From NCBI GenBank assembly GCA_010093995.1, contig ML992504.1:868001-932000 (forward strand): DNA of 64,000 nucleotides. Direction: 5' to 3'. Shown here one piece after another: positions 1 through 64,000 of the stretch. The stretch's first letter is position 1, and each line of letters begins with the position of its first letter. A model generated the notes under the pieces. The model saw nothing but the letters and a program-made list of their open reading frames with translations, was not told where the DNA came from and did no database searches. A program made the translations under genes and the position numbers. The DNA comes from Elsinoe ampelina (taxonomy: Eukaryota).

Positions 1-1614
1 TCAAGTGACGGATGTGAAATCTCGAGGGTCGTGAATATCGTTCTTGCGCAGCGCTTGCAAGAGTAAATGGTAGCGCGGAAGGTATGGTAGAGGTGGTCGA
101 CGGGAACTCCGAAGATCGTCGAGAGTATGTTGTGAGGTTGTAGGTAGAAAGGAAAGTGTCTGAGAGGAAGAGGTCGAGTGAGGTATTTGAATCCGACCGA
201 CATTCACATGCGACGACAGCCAGCGTTGACGGCTGCCTAAGTGAGTGCTCAGGAGAATCTAATTGGCATGTGAGGCACGAAGGTGAGGCTGAGCATGTGT
301 CGGTCCTCTCAGATCGAGGTAATGCTAATGCTTTGGCTCGGAAGTCGAGGGAAATCAGGTTGACCCTTCATGGATTGCTTAGATAACTGTGCATCTCCGA
401 AAACGGAGGTCTTGCTGGACTGGGTATCAGAGGATTCAATTTGATTGGAACAGTACGCCCTTGAGGGGATGGATGAGAGGGTGAAATAATGAAAGCATGA
501 ACAACTATGACAATGCGTCGCCAATATGAATGTGCTAGCACAAGTGATACTACCGTGTGAACGCCCAGATTGATGGCCCACACTTGGAATCGTGGATTTG
601 AGAAAGTGAAGAAGAATGCGAGATTGCTTGGGAGGCAAAACGCTGTAAGATGTCAAAAGCCTTACCAGCTTCACCTCGATCAGCATCACTTTGACCATCT
701 CCACGAGTGTTGACCTTCAATGCAGGTCGGCGTCGTCCGATCCCGCAAACGAAAGCCTTGCAGGGTGTTACCCCCTTACATTGTCATTGAGGGCCACACC
801 TGCCATGGAAAGAAGCTGGGCAGGTCGCCCCCTCAGTCGGCATTAATTCAAGCCAGTCCGACCAACCTCTCGCCATCGTAAAACCCGCTCGGCGAGCACC
901 TGGCCTGCTCATGTCGTATGTACAAGGAAGTGAGGTACGCTCGCCTGGAGGTACGACCTGCGATTCTGAATGGCATTTGGTGGACTTGCATTCATGCTGT
1001 CACTTCACTTTGCCATTTGCTGCGGAAGTACACTCTTCAATGTTCATTTCATACTGGACACACCAGTACCAGGACGTCTGATGGACTGTTGAGTAGCTCT
1101 GGCCGTCTTACCTCCCTCTAGTCGATCTTTCAAGTAAGATCTAGGCTGAGGAGGTGAAAAGCGCGATTATGTTGTTCGTGACAAGGAAGGAAACAAGAAA
1201 GCAATCTGCTTACCACCGAATGCGCAGAAGCTCGGAGTGTTGGCCATTATCATCCAATCAAAACAACTGGATGCATGGGTCTTGTGTTGTCCAAGCTGCA
1301 GCGTGACTCCAGAAATGCACGCAAGCAATGAGGAGTGATATCCGCCGATGTGTTTGATCTCAAAATGCTCGCATGGCTGAAAGGTCGTTCAGATATTGCG
1401 ATTTAGGAAACAGAGAGAGGAAGCGCGAGCTTGATATGAAAAGCCCACTGCAACCTCGCGAGCTTGATGCCAAGCCTCCACCTTTACTTGCACAACTTCC
1501 GGGCCTCCAATCCACCATTCTTTACACTTTGTGAAGAGCATTTCCTCCGTCAATCGCGACACCAGGCGAACAAAGACTGTGCAACAATCGCCAGGGCACT
1601 TGGAAACTACCAAC

Positions 1615-2060
1615 ATGGCAGACGCCGCCCCAAACGGCCACCCCCCAAGCCAGGACATAGTCATGCAAGACACCCTCGTACGCCGCCCCTCCTCTCCCTT
1701 CCCCCTCCATTCCCTTTTCCCCTCCTCCAGCTCCCTCCCCTCCCTTGGCTCTCGACTAACTCCCTCCAGCCCCCGACGAACGGCACCGCCACCACCAACT
1801 CAGAGCCCCTCACCACCGACCCCCTCCCCCAACCCACCGGCTCCACCACACCGGCACGCACCTCCTCACAACCACCCGCGTCAATACCTCTCCCCGACAA
1901 GCCAGCCGCATACGGCGCCCCGACGCGGGTGTACCTCAACCAGAACGTCACGCCGCATCTGTTGGAAGGGATGAAGTACCTGGCGGCGTATGAGCCGGAG
2001 AAGCCGTTGAAGTGGTTGAGTGAGTTTTTGGCGAAGAGGAGTGGGGAGATTGAGGGATGA
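1615..2060 (+). CDS. SDC1: Dpy-30/Sdc1 family COMPASS subunit (2 exons: 1615-1677, 1770-2060)
   Basis: C-terminal Dpy-30 motif GAPTRVYLNQNVTPHLLEGMKYLAAYEPEKPLKWLSEFL. The intron GTACGC...CTAAC...CAG (1678-1769) joins MADAAPNG...QDTL in frame to PPTNG... Confidence 0.9.
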
Positions 2061-2523
2061 GGGGGCAGGGAAGGAGGAAGGTAAGGGAAGAAGGGAGGGG
2101 AGGGTGGGTAGAAGGAAGGGTATGGGAAGGGAAGCGAGATGGAGATCTGGAGCTGTACTCGATGGGATGGAGGAAGGGAATGGGGTTGCATGATAGGAAT
2201 GAGGCAAGAGAGGCGGGGACCTGGTGTGAGGGAGGGTATGGTGATGTGGAGCAACAGGCAACAGAGTAGGAAAAGGTCAAAAGTCATGTTAGCGCGGCGT
2301 TGGGGCACGACGAATGACACGCAAGAAGTGTGCAAAGACACGCTGGATATTTTGCATCAGATATCTCTGGGTATGCATTTCGAGCATTGGCTATAACAGC
2401 TCGCTTGTCCATTCATATGCGCGTGAGCCGATGAACAGCTCATCTTCGCGGCGTGCTCCTTTCCATCGATCGACCATTCCTTGACGCCAAGTCTATGCCA
2501 CCCTGACTTTTCCTTCATGTCCT

Positions 2524-3213
2524 CTACGCGACGAGAGTGCTGGCAGTGGCGCTCTCGTACTTCCAGTTGGGAGGAAGAGCACCGACGACCTTGTAGTAGC
2601 GGGATAGACGGTGGATACGCGACTCGATGAGAATGAGGCGGAACTTGGAGTCCTTGTCCTTTCGGTTGCGCTCGAGATGCTTTCGGACAGCGACGGCCTG
2701 GTGGTATCTTAGCGATGTTCTCCTGGCCGGAGCCAGTGTCTGAGGTGCAGTTTGACATACCTTCTTGATCAACATGTAGAGGTCCTCTGGGATTTCCGGA
2801 GCGAGGCCTATTGATCACTCTGTCAGCTATGAACCGAACAGAGGCGTAATAAATATGCAATAATGCATGTATGTATGTCTCAAATCCATCTCTTGTTTCT
2901 CGTCTTTCAATCGCAGGGTATCGTACCGTTTGATCGCAGGATGCGGAGGATCTTGTTACCTGGTAGCAGTCAGTATCTCATGTCTTGCATCTTTCTGCGA
3001 CCACTACTCACCAGTCACAATCTTGACCTGAGCGACACCGTGGGAGTCACGGAGGACAACACCGATTTGCGAGGGAGTGGCACCCTTCTTCGCGAGCTTG
3101 CAGATCTGGTCGACGACCTGCTCGGGGGTGGTCTTGAGCCATGCTGGTGGGGCGCGAGAGTATGGGATGGCGGATGAAGAGATACCCTTTCCGTTGCTGT
3201 GAAGACGACCCAT
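2524..3213 (-). CDS. RPS13: 40S ribosomal protein S13 (uS15), 3 exons
   Basis: [18 protein letters not shown]...[16 protein letters not shown], and [36 protein letters not shown]...[16 protein letters not shown]. Two GT-AG introns. Confidence 0.98.
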
Positions 3214-3339
3214 GTTGGCGGTGTTTTGTGGTTGATCGGTGGTTGGATGGACGAGACGTGCTTGGGCGATGAATTTCGTGAAGTCGGAGAGCTGATCTCG
3301 AAATTCCAGTGCGTGGGTGCCAAGCTTTTTCTCGACCAA

Positions 3340-3349
3340 TGAAATTTTT
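3340..3349. promoter_or_regulatory. RRPE-like motif (TGAAATTTTT) upstream of RPS13; a similar TGAAAAATT motif (minus strand, ~8568-8576) lies upstream of SSB
   Basis: Resembles the yeast RRPE consensus and occurs about 100-130 bp upstream of two translation-related genes. It is a short motif and could be chance. Confidence 0.3.
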
Positions 3350-4197
3350 GGCGGAGAGACTTCACCTCCCACCCGACTTTGCTGCGAAGACTTTCACGTG
3401 CTGTCAAGACTTCCCATTGGCATTCTCTACATGAAATGTAAGCCTCGGACGTTGTGCAATGGGTTGATATGGAATTTCGATCTGTTCAAGGTACGTTTGG
3501 AGCTCAGTAACAAGCAACCCGACCCCTCACTCCTTCTTTGATGAAACCAGTGCGCAAAGCACTTAAAATGGCACCTCTCACTCTATATCTCTCCTTTGGG
3601 ATCGAGGTAAATGCGTTCAACGGACTTCTGACACACTTCTTCTCCTGTCACGGCAAAACTTGATCACGAATCTATCCTAGTTCATCGCTGACTTGCTCAA
3701 AGGTTGACCATGCTGAACAGTATCGCTCCTGTGATCCGATATCCATGCTGAAAGTGTGTCGAAGACGCACCGATGGCTTTTGTTCCTTTCGCACTGTCGA
3801 TCAGGATGTGGTTCTGCTCTTGGTCAGCGCCTACCCCTTGCACAGATGTCCATGTCAGTGGGTATTCATGGCATTACGCCAACAGACCCAGAAGCACGAT
3901 CTCGTCCTGTTTACGGCCCTGACTATATTTTACATCTTCTGTCTGAGCATGCTGTTTGGTACACGTATCTCCTATCAAACATCCTCGCAAATCAACCGAG
4001 CTGGCCTATTTCCTAAGTTTTGTATTCTGATGTATGTATGAACAATCAAATCCGTCTGTATTTCCTGCACATCGCTTTGTACAATGCATCAACATGGCAC
4101 ATACCTCACTGCCCTCTTCTACGTCATCGATTCCCTCAATGCTGCGTTGCCGTCATACTATCCCCTTCTTCCATGTCTGTTTCAAGCGCTGCATCAT

Positions 4198-5703
4198 CTA
4201 AGAGCTCTTCGCCTTCTTCGCCGCCTCCCACTTCTCCCTGGGAATCGTCAAGCAATTGATCTTGAGATACCCACAAATAGCATTCACCACCAGCACCGCC
4301 CACCGGAAGTACACCACCGCCGAGAAGATGAACGTACCCCAGAGATACACCCTCTCCGTCTGCGGCTCCACCGGTTCATACCCCAAGAACCTCATATTCG
4401 TCAACAACGCACCTCCCATAATCGGCGCCAACATCACGGTGAACTTCGGGAAAGGTTGCCTCGTCAAATGAGCCAGGATGATCTTCGTGGTCATACGGCC
4501 AAAAACAAAGCTCAGCGTCAAGCAGAGTAGCGTCACATAATTGTGGCTGAGGATGTGGCTCTCCGGACTGCCCAGCCAGAGCAGCAGGGAGGCGATGAAG
4601 ATGATCATCGGCGTCCACTCGACGAATACCGGGCCAAGGGAGAGGTTCTTCGCTCGCCGGGCCTTGATGACATTTCGCATGCAATCTGGGAGATGGGCGG
4701 CGAAGAAGCTGAAGAGCAGAAGTGGCACCCAGATGTCGACCATGGAGACTTTGCCGATGTATTGCTCGAAGCCGAGGAGAGAGGAGAGGGGTGCGCGCCA
4801 GATCGAAGGGCCGTAGTAGGCTGATACGAGCATTAGGATAGTGGCGAGGAGGAGACCTTCGGTTGGGCCGTTGAAGTAGCCGAGGTAGAGGGTGTGGGTG
4901 TGGTAGGTTTCCCAGGTTGAGAAGAACATGGGTAGGGTGGGGATCAAGGCGGTGAAGAGGCCGGTGTAGGTCAGGCCGAGTCCCATGGCGGACGCTTCGA
5001 GAAGTGAGGCGAGAGTACAGTTTAGGGAGTCTATGCCATGGCTGTCGAATGATCAGAGGAGGATACATGGGGTGGGAGGACTACCGTACTCGAATAGCTC
5101 ACCGAGACCACTTGAAGTGCCTGTCCTTCGTGCTTGCTTGCCATCGACATTGTCCATGGTTGAGTAGCTATCCCAGTGAATATGGATCTTACCATGCAAG
5201 GGTCTTTACTTACAACCAGACGCCGGCAGCATAGCTGTAGTAGAGCCACCTCGGTCCCTGTCCCGATCAGGCCCTGTAACATCGAGCATTGAGTAATTAT
5301 CAGCTTACCTCGCCAGTCAACTCTGGATCAAATATCTGTAGTAGTCCCACATTGGCTAAAATTGCAAAGAATCCAAGCAAGGTGACCATGTTCGGGGCAA
5401 GCCATAATGGAAGTAGCTCGACAAAACCATTCCACTGTACACTTGGTCAGCCATTGGTTCTCGACTGGGCTTCCCAAGTCCTCGAGCAGGTAATCCTCGA
5501 CTTGTCCAATGATCACATACATAGTGCTTCAAGATATATCTCGAAATGTACGACTTGTCCACAGAAGAATATTTGTACGATTTTAGATGAATTAGAGCAT
5601 CCTCGGAAATGCACTCATGAGCAGCCTCCTCTGTAATCGTGTCAGTCGATATGCACGATTCTGTAATGATCTCAAGCTTACTTTTGCTCATTTTGGTAGC
5701 CAT
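4198..5703 (-). CDS. CDP-alcohol phosphatidyltransferase (choline/ethanolamine phosphotransferase, EPT1/CPT1 family), multi-exon; start codon uncertain (5703 or 5691)
   Basis: [55 protein letters not shown] (CDP-alcohol PT motif); [24 protein letters not shown]; multiple TM segments. Confidence 0.93.
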
Positions 5704-6224
5704 CTTGGACTCAACCGCCACACCGAGCGTGGTGGCGGGTTGAGAGGCGGGGTCGAGGGATTCGACACCTATGCTACAGTACTCTAACAAGCACTCTGCC
5801 AGGCTGGTGCTAGTCACTGTCTGGGATCAAAAGAAAACATACAAGGGTAGGAGGTTTCTCCGAGTCGGATTGAGGAATGAAGGTGTCAAAATTGCGGTGA
5901 CACAAGCCGAGACGGATGTGCCTGCAAATCATCTGGCATGTGAAGCTGCAGGGTCCGGCGAATGGCCAGCTACACCGCCAGCACGATGCCGACTCACAAC
6001 CACGATGATAAGCATGACAGTTGAGGACGAGAATGTAGCAGACTGATTTTGTCATGAAGGTGCAGAAAGCTTTTATACCGCCGAAATAGCATCCTAACTA
6101 CCAGACCCTTGAATGCTGAATCTATCAACCATGGCATCATGCGCTGGTCCTGCTCGATCATGACCGTGATCACATCAAAATCTCCATCGCCTCTCCCTCA
6201 TACATTCCCGCTGCCTATCAACGT

Positions 6225-8475
<2,251 letters not shown>

Positions 8476-8889
8476 GTTGTGTTGTGATTGAATTGTGAAT
8501 TGGGTAGAGGTAGTTGAGGTGGGTTTGAAGATGCTCGCCGCACGCAAAAAGTTCTATCGCACGCCGCAATTTTTCAAAAATATTAAGCTTTCGGCTAAGG
8601 GTTCCTAGCGCCATGAGAGCATGACCCGAGATCTTTCAACAGCCTCGTTGACATCTCTACCCATTTTCAATATCACATGAATCAATATTTTTATGACACT
8701 GCGGATCATGTCTTCGAATCACCAATCTTGTGCTGGAAAATCAGCCCAGCTATTCGCGTCTACGAGTGCATCCAACAGAAAAGGACGAATGAAATGCCTA
8801 CCAGTCTATATCTGAACGCCAATCAAGTCGCTTATTAACGCCTTCGAAACACCCGATTGTTCAAGACCTCAATCCTCACCCAATTTCCA

Positions 8890-10478
8890 TCACTTTGGAG
8901 CCTTACCCGGGGCTGCAGGAGCCGCAGGCTTCGTGCCTATGGTCGTGGTAGTCTGCTCAGGGGCGGTTGGCTTACCCGCCTGTGGTGCGGCTTGTGGAGA
9001 GGTTTTAGGTCCCGTCGTAGATGTTTTTGGAGGTGACGCGGGACTGGTAGGAGTTATTGAGCCTGTAGGCGTGTTCTGCTGGCTGCTTCCGGGAGAACTC
9101 TGTTGACCAGATGGTGGCATGCCAGTTTGCCCATTAGCTGAAGCATCCTTAGCCGGATCGCCGTTCGCAGGGGCGCCATTGGCTGGAGTACCGGTACCTG
9201 CGGCAGTGTTTGCTAGGGTGGTCGGTGCTCCAGTGGTCATGCTGCTGCTCGCAGTCTGCTTTCCTGCATCTGTTGGAATCATACCCTTCGACTTCAGTTG
9301 CTGGAGACTTTTGGGATACTTGTTTGGGTCGAAGATCACCCAGGCATCGGCACCACCGTCAAAAGCGATTCCAATGCGATCCAATCACCACTCTGCAGCT
9401 TGCCCAACGCTTCCGATTCAGCCAACTTCAACAATGCGTCACTCTTGTGTTGGTCGCTTATCTTTGTGCACGAGCTGGATGTATCACGAGCAGCAAGAGT
9501 CAAGCCTCTCTTGATCGGTGCTGCTTGCGGATTGGCGATACCCTGACAGAAACCGCTGAGTGCCTGTCCAGATGTGCCGATGTTACAGCGCCCTGCGGCC
9601 AGGATATCTTTCATCAGATTGATCATTTGAGCATTCTGGGCCTGGAGGATTTGTTGCCCCTGAGCGACCTTCTGAGATGCCTGTATTTGGCGCTCGATTG
9701 TGATGGCTGCAACAGTACCCGCGATGAGACCTGCACTTGAAGATGGTTAGCTATGATCAATGTCGAGTGCAGAGTTTGGATGCGACAAGAGACAAATAGC
9801 AAAGAAGGGACAAAGACTCAAGTGTGAGTGCTTACGTGATCGTACGACTCCAATCATTACGAAGCTTGTTGATTGCCGCTGGGTCACGCAGACTACCAGC
9901 GCCAGTGACTTTATTAAACACCCAATTGGCACCGGCACATATACCGTACAAGCACGTTCTGGCGACACCTTTCGATTGGCCAGAACTTGGCTGGAGACCC
10001 GTAGCGCTTTGCTGTGTCTGCTGGCTACTGATAGCTTGCTGCTGCTGTTCGACATCCTGGTTCGTGAACGGCAGAGTCCCACCTTGTGACGATGGTGCAA
10101 TACCAGGAGCAGGTTGACCAGACGTGGACGATGATTGTTGAGGTGCGTTCGAGTTCGCAGGTGGGACCATCTCAATCTCATCCTCTTGTGTTTGCGTTTG
10201 CGAGCCACGATTGTTTGGAATCGCGCCCTGGACCGGCGGCTGAATGGCTGTGGATGTTCCAGTCGTCGGAGTTGGCTTCGCTCTGCGGAAGAGGCTGATG
10301 CTTCGGATCGAAGAACGCTTCTTTGGGGTGGCTGGTGCTGCGGTTGGCGCTGTGCCTCCTTTGCCTCCGCCTCCAGTCAATGCTTGAACAGCACATCGAA
10401 AGGTTGAAGCGAGCACTGTCCTGCAGCTGCTGCTTGTGTAGTGAGCGTCAGGGCCACAAGGGCAAAAGCTGACTTCAT
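8890..10478 (-). pseudogene. Orphan putative secreted, Ser/Thr/Gln/Pro-rich protein gene broken by two single-base frameshifts (or two assembly indels)
   Basis: ATG at 10478 gives the signal-peptide-like MKSAFALVALTLTTQAAAAG. A frameshift at 10420-10421, an intron at 9835-9736 (GTAAGC...GCTAAC...AAG) and a second frameshift at 9383-9384 join ORFs 9832-10503, 9336-9626 and 8890-9384 into one protein. Confidence 0.6.
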
Positions 10479-11446
10479 CTTCGAGGTAAGTATGGCCGAC
10501 CACCAGGGTCGTTTACGTCTTTGAAGGGTTCCTTAGAGGTGAGGTGAGGTTCGTTGGTGTCTGACAACTCGAGTGAACCATGGTCCTGTCGCACCAGGAC
10601 TATATACATGGCTCCTCCTATTCGCCATCTGCGAGAGAAAGACATACGACACGTTTACAAGACAAAGATTGGAAGGAATATCGCGACAGCCATGTCAACA
10701 GAGACCGCTGCTTCATCCGTGACAACAACATCATCCAAACGAGCAGACACCGCGACAAGGCCGCCAAACCCTCACCACGACAAAGAGCCAAGGTCGCTCA
10801 AGATCGCCTCCTGGACAAGGACACTGTCGAGCAGTAAGGGACCTGTAACCAGTAAGGACAGCATGCCAAGGCCATATGCACGAGTGCACAAGAAAAGAAC
10901 CGCATCCCTGCCGCGAACAGCGAATAGGACCCTCCCCGCCCGCCACGCTCTTCACATTTCCGGTGAAAGACAGACCACGACATCTTTCAGGCATAACATG
11001 AAGCCAAGAGCTAAGTGTGGGATGCTAAAATGGTAGAAAATCTGTCCCGGCGGTGTCGGTTGACTTGTAAGCATGTAGTCCACAGATTGATGCACGTGGT
11101 CCCGTGAAGTGCCGTCAGGCCACCCAGCCTTGAGATCGTGCGTTCGGACGGGGGAGGCCTGATGGACAGGGAGGGAGCCGCACACGCAAAGTCGAGGTCA
11201 TATTGAAGATTGGAATTGAGTGTGGCGATATGCCTGTAGTGATACTGTAGTGTCGTGTGATTACCAATGGTCTGAAAGTGGATGCGCTGCGGAGTGCTTT
11301 GTGAACATCCCAGCCCTTGAAATGGGTGTTCGAATAACGTGTCTGAAATGGATATGTAGCAGGTACCAAGCTTTCACTATCTCTCGCACGGCCTGAAAGC
11401 GCAGAGCTGATTCCATGGCGGGAAAGAGAACCTTTACTGACTCGGT

Positions 11447-13064
11447 TTACGTTGCACTTTCAAGCTCTGAGGGTTGTGCCGGAAGAGGTTTGTCCCTCTT
11501 GCATGACCTAGCAACCGCTTTCTTGTTCTCGCTACACCCATATCTTTCGCAGATTTGCTCTGCCACTCTCTCACCACTCCAATACGCTCCCGTCACAGTT
11601 CCAAGACCTTCAAAAGGCGCAGTATGCTCTCCTGCGAACCAGATGCCTCGTTCGGGCATGCCTTGTCGAAGTACCTCGATAGCTTCCGCACCGTTCTCGA
11701 GGCCGACCGGGAAATTGCAGTAAGAGCCGTAGCCTGCGAACTCATCGTCTTGCCAGTCTGTCGAAAGGAAGCGCTTGGGCAGACAGTCCGCTGAGGACTG
11801 GTCGAAATTCGGTAGTTTCGAATAGTATGGTTCGAAGAGCTCTTGTAACGTGCGGTAGTACTCGACTGAGTCTTGCCGTAGACTTCGCACACGAGCAGTC
11901 ACTTGCCGGCCCCATTCTCCGTATACATAGAACATTATGGTAGGATGTGCATATCCTTCTGGGAGCGAAGCGAGGGAGACCATCTCTTGCCGCCAACGGT
12001 GAGGATTTGTACTGGGGGCGTATTCCGGTTTCAGAAACAGTGTTTCGATGGGGACTACGTGGTGCTCTTCATCATTACGACGCGGCCCACCCATCCAGAA
12101 GGCCGAGGAGAAGCTGACGAATACCTTGTCGAGATTGCCATATCCAATATTCTCGATAGCTTGGCCGAGTCGCGGAGATAAGCTGGGATAGAATGTTTGC
12201 TGATTTCTCTTTAACCAACCAAGTGGTGTCGTGAAGATGACCGCATCAAACTCGATTTCGCCACCCGCTGTCTGAACAATGATCTTGTCTGATGCTGCCG
12301 GCGTCCGGACGCACGTCACTTCTTCGGAGAGTCGCAGATTACACCGCTGTAGGGTGGCTTGCCCAAGACGCTCGACGATTTTCTGATATGTGCTTGCCAT
12401 GAACAAGTTGTCACCTTCTATACCCTCGTCCATCCAATAGAATCTCATACTTTGGCTCTCACAATCGCCACCCATGAATGCACCCCACATTTCGACAATA
12501 TCCAATAGCTGGTGCTGGGTATCGATGTCGTAGTCTCCGTCAGTCACACGAGTCCTGAAACGGTCCATCATCCTTTCGGAAGCAGGAATTGAATACAATT
12601 CTGTCCTACTTTGCTCGCACAGCATATCCAGGATACGCCAAACTTCTTCGTACAGAGCCTTTGCATTTGCTTGAGGCATGACTTTGCCACTTGGACCAAA
12701 AATGGACGAGACGACATTGCAGGCGCTTGTGACAGCATTCGCATCATGCGCCAGCCTCACGATCGGATTTCCGGTTGTGCCATGTATCCAATTCGGCCCC
12801 CTGTATAAGGTAAGAGCTATTACAGACGCAGATACAACCACAAACTCACAAATCGACCACAGGCCCCAGCTCAGCACTCTGCGAGATCTGGACTTGGTTC
12901 AGAGCCAACCCCTGCCACCTGTAGCATTCATATCATACGCGCCCACCTATCCGATCTCTTGCCTCCAGTATCGTCACTTTGAATCCTTGCCTGGATAAGA
13001 TGTCTGCGGCTCTCAAGCCACTGATACCGGCACCGACGATGCAGACATGGATTGCTTGATCCAT
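11447..13064 (-). CDS. Flavin-containing amine oxidase (polyamine oxidase/FMS1-like), 3 exons
   Basis: Rossmann motif [14 protein letters not shown]...EARDRIGGR; small exon [13 protein letters not shown] joined to GPNWIHG; C-terminal FAGEHT...[14 protein letters not shown]. Confidence 0.92.
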
Positions 13065-13570
13065 GGAACGACGCCCACCCATGCCCGTCTCATCATTCGC
13101 ATGAAGCTTGAAACGTTGATTCTCTCGAGAAAAGCTCCATGTGATCACAGTGCAAACATCCACGGTCCATGGAAATAGATCTGTAAGAGGCGTACATGGA
13201 TGTGCGATGCAAAGAATGAGCAAGCGCAGAGAGTCCAGCGGCAATCTGACCAATCAGCAGCTGCCTGTGGGGCTTTGCACAGTCCCTGCATCATCAATGA
13301 GGCATCGATCCTGTGAAACTCACCATCACCGACTAAACCCATCTCAGGTTCCTATAGCTGATGTCCGCATCGAACTCAGCGCTTCTGGTGTCGTTCAGAT
13401 ACGATGTTGTCTCAGACGTGGGCGCCTACTGCTGCGCCGTATCCTCCGGCGCCATGGTATGTTGGTGTGGAACCCCTGGTATATCTCCCACACAAATTGT
13501 CTCCTCTTGCATCTCCTCGATGCATAGTCGAATGAGCCGAACTTCTTGATCTCTCTTATGTGTACAATTG

Positions 13571-15714
13571 ATGGATCCTCTTTCGGCGGGCGCTTCGGTA
13601 TCGCAATTGATCGTGACGATCGCATCTGTGGCCAAATTCATCCATCGCATCCAGAGAGATGTTGGGAACGCGAAGTGTGAGGTTTTGGAAGCGCAAAAAC
13701 ATGTTTCACTCCTCCAGAGCGAGATTGAGGGCGTACGAGAGCTGAAGAGATGCATCAACGACAATGAAAATCCTTTCGACCTGAGCGCTGTTTCAACTGC
13801 TGAGGCGATTTCTACCGCCGAAAGCCTTCTCCTGGAGATAAGACATGCTTTCCCGAGCGCTGACACTCCCGAACGCTTCCGAGACAAGCTCAGATGGGCA
13901 CTCAAGGACAAGCTCGCAGTAGATGCGTTGGCGGCGAAGTTGAGGGAAACGGAAAGTTCACTGCAGACGATCCTGCAGCTCGAACAGAAGTCAGTCCTTA
14001 GTCGAGAATATAAGCTGACATGCTGATGTGTTTTGCAGCCGTATTTCACGGACTATGTGGTCGGTCCTGCTGCGCCAGTCGACATCGATAGACAGGATCG
14101 AGAAGCAACAAGCATCGAATCATGAAGTAATACAGACCATGATCATGAACCACCGGCATCCCGCTGGCATGACTGGTATGGTGCAAGTAGATATCGAATC
14201 TGTCAATCCAGAGGACGACCTGGAATGTGTACAGCTCTCAAAACCGCTACCTCAATTGGACCGGCCAGGATTCTCTGCACAGCTAGTCATACATCCGCAA
14301 GGTCGAAGGAACAGCATGACACTTCGCATGACAGCCTTCTCGAAAATCTACACAGCATCATTCAAAGTGTTCTGGCCAAGCCTGTCATTTTGTGTGGCCC
14401 TTCGCTCGCAGAACATCGTACCGATGGATTCGGCAATTATCCAAGCATGTACCACCGGGAATTTTAAGCAGGCGCGGCATTTGCTTGCTAATGGGTCGGC
14501 TCAAGTGAGTGACATGTCGAGCGACCACTGGCCAATACTCGATGTAAGCGTGCTGTACGCCTTCCTTGCACGTTGCTGATTACCATAGTATGCCATACAA
14601 GGTGGCTCATGTAGGATCGTGCAGTTGCTTTTAGACCATGGTGCGGATCCAAACATGACATATGATCAAAGCTCGATGTGAGTGATGGTAATTCCTGCTG
14701 ACATCAAGGTCGCTGAAACATAGCAGGAGCCCTATTCAGTCGGCGTTCATGCATGGCCGGTTAGATATGGCACGTCATCTTATCAGCGCAGGAGCCGACA
14801 TCGATCACGTCGACCGCGACGGTTTCTCGGCTCTTTCATACTTGTGGGTTGTTGACCAGCCACTCGACAACTCCGCCGATTTCGTCCGGATGTGCTCCGC
14901 AGCGGAGTTCGACGCCGTCAATGCGGTAGACTCTAGAGGCTGGGCCCCCTTACATCGGGCAGCAGCTATCGGAACTGCTGGCGATATCGACGAGTTTGTC
15001 AAGCTAGGCGCATCGACCGGGCTCCGGACTCAGTGGTACGGGTGGACACCGCTTTTCTTCGCAGCGTCGCACGACAACGTGGCGACATTCACGAGTCTAG
15101 TCCAGCACTCTCAGATCGACATACGCGACTACTTGGATGGCGATGGATGGAATCTGCTGCATTGTGCAGTGTACTTCGGGGCGCCGAAGATCATGCGACT
15201 CCTCGTAGGTGGTGGTATTGATATCAATCTTCCAACAAAACCCGCACCAATGCTGGAAGATCCGGAGCTGGCTTATCTCGAGTTGACAGCCCGAGATCTT
15301 GCTATCTACATGGGTCCAGAGCGGTATAAGATGTACACGGATGCTCTGTCCCACTCTGGATACGAAGCAGTGGTGGACTCTTGGGATGATGTGTTCTGGG
15401 ATGCTGAAGAGCCTTGCCGAGATTCCTCTGGAGCCTCCGATGTGTCCACAATCTCGTCTGGATCGTCAGTGTACGGCGCTGAGGACGTTGACGATCAGTG
15501 GACCATACTGCACTGGGCATCGTATTGTGGGTCGGAGAAGGTCATGCGTCTCCTGCTCATGAAAGGTGCGGACCCCAAATACACTGCGGGAATCACAGCA
15601 TATCTGCCTCCCTCTCTGGACGACGTTCAGCAGCCACAATCACCACAGTACATCCACGGATCTGTCGCGCGGCCTTTCCACGGCCCATCAAAAGCACTCT
15701 GCGAAGAAGGTTAG
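13571..15714 (+). CDS. Ankyrin-repeat protein with an N-terminal HeLo-like / fungal STAND-N helical domain, 4 exons
   Basis: N-terminus MDPLSAGASVSQLI...RDKLRWALKDK; introns 13990-14038, 14544-14588 and 14678-14725 keep the frame; ankyrin repeats GWAPLHRAA, GWTPLFFAA, GWNLLHCAV, WTILHWAS. Confidence 0.82.
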
Positions 15715-16268
15715 GCCGAAATGTAGTGGCGACTTCATCGTTGGTCACGGGGACCTGCCCTGAACGTACGAGGAGAGCGGGCTGGTTCCTTCTTCTCAAT
15801 GAAATACCCAGAGAAACAGCTCTGTGGACCAGGACACGAGGTCCATAATGTTTACGCTAACGATCAAGATGACTCTGACGGTGCACACTAACCGTACCTG
15901 TATGAGTTTTAGTTTTCTTAGTAGTTCAATGGCTACGTAGTCGAAGTCGGCGGTATTAACAAACATCGCAAGCTATGTTATATACTAGTCGTGTGAAGCT
16001 CGTCATTTGCGGGTTGTGATGACCATTTATTTCTAATATGTTCCGAGCGTGCTTGTAAGATACTGTAGACTGTGTTTCCAGCGGTGCGGCTCAAGTCAGA
16101 TCACCCTAGACCGTGTCGGGAATAGCGGTAGATCATGATCTCCAGGGTGCAGCACTTTTGTTCTTGAGCCTCGACCTGGAGAGCGCCACGAAGGGGGTTC
16201 CGGTAGTCCTTTCCCACCATTTTCCCTTCGGCGCAATTCCTGCAAGCATCGAGCGCCTTACAGCGACC

Positions 16269-17548
16269 ATGGGCGGTATCAATATCGCCGAATGGCGGCG
16301 ATTGCCTATGAGCCTCAGCGAGCTCTGCATCAACACTACACTTCGCTGCGGGCAATCATTTCGGTCAGCCTTTGCGCTTCTTGCTGCTCTCTCCATACTA
16401 ACGTGTCCAGCTGGCGCAAATCTGACTCGGGCGTGTGGTCTATGGCACTTCATGGCCGTATCATCTCGCTCCATCAAGATCCCACCCACCTATACTACCG
16501 CTCGCACTACCCATCCGCCCCGACTGCCCCGCTCACGCCTCCCTCGTCCGTTGCATCTGAATCCCTCGACAATGCCAAAGATGATACGCTTTCACTCCTG
16601 CAACACTATCTCAACCTTACCCCGAATCTCACTTCCCTGTATGCCGAATGGTCCTCAGCAGATGTCAACTTCGCAGCACGCGCCCCCAAGTTCACCGGCA
16701 TAAGAATACTTCGGCAAGATGCATGGGAAGCTCTTGTAGGGTTCATATGCAGCTCCAACAACAACATCGCAAGAATAAGTCAAATGGTGGACAAGTTATG
16801 TCGGTATTACGGACCATACGTGGGCACTGTGGAAGGAGAAAAGTACTTCGACTTTCCAGGAGCCGAGGCTCTGTCGGGGGATGGCGTCGAGGCGCGACTT
16901 CGGGAGCTAGGATTTGGCTATCGAGCGAGATATCTGGCTGAGACTGCGAGGATGATACTGGAGAAGGAGGATGGCTGGCTGGACGGGTTGAGGAATCCTG
17001 AGGCGCCGGTACTGGGAACGAAGGTACGAGATGCTGGAGAATGGAAAGCGGAGGGAAGAGATGGATATAGGACTGCACATGAAGGTCTGCTCGAGCTGCA
17101 AGGTGTCGGACCAAAGGTGGCCGACTGTGTGTGCCTTATGGGTCTGGGCTGGGGTGAAGCAGTCCCTGTGGATACCCACGTGTGGCAGATCGCACAGAGA
17201 GACTACAAGTTCGGAAAAGGCAAGCACAGTAGCTTGACCAAAGCTACCTACGATGCTGTTGGCAACAAATTCAGGAGTCTCTGGGGCAAGGAGGCAGGGT
17301 GGGCACATTCTGTCCTATTCACTGCAGATCTCAGAGCGTTTGCGGAGCGGTTGGTAGTCAAGAAAGAGACACGGGAGGAGCAAGTCATACCGATCAAGAA
17401 AGAAGAAGGTCAAGAGGAGGAATTCGAGATCAAAACGGAAGAGACGAAGGTGTTGGTGAAGAAGGTGAAACGAGAGCATGAAACTGGTGAAGCGACAGTC
17501 ACTGAGATCCAGAGTACTACACGACGGAGCAAACGAGCGAAGCGTTGA
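16269..17548 (+). CDS. OGG1: 8-oxoguanine DNA glycosylase/AP lyase, 2 exons (intron 16364-16410)
   Basis: TTLRCGQSFRW; RILRQDAWEALVGFICSSNNNIARI; LGFGYRA; HhH-GPD motif LQGVGPKVADCVCLMGL...VPVDTHVWQIA; AGWAHSVLF. Confidence 0.96.
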
Positions 17549-17872
17549 TCACTTTGGCCTGCTAGATTATTTACGGTTCTATAATGATACCCAAAATCTA
17601 GAAATTCAACTTGAGATGCAAACATCCATCTTTCACGTGCTCTGGTTGTTTGGTGTGACGTCAACCTGCACCACCAAAGCTAGAAATTCAGCAGATGCAT
17701 TTCTGCCTGACCATCACCCACATTTGATGCGATTCATTTAAACAACTGATATTTTTCAAATTCACTGTAGATTGTGGCTGAATCCTTCTAAGCTCCTCTC
17801 CTATGATACCCTGATCTAGTCGACGTGTAGTCCACTTTCTCTCACTCACCGCCCCCTCCTTCATACCAAGAC

Positions 17873-19086
17873 ATGCCGCCGAGATACTTTAAGAACGACG
17901 CGCCGATTGCAAGCAGAGGTGAGTAACCCATCAAAGAGCGAGAGATCCACTGGTTGAACCTTTCAGATCCAAACAAACAACTCGTCGCCTCACTAACCCG
18001 TCTCGTCACCCAACATCCACCAGCTGAAGTCACAGCAGGTGGCGGCCTATACAATGGGCCCATCAGTATCGCTTACCTCTTCCTCATCCTACAACAGCTC
18101 TACTCGGACCTCGTAATCGAAGACATTCTCCTCGGTACTTGGTCCGCCGCCTACCTCAAGCAAGCACAAGATCACATCAAATCCTTCCCAGGACCACGAG
18201 TCGGCAAATGCGGAATCGCAGACGACATTCTGGCGCTACTGGCGATCGGCGCGGCGAGTTCCAAAGATGTAGACATGGCGGAGCAGCTGTGTGATTACGT
18301 CGACGAAGCACTGGATCCGGAGACGGATAACGAATGGCTGTATGGTCGAGCGGGATTTCTCTACTATCTACGACTTGTCAAGGCCAGCTTTGTGGATGAC
18401 GAGAGGACGACGAAACTACTGAACGACACGGCGTCGGATGTGGTCGAGGAGATACTGGAGACTCCGCGGCCGTGGAAGTGGCATGGCAAGGCGTATGTCG
18501 GGGCGGTGCATGGTGCATTTGGTATCATCACACAGGTCGTGTTGACAGACCCGCACAAGTACGCGCCAAAAGTTGAGGCGGAGCTGGCGGTACTGCTATC
18601 GTATCAGTTTGAGAGTGGGAATTGGCCGAGCAGTCTGCCCCCAGGGAGGGATAAGCTGATCCAGGTTTGTCATGGTGCGCCGGGAGTGGTGAACTGCTTG
18701 ATGTCGATCAAGCATTACTTTCCAAACTTGAGGGAGAAGATTGAGGCGGCAATCAAGAAGGGGAGAGAAGCTATATGGGAACGAGGGCTACTTACCAAAG
18801 AGCCATGTCTCTGTCATGGTAATTTCTACCGACGTCTGATCAATTGAAAAGTTGCTGATGAATGACAGGCATCTCTGGCAATGCTCTTGCATTGGACGAC
18901 AAGGGCTGCGAGCACTTCTTAAGCTACACCACAGGCAACGAAATGAAGTCAATGGAGAAGGACGGTATGCTCGACAAATCAGACGACCCGGAAGGTCTGT
19001 GGGGAGGCGAGGCAGGTAGAGCTTGGGCATGGGCGGTGGTAGACAAGGGTCTGCCGAAGCGACTGCTTGGGTTTAATGATCTTTGA
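17873..19086 (+). CDS. LanC-like (lanthionine synthetase C-like, LanCL) protein, 3 exons
   Basis: EWLYGRAG, GAVHGAFG, QVCHGAPG and CLCHGISGN motifs (Zn-ligand Cys/Cys-His); introns 17919-17966 and 18819-18868. Confidence 0.88.
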
Positions 19087-20042
19087 GAGCGACAGCAAAT
19101 CACGACGAGATGAGCATGTTTGACGACGGTTCATGAACAATACCCAGAAATGAGATGAGAGTGAGATTAGTTGATCAATGACAGAATAGCGTTGCAATAC
19201 ATCTTGGATCTTATCGATTGTGAGTGTTTGTGTGGATTGTAAAGTCTATCCATGACTGTACCCTCAACACGAGACGTCGGGACTGGTTCATCGGTTGACG
19301 GTACGATGGCTAATCACGATGCTGAGTCGAATGATGCTTGTTTTCTGGGGTTGATCAACACGACACGTCCTGCCCGCGAAATGGTGATCAAAAGCAAAAA
19401 AGGTCGGTTGCTGGCTGCAAAGTGCATGCATCATGCATGAAATACAAGACCGTGTCCGCCACGCCGTGAATTATCGAAAGCATGCATTGCTTTTGAGACC
19501 TGTGTCGCACAAAGATGCAAAGATCATCATCGCAAAGACAAAAAGAACAGACCCGCGTTGCCGTAATTACACGAGTGGAGGTTCATCTATCTCCCGCGGC
19601 GTCTGATTGGCCGCAATCCCTCGCAGCCACTTTTCCCAATTCTGCCCTAGCGGCGAAGGAACGAGCCAGATCCTCAGCAACTCCCTCCTCCCATTCCAAC
19701 ACACTCCGTCGTCGAGGCAAGACAAGAGGAATTCTCCTGCAACTGCGTTCGCCGAGGAACCAACTCGCGCAGGGCACCGTCAACTCACCCCCAGTCACTC
19801 TTTTCTCCTGGCCTGCAGCGATTTCGTCTTCACTAATACAGCGTCAACACAAACGAAAATACTTCCCGATCGACCTTCGCGCTGCGGATCTCTTCAGCGC
19901 CGATCGCGTCTGCCACAAGAAACCAGGATCCATAGCGAGCCCTCACGTCACCGGCGACACAAGACGGGCGCACAATCTATATAGGACCCGAGTAGTAAAA
20001 TTCTTACAAAGTAAGGAGGCAGTCAGACAACTCACACATGCG

Positions 20043-23000
20043 ATGAGAACACTCGGCCGGCTGACGGGCCTGGGCACGCTCGCGGCACTCTTCAGCGCCC
20101 TTGCAGGCACGACACATGGGCTCAATTTCACACGCGCGCCGGCGCCGAACCTTGATTTTTCGCAACTGGGCCGGGTTGCTGTGGTGGGTGATTTCGACTC
20201 GATATCGATCTATGAATACGAAGGGCAGAATCAGGAGGGGTACAGCACGAATGGAAGTCAGGCGCTGCTTGGGAGATATCCCAGTGGGGAATTTGGGATT
20301 GCGGCGGCGAGCGATGGTAATATTGAGAGCATGTGTCCGTTTGTGATGCGGGATGGGAGTTTGGCAGGTATTGTGGTCGGTGGTAATTTTACGAGCTTGG
20401 GAGGTGTTGAGACGCAGGGTGTGGCTCTTTTCAACCCGAATACGTCGGAGATCACGCCGTTGCCTGGTATTACTGGAAGGGTGTCGAGTATCTACTGTGA
20501 TGCGCAATCTGCGACGGTGTATGTCGGAGGAGCCTTTACTGGAGCGAATTCGACGAATGCGATCGCTTGGGTTACTGGCTGGACGAATCTACCCTTCGCA
20601 GGGTTTAACGGACCTGTACGATCGATCACAAAGGCGCCGAATGGCAACATCATCTTTGGAGGTGATTTTGACGGACTCGGAAATGCGACTACACCGCAAG
20701 AGAGGAACAATCAAGCAATCAACATTGGATCTGCAGATGTTCGGGCAGGCAGTACCTCTACCACACCGGGTTTCACAGATCCTCGTAACATTGTCTGCAA
20801 GGACTTCACTCAACAAGGATCTAGCCAGACGTGGTTGCTCGCTGACAACAGCCCTGGCTACTGGAATGCTAAATTTGGGTTTGGCTTCAATCCGACTCTG
20901 CTGCGATTGTGGAATACCAATTATGAGGGGCGTGGAACAAAGACTTTCAGGATGACTGCTCTGCCGAATGGTGGGATTATGAATCTGACATTCGTCGACG
21001 AATCCGGTTCGCGAAGATACTGCGATGCGACCTGCCCTCTCCCGCAAGGCAACACGACTGCTCAAGACTATCAGCTGGTCAATTCGATAGGCATGAATGA
21101 AGTCAGGATCGATATCTCCGAGTGGTATGGCAATGGTGGCGGTCTCAATGGCATTCAATTGCTACAGGACGATCTTTACACATTTGCTGTCTCGAGCTTC
21201 AACGAACCACAGTGTGGATCAAGCACTTCAGGTGCAGCCAATGCGACCAGCACCGGTCCATGGCAGCAGACTCCATCTGGTCAGAGTGTGTCCGACTATT
21301 TGACCGCTTACATCAACTCTGGCACTGTGGACACGAACACGGCTCAGGTGGTCTTCCAACCAAACATCAAGCAGTCTGGCAATTACTCGATCACCATGTA
21401 CACCCCTGGCTGCATCCAAGACAATTCCTGCACGACACGCGGCACTGCTAATGTCACTGGCCGTGTCTCCTCGGACGGTCCTCAGATCTCCACCACCGTC
21501 ACACAGACCAATGATTTTGACAAGTACGACCAGATTTACTATGGCTACGTCGATGTCACCGAAGGCGGGTTTCGTCCTCAAGTCACCATCGCTCCTCAAG
21601 CCGGACAGAACATCCCGTTGACGCTCGTTGCGCAAAGAATTCGATTCGAGCTTGTCAACTCTACTGGCGGTCTCAATGGTCTCTTCGAGTACAACCCGAA
21701 TCAGGCTACTGTCAATACCGACTTCTCTGCGTCAGCTATCAACAGAGCTGGCATGGCTGTAAGCATGGGTGCTGTCATCAACGGACTTGCTGTTGTCGAT
21801 CAGAACCTTTACGTTGGCGGCAACTTCACCTCGAATGGTGGCAGCTCTTCGGGCATCAACAACATCTTCAGCGTCAGCGGTAACAATGCCACATCACTGC
21901 CAGGGTCGGGTCTCAATAATGCCATCGAAACGATCTACCAGAACGGATCAACGCTGTACATTGGCGGTAACTTCACCAACACAGCGGATAACAACGTCGA
22001 AGGTCTTGTCGGCGTTGCTGCCTTCTCTGTCTCTGACAATCAGTGGAGGCCTCTCGGTGCCGGTGTCAACGGGACAGTGTCGAATATTGTCCCTCTCCAG
22101 ATCAACGTCACTTCCGGCAATCTTCAAGATGCCATTGCTGTCTCAGGTCAATTCAGCACAGTCAACGGCTTTGGACAGAATGCTTCCTTCGCCGCTGATG
22201 GTATCGCTATCTGGCTGCCATCACGAGGGAACTGGTTAAGCAACATTGATGGATCGGCCATTTCCTTCAGCGGACACCTGGTGGCTCAGACGAACGTGCC
22301 GAATAGTGCACCTTTATACGCCGGCTCCGTCACGTCAAGCTTGCTGGGTCTTTCCGGAGCAGCCGCTCTCACCGGCAACGGCCAACCTCGTCTCGTTTCA
22401 ATCGGCTCCACGATTGATACTAATGGCACCGTCAGTGCCGGCAACGCCACCGGTCTCTCACCTAGCTACACTGGAGTCATGACAGGTCTCTTTTTGCAGC
22501 GCAACAATGTCAACATTACCGCGCTTGGTGGTCGCTTCACCGCACGTGGTTCAGACGGTCCGATCAACAACCTTGCTATCATTAGTGGCGGTGCCAATGG
22601 CCGTGTCTCGGGTCTTCCATCTGGCATCGATGCAAACTCTACGATCATGTCCATGGACACAAGGGAGACCACTCTCTTCGTTGGCGGTCAAGTGTCAGGT
22701 CGTTTCGGTGACAACAATGTCCGCGGCTTTCTGATCTACGACCTTGCTAATAATGTACTGGCGCCCAGCCAACCGCCCGCACTCAATGGCGATGCAGTCG
22801 TCGTCAACGCTGTTGTTGTGCAGCCGAACTCTGCAAATGTCTACGTTGGTGGCAACTTCAGTCAAGCTGGGTCACTTAGCTGCCCGTCGCTTTGCATGTA
22901 CGACTCTGCAGGATCTCAATGGATGACTCCAGGTACAGATCTCTCTGGTGTCGTGACTGCAATGACCTGGGCGTCCGACACTCGTCTTGTCCTGGCCGGC

Positions 23001-23766
23001 AATCTCACCGCTGGAGGCAATATTACAACCATGGTCAACTACGACTCCAGGGCGCAGACTTTTTCTTCTTTCCCCAACGCAAATTCTCTTCCGGGACCTG
23101 TCACTGCTCTCACTCCAGCAACAGGCGATTACAACCAATTCTGGGTCGCCGGCACTGCCACAAGCAACAACTCCGTCTTCCTCCAAAAGTATGACGGCCA
23201 AAACTGGATCCCAGTTGGCGGTCTTGGCCCCAACAGCCAAGTTCGCAGTCTCCAAGTCATCTCCACCACTCAAGACCACGCCGCCTCCACGCTCGTCGAC
23301 AGGAACGAAGTCCTCCTGTTGACCGGTAGCATCAACATTCCCACTTTCGGTAACGCAAGCGCCGTGCTCTTTAACGGCACCGACTTCACTCCTTTCCTCC
23401 TCACCACCACGGCGGACAACGAGCAAGGCACCGTAGGCCGCATCTTCGTGCAAAACCCGGGGAACTTTCTCTCCACATCACGTACGTCCCCATTCTTACT
23501 TTCTCTACGATAGAATGATACTAACAAGCACAACAGGAAGAGGTCTCGCAGTCGGCTTCGTCGTCCTCATCGCCCTCGCCATCGCTCTGGCACTCATCTT
23601 CCTCCTCGTCGTGGCGGGTATCCTGATGGAACGATACCGCAGGAGAAGAGAGGGGTATGCACCCATCAAGCAGCTCTCGCCTGATCAGCAGGCGAATTTG
23701 AGCCGGGTGCCACCTGAGCGTTTGTTTGGGACGTTGGGGGAGAAGGGGGCTGCGCCGAAGATATGA
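20043..23766 (+). CDS. RAX2: Cell-polarity / bud-site membrane glycoprotein Rax2, 2 exons (intron 23482-23536)
   Basis: Signal peptide MRTLGRLTGLGTLAALFSALA; repeated YVGGNFT beta-propeller motifs; MYTPGCIQDNSCTTRG; single C-terminal TM GFVVLIALAIALALIFLLVVAGIL followed by RYRRRREGY. Confidence 0.92.
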
Positions 23767-24668
23767 GCCTCCTATGAGTGGGAAGGGACTGGCACTGCTG
23801 GACAGATGGATGAGATCATGACATGACAAAACTTGCTTTGCGCTTTAGAGGCGGAAAGGGCTTGATGCCATGGTGGAAAGAGGGGAGCTGATACCCACTG
23901 ACTCTTTTTTTTTATGTATATCGCGACCGCTAGCGAGGCGGGCATCAGCGTGGCGTTTTGGGTGTCTTATGGTGGACACATCTCGATTTGATTACCTCGA
24001 ATTACACGCTATGGAAAGGGATGTAGGGAGAGGGAGTGTGTATATATTTGTGGTTGAAGAGGGGTGCGGAATGGGAGGTACATACTAGCTACAGAGGGGA
24101 AGAGAGCAAGGAGAGGTATATGGCGAGGGGAGTAATGTCTATCGAGAGAAGAATGCAACGGCTGTTCATCCAAAAATCAAGAGAGTAGTGGTGTGGGTAG
24201 CAACGTGCATCACTTGGGTTTAATCGCAGGATGACTAAGCTTGACGACTGGTACCTGGTCCATGTCTTACGAGACGAGCACGATGCTGCCAACACGCAAT
24301 CTGCAGGTGACTTCCTCCAATCTCCTGATAGCCTTTGGTTTCCCAGATATATCTGCTCCTCCGATATCTTGTCACGGATGATGTGGGCATCCGTACATTC
24401 ACATTCTAGGAAGTACATCAGACCATTACTGAACGCGAAGGCAGCACTCAAGTCTCACCACGAGTCTATGCACCCACCACGGCCACTGTTCGATAGAGCC
24501 TTCAGTCGACTGGGAGCGACAGTGGAATCGCACTCAGCTTTGACGGTCTACGATTTCTTGTCTCAGACAATTGGCCATAATGCCTCCAGGGCACGGAAAA
24601 AAAAAATCCACGTTTGGATGCATGCCGCACGTCGGTCAAAGATACAAGATGCAAGAGAGCTACAGTCG

Positions 24669-26099
24669 CTATTTACAAGTCGTCCGCCGCGTCGCTACCC
24701 CGACCTGCCAGCTTTCTCTCCCACAAGGTGCAGCAGTACGTGCAAATTCAAGCACGCGGGCTTGCATCCAGTACGACCGTGTCCCATTGCTTCGCGTGCC
24801 CAGCCGCGGATCGACTCGTGTCTTGCACTGCTTGGTCTGCATCGTGAAAGAGTACTGCTTGCAGTCGGGTTGGACTTCGCATTTGGCTCGGCAGGCCTCC
24901 ATACTGGTGGCGTCCTGCTCGTCGTTGTCGCTGAGGTTGTCCCAGTCTGCTTTGCCGGTCATCATTTGAGGGAGGACAAAGTCTTTGAAAATGTCTCCGT
25001 GGGTCAGTGTGTCTGTGCGCTTTGGGGGTGTCAGCTGCTTGGGAACAGAGGTTATAAAGACCACATGACTCACATTCGGATTGGCTGACAGCCAGCGCTG
25101 CTCGAAGACCCACAAGTCTCGGATCATTTCCGGGGACATATGGTGGTAGGAGATGGTGGGGTAGCACCACTCTCGTAGAGATGCGGCTGGGGCGTAGCGG
25201 CCGTCTGGGCCGGCATAGGCTACTAGGCCAGGGTAATCGCCTTGGAAGTGCGGCCAGGCATCTGTGGTAGGCACTCCTGCGTCATTGAAGGCTTTCCCAA
25301 GGATGAAGTCGCCTGCCCACTCTCGGTCGGTGAGAGCCTCAATCTCGCTCTTGTGAGCGGCATAATGCTGGGTGACTGCCTGCATCGCTGGGTGTGATAC
25401 AACGAAGCCGGATCCTCCGTGAGCAAAGAGATGGTTTCCGAGACAGGCGCCCGCGCCGACGTAGTGTGCTTTGGTGTGGTCCAACAAGCTCAGATACTGT
25501 AGTAACATTGGCCATAGTAGGAATGTATCGGCTTCGACGAAGACGTACCATTTCATGTTCGGATACTTGTGGAAGGTTGTGTTGACCATGGGCATGAATT
25601 TCCACTTATCGAGCTTCCAGCCGGGATTTTGGACATGCCCACTCATGTGGTCGAGCACAGCAGGTGATCCGCTCAATTCCGAAGTATTCAGTGCAGCCCT
25701 GCCATGGCTCTTGAGTCGTCTGTAGAGATCAAAGTCCTTGTGGTTCTCCCGGATGTTGATATCCACGGATTCTAGAGCGTCCAAAATGTGTTCGCCATGA
25801 TAATGCTCTTCCAGATCTGAGAAGACTAGATGATGCTTATAGCACTGCAACGTAGTCGACCGATGCACAGGGAATCGATGATCCAGTTCGGTAGATCCGG
25901 TTCTTAGTATGACCAGAATATCATTTGTGCCTGGCAGATCCCAACAAGGGGAAGGTACAGGGCCTCGGTTTGCTTCACCAAGAATGCGGATCTTTGCAGA
26001 GTCGAACAGAGTTCCCGAGTACCAAAACCAGCAGAGCAAGAGGACGAAGAGGACCGAGATTGAACAGCCGCCTCTTCTTGTCCCTTTCGCATAGAGCAT
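24669..26099 (-). CDS. Glycosyltransferase family 31 (Fringe/C1GalT-like), type II membrane protein; probable 54-nt in-frame intron 25073-25020
   Basis: N-terminal TM (ISVLFVLLLCWFWY); GWKLDKWKF; KWYVFVEADT; FAHGGSGFVVS; WAGDFILG; SYHHM; C-terminal Cys-rich PAN-like CRAKCEVQPDCKQYS. Confidence 0.9.
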   Translation of the reverse strand: MLYAKGTRRGGCSISVLFVLLLCWFWYSGTLFDSAKIRILGEANRGPVPSPCWDLPGTNDILVILRTGSTELDHRFPVHRSTTLQCYKHHLVFSDLEEHYHGEHILDALESVDINIRENHKDFDLYRRLKSHGRAALNTSELSGSPAVLDHMSGHVQNPGWKLDKWKFMPMVNTTFHKYPNMKWYVFVEADTFLLWPMLLQYLSLLDHTKAHYVGAGACLGNHLFAHGGSGFVVSHPAMQAVTQHYAAHKSEIEALTDREWAGDFILGKAFNDAGVPTTDAWPHFQGDYPGLVAYAGPDGRYAPAASLREWCYPTISYHHMSPEMIRDLWVFEQRWLSANPNVSHVVFITSVPKQLTPPKRTDTLTHGDIFKDFVLPQMMTGKADWDNLSDNDEQDATSMEACRAKCEVQPDCKQYSFTMQTKQCKTRVDPRLGTRSNGTRSYWMQARVLEFARTAAPCGRESWQVGVATRRTTCK

Positions 26100-26405
26100 C
26101 TCGGTCGTGCTTGGATCCAACCCGCCGTGAGCGAGAATCAAGCAGCAGACAGTGCATTTTAGCCGCACAATCGCTTGTGTGGAGTCCGAGCGGCCTTTTG
26201 ATCGGTGAAAGATGTAATGTGTTACAAAAAGAAGTGCGGACAGAAGCAATGAGATGTCTGATGGGTGCGAACCTACCGTGCAGCGCTGCAGACCATGCCA
26301 CCGGGCCATGTCCTTGCTCATGGTGGGGGACAGTGATTGTCCAATCGCCCTAGCTTGTTGTAACTGGCAAATCGGATCGAGAGACGTGTATTTCATTCAG
26401 TGAGT

Positions 26406-29400
26406 TATAATAACCGATTATCTACTATGCGTATACTAACTTATTAGTACTAGTTCTTTAGTACTAGAGAAGCTATACTAGTCTTCTATTATAATACTTC
26501 CCCTCTAGTATAGGTTATTAAAGCTAAAGAACTACCTATTATATATAAGTAAAGTAATTAAGTTATTACTTTATCTTATTATAATTATATATAATTATTA
26601 GTATTAGCTAATTATTAGTAGGGGTTTACTATTAGTTTAGCTTATAGTTATAAATAATAATAGTAACTATTAATAATAGCTAGGTAGTTATTATTCTATT
26701 ATTCTATATAAATAAACTAGCTTATAAATCTTAATAAAAGAGATATAAGTATCTAACTAGCTTCTTTATAGTTTCTCCTTTCTTTATTATACTTTATAAT
26801 AATAGCTTACCTTTTTATACTTTACTTTTATACCTCTTATAGTATAAACTAATAGCTTATAGTATAAGTACTACTATTTAACTAAGTATTAGTAGTATTA
26901 CTACTAGTACTAGAGTACTAGGTAGTCTACTAGATAGTAAAGGTAAAGAGTATAATCTTCCTTAGTCTAGAGATTTAACTAGTTTTAATATAAATAAATA
27001 AAGTACTATAAAGATTATTACTAGACTAAATACTCTTAATATATTATTTCCTATTTAGTCTAAGAAGTAATACTAACTTATTATAGCTAAGACTAAGTAA
27101 GCCCTTACTTAGAAGCTTACTATAAGTATCTAGAATAACTTTACTAGACTTAAGGATCTTAGATACTATAATTATAACTTATTAAACTTAGTCTTTAAGT
27201 CTTCTACTATTTAGGCTTTTAGTACTAGTATCTTAGATCTTCTAGTTATAGCTACTATTTAAGTAAATAACCTAACTAAGGTAATTAACTTAACTAGTTC
27301 TCTAATATATATAGCTACTTTAATAAGAACTAATACTATAGAAAGAGTTATTTACTATAGTATTAACTACTATACTAAGTATTAGAGCTCTACTCTAGGT
27401 AATAATAATAGTCTTAGTAAGGCTAGTAAGTTTAAGTAGTATATTATAGTCCCTAGCTAGTTCTATAGTACTTATATTAACTATACCTATAATTTATAGT
27501 ATAAGACTTACTTTCTTATTTAGTATACTTTTACTCTAAGGCCTTTAAAGGAAAATCCTAGTATTTTAAGTAGTTTAAGACCTATTACTTAGCTTATTTT
27601 ATATAGCTTAATATATCTCTTAACTAAGCTTTTGAAGTCTTCTTTATTTAGTAGTACTCTACTTTAAAAGTTCTTACTAAGGCCTACTTCTTCTTGTAGT
27701 AGGCCTACTAATATTATTAATAAGTCTTTAGTTTATCTTAACTTATATTATTTTATTATAATCCTTATAGATTTTAATAATCTAGCTAATCCTATATAAG
27801 CTAAATTATAAGCCTTATAGGTTATTATAGCTAGATTTACTATAAATATAGCTAAGATTATATCTAATAAGAGAGGTAGTCTTTTTATTATTTACTTCTT
27901 TACTTTACTAAGTTTAGCTAGTAATATAGGCTATAAAAAGAATATATTTAAATCTTTATTAAAGAATAAAAGGTTAAAGGCTAACTCTAATATATTAATA
28001 AGTAATAAGTCTTATACTAGCTCTAAGAGTTTTAAAAGAATAAGAACTTCTTTAAGAAAGTAATTAGTAGAAGAAGCTAAATAGTTATTAATATAAGATA
28101 ATAGATAGTATTAAGTAGTAGATATAGCTTAGGTATAAGTAGCTAGTAATAAGATTATAATAGCTTTTTCCTTTCTCTCTTTTTTAATAATAAAGTAGTT
28201 TACTTTAAACTTTAAATAAATAAAATAGCTTAATAAGTAGTAGTAATATAGTAAGTATACTTAAAATAGTAATATAAATAAAATCTAAATAAGTATATAA
28301 TATAGAAATATACTAAGTAATTAGCCTTTATTAATTAGTTAAAGATCTTATTAGAAGACTTAGACTTAGTAAGTATATTAGTTAATTACTAAATTATATT
28401 AATATACTTAAGCTTAATTACTTTAAGCTTATACTACTCTCTATAGTAGTAGTTCCTTAAGTTAATATACTTTAATCTCTTATAAGTTTAATAGCTAATT
28501 TATTATTAACAAAAACTATAGTTAGACTAAGGTAGATATTAGTAAATAGTCTAAGTTTAATAATAAGATTCCTTAACTAATTAATCTTTTTATAGATCTC
28601 TATTAAAGTAAAGTACTTAATCTTAATACTTAATAGTATAATAATCTTCTATAATCTTAATTTCTAGATAACTAGTATACTAAGTATATAGATAATAGTA
28701 CTAGATATAGATCTTACTATTAATCTATTACTAGTAAAGTCTAAGTTAGAGTAAGCCTTAATAGTATTAACTAATAGGCTATTAACCTTCTTAAAGGTTA
28801 AATCTTTTATAATTATTTTATTAATATATCTCTAGATTTACTTAGCTATAACTATATAAGTAGTAGTTAGATTTTAAAAGAACCTAGCTAGGTAATTAGT
28901 AGTATAACTAATATTAGGCCTTATATTATTAGTTAGATACTATAATTTACTAATAATTCTATTAAATATCTTATAGTTCTAAGTATTAATTTAGCTATTA
29001 GTTAGTTTATAGAGTTAATTAATAAAATATTTTATAGTTCTTATTTAATAGAGATTATAGTCTTTAAACTTCTCTATTAAGTAATATAATTATTTAATTT
29101 TAATTATATCTTTAGTTTTATAAAGTTAGATACTAAGGAAGAAGTTTAAATTTATAATCTTTATTAGAAATTTAAAGTAAAGATTTTTAATTAACTTATT
29201 AATATACTTCTACTTAGTAGTAATAATCCTAAAATTATTAATATATATAAAAACTATATAGTACTTATTAATAAAAAAATAAGTATTACTATATAACTTA
29301 ATAAAGCTAAGTAATAGAAGTACTTTAATAATAGAATTATACTAAAAGGCTATAGCCTATTTAAGTTTATATAAGCCCTTTATAAGAATAATAAGTTTAT

Positions 29401-30625
29401 TTTACTTATTAGGAATTAGTATACCTTCTAAATAGGAGATATAGTTTTTAATATTAATATCTAGTCTAAAGAATATAGTAATAGTATTTATAGTTATAAT
29501 AACCTAGTTATAGTAAAGTATATATATAAGAATTACTCTTCTAGTTTTAGCTTTTAGTATTAGTATAAAGGTTTTAATAAAGTTAATATTCTTCTTTTAA
29601 GTAAAGCTTCTTATAATTTAATAAGCTTTATATCTCTTAACTTTACTATTAATAAGCCTCTTAGTCTTAAAGACCTATTTATCTATTATTAGTTTAATAT
29701 CTTTTAGTACTTATAATTTTTTAATAATTAGAAAGGTTTTAGTATCTTTTAGAGTATTCTATTCTACTTCTATTATAGCTTACTAATAATACTCTTTAAG
29801 AGAAGATAGTACCTCCTTTACTATTTATAAGTCTAGTTTAAAGTTAATAACTATAGATTTAATAATTTTACTATTATTAAGTTTCTTATAATTAATTTAG
29901 TAATATATTCTAAAAGACCTTTTAATAGTTTTATATAGTAAAAGTAATCTCTTTTTCTTACTAATTAGAGGTTATATATTAAAAAATATAATAAGGAAAT
30001 TAATATTCTTATTTTAAGTATATATTAATAGTTAATTAACTTTAACTATAGAATTAAAGATAAAATATAATTTATTAATAACTTTAAGTAGTAATATTAT
30101 AAGGTCTTTACTTTTCTAGTTAGTATTATTAGATTACTTAGTAGGTTACTTCCTTTATTTATTAATAGGTTAGAGATCTATTTAAAGGTAATAATATTAA
30201 AAATAATAATATTATAAATACTTCTTCTATTCTTTAATAGGGGTAGATAGTTATTTAAGAGTTATAAGGTAGTTAAAGGTTAGCTATTTAGTCTAAGTAG
30301 TTTATAGGTTCTTATAACTAAAAGGTAGTTAATTATAGCTATAGCCTTTATAGTAATTACTATTAAATATCTACCCCTCTTAAAGCTATAAAGCCTTAAG
30401 TAGTTATACCTATAGAATATATAATTATTAGATAAGTTATATTACTTAATCTTTATAAACTATACCTTTATTAAAAGTAATATAAGGTAATATTAGAATC
30501 TTTCCTTTCTAAGCTTATTAAGTATAGTACTAATAGAGTATCTAGATAAGGTAATTAGTTTTAAAGTTAAATTATATTCTAATATACTATTTAAGTAGTA
30601 CTTTAGCTTAAAATTTATATAACTT
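26406..30625 (-). mobile_element. Ty1/copia LTR retrotransposon, 3' part (integrase C-terminus, RT, RNase H, 3' region), heavily RIP-mutated
   Basis: De-RIP motifs on the minus strand: K-F-W-A-E (~30600-30615), KGLYGLKQA (~29355-29385), VYVDDF (TAT ATT AAT AAT, ~29235-29250), RSKHIDLKE (~28453-28478), QLADILTK (~28368-28390). A PPT-like AGAGGGGAAG at 26497-26506 suggests a very short 3' LTR (~26406-26496; boundary uncertain). Confidence 0.88.
26864..27520 (+). pseudogene. Antisense accessory ORF of the copia element with a DUF3716-like Cys motif (RIP-degraded)
   Basis: One frame from ATA(=ATG) at 26864 contains only TAA/TAG stops. De-RIP 27371-27517 reads CTKCQ...GKFEQCVVVPGQFHGACVNCAYNSQYETCSL. 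Confidence 0.65.
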
Positions 30626-30740
30626 CGTTACGAAAATCCTAAGCCTAGAAAGCTAGAACTACTAGAACTACTAGAACTATAGAGTATTTTACTGTTATTA
30701 TACTAGGAGATCTAGTAGTTCTAGCTTTTCTACGCCTTAC
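30626..30740. repeat. Left TIR plus subterminal CTAGAACTA repeats, direct and inverted
   Basis: gctagaactactagaactactagaacta (30652-30679) and an inverted copy ctagtagttctagcttttctacgcc (30712-30736). Confidence 0.85.
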
Positions 30741-30959
30741 TAGGCCTACTAGACTCGCCGAGTGCCCACTTTAGAACTAGTTCGTCTACGGAAGTAGGTA
30801 ATTTATAGATATAGTAGGCCTATAAAGGTTCTAGGTTATAGGTTTCTATATTAATCTACTTTGTTAGCTAAATTAGATAGGAAGATTACTATATAAAATC
30901 TATAAGACTAGCACTATATAACTTAACTAACCTAGCTATTCTAACGTTAGTTATGTCCT

Positions 30960-33900
30960 TAGCTACCTTACTTCTTTTGCCTCTTTAAGCTATTTCTTCT
31001 TCTACGCTATATTCTAAAGCATGTTATATATATCGAAATCCGCTATGTTATTAATAAACTTAAGCAAGGAATCTTTAGAAGTATCTTTATCTACTAGTAT
31101 AACGTGTATAATTAAGTATACTTACGTTAGGGAGTATATCCGCCTACCTCTAAGCGTCCTACCTCTCTCTACTATAGTTAATACCTAGGGCTTAATCACT
31201 ATTATACCGTATATGTAGTTTGCCTTACTATCGTGCTTATAAGGCAGAAAAAGGTCTATAAGAACACTAGTGTACTATCGGTAGTAGAGTAGACTAGTAC
31301 CCTTAATGTCCTCTACTATTAGTATATAGCGTAGCTTTGCTAGTAACTTACTATCGAAAGCTAGTAACTTCTCTATCTACTCTTATAAACTAGGTGTCGA
31401 GCTAGATTACTATTCCTATACCTAGAGCTAGTTATATCTCTAGTTTCCCGGCCGGTTCTAATAGTGCTCGGCGTAATATATAAACACTTACTTCTTAGCG
31501 TTAGGATTATTAGTATTATTGCTAGATAGCTAATATATTTATAAAGCTATATAGAGCTTTACTCGTAATAGTAGAGTCTACTTCGAGTCTACTTCGAGGT
31601 AGTCTAACCTATCTAGATTACTAGTTCGTACTTCTCTAATGTCTTAATTGTCTTAATAAATAGTTTAATAATACTCCCGTAGGAAAACTATAATTATCTA
31701 GGACAGTAACGAGCCTTTTAGTATTAGAATAAGCCTCTCGAGCTTCTCTACTATTCGCTACTAATCTAGGCCCTTTAAAGGCATAGACTAATCTAAATAA
31801 GCCTATCTAAACGCTATCTATATGTCGATAGCCTAAGTTACTATAATAGGAGCTTCTAGCGCCTCTCTTCTATTAGCTAGAGTTAATATATATAGTATAA
31901 AGCTACTATTAAAGGCCAATTTAAGGCTAAGTAGATAACAATTATATACTATAACTTAGTTCTCCTATTTGTTCTTCTTGTTTGTTAGCTTAAATAGGTT
32001 CTTAATAAACTTAATATAGTTATACTTAGCATAATTAGAATTAAGGTTTAGAGCTATACTAAAGCGTTAGATAGCTTACACGAAATACGTTATAGTATAC
32101 TACTTTAGGAAGTTAAAATAACTTACTTTATCTCTAGTTTAACTATAATATAGATAGTAAATTTCCTTATATTTATTTAGATAGAAAAGAGTAAGATCTA
32201 TATACCTTAGTATATCTTTGTTATAGCTCTTATATATTATAAGTAGTATAAAGTCTACTAATACCCTTAGACAATATATAGCTTCCTCTACGTATATCTC
32301 GGCTAGGAGAGGAATAAATACTAGTAGAAGTTAATAGAGTAAGCTTTTTTACTTCTTTCTAGTCTATTACTTAATAGTAGAGAAGTAGCTAAACCTTCGT
32401 AGGCCTAGATACGCTAAAATGCCTATAAAACAGTAATTAATAATATTAAGTATATGTTCGGTAGAGGAGCACTTATGTCTAGTAATTCTAGTCTACTCTA
32501 TAGCTACCTTAAAGCGGCATATTTCTAGGGTAGGTATTCTGTCCTATAGTATTAAGGTTGTCTATCTAATAACATATATAAGTACGCTCTTTAAGAGCTA
32601 ATAGAGAATGTCTAGCACTATAGCCTTATAGATGTTAGTCTACTTATAGCTCTATATAAAGTAATTAACATTATATACTAAATCTACACTTACTATTACG
32701 CTTTACTACTATATTTAGATCTACCTCCGCGTAGATATATAAGTACGTAGCTCCGCTCTTACCTTAAGGTCTTCTCTTAGTTCTAGCTTAATTAGGCAAG
32801 TTATATAATAGCGAAGAGACTTAATACTAGTAATCTTAACCTACTCGGCGTAATCTATTATAATAGCTACTATAATTAGGAAACATCTTCTAGTACTACT
32901 ATCTAAATAGATAATATTAACGCCTTTACCTCTAATAATTTACTTAATTAGATTAAAGATCCTCTTTATACACTTATAATAAATAGTTACCTTCTATATT
33001 ATATTACTGTCCTTTATAATAGGTAAGAGCTCTACTAGAAGCTAGCTAGGCTAGGTATTTCTATTGTAGATATATAAAGGTATATTTCTAATAGAAAGGT
33101 AAATAGCGTAAATAGTAAAATCTCCTTAATAATTAGTTATCTAAGTTTAATCGCTTACGAGGATAAGTAGTATAATAGTAGTACTATTAATGTTTATATA
33201 CTCTTAAGCTTCCTACTACTAGTCTCCTAAAGCTAGGTTATTAAAAATTTGCCTAGAGGATTTACCTTCTACTACCTCTATAAACGTTTAAAACAGGCTA
33301 TATACTATATCGTCCTTAAAGCTATAGTACTAAAGAAAGAATTATATTATATCTATTACGTTTATATAGTAGAGAGTATAGCCTATAGCTCCTTAATTTA
33401 TAGGTAGTTAGAATAAAGTCTTTATCTATACTTCTATCTCCGAATAGTTGTCTAATTTATCTATTTAACTACAAAGTTTGTCTAATATCTTAAAACTAAG
33501 CTAATTAGTTAAAGGCTAAATATATAAGTTATATAGGAGATAGGTAATAGTATTCTTACTAATCTTCTCTTCGAAGAGCTATTAAGCAAATATAGTATCT
33601 ATTTTATTCCTAAAAACATAGCTATAGTCTAGATCGTCTATAAACTAGATATCTATCTTAGTAGACCTAGTCCTATAAGGGATTAGTGTTAGGAGTGTTT
33701 ATATATACTCTTTATAGTACTACCTATACTTATAGTATCTTCTCTACTCTTTAACTAGTAGCCTTCTTATACGTCTATATAAAGTAGACTAACCTCCTTA
33801 AAGAAGATAGCTAACTCTTCCTTATTAAGTTTACTAACGAAATAGAAAGAGTAGAGGCCGAGATATACTTTTCTACCCTCTCCTTCTTCTCTCTTATATA

Positions 33901-34302
33901 GTTCTCTCTATCGATACTATACTAGGGGCTAATAGTAGCCCCGTCTATACGTATAAAGCCTCTATCTACTTCGGTATTGCCTTTAGCGTCGAGGTAGACA
34001 CCTAGATAGAGAAAGTCTTATACTACTCTTTCTTTGCTTTATTTATCTATACCTCCTATCTATATATCTTCTCTACTGTTTAAAGATATTTCCTTCTTCT
34101 CTATCTAATATATCTATAGTATTTGTCTTATATATTAGTTAGATAGTTTAGTATATATACTACTAGTATTAATATAAGAATACCTTAGTCTAGCCTAAGC
34201 TAGTATAGGAGATTAGAAGGAAAGTTAAGGTAGTCTTAAGATAGACAGGAGAGAGAGTAGAATATCTAGCTACTACTACTATAAGGGTAGCTTAGTTAGT
34301 AT
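30960..34302 (-). pseudogene. Plavaka transposase (RIP-inactivated); 5' end approximate
   Basis: De-RIP ~33250-33020: IFNDLASGDWWWEAQE..DGATIVPLILASDQTQMTNHQGDFTVYAIYLSIGNIPSHIRN...LLVGLLP. ~32890-32790: RRCFPIVAAIMIDYAEQVKITGIKS.RC.TC. ~32415-32350: AYPGLRRF...KQWTGKE. C-terminal IVHVVP...FVNNIADFD. Confidence 0.88.
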
Positions 34303-34306
34303 AGCT
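33596..34306. repeat. Internal module A (5' part of the transposase gene); second copy at 40451-41160
   Basis: About 700 bp direct repeat, e.g. aactagtagccttcttatacgtctatataaagtagactaacc is present in both copies. Confidence 0.93.
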
Positions 34307-34699
34307 AGAGTAGAGTTAGAGAAGTTCCCGATACTAGATTTTTCCGTGCTATAGCTTTAGAGTTATTAAAGTATCTTTCGCTTATATCGACAGTAGTAGA
34401 GAAGGTGTCTATAGTATCTAGATAGAGTTATATATCTCTTTCTACACGCTTTATATTTACTAGTTACTACTATTATAGTTCGTTCTTGTCGTAAAGAAGA
34501 GAGAAGAAAAGTAGTAGGTTTTATAGTATTTATATATCTCTAACTTCTACTTCGAGCTAGTTCGGCGTTAGTTAGCACCTAGGAGTAATCTACTTTATTA
34601 TACGTGTAAATAATCTAATTCGAAAGGGGTAGGTAAGATACCTTACTACTATAATAAAATTTATTTTCTTAGTATATACTATACTAATCTTAATTAATC

Positions 34700-37600
34700 T
34701 TAATAGGTACTATGCTCTTTAAGTACTACTCTTAACTCTACTTTACTTTCTTAAATATCTTCTCTACTAATCTATAATAAGAATTTATCTATTCGTAGAT
34801 ATTATAGAAGAGAGATATTAAGATAAGTATAAAGGCCTTAGTAGTAGTACTTTTCTAAGACTCTATGTTTCTATAGACATAGCTAAGGTATTACATAATT
34901 CGGCGCCTAAGATATATCGTGTCTAGACTAATTATAGTATTAAATTGTAAGAGGTTAAAGCTAGTCTTAATATATGTTTCTTAGGTAACTAATACCTTTA
35001 ATTCTTCTTTCTTATCTATTGCTATATTAACTATCTCGCTATACTTTTATTAATTGCTAACCCTAGTTAATATAAGACAGACGTTATAGTTATTAAAGTA
35101 AATAAGCTTAGCCTCTTTACTCTCTTAGTACTAGGTAATATACTATATTAGTTAGTTAAAGCTATAAGGGCTAAAGGGATATAGGGACTTACTATATATA
35201 CTAGTATAACTATTATTAGCTTCTAGCTAAAGACTACTACTTGCCTCTTAATCTTCTTATTATACTTAGTGTTTTAGTTAGTTATAGCTACTAGAATTGC
35301 TACTAATACTTTTATCTAGAGACTTTTATAGAACCTATATATATACTACTAGAGGGTACTATTCTTTTTAGCTTTATATAGAGTATTAGCGTACCTTACG
35401 TTTATATTACTAATCTCTTTCTTAACCTTAGAGTGTTTATTATAGATATCTATTAAAGCGAGGAATATAGATAGTACTATAAGCTTGTCGACTATATCTA
35501 GAAAGGATATAGCTTTAGCTAGGCTCTTAAAGACCTTAATAACGTTAATCTCTTCCTTGTCTACTATTTTCTCTTCTCTCTTAAGGCGCCTCTTATTAAT
35601 CTTATTCTTCTAGGCCTTTCTAATCTTATCGAAGTAGTTCTTATAGGCGTAGCTAAGATTCTTATTATACTTAGAGTTAATTTAGATCTTAAGGTTATAT
35701 ATTATATATAGAGAGACACTTATAGTAGGTAATTCTAGCACCTTCTTAAACAGTAAATACATATATCTAGCGCTAACTATTAGTATAACCTTAGCTAGTA
35801 CCTTACTCTATTCTTAGTATAGCTAGTAAGTTTCCTTATCTATATCCTTCTTAGTTTTAGAATTATAGTTATTAGCGAAAGAGAGTATAGACTAGAAGTT
35901 ATTAATGTTCCTTGCCTATAATCTAATATATATAAAGTTAAGCTTATTTAGAATACTCTTCCTCTATTTCAAAGTACCTTCCTTAGGTACTATAGCTAGG
36001 TCGTTAGCTTAGTGTTTAGAGTTCTAATCTATAGCCTATACGTAGCTCTTTATAGGCTTTACTACTCTCTCTCTTTTATTATTAACCTTATATAGATTAT
36101 AGTACCGATATATAGCATAAATAAAGCTAGCTACAATGTTTAAGTATCTAGCTACTAGCGTATCGCTTATATATAATAGAAGAGAATTATTATAGAAGTA
36201 GGCTAACTTCTACTATACTAGCGTGTTATAAGATATAATAGAATAAAATTTGTTAAAGACAATAATTAAGGCTATAAGTTACATCTATAAAGAGGTGTTA
36301 TTAACCTTATATTTTCTTAACTAATTCCTCTCGAAAGTAATATATATTAGATAGTAGTAAATAGTTCTAGGTATAATAAAGACATATTAGTTATTTAGCT
36401 ATTTACCTCGAGGAAAGTTAGATTTAGAGTTAAGAAGTCTCTTAGTAGTAATAGTAGCCTTTAGAGTACTATCCTTGTTCTTTAGCTAGTAATACTACTT
36501 ATAGTAGCTCTCCGGTAAGTTATACTTTATAATAGTCTTATTTAGACTATAAGTATAGTTACTAAACATCTAAGTAATCTTTAATATACTTATTAAGCTC
36601 TAAGCTATAATAGTCTTCTTTCTCTCTACCTACGTAAACTTAAATAGCTTAAGTACCTACTACGTAAGTGTATTAGACTAGGTAATTATAAGGTTTAGTC
36701 TAAACCTCCTTAGGTCTAAGGTAGAATATCTTAGCTCCGGTATTAGAATTGTTACTTTACTATATATCTCTTATATCTCTAGGAATAGCTTCTTAACTTC
36801 TTAAGTCTCTTTAAGGTTACTAAGTATATTAGCTCTTTCTATAGTTAATACTAAAGCTATTACTATCTTACTAAGACCTATCTTATAAGCGAAGATAATA
36901 ATACTATATCCTTTAAGGTCTTACTTTAAGGCGTAAGTAATAGAATATATCTAGAGAGAGAGGATTAGGTATTTCTAATTCTAGCTAGTAAAGACAACTC
37001 TAATAGTTAGTAGATCTATGTCTAGCTTATAGCTAAAGAACTTATAGGTGTAGTCTTATAGCTCTTTACTATACTAATCTAGGACTTAACTTTTAGAGAT
37101 AAAGCTTCGCTAGTCTAGAGCTAGTTTATTACTATTTAGTTTTATAATGTTAGAGCTAGTAAGGAACTAGTTAACCTTATATATTATAATAGTTAGTAGT
37201 ATAGAAACTCTTAGTGTCTCTCTTATAGTAGTTCCTTTTATTATTATCTTCTCTAGTAATAGCTAGACTATATATAGATACTTCTCCTTACTTACTTTTT
37301 GTATTTTAATTTATTTAGGCGTAATAAGAACATCTACTAGAATATTTATAACATTAGTAATATCTTTATCTTTAGCCTCTTTCTCCTCTATATCTTTTAG
37401 CTCTTTTATACCTATAGTCTTTATAGTTTTAATAACTTCTATCTACTTTATAGTTTTAATATCTACTTTAGGAATTATAATATCTACTTTAAGTTCTATA
37501 TTATATTCGACCTTAGTTTAGGTTAGTAAAAGTAATAGCTACTTAATATCTAGAGGAAGCTAAAATTTATTATCTAGAGGAATATAAAATTCTTTATAGT
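34700..37600 (-). pseudogene. SNF2-family (SF2) helicase/ATPase cargo gene, RIP-inactivated; may extend further 5'
   Basis: De-RIP motif I IFAHEMGLGKTVMAL (~36895-36850), II IIVFDEFH (~36267-36244), III MSGTPV (~36171-36154), IV QVVVFGQ (~35245-35222), V ETGFNLSQFNTVI (~34968-34930), VI QCLGRVHR (~34893-34870), all in canonical order. Confidence 0.85.
34951..35354. repeat. Internal module B (helicase C-terminal domain); second copy at 41721-42098
   Basis: Shared ctctcttagtactaggtaatatactatattagttagttaaag and flanks. Copy 2 has a ~27 bp deletion. Confidence 0.9.
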
Positions 37601-39140
37601 GCTTACGAATATTAACTATTAATATTAGTATAGAAATATATAATGCTAAGTATACTTATAAAGAACATCGAGTATTACTTATTTAATTATAGTAATATCT
37701 ATATAGATAATAAAGAATATATTAAATATACTAACGGAGATATAAGATACTAGACCTAAGATAGTAGCGCCTATATCGTATATATCTTTAATAAGTATTA
37801 TATCGAATAGTTCGTTAGAGTCTATATAAAATAGTTTATTATTCTCTTTACTAAAATTCTAACCTTTAGCTAGCGTTAACTTTAGAGCCTCTAAGCTATA
37901 CTAGTAATGTCTAAATAATAAGCCTAGTTCTTTAACTAGTATTAACTATACCTTAATTATGCTTAGACCTCTAGGTTAAACTTCGAAGACTCTTATAACT
38001 ATAATATTAATATTACTAACAAGTTTATTAAAGGCAAGTAGCTAATAGAGGCAATTAACTTATTACTAGTATCTATAATTATAGTTACCTACGCTTATGT
38101 TTATACCTAATAGTATAGTATATAAGAAGTTCGGAAAGGAGCGTTAGGAATTATCGCTATTAGCCGAAGTTCTAGAGGTATATCTATATCTTAGAGGCTA
38201 GGAGTATTACTAGTAGTTATAGTCTTCTTCTCTTCTAAGATCTTACTACTTAGTATTCTTTACCTATAGAATAAATTTCTATATAGTATATTTGTTATTA
38301 AAGCTATTAACTCTACTTAAAGTACATTCTTAGAACTAGGTATAATTATAGCAGCTAGGACAATTAACAAAGAGATTTTTGCTTAGTTTAGTAATAAGCT
38401 TCTACTCGACCTAAACCCTAACTATCTTCTTCTAGGAGTTCTTATTAATATCTTTTAAGGGATTAAAGCCTAGCTCTCTATATATATTATACTACATAGT
38501 TCTAGTATACTTTATTACCTTCTTAAAGTTATCTATAGACTAGTTAAAGATGTTAGTAAAGCATTCTTTAGTCGGTAGTAAACCCTTTACTAGGTATATA
38601 TTAATTTTGTCTATAGTCTATTCCTTAGCTAGCTTTTTGCTAAAGTCGCTAGAATAAGAATTTAATACTATAATTGTATAAGCTTATACCGTAGGTAAAT
38701 CTTATAATAGCTATAGTTAAATAATAGGTAAATAGCTAATATACTTAATTATATATATATTTAAGAGGTATCCTTACGAAAAGCAAGAGTAGAGTAGAAG
38801 GTTAAAGATAATAAATAGTAACTAGTAAATAAAGAAGATATACTTAGAAGGTTATATAGTAGACTATATATTATAAGGTCTTTATTATTTTAGGAGAAAA
38901 GCTATAAGTAGTTAGAAAATCTATATAAAAGCTAGCTCGGCTACCGAAATAGATAGTAACTCGTATATAGCTATTAGCTATAAATTTAAAAGGTATATAA
39001 TAGAATATATCTATTTTATTACATAAAGTAGATAGTAAAGTAGGTATAGAGTAAGTGTCTAAGTTAAATCCAATTACTAAGGTAGTTAATATAGTTATAA
39101 TAGCAATAATAAGAGAGTTAAAGGAAGGATATAGAATTAC

Positions 39141-39795
39141 TAATAGCTTTATACTACTATCCTCTACGCGTATAGAAAGGGGAGGCAATAGCGATAGAAG
39201 CTAAAAGAGTAATATATTATAGATATACTATAGCTAGAGTATAATTACGACCTAGCTTGCTCTATAGTCCTATCTAGATTTAAAGTAGATATAAAAGAGA
39301 ATATAGAAAAGATAGACTATAATAATATATAGTATTAGAAGATACTATATACTAGCGATGCTAAACCTTATAATATTCTCTATACCTAGTAATATCTACT
39401 AGGTAGTATAAGCACTATTACTATAGCACACAAGTACTAGTTAGAGTATTAAGGTCGACTAGACAAAGAATAATATTTCTAGTCTAGGTAATTACTAGCT
39501 TAACTAGTATACTATCTATTATCTATAGCCTCTTCTCTCTACTATAGGTATACTAATCTATTAGTAGGGCATAGTATAGCTAGAGTAAGTATTCTATTCT
39601 ACTCCTTCTAGCCCTTCGAGTTTACTATATTATATGCCTCCTAGTCTATATATATTTATTCTTCTATCTACCTCTTCCTAGAAAGTATAGGCCTATCTAG
39701 ACAAAGGTTAAGTAGAAGTAAATAACGAAGTAGATATAGAGCTATCGAACTAGACAGCCTTATAGTAATATAAACGAGAGTAAGTAAATAACTTT
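39141..39795. repeat. Internal module C (unidentified); second copy at 45809-46463
   Basis: About 655 bp direct repeat, e.g. aaagaataatatttctagtctaggtaattactagcttaactagtatactatctattatctatagcc is present in both copies. Confidence 0.93.
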
Positions 39796-41549
39796 AATAA
39801 TACTATTCCGTTAGGTATAGACTAGTATAGTAACGTAGAGGTCGTCTAGTTACTAAAGGTTTAGTTAGTATTTTAGCCTATTTACTTTAGCTAAGAGCTA
39901 TATACGTCCGCCGGGATATAATACCTACTAATAGTAATTGTTATACTAAGAAACGGCAAAGTTAGTAGCTAGTAGCGTCTACTAACTTCCCCTTCGTAAA
40001 CTACTAGATAAATATCCTAGTAGTAGAAACCTACGTCTAAGAGAAAAGAATATACCCTTACTACCTACGAAGAATAGCCGTTATTAACTATAGAGAAAGG
40101 CCTCCCCTCTAACTTAGCTACTAGGTAGTATATTAGATAGCGAATCGAGTATTAGAGATCTACGTCTAGTTGTAAATTAGATACTATAACTAGAATAATA
40201 AGTAATTTATAGTACTCTACTAAAACTACTTAGTCTTAAAGATAGTACACGTGTTTTAATACTTTAGTAGTATAGTTATATTCCTACTAGTAGAGTGCTA
40301 CCTGTTTCGGTCGAGTATAAGTTACTATAATAGGTATTATAAAGATATTTAACCTTCTAATTCTAGTAATACTATAGAAAACACTTGTAGTTCTAAGCGT
40401 ATTATTATACTATAGATAGCTTACTACAAAGGTAATATAGTAACGGCCGGATTTATCTCCTTTCTAAAGACATAGCTATAGTCTAGATTAGCTATAAACT
40501 AGATATCTATCTCGGCGGACCTAGTACTATAGTAGATTAGTGTTAGGAATAGTTATATATACTTTTTACTATGCTACCTATACTTATAGTGCCTCCTTTA
40601 CTCTTTAACTAGTAGCCTTCTTATACGTCTATATAAAGTAGACTAACCTTCTTAAAGATAATAGCTAACTCTTTCTTATTAAGTTTGCTAATAAAGTAAA
40701 AAGAGTAGAGGCTAAGATATACTTTCCTATCCTCTTCTTCTTCTCTCTTATATAGTTCTCTCTACCGACGCTATACTAGAGGCTAATAGTAGCTCTATCT
40801 ACACGTATAAAGCCTCTATCTACTTTAGCGTTACTCTTGTTATTAAGGTAGATACCTAGATAGAGAGAGTCTTATACTACTCTTTTTTTGCTTTATTTAT
40901 CTATGCCTTTTATCTATATACCTTCTTATCTATTTAAAGATATCTCCTTCTCCTCTGTCTAATATATCTATAGTATTTGTCTTATATATTAGTTAGATAG
41001 TTTAGTATATATACTACTAGCGTTAGTATAAGAATGTCTTAGCCTAGCCTAAGCTAGTAGAGGAGATTAAGAGGAAAGTTAAGGTAGTCCTAAGATAGAG
41101 GAGAAAGAGAGTAGAGTATCTAGCTACTACTTCTATAAGGGTAATATAGTTAGTATAGCTATTATAGAATAAGAATAGAATAGAATAATAAAATAAGTTT
41201 TAATTGTTAGTTATCTACGAATAGAGAGTAAACCTATATAGTTATCTATAGTAGAGAAGATATCTATTATATTAAGATAGTATTTATTATATCTTTCCGT
41301 ATACTTCGCATTTACTAGTATAAACTATAGTAGTAGCTTATTAGTAAGGAGAAGCTATAAGGAGTTAAGTAGGAAGCGACATAGGTAGTTTCTCTAAGAT
41401 CTATTTTGTCTAAGCTTAGTAATAGTTTATAAATAGGTAGTGCCTACTTCGTTTTCTACTTTAGAAATATAAGAGTAAAAACTTTATTCTAATAATATCT
41501 ACTAAACCTCTTTACTAAAAAAGAGTACTACTATTTAAGCTCCTTACAT

Positions 41550-44200
41550 AGGTTAACGCTACTATAGTATAATCCTTAGCTTCGTATATATTCTATATCT
41601 ATAATCTCTTTCTTTATCCCTAGCTATATACTTTAAGTATATAACACTTACGTTAATAGTTACGTTAATAGTTATATTTAGCTAAGAAAGAGTAGATATA
41701 TTCTAGCGTTAAAGTGTATAGAGTTAAGGCTAGTCTCGATATATACTCTTTAGGCAACTAATACCTTTAACTCTTCTTTCTTATCTATTACTATATTAGC
41801 TATATTATACTACTTCTATTAATTACTAACCTTAGTTAATACAAGATAGATATTATAATTATTAAAGTAAGTAAGCTTAGCCTCGTTGCTCTCTTAGTAC
41901 TAGGTAATATACTATATTAGTTAGTTAAAGTTATTTAAGCTAAAAGGGTAAGGGGACTTATTATATATATAAGCGGAACTACTCTCTACCTCTTAATCTT
42001 CTTATTATACTTAGTGTTCCGGCTAGTTAAAGCTACTAGAATTGCTATTAATACTTCTATTCGGGGGTTAATATAGAACTTGTATATATACTATTAGAAG
42101 TAGTAACCTATTTCTACTTTATATAAGCTATTAGTCTAAGAGCTATAAATGTTTCTTCTAGCTATATCTCTTTTATATCTATTGTCTCTAATGTTTCTAG
42201 AAGCGGGAAGTGCTAATACTAATAGTAGAATAAAGATTATAAGAAGAACTAGTTAAGACTTAATTAAACTTTCTAATATCTTAGTAATATAGAGCTCCTT
42301 ACTATTTAAGGTATCTTTACCTTTGTTTACTCTAACCTTACCTACCTTGTCCTTCTAGTTATTATTAATATTAGTTAAGGAGAATCTACTATTTACCCCT
42401 AAAGGCCCTTATATAGTAGAGTAGATAGAGAAATTAACGTTGTAAGTTATATAGGGGGAGATATATATAGTAATAAAACCTAGTTTTCCCTTTAGACGTA
42501 ATTACTATTATTAGGCGCTAACTATCTTTAAGTCTTAAAGAGGTTATAGGCCTATTCCTTAGATAGCTTTCTACTAGCCTTATCTATCTACGTCTTAGTA
42601 TAGTAAAGCTACTTATTTACTTATAGTAATTAAGAGCGAAACTTAACTATAGCTAAACTCTACTCCGAGTAGCCTAGTAGATATATAGAACCTTAGTATC
42701 TCTAAGTACTTTTATTTACTTAGGGTATAGGCGAAGATAATAGTATTTATAGTATAAATAATAAGACATCTACTAAATCCCTTATAGCGCTATAGAGTAA
42801 ATACTATTATAGTTCTTATCTAAATCGCTATAGAAATATAATTTATAAATATAACTAAGCTATATCTACGAGGGTAGTAAAGTAAGGAAATTACTTATGT
42901 TACTAAAGTAGTAACTCTATAACATTACTTATACTATTACTATCTTACGTAAAGGACTTCTATATAAATAAATTTTAAAAAAATAACTAGTCGAATTAGA
43001 GAGGTATAATTATAGCTTTACTATAATAGCTAACTTAAGCGTCTAATTATACTAATAGATCTAGTTTAGCGCTACGTAGAATAGACGTAAGGACAATATT
43101 ACTATAGTTTAATACTTTACTAGTTAGTAAGATTTATCTATTTTAAAAGCTACTTCGCTAGTAAACTAGAACTCTCGTAGACTAGACTTGTCTATCTACC
43201 TACTATACTTTTAGCTAATAGTCTTATACTACTTAGGGGCAATAACTATATTATTTTATTAGCTAGTAAGTGTCTTAATATCTAGTAAAGAAAGTAATAC
43301 TCCTTAGCTACTATATTAGTAATATTACTATTTAATCTTTCTAATTATAAACGTATACTACTTTTATTTCTATAAGTAGTAAGTTCTAAACTAGGTAGTA
43401 ATAAGGACGCCTCTTAATTCCGATATTAGCTATATAGGCTAATCTAGTTTAACACTAAACTAGATAGCGGTCTATACATTAGTAGTATATCTAGAAATAC
43501 TATTTTAATATAGTAGGTCCCTTTAGAGTTTGCTTATATAGTTAATGTTCTTTAATCTAATTACTATACTATAGTAAGCTACTTAAGATCTATAATTTAA
43601 GTAGAGGAATAGTAAGGACTTTAGAATTGTCTTCTACGAGGCTACTATAAAGGAGGTATTTTAATATAGCTAGGGAATTATAATATACTAAGATATATAC
43701 TCTACTATTTTATATCTAAAAGCGAAGAAATAGTAGTAAGACTTACTCTAGTTTAGTATAAGATCTACTACTATAAATCTATCGGGAACTTAGCTTTTAG
43801 TAGTAGATCTAGTTTAGTTATAATTTATACCTTAGTAGATACATTAAGGAATTTTTAGACTAGTATATTACCTAAGTCTAGTATTTAACAAACTTCTAAG
43901 TCTAAATAATTAATAAGGCTCTTATCTCTCTTTTCTCTTTATCTAACTTATATATACTTTACTTCTTATTTACTCCTATATATACTATAACTCTAAGAAT
44001 AGTTCTTCCTCTTTATCCTTAAATTCTATAGTCTTACGTCCTTCTCTATTACTCTTTACTAATATAACTTAATAACTCTTCCTTATATCTTTTAGTATTA
44101 GGTCCCTTAATTTTGCTATAATTCTGTCTATAAATAAGAGGTTATTTCTATTAGAGGTATTATAATATAGAGTTAGGCTCGAGGTATCTTAATATAGTAA
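41550..44200 (-). pseudogene. Second, divergent SNF2-like gene (degenerate motifs); limits approximate
   Basis: Shares module B with helicase 1. Upstream, at equivalent spacing, are possible degenerate motif I (GFMVAD....GKS, ~43780-43740) and Ia (IVIAP, ~43250-43235). Motif II was not recognisable. Confidence 0.5.
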
Positions 44201-46559
44201 GGAGAGTTATTTATTATATATAAAGTCTATTTCTAAACCGAGTAGATTATTATTATTTAAAGGAGCTTACTATCTAGTTTAGTATCTATAGAGGTTTACT
44301 AGGATAATTAGCTATAAATAGTATTAACTCTACTAAAGACCTACCTTAGATATAATATAGTAACTTTAATATGTCTTCTATATCTCGACTAAGGATAAGG
44401 AACATCTTAACCTTTCTAGCTAGTAGGTAGATATAGGAGTAGTTGATAGCTCTAGTAAGGTCTATATTATCGGTAATAAGATCTATATCGTCTAGGTCGT
44501 TCTAGCGTATAAGGAATAGCTTAATATTCTATTTTCTATAAATACTATTCTTATTAATAGCTCGCTAGATCTTCTTAATAGATAGCCTCTTTATACTAGG
44601 TAGATTAATGTTGTTTATAGATATACTCTTTATGTATTTAAGCTTAGTAGTACTATACTATTAATCGGAGGCGACACCTATAAGCTAAATAATAATCTAT
44701 TAATAGTTAGGTATAATATCTAGTTATATCTATTCTATATTATAAGCTAGAGTCTCCTTAAAAGGTAGTAGAGCGTAATTATACATATTGTTACTAGTTC
44801 TAAGCTATAACCCTCTATAATTAAGTAATAGTAGTGCGCCGCCTAAACTATAAGGTCGCTTAGGTATTATTATATCTAGCATATTAGGTAGGCTACTCTA
44901 TCCTATAGTCCTTTTCTTCTTTCTAAGTAACTTAGATCTATAATTTTTATTCTATAGTAAGAAGATCTATATAGCATATTTAGTATTAAAGTCTTTATTG
45001 TTTATGCCGCTACTAAAGACATACTTCTTAAACTAGTTAAAATCTTAATAACTAAGACAATAGACGAAAAGATTTTATACTTTTCTAGAACTATTATTAA
45101 GAATGCTCTTAGAGCTCTTTCTAACCTTATTATACTCTTACGAGCGGGATATAGACTTATTAATAAGAACATTAAGGCCTTACTTCTTACCTTATTTATA
45201 GAAAATGTCTATAGTAGTGTTACTTACCTCTTTAAAGTTATTCTTACTCTAGTTAAAGTATGCTATCTAGAAATCCTTAGCGAAGGTATTATACTTTATA
45301 AGCTCTAATATAATATTATCCTTAGTCTAGTCCTTTACGTCTCGCTTACAGCTTTCGAGTAATAGACGTTTTATTACTAAAGCTATACTTAATATAAGCT
45401 CTTAAATAAATTAGTAAAAGAGTAAGTAAGTATCGGAAGAATAATAACTATATTAAATCTCTAGGCTAAGAACTATAAGATTAATAGATAATTATAAGTA
45501 TTAGGTTTACTAATATAGTAAAGGTATATATATAAGGTGTTTATCGCAATAAAGAGTATACTTTTCTTTATACCTAAAACAGACAAAAAGCATACGCTAG
45601 AATAGGTTAGTGCTCTTTATGCCTATTAATATCTAGTTAGTAAGCCGAATTAAACTCTAGAGATCTAGTTCGTAAAGCTAGCGCTTTTATATATTAGGTA
45701 TTTCTTACTTAAAACCCCTACTACTAGTGATTTTACAATACGTACTATAGTTAATATAGCTTATACTTTAATACAAAAGAGTAGGATAAGAAGGTAATAC
45801 AAAAAGAATAATAGCTTTATACTATAGTTCTCTACGTATATAGAAAGGAGAGGTAGTAGTAATAGAAGCTAGAAGAGTAGTATACTATAGATATACTATA
45901 GCTAGAGCGTAATTACGACCTAGCTTACTCTATAGTTCTATCTAGATTTAAAGTAGATATAAAAGGGAATATAGAAAAGATAGACTATAATAATATATAG
46001 CATTAGAAGACACTATACGCTAGCGACGCTAAACCTTATAATGTTCTCTATACTTAGTAATATTTACTAGGTAGTATAAGCACTATTACTATAGTATATA
46101 AGCACTAGTTAGAGCGTTAAGATTAACTAGATAAAGAATAATATTTCTAGTCTAGGTAATTACTAGCTTAACTAGTATACTATCTATTATCTATAGCCTT
46201 TCCTCTCTACTATAGGTATACTAATCTATTAGTAGAGTATAGTATAGCTAGAGTAAGTATTCTATTCTACTCCTTCTAGCCCTTTAAGTTTGCTATATTA
46301 TATACCTTCTAGTCTATATATGTTTGTCCTTTTATCTACCCCTTCCTAGAAAGTATAGGCCTATCTAGACAAAGGTTAAGTAGAAGTAGATAACAAAGTA
46401 AGTATTAAGCTATTAAACTAGATAGCCTCGTAGTAATATAAATAAGAGTAAGTAAATAACTTTTATAAGTTTCTTTTATTAGGTATAACCTTTTACTTAA
46501 TATTAGAGAATAGCAATAATAGGTAATAGTTTAGGTAATAATAGAGCCTTAATAGACAG

Positions 46560-49500
46560 TAGACGAATAATTAAGGCAGGACATAATTATAAATTAGCTA
46601 AGTCTAATTAACATTATACTTACTTTATAACTCTACCTCTACTATAAATCTGTTTACTTTACCCTTATACTCTCTAGTAGCTATTATTAGCTATAGATAT
46701 ACTAAGTAAGATTAGGCTACGTAGTACTCTTTTACTACTCTAAATAATTCTACTACTTTCTCCTTAGCTTTAATAGTAGCTATAATAACTCTATTCTATC
46801 GAGATAATTAAAGACAGCCTAGGCCTAGACAACCGAGGGTATAAGGAGATATATAGCTTAATTAAGACTATTATATCTTAAAAGAGAATTATTAGAAAGA
46901 CATTTAGATCTATATTAGACAAGGTATAGATCGAAAGGGAGATACTCTTATTAGTACTTAATATATATCTTATAAAGACAAAGTTTTATAGTACTACTAG
47001 TTATATAGAGATAGATAATAGGCAAGTAGCATTCTAAGCGCTTATATATAAGATAAGTATAAACTTTCGATGTAGATAGTAGTAATAGTACTATTATAGC
47101 AACTAGTATAATACCTCTTTTGTCCCCTACTATAGTAGGACTAGTAATATATTAAAGGCTATCTCTTTTAAAGACTTATATTCGCTGCCGAGATACCTTA
47201 AAGATTAACTTAATAAGATGTTACTCGTAATGTAGAAAGATAGAGAAATATGCCCTATCTACTCGCTATAAGATATTATAGAATATATATTATCTAGGAT
47301 TAATACTAATAGTACCTTTAATCTAGACTAGTAAGTATTCTCCTTAATACTTTTAGATAACTATTTTTTCGATTATTAGGAAGATAGATTAGGCTAGAAG
47401 AATAAGTAAATATCTAAATTCGCCGTTATTAAGAATACTATATAGCTTAAGGTAGTTATTCTATTAAAGTAGTTATATAACTAGCCTTTACTTATCTATA
47501 TTAAAGCTAAGAGTAATAAACATTAAAAGCTACTACGGATAAGGTATATTTATTAAAGACATAGAAGAGTAGAATAACTATATCTATAATATTACTATAG
47601 CTAAACTAGATCGATCCTATCTAGTTTACCTTTCTTAAACCTAGAATATCTCGACCTACTAAGAGCTTATTAACTTCTATACTATTTAGCTCTATATAGA
47701 AGCTATAGTTATAGCTACCTCCTACTCTTCGCTTTTATCGCTATTATAGTCTAAGTTATATTCTAACTACTTCTTTACGTCCTTAGCTACGCTCTTAAGA
47801 GAGTTAAAGGTATAGTGTCTACTACTAATAGTATAGTCTATCTTATTATTTAGAGCAATAAAGTCCTTTATACTAATGCCTCTAGATCTAGAAATGTCAC
47901 TTAGGCTTCTATACTCTCGGTACTATATTCCTAGCTACTCTAAGATTATACTAAGATTAGTTAGACCTTACTTCTTAAGGTACTCTTTAGTAGCCTTAAA
48001 ATGTATCTTCTAGCACTACCGCTAGTAATTCTCCTATTTATTACTAGGACTTATATTTAGATAACGTTATTTAGGACTTGCTCTTTATACTTACTATAAC
48101 TTAAGGTAACCTAAGATTACTAGGCATTAAAGAAGCTATGTCTTATATCTCCCTTACTAACCTAGCTATTCCTCTTAAGGTTACTAACAATAGAGTTATT
48201 AAGATTATTAATGTATATCTACTCTATCTACTACTAAGTGTCTACTAATATAACACAATAGTAGTTCTATTTAAGTATACTAAGTAGTAAATCCTTACTA
48301 CTATTAGTTATAATACTTATATTGTCTATTAGCTATAGAATAAACTCTTCTATGCTATTTATATTATTATATACTATATTACCGGAAAGACTAATAAGGC
48401 TTTTATCGAAGTAGATAGTAAAGAGCTACCTTACGCTAAGGCGAATAAATATCTAAAGATTTTTTAGTATCTACTTTAGTATCTACTTTAGCTATCTAGT
48501 TCGTATACCTCCCTAGAAACTAGATAAACTAGACTAGGTCCCTAATATATATTACTAAGCCGAATACCTAACTCTATATATAGTTTCCTTATATATCTAT
48601 TAAATTCCTATACTTATAAAGGTTTAGTATAATAGGCTAGACCTTATAAATTACTTATCTACCTCGATTTATATATATAAGGATAGACATAGTTCCTAAT
48701 AACGTTTAGTATATACCTCTTTCTAATTCTATAAGCCCCTATCTAGGTTAGCTAAGATATATCTTACTTTTTCTAGATAAAGAGAAGAGTAACTAGGGCA
48801 GCTATCTCCTCTTTCTAGCCTCTAACCCCTCGCCTATATAGAATAGTACTAATAAGACAGGTTACTAATGTAGGGATATAGCTCCTCCTAAGTTCTCTAG
48901 TATTATTAAGGCTATTTAGGTATATAAGGAACTACTATAAAGCCTTACGTAGAGGCTTATTAACTTAGAATAGCGCCTATATATCGTAGTAGAGAGTACT
49001 ACTTATTGCTCCGAAGAACAACTAGTATATTATAACAGAGTTTACTAGCTATATAATCTAATACTACTAGTATACTACTACCTTATCTATACGTTAGAGA
49101 AGTATTTAGTATAGTACTAGAGAAGTAGGGGATAGGCTAGAGGTTAACTAAGAGTAGGTTAAGGAATAGTATAAGATTAAGCTCTACGAACTAGATATCC
49201 TACCTAGATCTAGTTTAGCTCTAGTATCTAACGTCCTAGATAAGCTTACGAATAGGCTCCTATATAGTACTAAGTCCTAGGATTAAGTAGAAGAGTTAAT
49301 ATAGAAATAAGTGTCTTATAATATAGTATAGCCTTCTCCTATTTACTATAAAATGCACTATTATAGTCTAATACTATCTAAGCTATTAGTTAATATTACT
49401 AAAGCCTATACTATTTCGAAGAAGTAAGGAGACAACTAGTAATTATAGTAGCATTAGTAATATAATTACCCTTATGCTATTATACTAAGACCTAATCTAT

Positions 49501-52000
49501 TTCGTAAGGCAAAGTAGATACAATAAGCTAGTTAAACTAGAGAAAGAGCATAATAGCCTTATAGTATAAGATTAGCTAGATATAACTACTATCCCTATAT
49601 ATAGATTTAATAACTCTATTAATTAGAGAGCTACTAAAATTATTTATAGATTAAGCTATTATACTTTTGTCTACTATTAAACACTGCTAATAACTATAAG
49701 TAACTATATATAACTATCTTAACTTACTAATATACGTGTCCTACTAATCTAACTACTATAGCTAGATATCTAGTTATATCTAGCGAAAGACTAAGCAATA
49801 ATAAAGAAGAAGATAAGAGCTTCTATAATTTAACCTCGATAGGTAGTTTATAATAGAGAAAAATATAAGCTTATTACTATCTTCCGAAAGCCTATAGCTA
49901 ATAGTATAAGAACGATAAGTACCTATAGCTATAAATAGCAACGACCTACTACCGATAGTAATATTAACTCTTGTCTTTAAACTAAAAGCCTCTATAATCT
50001 ATAGGTAGAAGGTTTAGGGGAGATAGATATTAATACTAAGTTTTAAATCTCTACTAGTATATAAGACCTTACTATTAACACTATTACTCTCTTAAATATA
50101 GTTACTATAACTAGAGTAATAGGGTATAAGAATATAAACCTAATAGTAGACGAAGAGTAGTATAAGCGTAGTATTATCTACTACTAGTAATAGACTAGAA
50201 CTTTATATATAGAGACTAACTCTAAGAAGAAATATCTATTAGTCTCTTTCTTAAAGGTTATAGAAAAAGTAAGTCTAGTTTATACTAAGGTATAGTAGCT
50301 AAATAACAAAGTAGATTAGAGAAGTATTATATAAATATTATAATAGTACTATAGACTATATTAGGAGAGCTATAGAAGTATAGCTAGAGAGTTAAATACG
50401 GAGCTTAACTAAGACAATAGAATAGGTAAAGAAGTAGCTAGAGAATAGTAGCTATAAATATAAGGACGGGAAAGTAGTAAGTATATTCTTTACCTACCCT
50501 AATACTAGGTTATTTAGTAGATTAGGACAGAAGATATTTAGGTAGCCTCCTCGTTACTACCTTTAGTACTACTTACTATAGATATTATAGTCTTATACTA
50601 CCTCTAAGAACAAGGTAGTACTTTATCTCTCCTTTTGTTTTTCTTATTATATTACTCTTAGTAACTATCTATAATGTTTTATTTATTATATCCTAGGGAT
50701 TCTCCGGCTTAAATAAAGATCTCTAGCTAAGATATAATTGCTATAACTTTATTAATCTATATAAGCTCTTCTACTAAATCGACTATGCCTTTCGTTTATA
50801 ATATAAAGGTTAAAGATTAAGGCTTATATAGAAGCTAGGTCGAAGAATAAGTAATCTAGCTAACAGTCGATATAACCTATCTTAGAGGATAATTATTAAG
50901 AGTAATATCGCCTTATACGCTAATATACTTAATAGACTAGAAGATAACAGCGAAGAAGATACTTCTATACTGTCTTAGATAGAGCTAAAGAAGGCAAAAC
51001 ACGCAACTAACGGAATAGATAAGATAGAGTATATATTAATAACTCTTTAATGTAAGTAACAACGTAGAAGGTATATATATTAACTTATATAATAATAGTG
51101 CCTTATATAATATCTTAACCTACTTCGCTTCCTAGATAAGCTAGTTTATATATCTACCTCTTATCTCGAAATACTAAGTAGTATAGGTAGTTTATCTAGT
51201 ATATAGATAGGCCTACCTATAATAATAAGTACCCCTTACTAATCTACTTTGCTACTAATTAATTCTAGTTTATATTACTATTCTCTAACGACATAAGCGC
51301 TAAGTAATTATAGAATTACTATCTAACAAGGAGTATAGAGAGATAGGTTTAAGTAACCTTAGACTAGCCGGTAAGTTCTATACTAAGTTTATAGCTCCTA
51401 AACTATGCCTGCTTATTAGAATAGCCTTAGTTATAAGTATAGCTACTCCTATAGTAGCTATAGATAAAGAGTAGAAACAACGTAGAAGATACGTAGATAG
51501 TAGATTAGAGGTAATCTACTATATAGTAATAAGTATAATATCGAGGAAGTTATAGACTACTATCTTAACTATAGTCTTAAAGTGACTTAGCCCCGTAGAT
51601 AATCGTATACTACTATAGTATAAGGTTAAGAGAGATAGAGGTAGAGGAGATTAGATAGTTAAATAGAGTAATAAGGTGTTTAACGAGCTAGCCTTTAAGG
51701 AGCTAGTACGCCTATAACGCCTCGTAGGGAAGAGTAAGCTATTTATGTCTATAGAGCGTATTAGTAATAATATATACTACTCTCTAATTAATAATTAATA
51801 CTCTATATTATCTATCTATATCTAAGACTGTCTAATATAGAACAACCTCTACACTAAATATGTTAAGTCTATAAAATACTAAGGCGAAGTAGATAATTAG
51901 CCTTACGAAGTAGGTAGCTATATATTACACTAGTACTAGCTATAATATAGAATCTATATTAGCTTACGAAGTAGACCTATGTTTATGTTGCTATAATAGC
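46560..52000 (+). pseudogene. Several unidentified RIP-degraded cargo ORFs in the right arm of the Plavaka element
   Basis: Protein-like de-RIP frames, e.g. EMIKDSLGLDNRGYEEMYGSIETIM (~46801) and RDIAPPEFSGIIEAIQVHKELLQSLTQRL (~48872). No family recognised. Confidence 0.35.
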
Positions 52001-52099
52001 TAAACTAGTTCGGTTAGTATAGTCTGCCTTTTATAACTTTATTTATACTTTCGTAGCTCTTAATTACTATATATAGTAATATAGACAGTAACAACAAGG

Positions 52100-52274
52100 A
52101 CTACTAGTAAGACTAGTAAGCGCTAGGGCGATTAGTAAGACTAGCGAGCGCTAGGGCGATTAGTAAGACTAGCAATAGTTAAGACATAGAGCGAGCTAGA
52201 AATACTAGAAATACTAGAACTACTAGCGATCGCTAGTAGTTCTAGCGTTTCTACGCCCTAGGATTTTCGTAACG
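52100..52274. repeat. Right subterminal repeats and right TIR
   Basis: About 2.5 copies of a ~28 bp unit (tagtaagactagYRagcgctagggcgat), ctagaaata repeats, a perfect 32 bp palindrome at 52214-52245, and a TIR ending ...ggattttcgtaacg at 52274. Confidence 0.88.
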
Positions 52275-52569
52275 TTAGAAATATATTAATTATAGATATA
52301 AGCTCTATAGTTAAAGTATCTAATATAGGTTAATAAGACTAATCTATTATTATTAAGAAGATCTTTCTTTAATTCTTATATAAGGATCTTTTTTATTTTA
52401 GTATAAGTAATTCTATTATTAATATAAATTATAAATTCTACTAATAGGTACTAGAGTTTAAAGAGTACTTTATAGTTAATAAAGATATATTTTATTCTAA
52501 AAATAATAGCTTTATTAGTAGCTTTAAACTCTCTATTTTAATATTAAGTATTAAGTATAGAGATATTCT
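52275..52569 (-). mobile_element. Continuation of the copia element (integrase core) beyond the Plavaka insertion
   Basis: De-RIP IHIDNG (~52430-52412). RAYIHDQHIP reads in frame into KLYKFWAE at 30625 when one TT is kept. Confidence 0.75.
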
Positions 52570-55109
52570 TATAATAAACCTATAGCTAGGCTATAGATAA
52601 GCTAATTAGAAGTATAGCTAGACTACACTAGAGAAGTATAAAAGGAAGTAGAGGAACTAACTATCTTAGATTACTCCGCTTATAAGTAATTAGAGTAACT
52701 ACTACTTATAATTGCTTAAGGTAATTATAATATAATATAAGATATATACTATACTTCCTTTTATAAGTAATACTATAGTTAACCTTATCTAGATAGTAAA
52801 CACTAGTATTACTAAGGCTAGCCTTTATAATACTACTTAATTATACTTTATTATCTATAAGATATACTTTCTCTAACTCTTACCTTAGTACTATATTACT
52901 ATAGAAGTAAAACTATCTTATTCTTAGCTTAGCTTAGACTACTAGTATAAGCTATATTTAGATAATTTATAATATTTTAACTATTCTTACTATAGTATAG
53001 TATACTATAAGGTTAATAAGTATCTTTTACTCTAAGTTACTTTTAATATTTTTAATCTTTAGTAAGCTAAGTAAGCTTACTATTAATAATATATCTACTA
53101 TAGGATCTAATAAGAAGAAGTATTACTTTAAGTACTTTAAAGAGTTAAAAGGAGAAGTAGAAAAGATTAATATAAAGCTCTTCTATAAAGATTAAGCTTA
53201 GCTCTAGAGCTTCTTAGTTTAGCTTAAAGCTTTATTTAACTTTAAACCTAAAGACTTTTCTAATAATAAGTCTAAGGTTATATATATATCTTTAAAACTT
53301 AAAGGAGTTACCTTTAGATAGTTTAAGCTATATATAACTACTTACTATAATAATATAGCTAGTAAAGAAACTAAGAAGATTTATAAAGACTTTAATACTT
53401 TTAAAGAGAAAATAAAATAAGTCTTTAATATCTCTAATAATAAATATATAGTAGTAGCTAAGATTAAGAATCTCTAATAAAGAAGTTTAGCTACTACCTA
53501 CTATACTTAGTTTTAGTAGCTTATTATTTACCTTAACTAGGATAAATATACTAAGTAAGCTACCTTCTATAAGGAGCTTAGTAATACTATTAAGAATTAA
53601 ATAATAGAAGAACTTTTATCTAAGTATTAGAATTTAGTTAATAAGTCTATTAGTATTAATAATTAGCTTTATAAATAATAACTAGAAAGAAATAAAAGCT
53701 ACTAATATATGTCTTAATCTTACTAGAAGTAAGCTAATCTATATAACTATAAAGACTCTATAAAACTAAATACTATATACTAAAGCTACCCCTTATAGAT
53801 ACTAGGCTAAGGCTATAGAGGAAAGTTCCTTAATAGAAAAGAGAAAAAAAAGTATAGGTAAAAAAACTTATATTTTAAGTATAAAAGACTTAGATATTAG
53901 ACTAAGGACTACTAATAAAAAGTACTAGCTAATAGATTATATATAATAGTTACTAGACTAGTAAAGAAAAAGGCTAATACTACTATAGAAGATCTAATAA
54001 CCTTTAGTATAGGTAAAGAAATATAGAAAAAGTCTATAATAACTTAAGAAGTAAAAGAGCTTTTTCTAAATACTATACTTAGTATTTCTATAATACTATT
54101 AGAAAGAAGTAAACTATATAATATATTATTATAAGTAGCTTATTATAATAACTCTTATTATATTTACTTATTAGATAAGTAAGAATCTAGTTAGTTTCTA
54201 TATAAGCTATCTAAGAGTAAGTAACTAATAAAATAGCTAGACTAAGCTTATCTAGAGAGCTTTTCTATAATTAATATAGAAGTATCTAGATAGTAGATTA
54301 TTAATAATAATAATTGCTATATAATTATCTTAATATAGCTATAAGATATATAGAAAGAAACTTATAAGATATACTTTAGCTCTTATAGTAAATATAAAAA
54401 GTAATTTTACTATATTTTACTAGAAGTATATATAAATCTCTAGTATAAATAGTAGTATATTAAGTACTTATATAATATCTTAGAAGAAGATATAGTTATA
54501 TTAACTAAGATAGCTAGCCTATTAGTTATATAAACTAATAATTCTATTTCCTATAGCTAGGTATATAAATATATATACTATAGCTTTACTAACTATAATT
54601 ATATAAGAGAAAGTAATAAAGATAGTAATAATAATAAGTATAATAAAGAATATAAAGAATAACTATAATATAATAATACTAATATTAACTTATTTAATAA
54701 TAAGAAATAACTTAACGTTCTAAAGAGAATAGGTAATCTTAAGGCCTATCTAACAGATATATAGAAAGACTATCTAATAATATATATCTACTATTAGTAC
54801 TATCTACTCTAGGATAGAGCCTAAGAACTAATCTATATATTTAACACTAATAAGTAGCTATATATAAAAGGTAAAGTTATTCTAGTTTATATATATATAA
54901 ATATATTATACTATAAATAAAGTATCTTAGGTATTTATAAGTACTAAGAATAATAACTATCTATAGTTTACTTATACCTTAGTAATTTTAATAAAACTAA
55001 AGTAGCTTAATAGGTCTACTACTAATAATAGATTAGGATAGAGTAAGATATATTACTTCTCTTAGGATTAGTAATAATAAAAAACTAGCTAGTTATTACC
55101 TTAAGAGGT

Positions 55110-58100
55110 TGTTACGAACCGTCTAAATATAGCCTACGCTAGTAGTCTAAGCTAAGCTAGGAACGAGGTAGTTCTACTTCTATAGTAGTATAGTACTAAG
55201 GTAAGAGTTAGAGAAGGTATATCTTACAGATAATAAAGTACGATTAGATAGTATTATAAAGGCTAGCCTTAGCAATACTAGTGTTTGCTATCTAGACGAG
55301 GTTAACTATAGTACTTATATAAGGTAAGGACTATTCCTATATATATATATTCTTTATTATGTTCTCTATATGCTCTATGTACTCCATAGCGAGAGTCGGG
55401 AGCAATATAGAGTATACGTCCGCTAGTAACCTACGTGCTCTATAGTTTTAGGGGTAGAGCCGCTAGAGAAGATAGAGAACTAAGTAAACATCGGGCTAGG
55501 TTACGTAATAATCTCGGTAGCTTAATTAGTCCTAACGTCCCTATATTCTAGCTGTCCTACTAGTTTATAATATTACTCTCCTTCTTTAATTAAGTTGTCC
55601 TAACGAGTAAGTATCCTTTCTTATTCTTATACGCCATATACTAAATATGTCTCCTAGTTATTAAAGGCATAGCAAATCTAGTATATCCGCACGAAAGAAT
55701 CTCTTAGAGTTTATCGAACTATTCGGAACTAATATGCTATAGGCTTATTCTTGTTACAAATTAAAGAGACTAGACTATAAGGTCTATGTTCGGTCGGGTA
55801 TCTATAGCTAGTATGTTATAAGTAACTACTCGAGTTATAATATTCAAGTAACAAAATTGAAATAGTAGCGTCTTTAGTCTAAGCGTATTTATTTGCGAAA
55901 GGAATTAGTTATAGCTAAGACTACTAGAAGGGAAGCTAAAGAAGCTTATAAAAAGGCGAAAGAGGCTTATTAAAGAGCTATAGGCAATAAGCTTCGCCTA
56001 TGCGAAGAGATATAAAAGTTAAAGGATAAGGTAGAGAAAGTAATCTCTCTAGAAGAGACTCGTATTTAAGTCTTAAAGTAGGAGGAAATACTATCGTCGG
56101 TGGATTCTGTCCTACTATAGAACTAGTAGTTATTTATACCTAACTCTAATTAGAGTTCCTTACTTAGCAACGATTAAGGTGCTTCTATTAGTTAAGCGAT
56201 CTTCCTTAGGTATTCTCGTTTTTGTTTAGTATTTAGAGTGCTAGGTCTATCTAGTTAGTTTACTTAGGATAGGTTCTCGATCTAGTAATCTAGAATTACT
56301 TACGAGGTAAGGTGCTCCTCTAGTTCCTATATTACTTTACTATACTAATGTCCCTTCTAGTAAATAAGATAGTAGCATTTTCCTTTTATAAGTTTATAAC
56401 ATAAAACCCTTTCTATCTTATACCATAGCTCCTATGTTTCTTCCTCTAGTTCGATAGGTCTAGGTATAGTATTCTATAGTGCTTTCTCTAGTAGTAATAT
56501 ATAAAAGACTAGATAAATCCTTATATGTCTTAGTAGTTCTAGTTTATATACGTTCTTGTTTTTCTTTTCTAGGATCTTAAAGGGTCCTAGTTTAGTGTAG
56601 TTAAGTTTCTTACTTAGTTGTTTCGTTTTAATATTTTTACTAAGAAGGTAAACTTTCTCTCTCTTCTATAGAATTAGTCCTGTAATTCTCTTTCGGTTAG
56701 TAAACTCTACTATTCTTTGTAATATAAATACTATATTATAGTATAGCTAGTTATATAGTTTCTTAATGTTAGCTACTAGTATGTTAGCATCCTTAGATAC
56801 TAGCTTAATTCTAAGTATGTTATAGTATAGATCTAGGTATATTCTATAGTTTACGTAGAATAGTAAAATTCTATTTGCTAACTTTCTATTATTAATAGCG
56901 AGCTCTACGAGCAGTAATAGTGTCGCCTATAAGTCTTACTTATAGTTTAGGTAGCATTATAGGTACTACTCTAGTACTTAATTTGCCTATTTAGTTTGTC
57001 TATCTGTTTGTAGGTGAAAGGAGATTAATAGCTTATATTTAACTCCTAGTAGGTCTACAAATAATTGCTAGAATTATAATGTAAATAGCTTATCCCTATT
57101 GGTTATTAGGTCTTATAGTACTCCGTGTTATAAAACAATTATTCGGAGGAAGATAAAGGCTATATCCTTAGCAGTTATTATTGTCTTATATAGGACAAAG
57201 TAGTAATACTTTGTAAACCTATCTACTAGGACTAGAATACTATTGTACTTTATACCTATAAAAGGTTCTTCTAATAGTAGTAGAGGTCCTATAAAGTCTA
57301 TTATAACTAATTGCCATAGTTTGTCTAGTAGTAGCAAGGGTTATAGTAGGCTATATAGTCTATATCGAGAGTGCTTAGACTTATAGCATGTATCGTAGGC
57401 GGCAATATACGTCTTAACATCGTTTTAAAGTTCTTTCTAGAGGTAGTTTTATGTAATAAGTTTAATAGTCTTATTAATCCCGCTATGTCCCGCTATTAGG
57501 TTATTATAGTGTATTTAAATAACTTCTTTCTTCTGTTCTTACGTAAGCTCCTAGGTAAGGCTATATAACTACTCTACCTTCGGGTACTTATAGACTAGAG
57601 CGCTGTCCTACTACTTTAGTATAGAGGCCTCTATTATTGTTATGTTTTTTAAGTAATCTAGCTAGTAGCTAAGAGCGTCTACTCCGCTATTCTCTAATCC
57701 CTTAACATAGTAGATCTAGAAGTTATAGCTTATAAGTGTTTCTAACTATCGAACCTGTTGTCTATTAAGAACCTTAGTTATTGTCTAATATAGAAGGTTC
57801 TTATAGTTAGTATAGACTTATACGAGTAAGGTTATCCCTTCTAGGTATACTCTCTATTTGCGGAACGCTTCTATAATTGTAAGTAATTTCTTGTCGTATA
57901 TATCGTAGTTAAGTTTAGGTCCAGTTATTTTTTGTAAGTAGTATATAATTAAGTAGCGTTATTCTTCTACGCTCTTCTACGCTAGATATACTTCTATTAC
58001 AAAGTCTAAGGCATCTATTTCTAGTAGTGCTTATCGGTCTAGGTTAAAGAGTACTAGGACAGGTGCTATTATAAGCCTAAGCTTTAGCTCCTTAAAGGCC

Positions 58101-61100
58101 TACCTATACCTCTTATTAAAGACAAAGCTAGTTTCCTTTTTCGTAAGGTTAGATATTAGCGTAGCTACCTTAGAGAATCCTTTAATAAACTTATAGTAGT
58201 AGTTAAAGAACTCTAGTAGCGCTTAAACCTCCTTAACTGTCGTAGGTTCCGGCTAGTCGTTTACTAACTTAATCTTCTTCGAATTAGGTCCGATACTATT
58301 AGTAGATATAACATAGCCTAGAAATTATATCTTGTGTTTATAGAACTTATACTTAGAGAGTTTTACTAGTAGGTCTTTTTCTTTTAGTTTCTATAGTACT
58401 TTATAAACATGTCCTATGTGTTTATTATACATCTTTAAGAAGATAATAATATTATCTAAATATACTAAGACAAAATTGTTAAGGTATTCTTATAGAGTAT
58501 TATTAATTAACTCTTAGAAGGTTATAGGAGCGTTAGTTAACCTAAAGAGCATAACGAGGTACTTATATAGACTCTATTACGTCCTAAAAGCTATCTTCTA
58601 CTCCTCGCTCTCCTTTATTTATACTTAATAATAGGCGTCCCTAATGTTAATTACGGTAAACTATTTAGCTCTAAGTAGTCGGTCTTAAAGTTTGTTAATT
58701 CTTAGTAGGGGATAGCGATTCTTTCTAGTAAGTGTATTAAGTTTCTAGTAATTAATATATATTTATAACGTTCTATCCTTTTTTAGTGCAAAAAGCACTC
58801 CGTGCATAATAGGTAATTTTAATAGTCGTATAAATCCTTTAAGTAAGTACTTGTCGATGTAGTTCTTAAGGACATTCTTCTCTTATTTCAATAGTAGTAT
58901 AAGACCTTAATAGTGTATTAGAGATTTACCTTCTTTAAAAGGTATTTTATAATTCTATAGTTTATGTTAGAGTAAGGCTATAATGCCTTCTCTTTCTTTA
59001 AACAAGTCCTTAAAGTCTTTATATTCTAGCGGAAGTGCTTAATTACTTACGCTAGCGATAGCTCTAACTATTAGTCGTACCTATACTATTCTTATAGTTA
59101 GTATCTATAGAGCTAATTATGCTCCCTATGTTCTATAATTACACTTAGGGAATTCAAGTGTTTCTTTAATCTAGTCTATATCTAGATTGTGTTATTAAAG
59201 CTAGTCTATACTAAGTACTATATTGTACTATATATTAACTATATCGATTAATTATTTTTCCGTATGTGTTCTAATTTAGATTATAACGTTTTATAGTTCC
59301 TAAGTAACTTTCCCGTTCTTCCCTATAGAGGTTCTATTCGCTATAGTAAGTAGGTAAGGTAACTCCTTCTAGTATTAATAAGGTTTAAGCTAATTAGTAA
59401 CTGTTATAGAGACATAGCTATAGTTAGCTCCTAAATCTATTATTACTCTTACCTTACTCTCTTATATTTTAACTTCTAGTATAAAGTAGTTTAACATATA
59501 AATCTTTATTATATTAAGGCTTTAGCTAGTGTTATTGTCTTACCTTATTAGGCAATAACTAGCTAGTTTTTTGTCATTATAGCTCCTTAGATAAGTAGTT
59601 AATCCCTTCCTACACGTATCTACTATTAGTACTATATCTATTAGGCAAGTCGTGTTTTGTCGCTATTTAATATAGTAAGGTAAACTTCTAGCGCCTAAGT
59701 CCCTTAGTAACTATAAAGTCTAATAATTCTCTACTAGTTGCACTAAGTAGTGTTATATACCTATATAGGTATAACTATTCCTTCTAGGTGTAGCTAGGTA
59801 TTAGCATTAAAGACAAAAACAAGTTATGTAGATTTATCTTATCGCGTCCTATTCTAGTAGTAGATGTATATTATTATATAATTCCTCTATATCTCTATAA
59901 GGTATGCTTTAAGTCGTCTACCTAATAGTGGTACGTCGTTGTTGTTATTGTTAAATAAGTCCTTATCCGTGTTATTATATTATAGTTGTTTAGTATATTC
60001 TTCGTTGTATTTCTCTTCGTCGCTACTGTCCCTAGCATAGTTATAGTTAGTAAGGCTATACTAAGTATATTCTTTTACTTAGCTATAGGGAATAGTACTA
60101 TCTATCTCAATTACTAAGAAGTCTATAGTATATTTAAGACTAATAGCGTCTTCTCTAAGCATATCGTGTAAGTAGATAGTATAGTACTATTTATAATTTA
60201 GATTTGTACATTTCTAGAGCGATATATAATACACCTTTCCTTGTAGTTCGCTATAAAGGCTAAAGGTAAGGCTACTATATTATTGCGTAGTACTTGCGTT
60301 CTAATACTTTGTCTCGATAATTATATATTAGTAATTGTCGCTAACTACCTTCTAAGGTTAGTTAATGTTACTACTAATTATAGAGAGCCTTTCTAGGTTA
60401 AGCCTCTAGTCTAGCTATTTTGTTAGTTACCTACGCTTAGATAGCTTATATAGGAACTAACTAGATCCCTACTTGTCTAATAAGTAAATATAATAAGAGT
60501 TATTATAATATACTATCTATAATAGCGTTACGTATTAGCTTTGTTATTCGCTGTTAGTCGTAGAGATATTAAGCGTAATATCCGAAGAGGATTCTATTAC
60601 CTCTTAAGTCGTTATAGACTTCTTCTATGTTTCCTTACCTACGCTAAAGGTTGTTAGGTCTTCTATAGTAGTGTTAGCCTTTTTTTCTACTAGCCTAGTA
60701 ACTATTATATATAATTTATTAGCTAGCGTCTCTTGTCGGTAGTCCCTAGCCTAATACTTAGGTCTTTTACACTTAAAACATAAATTATCTCGTCTATACT
60801 TCTCTCTCTCTTTTCTACTAAGGAACTTTCCTCTACGACTATAGCCTTATACCTATAAGAGGCAGCCTTCGTATATAGTATTAAGTTCTATAGAGTCTCT
60901 ATAGTTTCGAGAGGAACGCGTATATCTAGTATTTACCTTATATCTCCTATAACGTTCTATATGTCGTTTGTAAAGTCTATTATTAATAGTAATTATAGTG
61001 TCTACTAGTTCCTAAAGGCTATTAAGCGGCTCGAGTATTATTTAGTCTTTAACCGAGTCGCTTAGTCCTTAATAGAATACTAAGTGTTTAGTACTATCGT

Positions 61101-62127
61101 TCTAGTCTAGGTATATTACGAGTTGTTAGAACTAGAAATAGTACTAGGCTATAGATCTATATTGTTGTAATTATTAGATCTTCGTTATAGCGACGCATTT
61201 CTCGTTAGATACGTTAAAGACTTACTTAATCTTTGCCTAGAAGATGCTAAAGCTCTTAAAGATAGCCTTTATATCTAGGCCTAGTTATCTATCTAGGTAG
61301 CTACTTATATAAGGCTCGAACTACCCGAAGGTAGCGCCCTTAAGGTGTATCTCGGCATAGAGGACCTTTACTGCGTCGTTGCTATACTTGTCTCTCTCTA
61401 GAGCAAAGAAGGCTTTAAGTTAAACAAGAAAGTGCCTTAAGTAGGCGCAGTCCCTGTAGAAGAGTTCTATCTCTAACTTAGGCCTACTTCGTCCTTCTAT
61501 ACTAAAAGACCTTCTATGTTTGCCCGAGGTTAAACTAGTAGTAGATATGTCGTTAATAATAAGCTTTCCTAGCTTACTAGTAATTAAAGATGCTAATAGT
61601 AACTTAGAGCAAGAGTTACTTATTAACCTCGTAGTGTACTATGCTATAGTAAGGGTAGTTAAAATGTTACGAACTGTCTAAATATAGCCTATACTAGTAG
61701 TCTAAGCTAAGCTAGGAACAAGGTAGTTCTACTTCTATAGTAGTATAGCACTAAGGTAAGAGTTAGAGAAGGTATATCTTATAGATAATAAAGTATAATT
61801 AGATAGTATTACAAAGGCTAGCCTTAGCAATACTAGTGTTCGCTATCTAGACGAGGTTAACTATAGTACTTATATAAGGTAAGAACTATTCCTATATATA
61901 TGTGTTCTCTATTACGTTCTCTATATACTCTATATACTCCGTAGCGAGAGTCGGGGGCAATATAAAGTACACGTCCGCTAGTAACCTACGTGCTTAGTAG
62001 TTTTAGAGGTAGAGCTACTAGAGAAGATAAAGAACTAGGTAAACGTTAGGCTAAGTTACGTAATAATCTCGGTAGCTTAATTAGTCCTAACGTCCCTATA
62101 TTCTAGCTGTCCTACTAGTTCGTAACA
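55110..62127 (-). mobile_element. Complete 7,018 bp Ty3/gypsy chromovirus with 463 bp LTRs (55110-55572, 61665-62127) and a 5 bp TSD GAGGT
   Basis: TGTTACGAAC...GTTCGTAACA LTR ends; GAGGT at 55105-55109 and 62128-62132; PPT next to 55572; gag knuckle NLCFKCKRP (~60787-60740); RT YLDD (~58455); integrase DFIGPL...LVLVDRFTKY (ORF 57128-57337); chromodomain YYLIHWKG...ATWEPEEHL (~56380-56310). Confidence 0.96.
55647..56195 (+). pseudogene. Antisense accessory ORF of the chromovirus: Zn2Cys6-like cluster plus coiled coil (RIP-degraded)
   Basis: Intact ATG at 55647 and only TAA/TAG stops in frame. De-RIP ACSCCKSKGLDCKVHVRSGICGQCVASNRSSCD (C-x2-C-x6-C-x8-C-x2-C-x7-C), followed by EWQRLQSERIRLRKELAAAETARREAEEAYEKAKEAHQRA. 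Confidence 0.72.
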
Positions 62128-64000
62128 GAGGTATAATAATAATACTAGCTAAAGCCTTAGTATAATAAAGATATAAGTATTAAACTACTTTATCTTATAA
62201 GCTTAAATATAAAAATATAAAGTAAAAGCAATAATAGATTTAGAAGCTAACTATAGCTATATTTCTATAATAATAGCTAGCTAGCTAAAATCTTATAAAT
62301 AATAAAAAAAGCTACTTTACTTACTTACTATAGTAGATAGAACTTCTATAGGAAAAGATAGAAAAGTTACTTAAGAACTATAAAATATTATAATTAGAAT
62401 TAATATATATATAGAAAAATAATTAATTAATATTATAGATATATAGTATAATATAATATTAAGTATAGACTAGCTTTAAGAATATAATCTAGATATAGAC
62501 TAGATTAATAAAATACTTAAATTTTCTAAGTATAATTATAAGATATAAGAAGTATAATTAGCTTTATAGATACTAACTATAAGGATAGTATAGGTATAAC
62601 TAATAGTTAGAGCTATTACTAGTATAAGTAATTAAATACTTTTACTAGAATATAAAGACTTTAAAGACTTATTTAAGGAAAGAGAAAGTATTATAGCTTT
62701 ACTCTAATTTAAACTATAGAATTATAAAATACCTTTTAAGAAAGGTAAATCCCTAATATATTATTAAGGTCTTATATTATTATTAAAATAAAAAAAAGAA
62801 TATTCTTAAGAACTATATTAATAAGTACTTACTTAAAGGATTTATATAACTATTAAAATTACTTATTATATATAAAATACTTTTTATACTTAAAAAAGAT
62901 AAAATATTATAAATATATATTAATTACTAGAAACTTAATATACTTACTAAGAAGAATTACTATTTCTTACTAAGGATTAATAAACTTTAAAACTAACTAC
63001 TTAGAGCTAAATAATCTACTTTAATTAATATTAAAGATACTTATTATTAAGTATAAATAAAGAAAGATAAAAAGTAGAAAATAGCTTTTAAAATATAATA
63101 GAGTTTATATAAGTACTTTATTATACTCTTTAAGTTAACTAATATTTCTATAACCTTCTAAGAGTTAATTAATAATACTTTATAAAAATACTTTAATAAC
63201 TTTATCTTAGTATATTTAGATAATATTATTATCTTCTTAAAGATATATAATAAATATATAAGATATATTTATAAAGTACTATAGAAACTAAAAGAGAAAG
63301 ACTTACTAGTAAAACTCTTTAAGTATAAGTTTTATAAGTATAAGATATAATTTCTAAGCTATATTATATCTACTAATAGTATTAGATCTAATTTAAAAAA
63401 GATTAAATTAGTTAATAATTAGCTAGAACCTACTATAGTTAAAGAGGTTTAAGTACTACTAGGATTCTTTAACTACTACTATAAGTTTATTAAAAGGTTT
63501 TTTAAGGTAGTAATATTAATATTTGACTTTATAAAGAAAAAAACTAGCTTTATCTTTAATAAAAAATATAAATAAGCCTTTAAAGAGCTTTAGCATTAAC
63601 TAACTATAGTACTTATTTTAGTACTCTTTAACCTAGACTAATAAGCCTTACTAGAAATAGATACTTTAGACTTTATAATAGAAGTATATCTAGTATAGAA
63701 AGATATAGAAGAATAATACTACTTAATTATATATTACTTATAAAAAATAACTAGACCTAAACTTAACTATAATATATATAATAAAGAATTACTTATAATT
63801 ATAAAAGTATTCTATAAGTAGAAGATATATCTAAAAGAAATAACTTTACTAGTATAAGTCTATACTAACTATAAGAACCTTCTATATTAGATAATAACTA
63901 AAGTTCTTAATAGATAATAGGTTTAATAGTTAGAAACGCTTATAAGTTATAACTTTTAGATTTACTATATTAAAGAATTAAAAAATAGTAAAGTAGATAC

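Follow-up and report, generated by a model that had tools for sequence, protein, structure and literature searches.

The segment 30626-52274 of the window, that is, of the whole 64,000-nucleotide stretch of Elsinoe ampelina DNA analysed here, is probably a single fossil copy of a cut-and-paste transposon of the Plavaka lineage, whose interior would consist of lineage-specific accessory or acquired DNA combined with internal duplication or recombination. Its ends, the repeat on its flanks, the family of its transposase, its death by RIP and its internal architecture are directly supported. The element belongs to a known Plavaka kind and is unusually long, with a new terminal motif, and resides in a RIP-active ascomycete.

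The boundaries of the element are marked by the following terminal and subterminal repeats.

30626-30665, plus strand: left terminal inverted repeat, beginning with CGTTACGAAAATCCTA (sequence, GC step)
30649-30728, no strand: left subterminal repeats, CTAGAACTA in 3.6 copies, forming an imperfect palindrome (33-nt arms, 85% complementary; TRF)
52105-52175, no strand: 28-bp tandem repeat in 2.5 copies close to the right end (TRF)
52196-52245, no strand: right subterminal repeats, CTAGAAATA in 3.4 copies, with a palindrome centred on CGATCG (pattern count, TRF)
52233-52274, minus strand: right terminal inverted repeat (sequence, GC step)

The exact inverted 16-mer CGTTACGAAAATCCTA occurs exactly twice in the window, at 30626-30641 (plus strand) and 52259-52274 (minus strand). 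Hand alignment of both ends, in which 37 of 42 columns agree, extends the inverted repeat to about 40-42 bp, in agreement with the imperfect terminal inverted repeats (TIRs) of ~40 bp reported in a first-pass annotation of this DNA. When RIP-degenerate forms of the 16-mer with no more than one mismatch were counted, three matches were found in the window against 0.40 expected, and three or more were reached in 3 of 100 shuffles. The subterminal repeats, also reported earlier, are built of 9/13-bp units at both ends; 10 matches to CTAGAACTACTAG with at most one mismatch were counted in the window (0.73 expected; none of 100 shuffles reached 10), and seven of them lie within ~100 bp of the two element ends according to the pattern count and TRF. 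No internal element end with subterminal repeats was found, a one-mismatch match to the terminal repeat at 37338 being devoid of them. The GC content changes exactly at both end bases, rising from 0.188 outside to 0.362 inside on the left and falling from 0.379 inside to 0.163 outside on the right; together with the inverted ends, these steps bear out the earlier view that the ends can be defined to the base.

The gene enclosed by the TIRs at the left end is a relic of a transposase.

30890-33662, minus strand: Plavaka transposase pseudogene in one frame, without frameshift (Pfam domain at 32580-33386; C-terminal end at ~30890 extrapolated)

It occupies about 2.7-3.2 kb, close to the small share (~3.3 kb) claimed before. 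The Plavaka motifs proposed before were confirmed by a Pfam match to PF18759 (Plavaka) at 32580-33386 on the minus strand, whose score of 88.1 bits (E 8.5e-25) far exceeds the cut-off of 26.3, the alignment spanning profile positions 42-317 of 325. The relic contains 82 stops in 963 codons and, since the PF18759 match persists despite these stop codons, the element can be regarded as a RIP-killed Plavaka. Using phmmer, 504 related proteins with E<=1e-3 were found among 1.84 billion representatives, including 10 with E<=1e-30 (best 9.2e-98), and those relatives with a name that come closest are 'hypothetical proteins' of Dothideomycetes. The 150 listed relatives, compared with the window by tblastn, gave matches exclusively within 31000-33700 on the minus strand; amino acids 50-866 of one of them, P0003 (817 residues), correspond to 33380..31011 in one HSP and a single frame. 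The segment 30975-33662 also matches the related loci L001 and L002. Among 96 columns invariant in nine relatives, 43 are kept in the relic, 44 have changed in a C>T/G>A-compatible manner and nine have changed otherwise. At P0003 positions D140, D239 and C258 are kept, E413 has become K and C255 has become Y, all changes being RIP-compatible; D140, D239 and E413 are the presumed catalytic residues, judging by the motif order in the available part of PMC12730594.

The TpA/ApT ratio is 1.86 in the element versus 0.56 in the genic part of the window, and (CpA+TpG)/(ApC+GpT) is 0.17 versus 1.29. Only five stop-to-stop frames of at least 80 aa, the longest of 115 aa, are present in 26400-64000, and the earlier description of this DNA as ORF-less proved apt. 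RIP damage reduces the sensitivity of domain searches; five gypsy domains are still seen by Pfam in an equally RIPped neighbouring element.

Outside both ends, the following features were recognised.

30624-30625, no strand: TT adjoining the left end, left copy of a candidate 2-bp target-site duplication (TSD) (sequence)
52275-52276, no strand: TT adjoining the right end, right copy of the candidate TSD (sequence)
28778-29893, minus strand: RIP-degraded copia-type reverse transcriptase of the interrupted host element (RVT_2 match, coding score 21.2)

The TT claimed for both sides was read directly outside both ends, and this flanking TT of a single copy may represent a 2-bp TSD, which is the norm for Plavaka in published descriptions (PMC12730594 and PMC12581995, in the portions available). 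A 3-bp TSD is impossible because the flanks read CTT and TTA, even with RIP allowed for. In the AT-rich flank, TT would stand beside the left end by chance in about one case in nine by estimate and, like TT on both sides, is weak evidence alone. As to the target, it had been proposed that the element splits a copia integrase that rejoins in frame. The interrupted copia stands in so far as a copia-type reverse transcriptase was found in the left flank (RVT_2, E 1.4e-10, 29129-29707, minus strand; Pfam), but the integrase was not confirmed, no rve/integrase match being obtained in either flank even at E<=10 in Pfam. The right flank offers only ~240 bp before the next LTR element starts. The stop-poorest minus frames, with three stops in 80 codons to the right of the element and nine in 208 codons to the left, join in frame after removal of 0 or 3 bases, not 2, so that removal of one TT breaks the join.

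In an active ancestor, the inverted ends of ~40 bp and the 9/13-bp subterminal repeats may be supposed to have served as binding sites of the transposase, which would have excised the enclosed DNA and inserted it anew through a staggered cut of 2 bp, leaving TT on each side. The target would have been an older, already RIP-mutated copia-like retroelement. The host is an ascomycete running RIP, which afterwards destroyed the element; the transposase now has 82 stops, and its presumed third catalytic residue, E, reads K. The 21.6 kb would have been transposed as a unit, and its interior may have had a function.

This interior, beyond the transposase, comprises ~17-18 kb between the 5' side of the transposase and the right end, with a homogeneous GC content per kb (0.25-0.33). 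It contains two tandem modules of ~6.2 kb, A and B, with common borders and unrelated centres, and several coding-like stretches.

33590-35756, no strand: module A, border blocks b1-b2, paralogue of 40444-42501 (86% and 77% DNA identity)
39070-39821, no strand: module A, border block b3, paralogue of 45735-46489 (87.6% identity)
40444-42501, no strand: module B, border blocks b1-b2 (alignment to module A)
45735-46489, no strand: module B, border block b3 (alignment to module A)
35151-37631, minus strand: coding-like 'ORF2' in the strand and frame of the transposase, without recognisable domain (scores 25.2, 18.6 and 16.8; stop-poor frame)
38177-38695, minus strand: further coding-like stretch, in a different frame of this strand, no Pfam match (score 18.6)
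44166-45566, minus strand: coding-like 'ORF-B' in the central part of module B, without recognisable domain (score maximum 22.2)
46490-52104, no strand: right-hand 5.6 kb without domain or clear coding signal (only 47590-48063 marginal, 15.1)

The coding-like stretches that exceed the maximum of the null (17.0; its 95% level is 14.3) are all on the transposase strand, and at least two exist besides the transposase. Paralogue differences in b1 and b3 amount to 195, namely 162 transitions and 33 transversions, with b2 outside this count; in the module centres, transversions outnumber transitions. Contig depth, calculated from sequencing runs of one sample, probably that used for the assembly, stays at ~1-1.7x as far as ~43.5 kb and rises to 1.5-4x between there and 50.2 kb, the end of the stretch examined. 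The contigs overlying the element are 95-99% alike and differ almost exclusively by transitions (168 transitions and three transversions in contig X1). Because of the uneven contig depth along the element, parts of the interior may be separate repeats.

The modules resemble members of one repeat family, with borders 77-88% identical, differences that are mostly transitions and unrelated centres, and it is conceivable, although somewhat doubtful, that a modest Plavaka, between a few kb and ~9 kb long, grew after insertion through these modules of another, unclassified repeat and possibly through more repeats. Most of the 17 kb would then consist of inserted or recombined repeats and belong neither to a cargo nor to the original backbone. 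Homology to Plavaka transposases begins (33620-33662) where module A has its left border (~33590), the depth is uneven, with loose contig ends inside the element, and the relative L001 is apparently compact, all of which is consistent with such growth. However, neither terminal repeats nor duplications nor domains related to transposition were found for the modules. They have the same orientation and lie only 0.6 kb apart, an arrangement that a tandem duplication or a recombination explains more readily than two insertions would, and their GC and RIP level equal those of the rest of the element. We find it unlikely that the whole 21.6 kb was a giant cargo Plavaka with ~18 kb of functional passenger genes, a DDE counterpart of Starships. 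A single pair of ends with sharp GC steps does enclose everything, the coding-like regions beyond the transposase lie on its strand, no sign of nested retroelements is seen in the interior (neither reverse transcriptase nor integrase in the six-frame Pfam search), and giant multi-ORF Plavaka/EnSpm elements are known elsewhere, according to the available parts of 10.1101/2025.02.11.637652 and PMC6431247. On the other hand, six frames of 34801-52274 gave no Pfam match at E<=0.01, the interior yielded no Rfam or tRNA match and no homologue in seven related loci, relatives do not share it, coding-like statistics cover ~4.4 kb of ~18 kb, the interior is partly a duplication of border blocks, and host-gene capture has left no sign. 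The '~18 kb cargo' of the first-pass annotation was obtained by subtraction and, as a demonstrated multi-gene cargo, is not supported; nor is the term 'giant multi-gene mobile element' for an interior without recognisable domains that includes a modular duplication. The novelty attached to it was also overstated, since giant Plavaka/EnSpm elements of 16-20 kb with several ORFs have been reported before, from red algae, in the same two sources, as far as these are accessible.

A DDE vehicle with a cassette system, that is, a Dothideomycete-type Plavaka lineage of >20 kb with CGTTACG termini, exchangeable modules and several passenger genes, seems very unlikely to us; each module would then be an unknown gene framed by borders of ~0.75 kb and ~2.2 kb. 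Even less probable is the derivation of the ends from two different copies, the left one with the transposase, which would bracket unrelated DNA as a result of deletion, recombination or a macrotransposon-like event. The heterogeneous depth of the interior, the position of the transposase next to a duplication border and the in-frame test of the flanks, in which a clean 2-bp event is not the outcome favoured, are compatible with such an origin, but the flanks are equally extreme in GC (0.188 and 0.163) with TT on both, the ends have the correct inverted orientation and matching subterminal architecture, and no end-like sequence with subterminal repeats lies between them. In our opinion, a single Plavaka copy with an accessory or acquired and internally duplicated interior remains the best explanation.

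Among the relatives, the metagenome locus L001 is close and intact. Its inverted 17-mers, separated by ~4.3 kb, enclose a 934-aa ORF, and an ORF with a helicase domain (3-632) is situated just outside them. Since L001 is apparently a compact element with one gene, the long interior is not established as a family feature. In size class, in the combination of a transposase and further ORFs within one TIR pair and in internal repeat arrays, the element resembles, as far as the accessible texts describe them, the giant elements of red algae, namely Plavaka/EnSpm of Bostrychia (17.4-19.1 kb with PAG1-3; bioRxiv 10.1101/2025.02.11.637652) and those of Chondrus (16-20 kb with four or five ORFs; cited in PMC6431247). 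It differs from them in kingdom and in that no accessory domain was detected, neither of the PAG2 domains PF01555 (DNA-methylase) and PF00856 (SET) being found in six frames of 34801-52274. If mobile copies do share the long interior, the element would be a fungal case of this giant multi-ORF type; at present, its value is that of a useful annotation, with no new mechanism. The case shows that base-precise recovery of a large DNA transposon is feasible even where RIP has removed every ORF. In the AT-rich compartments of ascomycete genomes, elements of this sort are probably missing from many annotations.

Among DDE transposases, Plavaka is a member of the EnSpm/CACTA-Mirage-Chapaev-Transib clade. 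In the available part of Kojima 2025 (PMC12730594, citing Iyer et al. 2014), Agaricomycotina families have a TSD of 2 bp (PlavakaA) or 2-3 bp (PlavakaB) and termini TGT..ACA and CATCA..TGATG, respectively. The element shares with them the PF18759 transposase, TIRs, a 2-bp flank repeat, the presumed catalytic aspartates and one kept cysteine of C(2)C, again within what that source shows, but it is a dead copy of 21.6 kb in a RIP-active ascomycete. A TET/JBP dioxygenase gene, a PlavakaB-type feature, was not found, and there was no Pfam match besides the transposase in the frames scanned. Plavaka of the truffle Tuber, also an ascomycete, has 2-bp duplications too but a 5'-CATAC-3' TIR motif and is known as consensus families from a low-RIP genome (PMC12581995, accessible part). 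With CGTTACG..CGTAACG, the termini differ from all motifs printed in the accessible parts of these two papers, which speaks against membership of the PlavakaA/B subgroups, not against the transposase-defined lineage. In the literature searched, no ascomycete Plavaka was described besides that of Tuber, and Plavaka and Dothideomycetes were paired only in a 2017 survey, where each word occurs once.

The related transposase clade and the subterminal arrays, direct and inverted, near both ends recall the CACTA/En-Spm elements of plants. These plant elements are often long and carry extra ORFs or captured fragments. CACTA/En-Spm identity is not supported, the termini not being CACTA, the flank repeat being of 2 bp rather than 3 bp (CTT versus TTA) and the Pfam match being to Plavaka, not to EnSpm families. 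Starships are similar only in the idea of a large, possibly passenger-carrying element in a filamentous ascomycete, and typical Starships (Pezizomycotina) are far larger than 21.6 kb. No DUF3435 captain was detected in the six-frame Pfam search of 34801-52274 (E<=0.01) or in one frame of 30702-35000, where Plavaka was the only match; in contrast to Starships with their tyrosine recombinase, the element has TIRs and a DDE transposase, as had been claimed.

The stretch 30626-52274 is a real, base-precise and RIP-killed transposon of the Plavaka lineage. In the Pfam search, for which the minus strand was translated with stops as X, PF18759 (Plavaka) matched at 32580-33386 (-) with E 8.5e-25 and 88.1 bits vs a cut-off of 26.3; this is sufficient for family assignment from one copy, and the Plavaka transposase claimed in the first-pass annotation was thus borne out in the window copy. 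In work on Marasmius, pfam18759 is given as defining autonomous Plavaka (PMC8290104). Comparison by phmmer with 1.84 billion representatives yielded 504 relatives at E<=1e-3, with 117 at <=1e-10 and 10 at <=1e-30; the closest relatives with a name come from two Dothideomycetes, Polychaeton citri and Aureobasidium pullulans, and are annotated as hypothetical proteins. A literature search combining Plavaka and Dothideomycetes found only a 2017 survey. When 150 relatives among the matches listed were compared with the window by tblastn, all matches fell in 31000-33700 (-), and the transposase homologue P0003 aligned through residues 50-866 of 905 in a single frame, so it may be concluded that there is a single transposase relic and no second copy. 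Judging from these alignments, the relic appears to span about 30.9-33.7 kb without indels. It contains 82 stops in 963 codons. Nine relatives have 96 invariant columns in common; of these, the relic keeps 43, has RIP-compatible changes in 44 and other changes in 9.

Terminal inverted repeats, subterminal repeats and a TT on either side had been claimed for this element, and all three are present. The 16-mer CGTTACGAAAATCCTA has two exact occurrences in the window, at 30626-30641 (+) and 52259-52274 (-), and its RIP-degenerate form gave 3 matches with <=1 mismatch vs 0.40 expected. The third of these, a TIR-like site with 1 mismatch at 37338-37353, was judged to be chance, there being no subterminal repeats around 37338. 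The inverted repeat extends to about 40-42 bp, with 37 of 42 columns identical in a hand alignment of the ends, from which this length was taken, MAFFT having set gaps elsewhere. The 13-mer CTAGAACTACTAG was found 10 times in the window with <=1 mismatch (0.73 expected); seven of these matches fall no more than about 100 bp from the element ends, in both orientations, and form a palindrome at each end. GC content steps at the exact end bases, rising from 0.188 to 0.362 at the left end and dropping from 0.379 to 0.163 at the right. The TT, a candidate 2-bp target-site duplication, adjoins both ends on the outside, and a 3-bp target repeat was ruled out (CTT vs TTA).

Published termini of this group include TGT..ACA with 2-bp TSDs in PlavakaA and CATCA..TGATG with 2-3 bp TSDs in PlavakaB (both PMC12730594), as well as the TIR motif CATAC with 2-bp TSDs in Tuber (PMC12581995). 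As far as sequence comparison goes, the terminal motif CGTTACG..CGTAACG is new relative to these printed PlavakaA/B and Tuber motifs, and Figure S2/Data S1 of PMC12730594 may include families with closer termini. Tuber Plavaka consensus sequences are reported to have been misclassified as LTR elements (PMC12581995). The LTR of a neighbouring gypsy element (55110-55125) starts with TGTTACGAACC... and the Plavaka end (30626-30641) with CGTTACGAAAA..., the first bases being the same in 8 of 9 positions; this likeness is probably a coincidence.

The element was also said to split a copia integrase that rejoins in frame. A copia-type RT does lie to the left (RVT_2, E 1.4e-10, 29129-29707 (-)), and by copia architecture the junction, about 300 codons upstream of RT, should fall near the integrase core. 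The integrase itself received no support, as neither flank gave a Pfam match to rve/integrase at E<=10, whichever frame was read; the right flank is only about 240 bp long and is followed by the LTR of another element. The element plus one TT measures 21651 bp (3 x 7217), so that arithmetic alone carries every frame through the insertion. The minus frames with the fewest stops have 3 stops/80 codons in the right flank and 9/208 in the left one, and they connect only with 0 or 3 bases removed; on this evidence, itself weak, in-frame rejoining after removal of TT was not upheld. The empty site would be predicted to read ...ATAACTTAGAAAT... with a single TT. The copia flank seems to switch frame within 29900-30625 (-), since RT follows the frame of 30625 and the 600 bp on the junction side are stop-poorest in that of 30624; such a switch points to an indel or a non-coding stretch there.

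The surroundings consist of a gene-like compartment (1-26000, GC about 0.52) and an AT-rich one (26000-64000, GC 0.17-0.36). The GC boundary is abrupt, falling at about 26000-26400 from about 0.52 in the genes to about 0.2 in the RIP compartment. TpA/ApT is 1.7-2.0 in the AT-rich compartment vs 0.56 in genic DNA, and (CpA+TpG)/(ApC+GpT) is 0.01-0.29 vs 1.29; by the cut-offs in common use for these indices, the AT-rich compartment carries the signature of RIP. The description of the DNA as ORF-less agrees with only 5 stop-to-stop frames >=80 aa in 26400-64000. At least four transposable elements make up the nested region 26.4-64 kb. At 55110-62127 (-) there is a Ty3/gypsy LTR retrotransposon, complete and RIP-degraded, with LTRs (55110-55565 and 61665-62120) that are 92.8% identical, TG..CA ends, a 5-bp duplication GAGGT and Pfam domains including RVT_1, RT_RNaseH, Integrase_H2C2 and SH3_Tf2-1. 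It sits inside an older sibling that runs in the opposite direction (52517-55109 + 62128-64000).

The interior of the element is unusually long and modular. An apparent 6.3-kb direct duplication at 65% was put down to scoring too permissive for AT-rich DNA; only three blocks are truly paralogous.

Paralogous border blocks of modules A and B
33590-34320 with 40444-41174, block b1, 86%
34931-35389 with 41700-42134, block b2, 77%; at the protein level reaching 35756/42501
39070-39821 with 45735-46489, block b3, 88%

Of the differences in b1 and b3 combined, 162 are transitions and 33 are transversions. What lies between the blocks is unrelated in the two modules, and therefore A and B represent a tandem pair that shares borders but not centres. 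The beginning of transposase homology coincides with the left border of module A.

Six-frame Pfam searches of 34801-40802, 40601-46602 and 46401-52274 gave no match at E<=0.01; in a sensitivity control, five gypsy-type domains were still found in the equally RIPped neighbour 55110-62127. A codon-usage model trained on the RIPped transposase was compared with a null of 100 Markov simulations (95% 14.3, maximum 17.0) and recovered the known copia RT (21.2) and gypsy pol (18.9).

Coding-like stretches in the interior, with codon-model scores
35151-37631 (-), ORF2, coding-like, in the frame of the transposase; 25.2, 18.6, 16.8
38177-38695 (-), coding-like stretch; 18.6
44166-45566 (-), coding-like stretch in the centre of module B; 22.2
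47590-48063, marginal coding-like stretch; 15.1

Pfam search of these stretches at E<=10 gave no accepted match, and a LysM match on the coding-like frames (E 0.054) was under its cut-off and was taken as chance. The word-based search found no homologue of ORF2 and also missed the copia-RT flank used as a control; RIP-garbled protein thus escapes this kind of search, and its result for ORF2 is uninformative. Rfam and tRNA scans of 26000-64000 gave no match, and with no Pfam, Rfam or tRNA match in the interior, the label of cargo given to it is not justified by the evidence. Long elements are described elsewhere: in Bostrychia, giant Plavaka measure 17.4-19.1 kb and carry three accessory genes (10.1101/2025.02.11.637652), and in Chondrus, EnSpm elements measure 16-20 kb and have 4-5 ORFs (PMC6431247).

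Among metagenome contigs, 7 of 243 pattern matches were confirmed as encoding relatives. These seven loci match the window over the transposase only (30975-33662), and the degenerate window TIR was not found in them except for three chance-like matches with 2 mismatches. One locus, L001, has an intact ORF of 934 aa (PF18759, E 2.2e-73) framed by inverted 17-mers about 4.3 kb apart, with a helicase-domain ORF (3-632) just outside; it looks like a compact single-gene element with approximate ends.

Only two public runs, X1 and X2, contain the stretch; both come from a single sample, from which the assembly was probably made. No joints appear in their contigs over 30200-50199, a 20-kb span shorter than the element, with an excision joint out of reach. 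Contigs 95-99% alike differ nearly by transitions alone (168 vs 3 transversions in X1, 130 vs 3 in X2), and summed contig depth, about 1-1.7x as far as 43.5 kb, is 1.5-4x past that point. Hence, much of the element exists in at least one more copy with different RIP changes. Summed depth in the bin 30200-30866 is raised >10x, to 4130 (X1) and 3372 (X2) vs about 150 and 300 elsewhere, while a flank contig at 30229-30557 has ordinary single depth. A short sequence in about 30558-30866, the end or subterminal repeats, seems to exist in very many copies, and it is possible that short non-autonomous relatives underlie this excess. One X1 contig matching the element from 31824 on is preceded by CCCTAACCCCGCCCTAA..., which looks like telomere repeat, and may represent another copy truncated at a chromosome end.

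What the first reader, a model, noticed from the sequence alone, without database searches (positions are those of the whole stretch)
34700..37600. SNF2-family chromatin-remodeller-like helicase carried directly upstream of the transposase
Seen: SF2 motifs I, II, III, IV, V and VI in correct order after de-RIP (AHEMGLGKT, IIVFDEFH, MSGTP, VVVFGQ, TGFNL, QCLGRVHR), with spliceosomal introns, co-oriented with the transposase. Established: the EMGLGKT / SGTP / Q..GR.HR..Q signature is SNF2-type, unlike the Pif1 helicase of Helitrons or the RecQ-like helicase of AcademH. Inference: the element encodes its own DNA translocase, possibly to remodel chromatin for transposition or to counter silencing.
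Basis: partly seen in the sequence, partly recalled or inferred. Interest (0 to 1): 0.82.

Follow-up and report, generated by a model that had tools for sequence, protein, structure and literature searches.

The report
Dead SNF2 gene beside Plavaka transposase
A mutation-riddled, long-dead fungal gene for an SNF2-type DNA motor lies just ahead of, and points the same way as, an equally dead Plavaka transposase gene, so it may once have been extra cargo of that jumping gene, though this one window cannot prove that.

Summary
Raw translation matches no Pfam or PDB entry. A RIP-aware codon-profile alignment against a local SNF2 model scores 44.6 bits. None of 57 natural control scans (max 32.5) and none of 220 simulated sequences (max 34.5) reach that. 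Each ATPase lobe alone also beats all controls.

The neighbouring transposase is real. Pfam PF18759 (Plavaka) matches 33386..32580 on the minus strand, E = 2.1e-24, 3' of the SNF2 relic and co-oriented. Both genes are dead; the SNF2 frame has 44 TAG/TAA stops in 741 codons.

It is not shown that the two genes share one mobile unit. A partial second copy (40451-46549) shares only three blocks and has no transposase. Its homology to the first copy ends about 190 bp before the transposase domain, and no significant terminal repeats were found. No un-RIPed relative could be retrieved.

The papers I could search name TET/JBP or PAG1-3 as Plavaka accessory genes, never SNF2. RIP-degraded Rad5/SNF2-like helicase repeats are already known in Parastagonospora nodorum. 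Moderately interesting and unresolved.

The parts
34600..37750 (-). RIP-inactivated SNF2-family ATPase gene relic (about 3.1 kb). It runs in one reading frame from about 37750 to 35230 and in a second frame from about 35200 to 34600.
   Evidence: RIP-aware profile alignment of 44.6 bits over profile positions 57-487, window 37445..34870. Low-stop frame map. Period-3 signal of 3-7.6 for 600-nt windows starting between 34951 and 37201, spanning about 34950-37800. 44 in-frame stops in 741 codons, all TAG or TAA.
36864..36890 (-). Motif I (Walker A). Observed AYKIGLSKI, RIP-compatible with A-H-E-M-G-L-G-K-T.
   Evidence: The 20-codon block around it scores 24.5 bits; the best ungapped motif score is 23.7, against 4.6 for the next best in the region.
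36654..36695 (-). Motif Ia region. Observed NLIIT*SNTLT**V against profile tLivcpaslklnWe.
36243..36266 (-). Motif II (DExH box). Observed IIVFNKFY, compatible with IIVFDE[FLSP]H.
   Evidence: Aligned to profile 194-233.
36156..36170 (-). Motif III. Observed ISDTL, compatible with [MIV]SGTP.
   Evidence: It lies 32 codons after the start of motif II, matching the local profile to within one position.
35433..35486 (-). Motif IV, candidate 1 (KLIVLSIFLALIDIYNKH). This is the one chosen by the profile alignment.
   Evidence: profile 377-411, 10.9 bits.
35223..35240 (-). Which of the two candidates is the real motif IV is unresolved.
   Evidence: (8.6 bits).
34870..35097 (-). C-lobe block holding motif V (TSFNL at 34965) and motif VI (*YLSYVYR at 34893).
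   Evidence: 76 codons align without a gap to profile positions 412-487, 25.1 bits..
32580..33386 (-). Plavaka transposase domain (RIP-damaged, 23 stops in 269 codons).
   Evidence: Pfam PF18759, E = 2.1e-24, 86.8 bits, profile 42-317 of 325, in one frame. The translation is shown.
31950..33400 (-). Likely extent of the transposase coding region.
   Evidence: One frame has 5-8 stops per 100 codons while the other two frames have 9-20. Period-3 signal of 3.3-4.5 for windows starting between 32401 and 32851.
33597..34321 (.). Block R1, between the SNF2 3' end and the transposase. It is repeated at 40451-41175. No coding frame is evident.
   Evidence: 97.7% identity with purines and pyrimidines collapsed. 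No low-stop frame. Period-3 signal of 0.4-1.3.
34935..35390 (.). Block R2 (inside the SNF2 C-lobe), repeated at 41704-42135. Weaker similarity continues to about 35817.
   Evidence: 94-96%; 58.3-bit HSP against a control maximum of 29.1.
39119..39820 (.). Block R3, upstream of the SNF2 relic, repeated at 45787-46488. Weaker similarity reaches inward to about 38276.
   Evidence: 98.6%; 42.0-bit HSP.
40451..46549 (-). Partial second copy (B). It has R1', R2' and R3' but an unrelated 2.5-3.6 kb centre. It has no SNF2 N-lobe and no transposase.
   Evidence: No relevant Pfam hit in six frames (one sub-threshold DUF7887 match, E = 0.063).
39836..40435 (.). Spacer of about 590-600 bp between copies A and B. 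It is flanked by the only two occurrences of TATAGTAACG in the window (39826 and 40436).

Best explanation
This is a dead, RIP-mutated stretch of a Plavaka-lineage (EnSpm/CACTA-related) DNA transposon in a Dothideomycete fungus. The flanking Rax2 gene is 100% identical to a protein of Elsinoe ampelina.

Shown:
- On the minus strand an SNF2-family ATPase gene (about 37.75 to 34.6 kb) comes first.
- A roughly 1.2-kb stretch follows; its 725-bp core (block R1) shows no coding frame.
- The Plavaka transposase gene comes next (domain 33386..32580).
- The SNF2 relic is real, is broken by dozens of RIP-type stops, and is adjacent to and co-oriented with the transposase relic.
- The junction between the SNF2 3' end and the stretch leading to the transposase exists in two copies.

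Inferred:
- The SNF2 gene was an accessory (cargo) gene of the transposon. Other Plavaka elements carry TET/JBP, and red-algal ones carry PAG1-3.
- When it was alive it would have been an ATP-driven double-stranded-DNA translocase. It could have acted on chromatin or DNA at the element, for example opening nucleosomal DNA for excision and integration or opposing silencing.
- Nothing in the sequence can show which of these, and today it does nothing.
For: - RIP-aware SNF2 profile alignment scores 44.6 bits. 0 of 57 natural controls and 0 of 220 simulations reach it.
- Both lobes exceed all controls separately and lie in the right order.
- The C-lobe aligns ungapped over 76 positions.
- Pfam Plavaka transposase, E = 2.1e-24, on the same strand. 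The domain starts about 1.2-1.5 kb beyond the end of the SNF2 relic.
- RIP is uniform across all sub-blocks, with (CpA+TpG)/(ApC+GpT) of 0.11-0.22. So the SNF2 core was itself repeated DNA.
- R2 (SNF2 C-lobe) and R1 (the stretch leading to the transposase) recur together in copy B.
- Plavaka elements are known to carry chromatin-related accessory genes (passages of 10.1101/2025.02.11.637652; passages and section 20 of PMC12730594).
Against: - Homology between copies A and B stops at about 33575-33597, roughly 190 bp before the transposase domain.
- Copy B has neither a transposase nor an SNF2 N-lobe.
- No significant TIRs or TSDs. The best Plavaka-type candidate pair is 31508/47311, 20 of 22 nt, but 0.16-0.26 such pairs are expected by chance.
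- Raw translation gives no SNF2_N or Helicase_C hit and no PDB SNF2 hit.
- No un-RIPed relative was found by a word-index search, by phmmer against 1.84 billion representatives (0 hits), or in metagenome contigs.
- No paper that I could search links SNF2 to Plavaka.
- There is only one window and one full copy.
Confidence: 0.5

Rival explanations
1. The SNF2 relic belongs to a separate repeat family, a duplicated and RIPed host-type helicase gene or gene cluster. The model is repeat X3X3R8 of Parastagonospora nodorum, which holds tandem Rad5/SNF2-like helicase genes. On this reading it merely sits next to a 5'-truncated Plavaka relic in a mosaic of nested dead repeats.
For: - Two tandem copies, the second incomplete and divergent. 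Passages of PMC3017866 describe X3X3R8 the same way: 'two tandem X3 repeats', the second incomplete and 10-20% divergent.
- A/B homology ends just before the transposase domain, and B has no transposase.
- R1 shows no coding frame, so the transposase may lack its N-terminal part.
- A short motif resembling the end of R3 precedes R1 in both copies. This fits a tandem or bounded unit that excludes the transposase.
- The block holds other unrelated relics, such as a Copia RT at 29704..29045.
Against: - No convincing Rad6/E2 relic in the RIPed block. The best RIP-aware UBC scores are 27.1 and 25.7 bits against a reversed-control maximum of 24.3, and those alignments do not keep the HPN/Cys motif.
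- The genes are co-oriented and about 1.2-1.5 kb apart.
- No RING-like Cys/His pattern is visible between motifs III and IV. I judged this by eye on the translation, and it is weak evidence.
- Nothing was found that would mobilise such a unit on its own.
Confidence: 0.35
2. One-off capture. A Plavaka copy, or a neighbouring rearrangement, picked up a host SNF2 gene once. The gene never served the element and is absent from the rest of the family.
For: - Only one full SNF2 copy in the window.
- No published SNF2-Plavaka link in the papers searched.
- Copy B lacks the N-lobe.
Against: - The SNF2 core is RIPed as heavily as the shared blocks. That implies it had at least one further copy.
- The gene relic appears whole, with profile positions 57-487 in order, and is not a fragment.
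Confidence: 0.1
3. There is no SNF2 gene. The motif chain is an over-reading made possible by the freedom of mental de-RIP in TA-rich DNA.
For: - No Pfam, PDB or protein-database hit with the raw translation.
- The RIP-aware test uses a home-made model and one parameter set.
- The local profile was seeded on exact DEMGLGKT matches, which sharpens motif I.
Against: - 44.6 bits against a maximum of 32.5 in 57 natural controls and 34.5 in 220 simulations.
- The C-lobe, which owes nothing to the seeding motif, also beats all controls.
- One frame stays low in stops for 2.4 kb, and all its stops are TAG/TAA.
- A period-3 signal covers the same span.
Confidence: 0.05

Closest known systems
Plavaka DNA transposons (EnSpm/CACTA-related) with accessory genes: TET/JBP in Agaricomycetes, PAG1-3 in red algae
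   Same: The transposase domain is a clear PF18759 match. An extra chromatin- or DNA-acting gene lies beside the transposase. The size range is multi-kilobase. Sources: passages of 10.1101/2025.02.11.637652; passages and section 20 of PMC12730594.
   Different: - The neighbour here is an SNF2-type ATPase. The passages I read of those two papers name no SNF2 accessory gene.
- The host is a Dothideomycete ascomycete. Section 20 of PMC12730594 reconstructs its Plavaka families from fungi of Agaricomycotina.
- Termini (TGT..ACA or CATCA..TGATG) and 2-3 bp TSDs could not be established.
- The copy is dead.
Repeat family X3X3R8 of Parastagonospora nodorum (RIP-affected cluster with tandem Rad5/SNF2-like helicase genes, a Rad6-like E2 and unknown ORFs; passages of PMC3017866)
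   Same: - An SNF2-like helicase inside a RIP-degraded repeat of a Dothideomycete.
- Two tandem copies, the second incomplete and divergent.
- Recognisable only after allowing for RIP.
   Different: - No convincing E2 relic here.
- A Plavaka transposase is adjacent here. The passages I read of that paper do not mention one.
- Sequence homology to X3 could not be tested because no X3 sequence was available to me. That paper's old-format supplements were not opened.
Helicase-encoding DNA transposons (Helitron; AcademH and KolobokH, named as sources of TE-derived Helicase_C in PMC10799480)
   Same: A DNA transposon context with an SF1/SF2 motor protein gene.
   Different: The local profile match here is to SNF2-type sequences, with GLGKT, DExH, SGTP and Q..GR.HR motifs. 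In Helitrons the helicase is part of the transposition protein. Here it is a separate gene.

Membership tests
SNF2 family ATPase (Pfam SNF2_N + Helicase_C) | Significant match to curated family models | tested here: not met
   Six-frame raw translation of 34000-38500 with stops as X gives no Pfam family at E <= 1. phmmer against PDB gives no SNF2 chain at E <= 10. This is expected for DNA with about 90% of CpA/TpG sites mutated, so it lowers the claim only a little.
SNF2 family ATPase (Pfam SNF2_N + Helicase_C) | Helicase motifs I, Ia, II, III, IV, V and VI in order with SNF2-like spacing, above chance | tested here: met
   The RIP-aware alignment to a local 564-position SNF2 profile scores 44.6 bits over positions 57-487. 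0 of 57 natural controls (max 32.5) and 0 of 220 simulations (max 34.5) reach it. Each lobe separately scores above all controls.
SNF2 family ATPase (Pfam SNF2_N + Helicase_C) | Intact open reading frame (a functional gene) | tested here: not met
   44 stops in 741 codons of the main frame, 32 TAG and 12 TAA.
Rad5/Rad16/Ris1-type SNF2 subfamily | RING finger inserted between motifs III and IV; HIRAN domain in Rad5 (features recalled, not from a call) | not testable with these tools
   No local profiles for RING or HIRAN, and no fungal SNF2 paralogues could be fetched. By eye, no Cys/His(Tyr) cluster appears in the translation between 36138 and 35486. Subfamily left open.
Plavaka transposon | Plavaka transposase domain (PF18759) | tested here: met
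   E = 2.1e-24, 86.8 bits (cut-off 26.3), profile 42-317 of 325, window 33386..32580 minus strand.
Plavaka transposon | Termini 5'-TGT..ACA-3' or 5'-CATCA..TGATG-3' with 2-3 bp TSDs (section 20 of PMC12730594) that enclose both genes | tested here: inconclusive
   The best RIP-compatible CATCA..TGATG pair is 31508/47311, 20 of 22 nt. The per-pair chance of such a score is about 3-5e-4 and 558 pairs were tried, so 0.16-0.26 are expected by chance. Other searches for inverted repeats found nothing.
Plavaka transposon | SNF2 gene present in other copies of the same element | tested here: inconclusive
   The only other copy in the window (B) keeps the SNF2 C-lobe block and R1 but not the N-lobe or a transposase. 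No whole genome is held for this window.
X3X3R8-like helicase/E2 repeat (P. nodorum) | Rad6-like ubiquitin-conjugating enzyme relic beside the tandem helicase repeats | tested here: not met
   RIP-aware scan of 26.5-64 kb with a 155-position E2 profile built from 117 viral-contig ORFs. The best scores are 27.1 and 25.7 bits against a reversed-control maximum of 24.3, and the alignments do not keep the catalytic motif. An E2 relic outside the window is not excluded.

The most novel reading that the evidence does not exclude
A lineage of Plavaka transposons in ascomycetes carries an SNF2-type chromatin or DNA translocase as a regular accessory gene. It would be a motor counterpart to the TET/JBP, SET/methylase and ParB-oxygenase genes carried by other Plavaka elements. 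That would make it a DNA transposon bringing its own remodeller to act on chromatin at its donor or target sites, or to resist silencing. The P. nodorum X3X3R8 'gene cluster' might then be a relative whose transposon nature went unrecognised.
Probability: 0.3. Interest if true: 0.7.

Novelty: new variant of a known kind. Interest (0 to 1): 0.45.

Why it matters
Accessory genes of large DNA transposons are a current way of asking how mobile elements deal with host chromatin and silencing. Known examples include TET/JBP, SET/methylase and VANDAL anti-silencers. An SNF2 motor as transposon cargo would add an ATP-driven remodeller to that list. It would also extend Plavaka elements with accessory genes into RIP-active ascomycetes.

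In practice this copy is dead. The link rests on adjacency in one window, so its main value is as a pointer for a genome-wide survey. The work also shows that a RIP-aware codon-profile alignment can recover a gene that standard searches miss completely.

Tried and rejected
**Searches that found nothing**
- Raw six-frame Pfam scans of 34000-38500, 38000-47600 and 47500-55900 gave nothing relevant. 55900-64000 was not scanned; one search was too large, and I repeated only its first half.
- phmmer of the N-lobe translation against PDB gave no SNF2 chain.
- I looked for un-RIPed relatives of the SNF2 relic three ways. The word-index search scored 7556 candidates and none reached E <= 10. phmmer against 1.84 billion representatives gave 0 hits. 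The scan's earlier findings gave nothing by place, sequence or words.
- I looked for relatives of the transposase relic in metagenome contigs. 202 pattern matches came back, and none was confirmed.

**Detours**
- An E. coli RapA search to collect SNF2 sequences returned only RapA orthologues and was not used.
- Recalled transposase motifs (DGFNPF, DGNF.L, DANF.L) gave no RIP-compatible matches above chance. They were probably the wrong motifs for this family.

**Tests on the second copy and the rest of the block**
- Copy B as a second SNF2 gene is rejected. Its best chain is 25-29 bits, out of order, and spread over 3.5 kb.
- Other near-threshold SNF2 chains (26.5-31 kb minus strand at 30.9 bits, 51.25-55.75 kb plus strand at 30.0 bits) look like chance chains.
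- The Rad6/E2 relic test was not convincing.
- A second transposase copy elsewhere in the window was sought by RIP-aware pair scoring and not found. All scores were <= 26.7 bits, below the 29.1-bit control maximum of a like scan.

**Boundaries of the element**
- TIR searches were not significant.
- The spacer 39821-40450 shows no homology to the DNA left of copy A.
- A deRIP consensus from copies A and B is not feasible. Their centres are not homologous.
Full report
**Setting.** The window has two parts. Bases 1-26.4 kb have about 52% G+C and carry ordinary fungal genes: Rax2, OGG1, LanC-like, ankyrin and amine oxidase. The Rax2 reading frame is 100% identical to a protein that NCBI names from Elsinoe ampelina. 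From about 26.4 kb to the end G+C is 17-36%. This part has the RIP signature: TpA/ApT is 1.84-1.9 and (CpA+TpG)/(ApC+GpT) is 0.15-0.16, against 0.56 and 1.29 in the gene-rich part. About nine in ten CpA/TpG sites have been converted, so ordinary translated searches should fail there.

- The raw translation gives no Pfam hit in any frame at E <= 1 and no SNF2 chain in the PDB at E <= 10.
- I collected 119 loci from viral contigs with a degenerate pattern for the motif DEMGLGKT. I kept 77 ORFs that extend at least 380 residues beyond the motif and built a 564-position HMM from them.
- I wrote a codon-level local alignment. Each profile column is scored as a log-odds over all ancestral codons under a context-dependent RIP model. 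Gap, frameshift and intron-jump states are allowed. One parameter set was chosen in advance and never tuned.
- The minus strand of 34000-38500 scores 44.6 bits. The plus strand and the two reversed sequences score 16.6-25.0.
- The alignment runs through profile positions 57-487 in order. It includes motif I (24.5 bits for a 20-codon block), Ia, II and III, and a 76-codon ungapped stretch holding motifs V and VI.
- Of 60 scans of 4.5-kb chunks of the whole RIPed block (both strands and their reversals), 57 do not contain the relic on the scored strand. Their maximum is 32.5.
- 0 of 220 second-order Markov simulations reach 44.6 (max 34.5). A Gumbel fit gives P of about 1.5e-4.
- The N-lobe alone scores 28.2-31.3 against a control maximum of 26.4. 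The C-lobe alone scores 25.3-28.3 against 24.8. The C-lobe owes nothing to the motif used to collect the training set.

Independent, model-free signs agree.
- One minus-strand frame has only 2-9 stops per 100 codons from about 37750 to 35350. Another frame takes over from 35200 to 34600.
- The main frame has 44 stops in 741 codons, all TAG or TAA. That is what conversion of Gln and Trp codons predicts.
- Period-3 power is raised over about 34950-37800 and falls on both sides.
- I conclude that an SNF2-family ATPase gene relic is there, dead, on the minus strand.

'With introns' is not established. Motifs I to IV (35240) share one frame, and there is a single frame change between 35240 and 35097. 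There are two candidates for motif IV (35486 and 35240), and I could not choose between them.

**The neighbour.** A raw six-frame Pfam scan of 26400-34200 gave PF18759, Plavaka transposase. The match has E = 2.1e-24 and 86.8 bits, and covers profile positions 42-317 of 325 in one minus-strand frame at 33386..32580. A low-stop frame continues to about 31950. The gene order on the minus strand is SNF2, then about 1.2 kb whose 725-bp core (R1) has no evident coding frame, then the transposase. The same scan showed a Copia-type reverse transcriptase relic at 29704..29045, E = 1.2e-11.

**One mobile unit or two neighbours?**
- With purines and pyrimidines collapsed (which hides RIP changes), the region 33597-39820 shares three blocks with 40451-46488. 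These are R1 33597-34321 (97.7%), R2 34935-35390 (94-96%) and R3 39119-39820 (98.6%).
- Weaker similarity extends inward to about 35817 and from about 38276.
- The centres are unrelated, about 2.5 kb in copy A holding the SNF2 N-lobe.
- Copy B shows no coherent SNF2 alignment apart from the shared C-lobe piece. It has no Pfam hit and nothing like the transposase.
- RIP is equally severe in shared and unshared parts. So the SNF2 core once had other copies.
- The A/B homology ends at about 33575-33597, some 190 bp 5' of the transposase domain.
- The 590-bp spacer between A and B is flanked by the only two occurrences of TATAGTAACG in the window. A short motif resembling the end of R3 precedes R1 in both copies. 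That could mean a bounded or tandemly duplicated unit that excludes the transposase.
- No inverted terminal repeats were found.
- Section 20 of PMC12730594 gives the published Plavaka termini. With those, the best RIP-compatible CATCA..TGATG pair is 31508/47311, which would enclose the transposase and both copies. About 0.16-0.26 pairs that good are expected by chance among the 558 tried.
- The question therefore stays open. I put 0.5 on 'SNF2 was cargo of the Plavaka element', 0.35 on 'separate SNF2-bearing repeat that happens to adjoin it', and 0.1 on a one-off capture.

**Relatives elsewhere.** None could be fetched.
- No whole genome is held for this window.
- The word-index protein search found nothing at E <= 10.
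- phmmer of the 741-residue raw frame against 1.84 billion representatives gave 0 hits.
- A metagenome scan with the raw transposase translation confirmed none of 202 pattern matches.
- This is weak evidence either way, because a RIPed query is a poor probe.

**What is known.**
- Passages of 10.1101/2025.02.11.637652 describe Plavaka as an EnSpm/CACTA lineage first described in basidiomycetes. One accessory gene (TET/JBP) is reported in fungi and three (PAG1-3) in red algae.
- Passages and section 20 of PMC12730594 give two Plavaka lineages with defined termini and 2-3 bp TSDs. 'SNF2' does not occur in that text, and its one mention of a helicase concerns Helitrons.
- Full-text searches for Plavaka with SNF2, for DNA transposon + SNF2 + accessory gene + transposase and for Plavaka alone (20 papers, 16 listed) turned up no SNF2-Plavaka link.
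- The founding paper (PMC3918813) is not held, and bioRxiv supplements are closed. Either could bear on this claim.
- SNF2-like helicases inside RIP-degraded repeats are not new. Passages of PMC3017866 describe the P. nodorum repeat X3X3R8 as two tandem X3 repeats, the second incomplete and 10-20% divergent. It carries Rad5/SNF2-like helicase genes, a Rad6-like E2 and unknown ORFs.
- I tested for an E2 relic with a second local profile (117 viral-contig ORFs). The best scores are 27.1 and 25.7 bits against a reversed-control maximum of 24.3, and the alignments do not keep the catalytic motif. That is not convincing.

**Mechanism.** Shown: a dead SNF2-type ATPase gene lies next to a dead Plavaka transposase gene, on the same strand, in repeated DNA. 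Inferred from what SNF2 enzymes do: when alive the protein would have translocated on double-stranded DNA using ATP. As transposon cargo it could have loosened nucleosomal DNA at the element's ends or target, helped repair after excision, or opposed heterochromatin. The sequence cannot distinguish these. The subfamily is open, because no RING or HIRAN test was possible and no fungal paralogues could be fetched.

**Verdict.** If the linkage holds this is a new variant of a known kind, a Plavaka element with a different accessory gene. Interest is moderate, because the evidence is one dead copy with unresolved ends.

Noticed in passing
window 29045-29704 (minus strand): Copia-type reverse transcriptase relic (Pfam RVT_2, E = 1.2e-11). 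It lies in the most AT-rich part of the block (17-25% G+C), and the surrounding 26.5-29.7 kb has a strong period-3 signal (up to 16.9).
   Followed up: partly
window 30649-30728 and 52194-52274: A short G+C-rich, self-complementary island (81 bp, 79% to its own reverse complement) inside RIPed DNA. Related 28-42-bp pieces occur at 52.2 kb, next to a 28-bp tandem repeat (52105-52175). It may be a repeat terminus that escaped RIP.
   Followed up: no
window 52769-55101 vs 61870-59550; 57675-59546 vs 64000-62128; 55110-55572 vs 61665-62127: Large inverted and direct repeats, 86-99.8% identical with purines and pyrimidines collapsed. They show that the right half of the block is built from at least one other repeat family in both orientations. 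No Pfam hit in 47.5-55.9 kb; 55.9-64 kb was not scanned.
   Followed up: partly
window 39826 and 40436: The 10-mer TATAGTAACG occurs only twice in 64 kb, at the two ends of the 590-bp spacer between copies A and B. A similar motif of about 20 bp also precedes R1 of copy A (about 33572-33593). It could be a long target duplication, a tandem-duplication joint or a preferred target. Unexplained.
   Followed up: partly
window 31508 and 47311: Candidate terminal inverted repeat, RIP-compatible with the published PlavakaB ends CATCA..TGATG (20 of 22 nt alike). It would bound a 15.8-kb element holding the transposase and both SNF2-unit copies. It is not significant (0.16-0.26 expected by chance).
   Followed up: yes
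window 38871-39200 and about 37900-38200 (minus strand): Two further stretches with one low-stop frame upstream of the SNF2 relic. One is a 109-codon open frame inside block R3. They could be N-terminal exons or another small gene of the unit. No family match.
   Followed up: no
window 44100-45300: The centre of copy B has a coding-like period-3 signal (up to 5.8). It matches no Pfam family, the SNF2 profile or the transposase. Its origin is unknown.
   Followed up: partly
window about 26400: Sharp edge of the RIPed block directly beside an apparently intact host reading frame (24669-26396, weak PAN and Fringe-like hits). G+C drops from 53% to 35% and then 24% within 2 kb.
   Followed up: no
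window 6833-7573 (plus strand): An open frame matching Pfam NAD-GH (PF10712), E = 1.8e-36. I recall this family being reported as an antisense-frame artefact of glutamate dehydrogenase genes. If so, a GDH gene probably lies on the other strand. Not checked.
   Followed up: no
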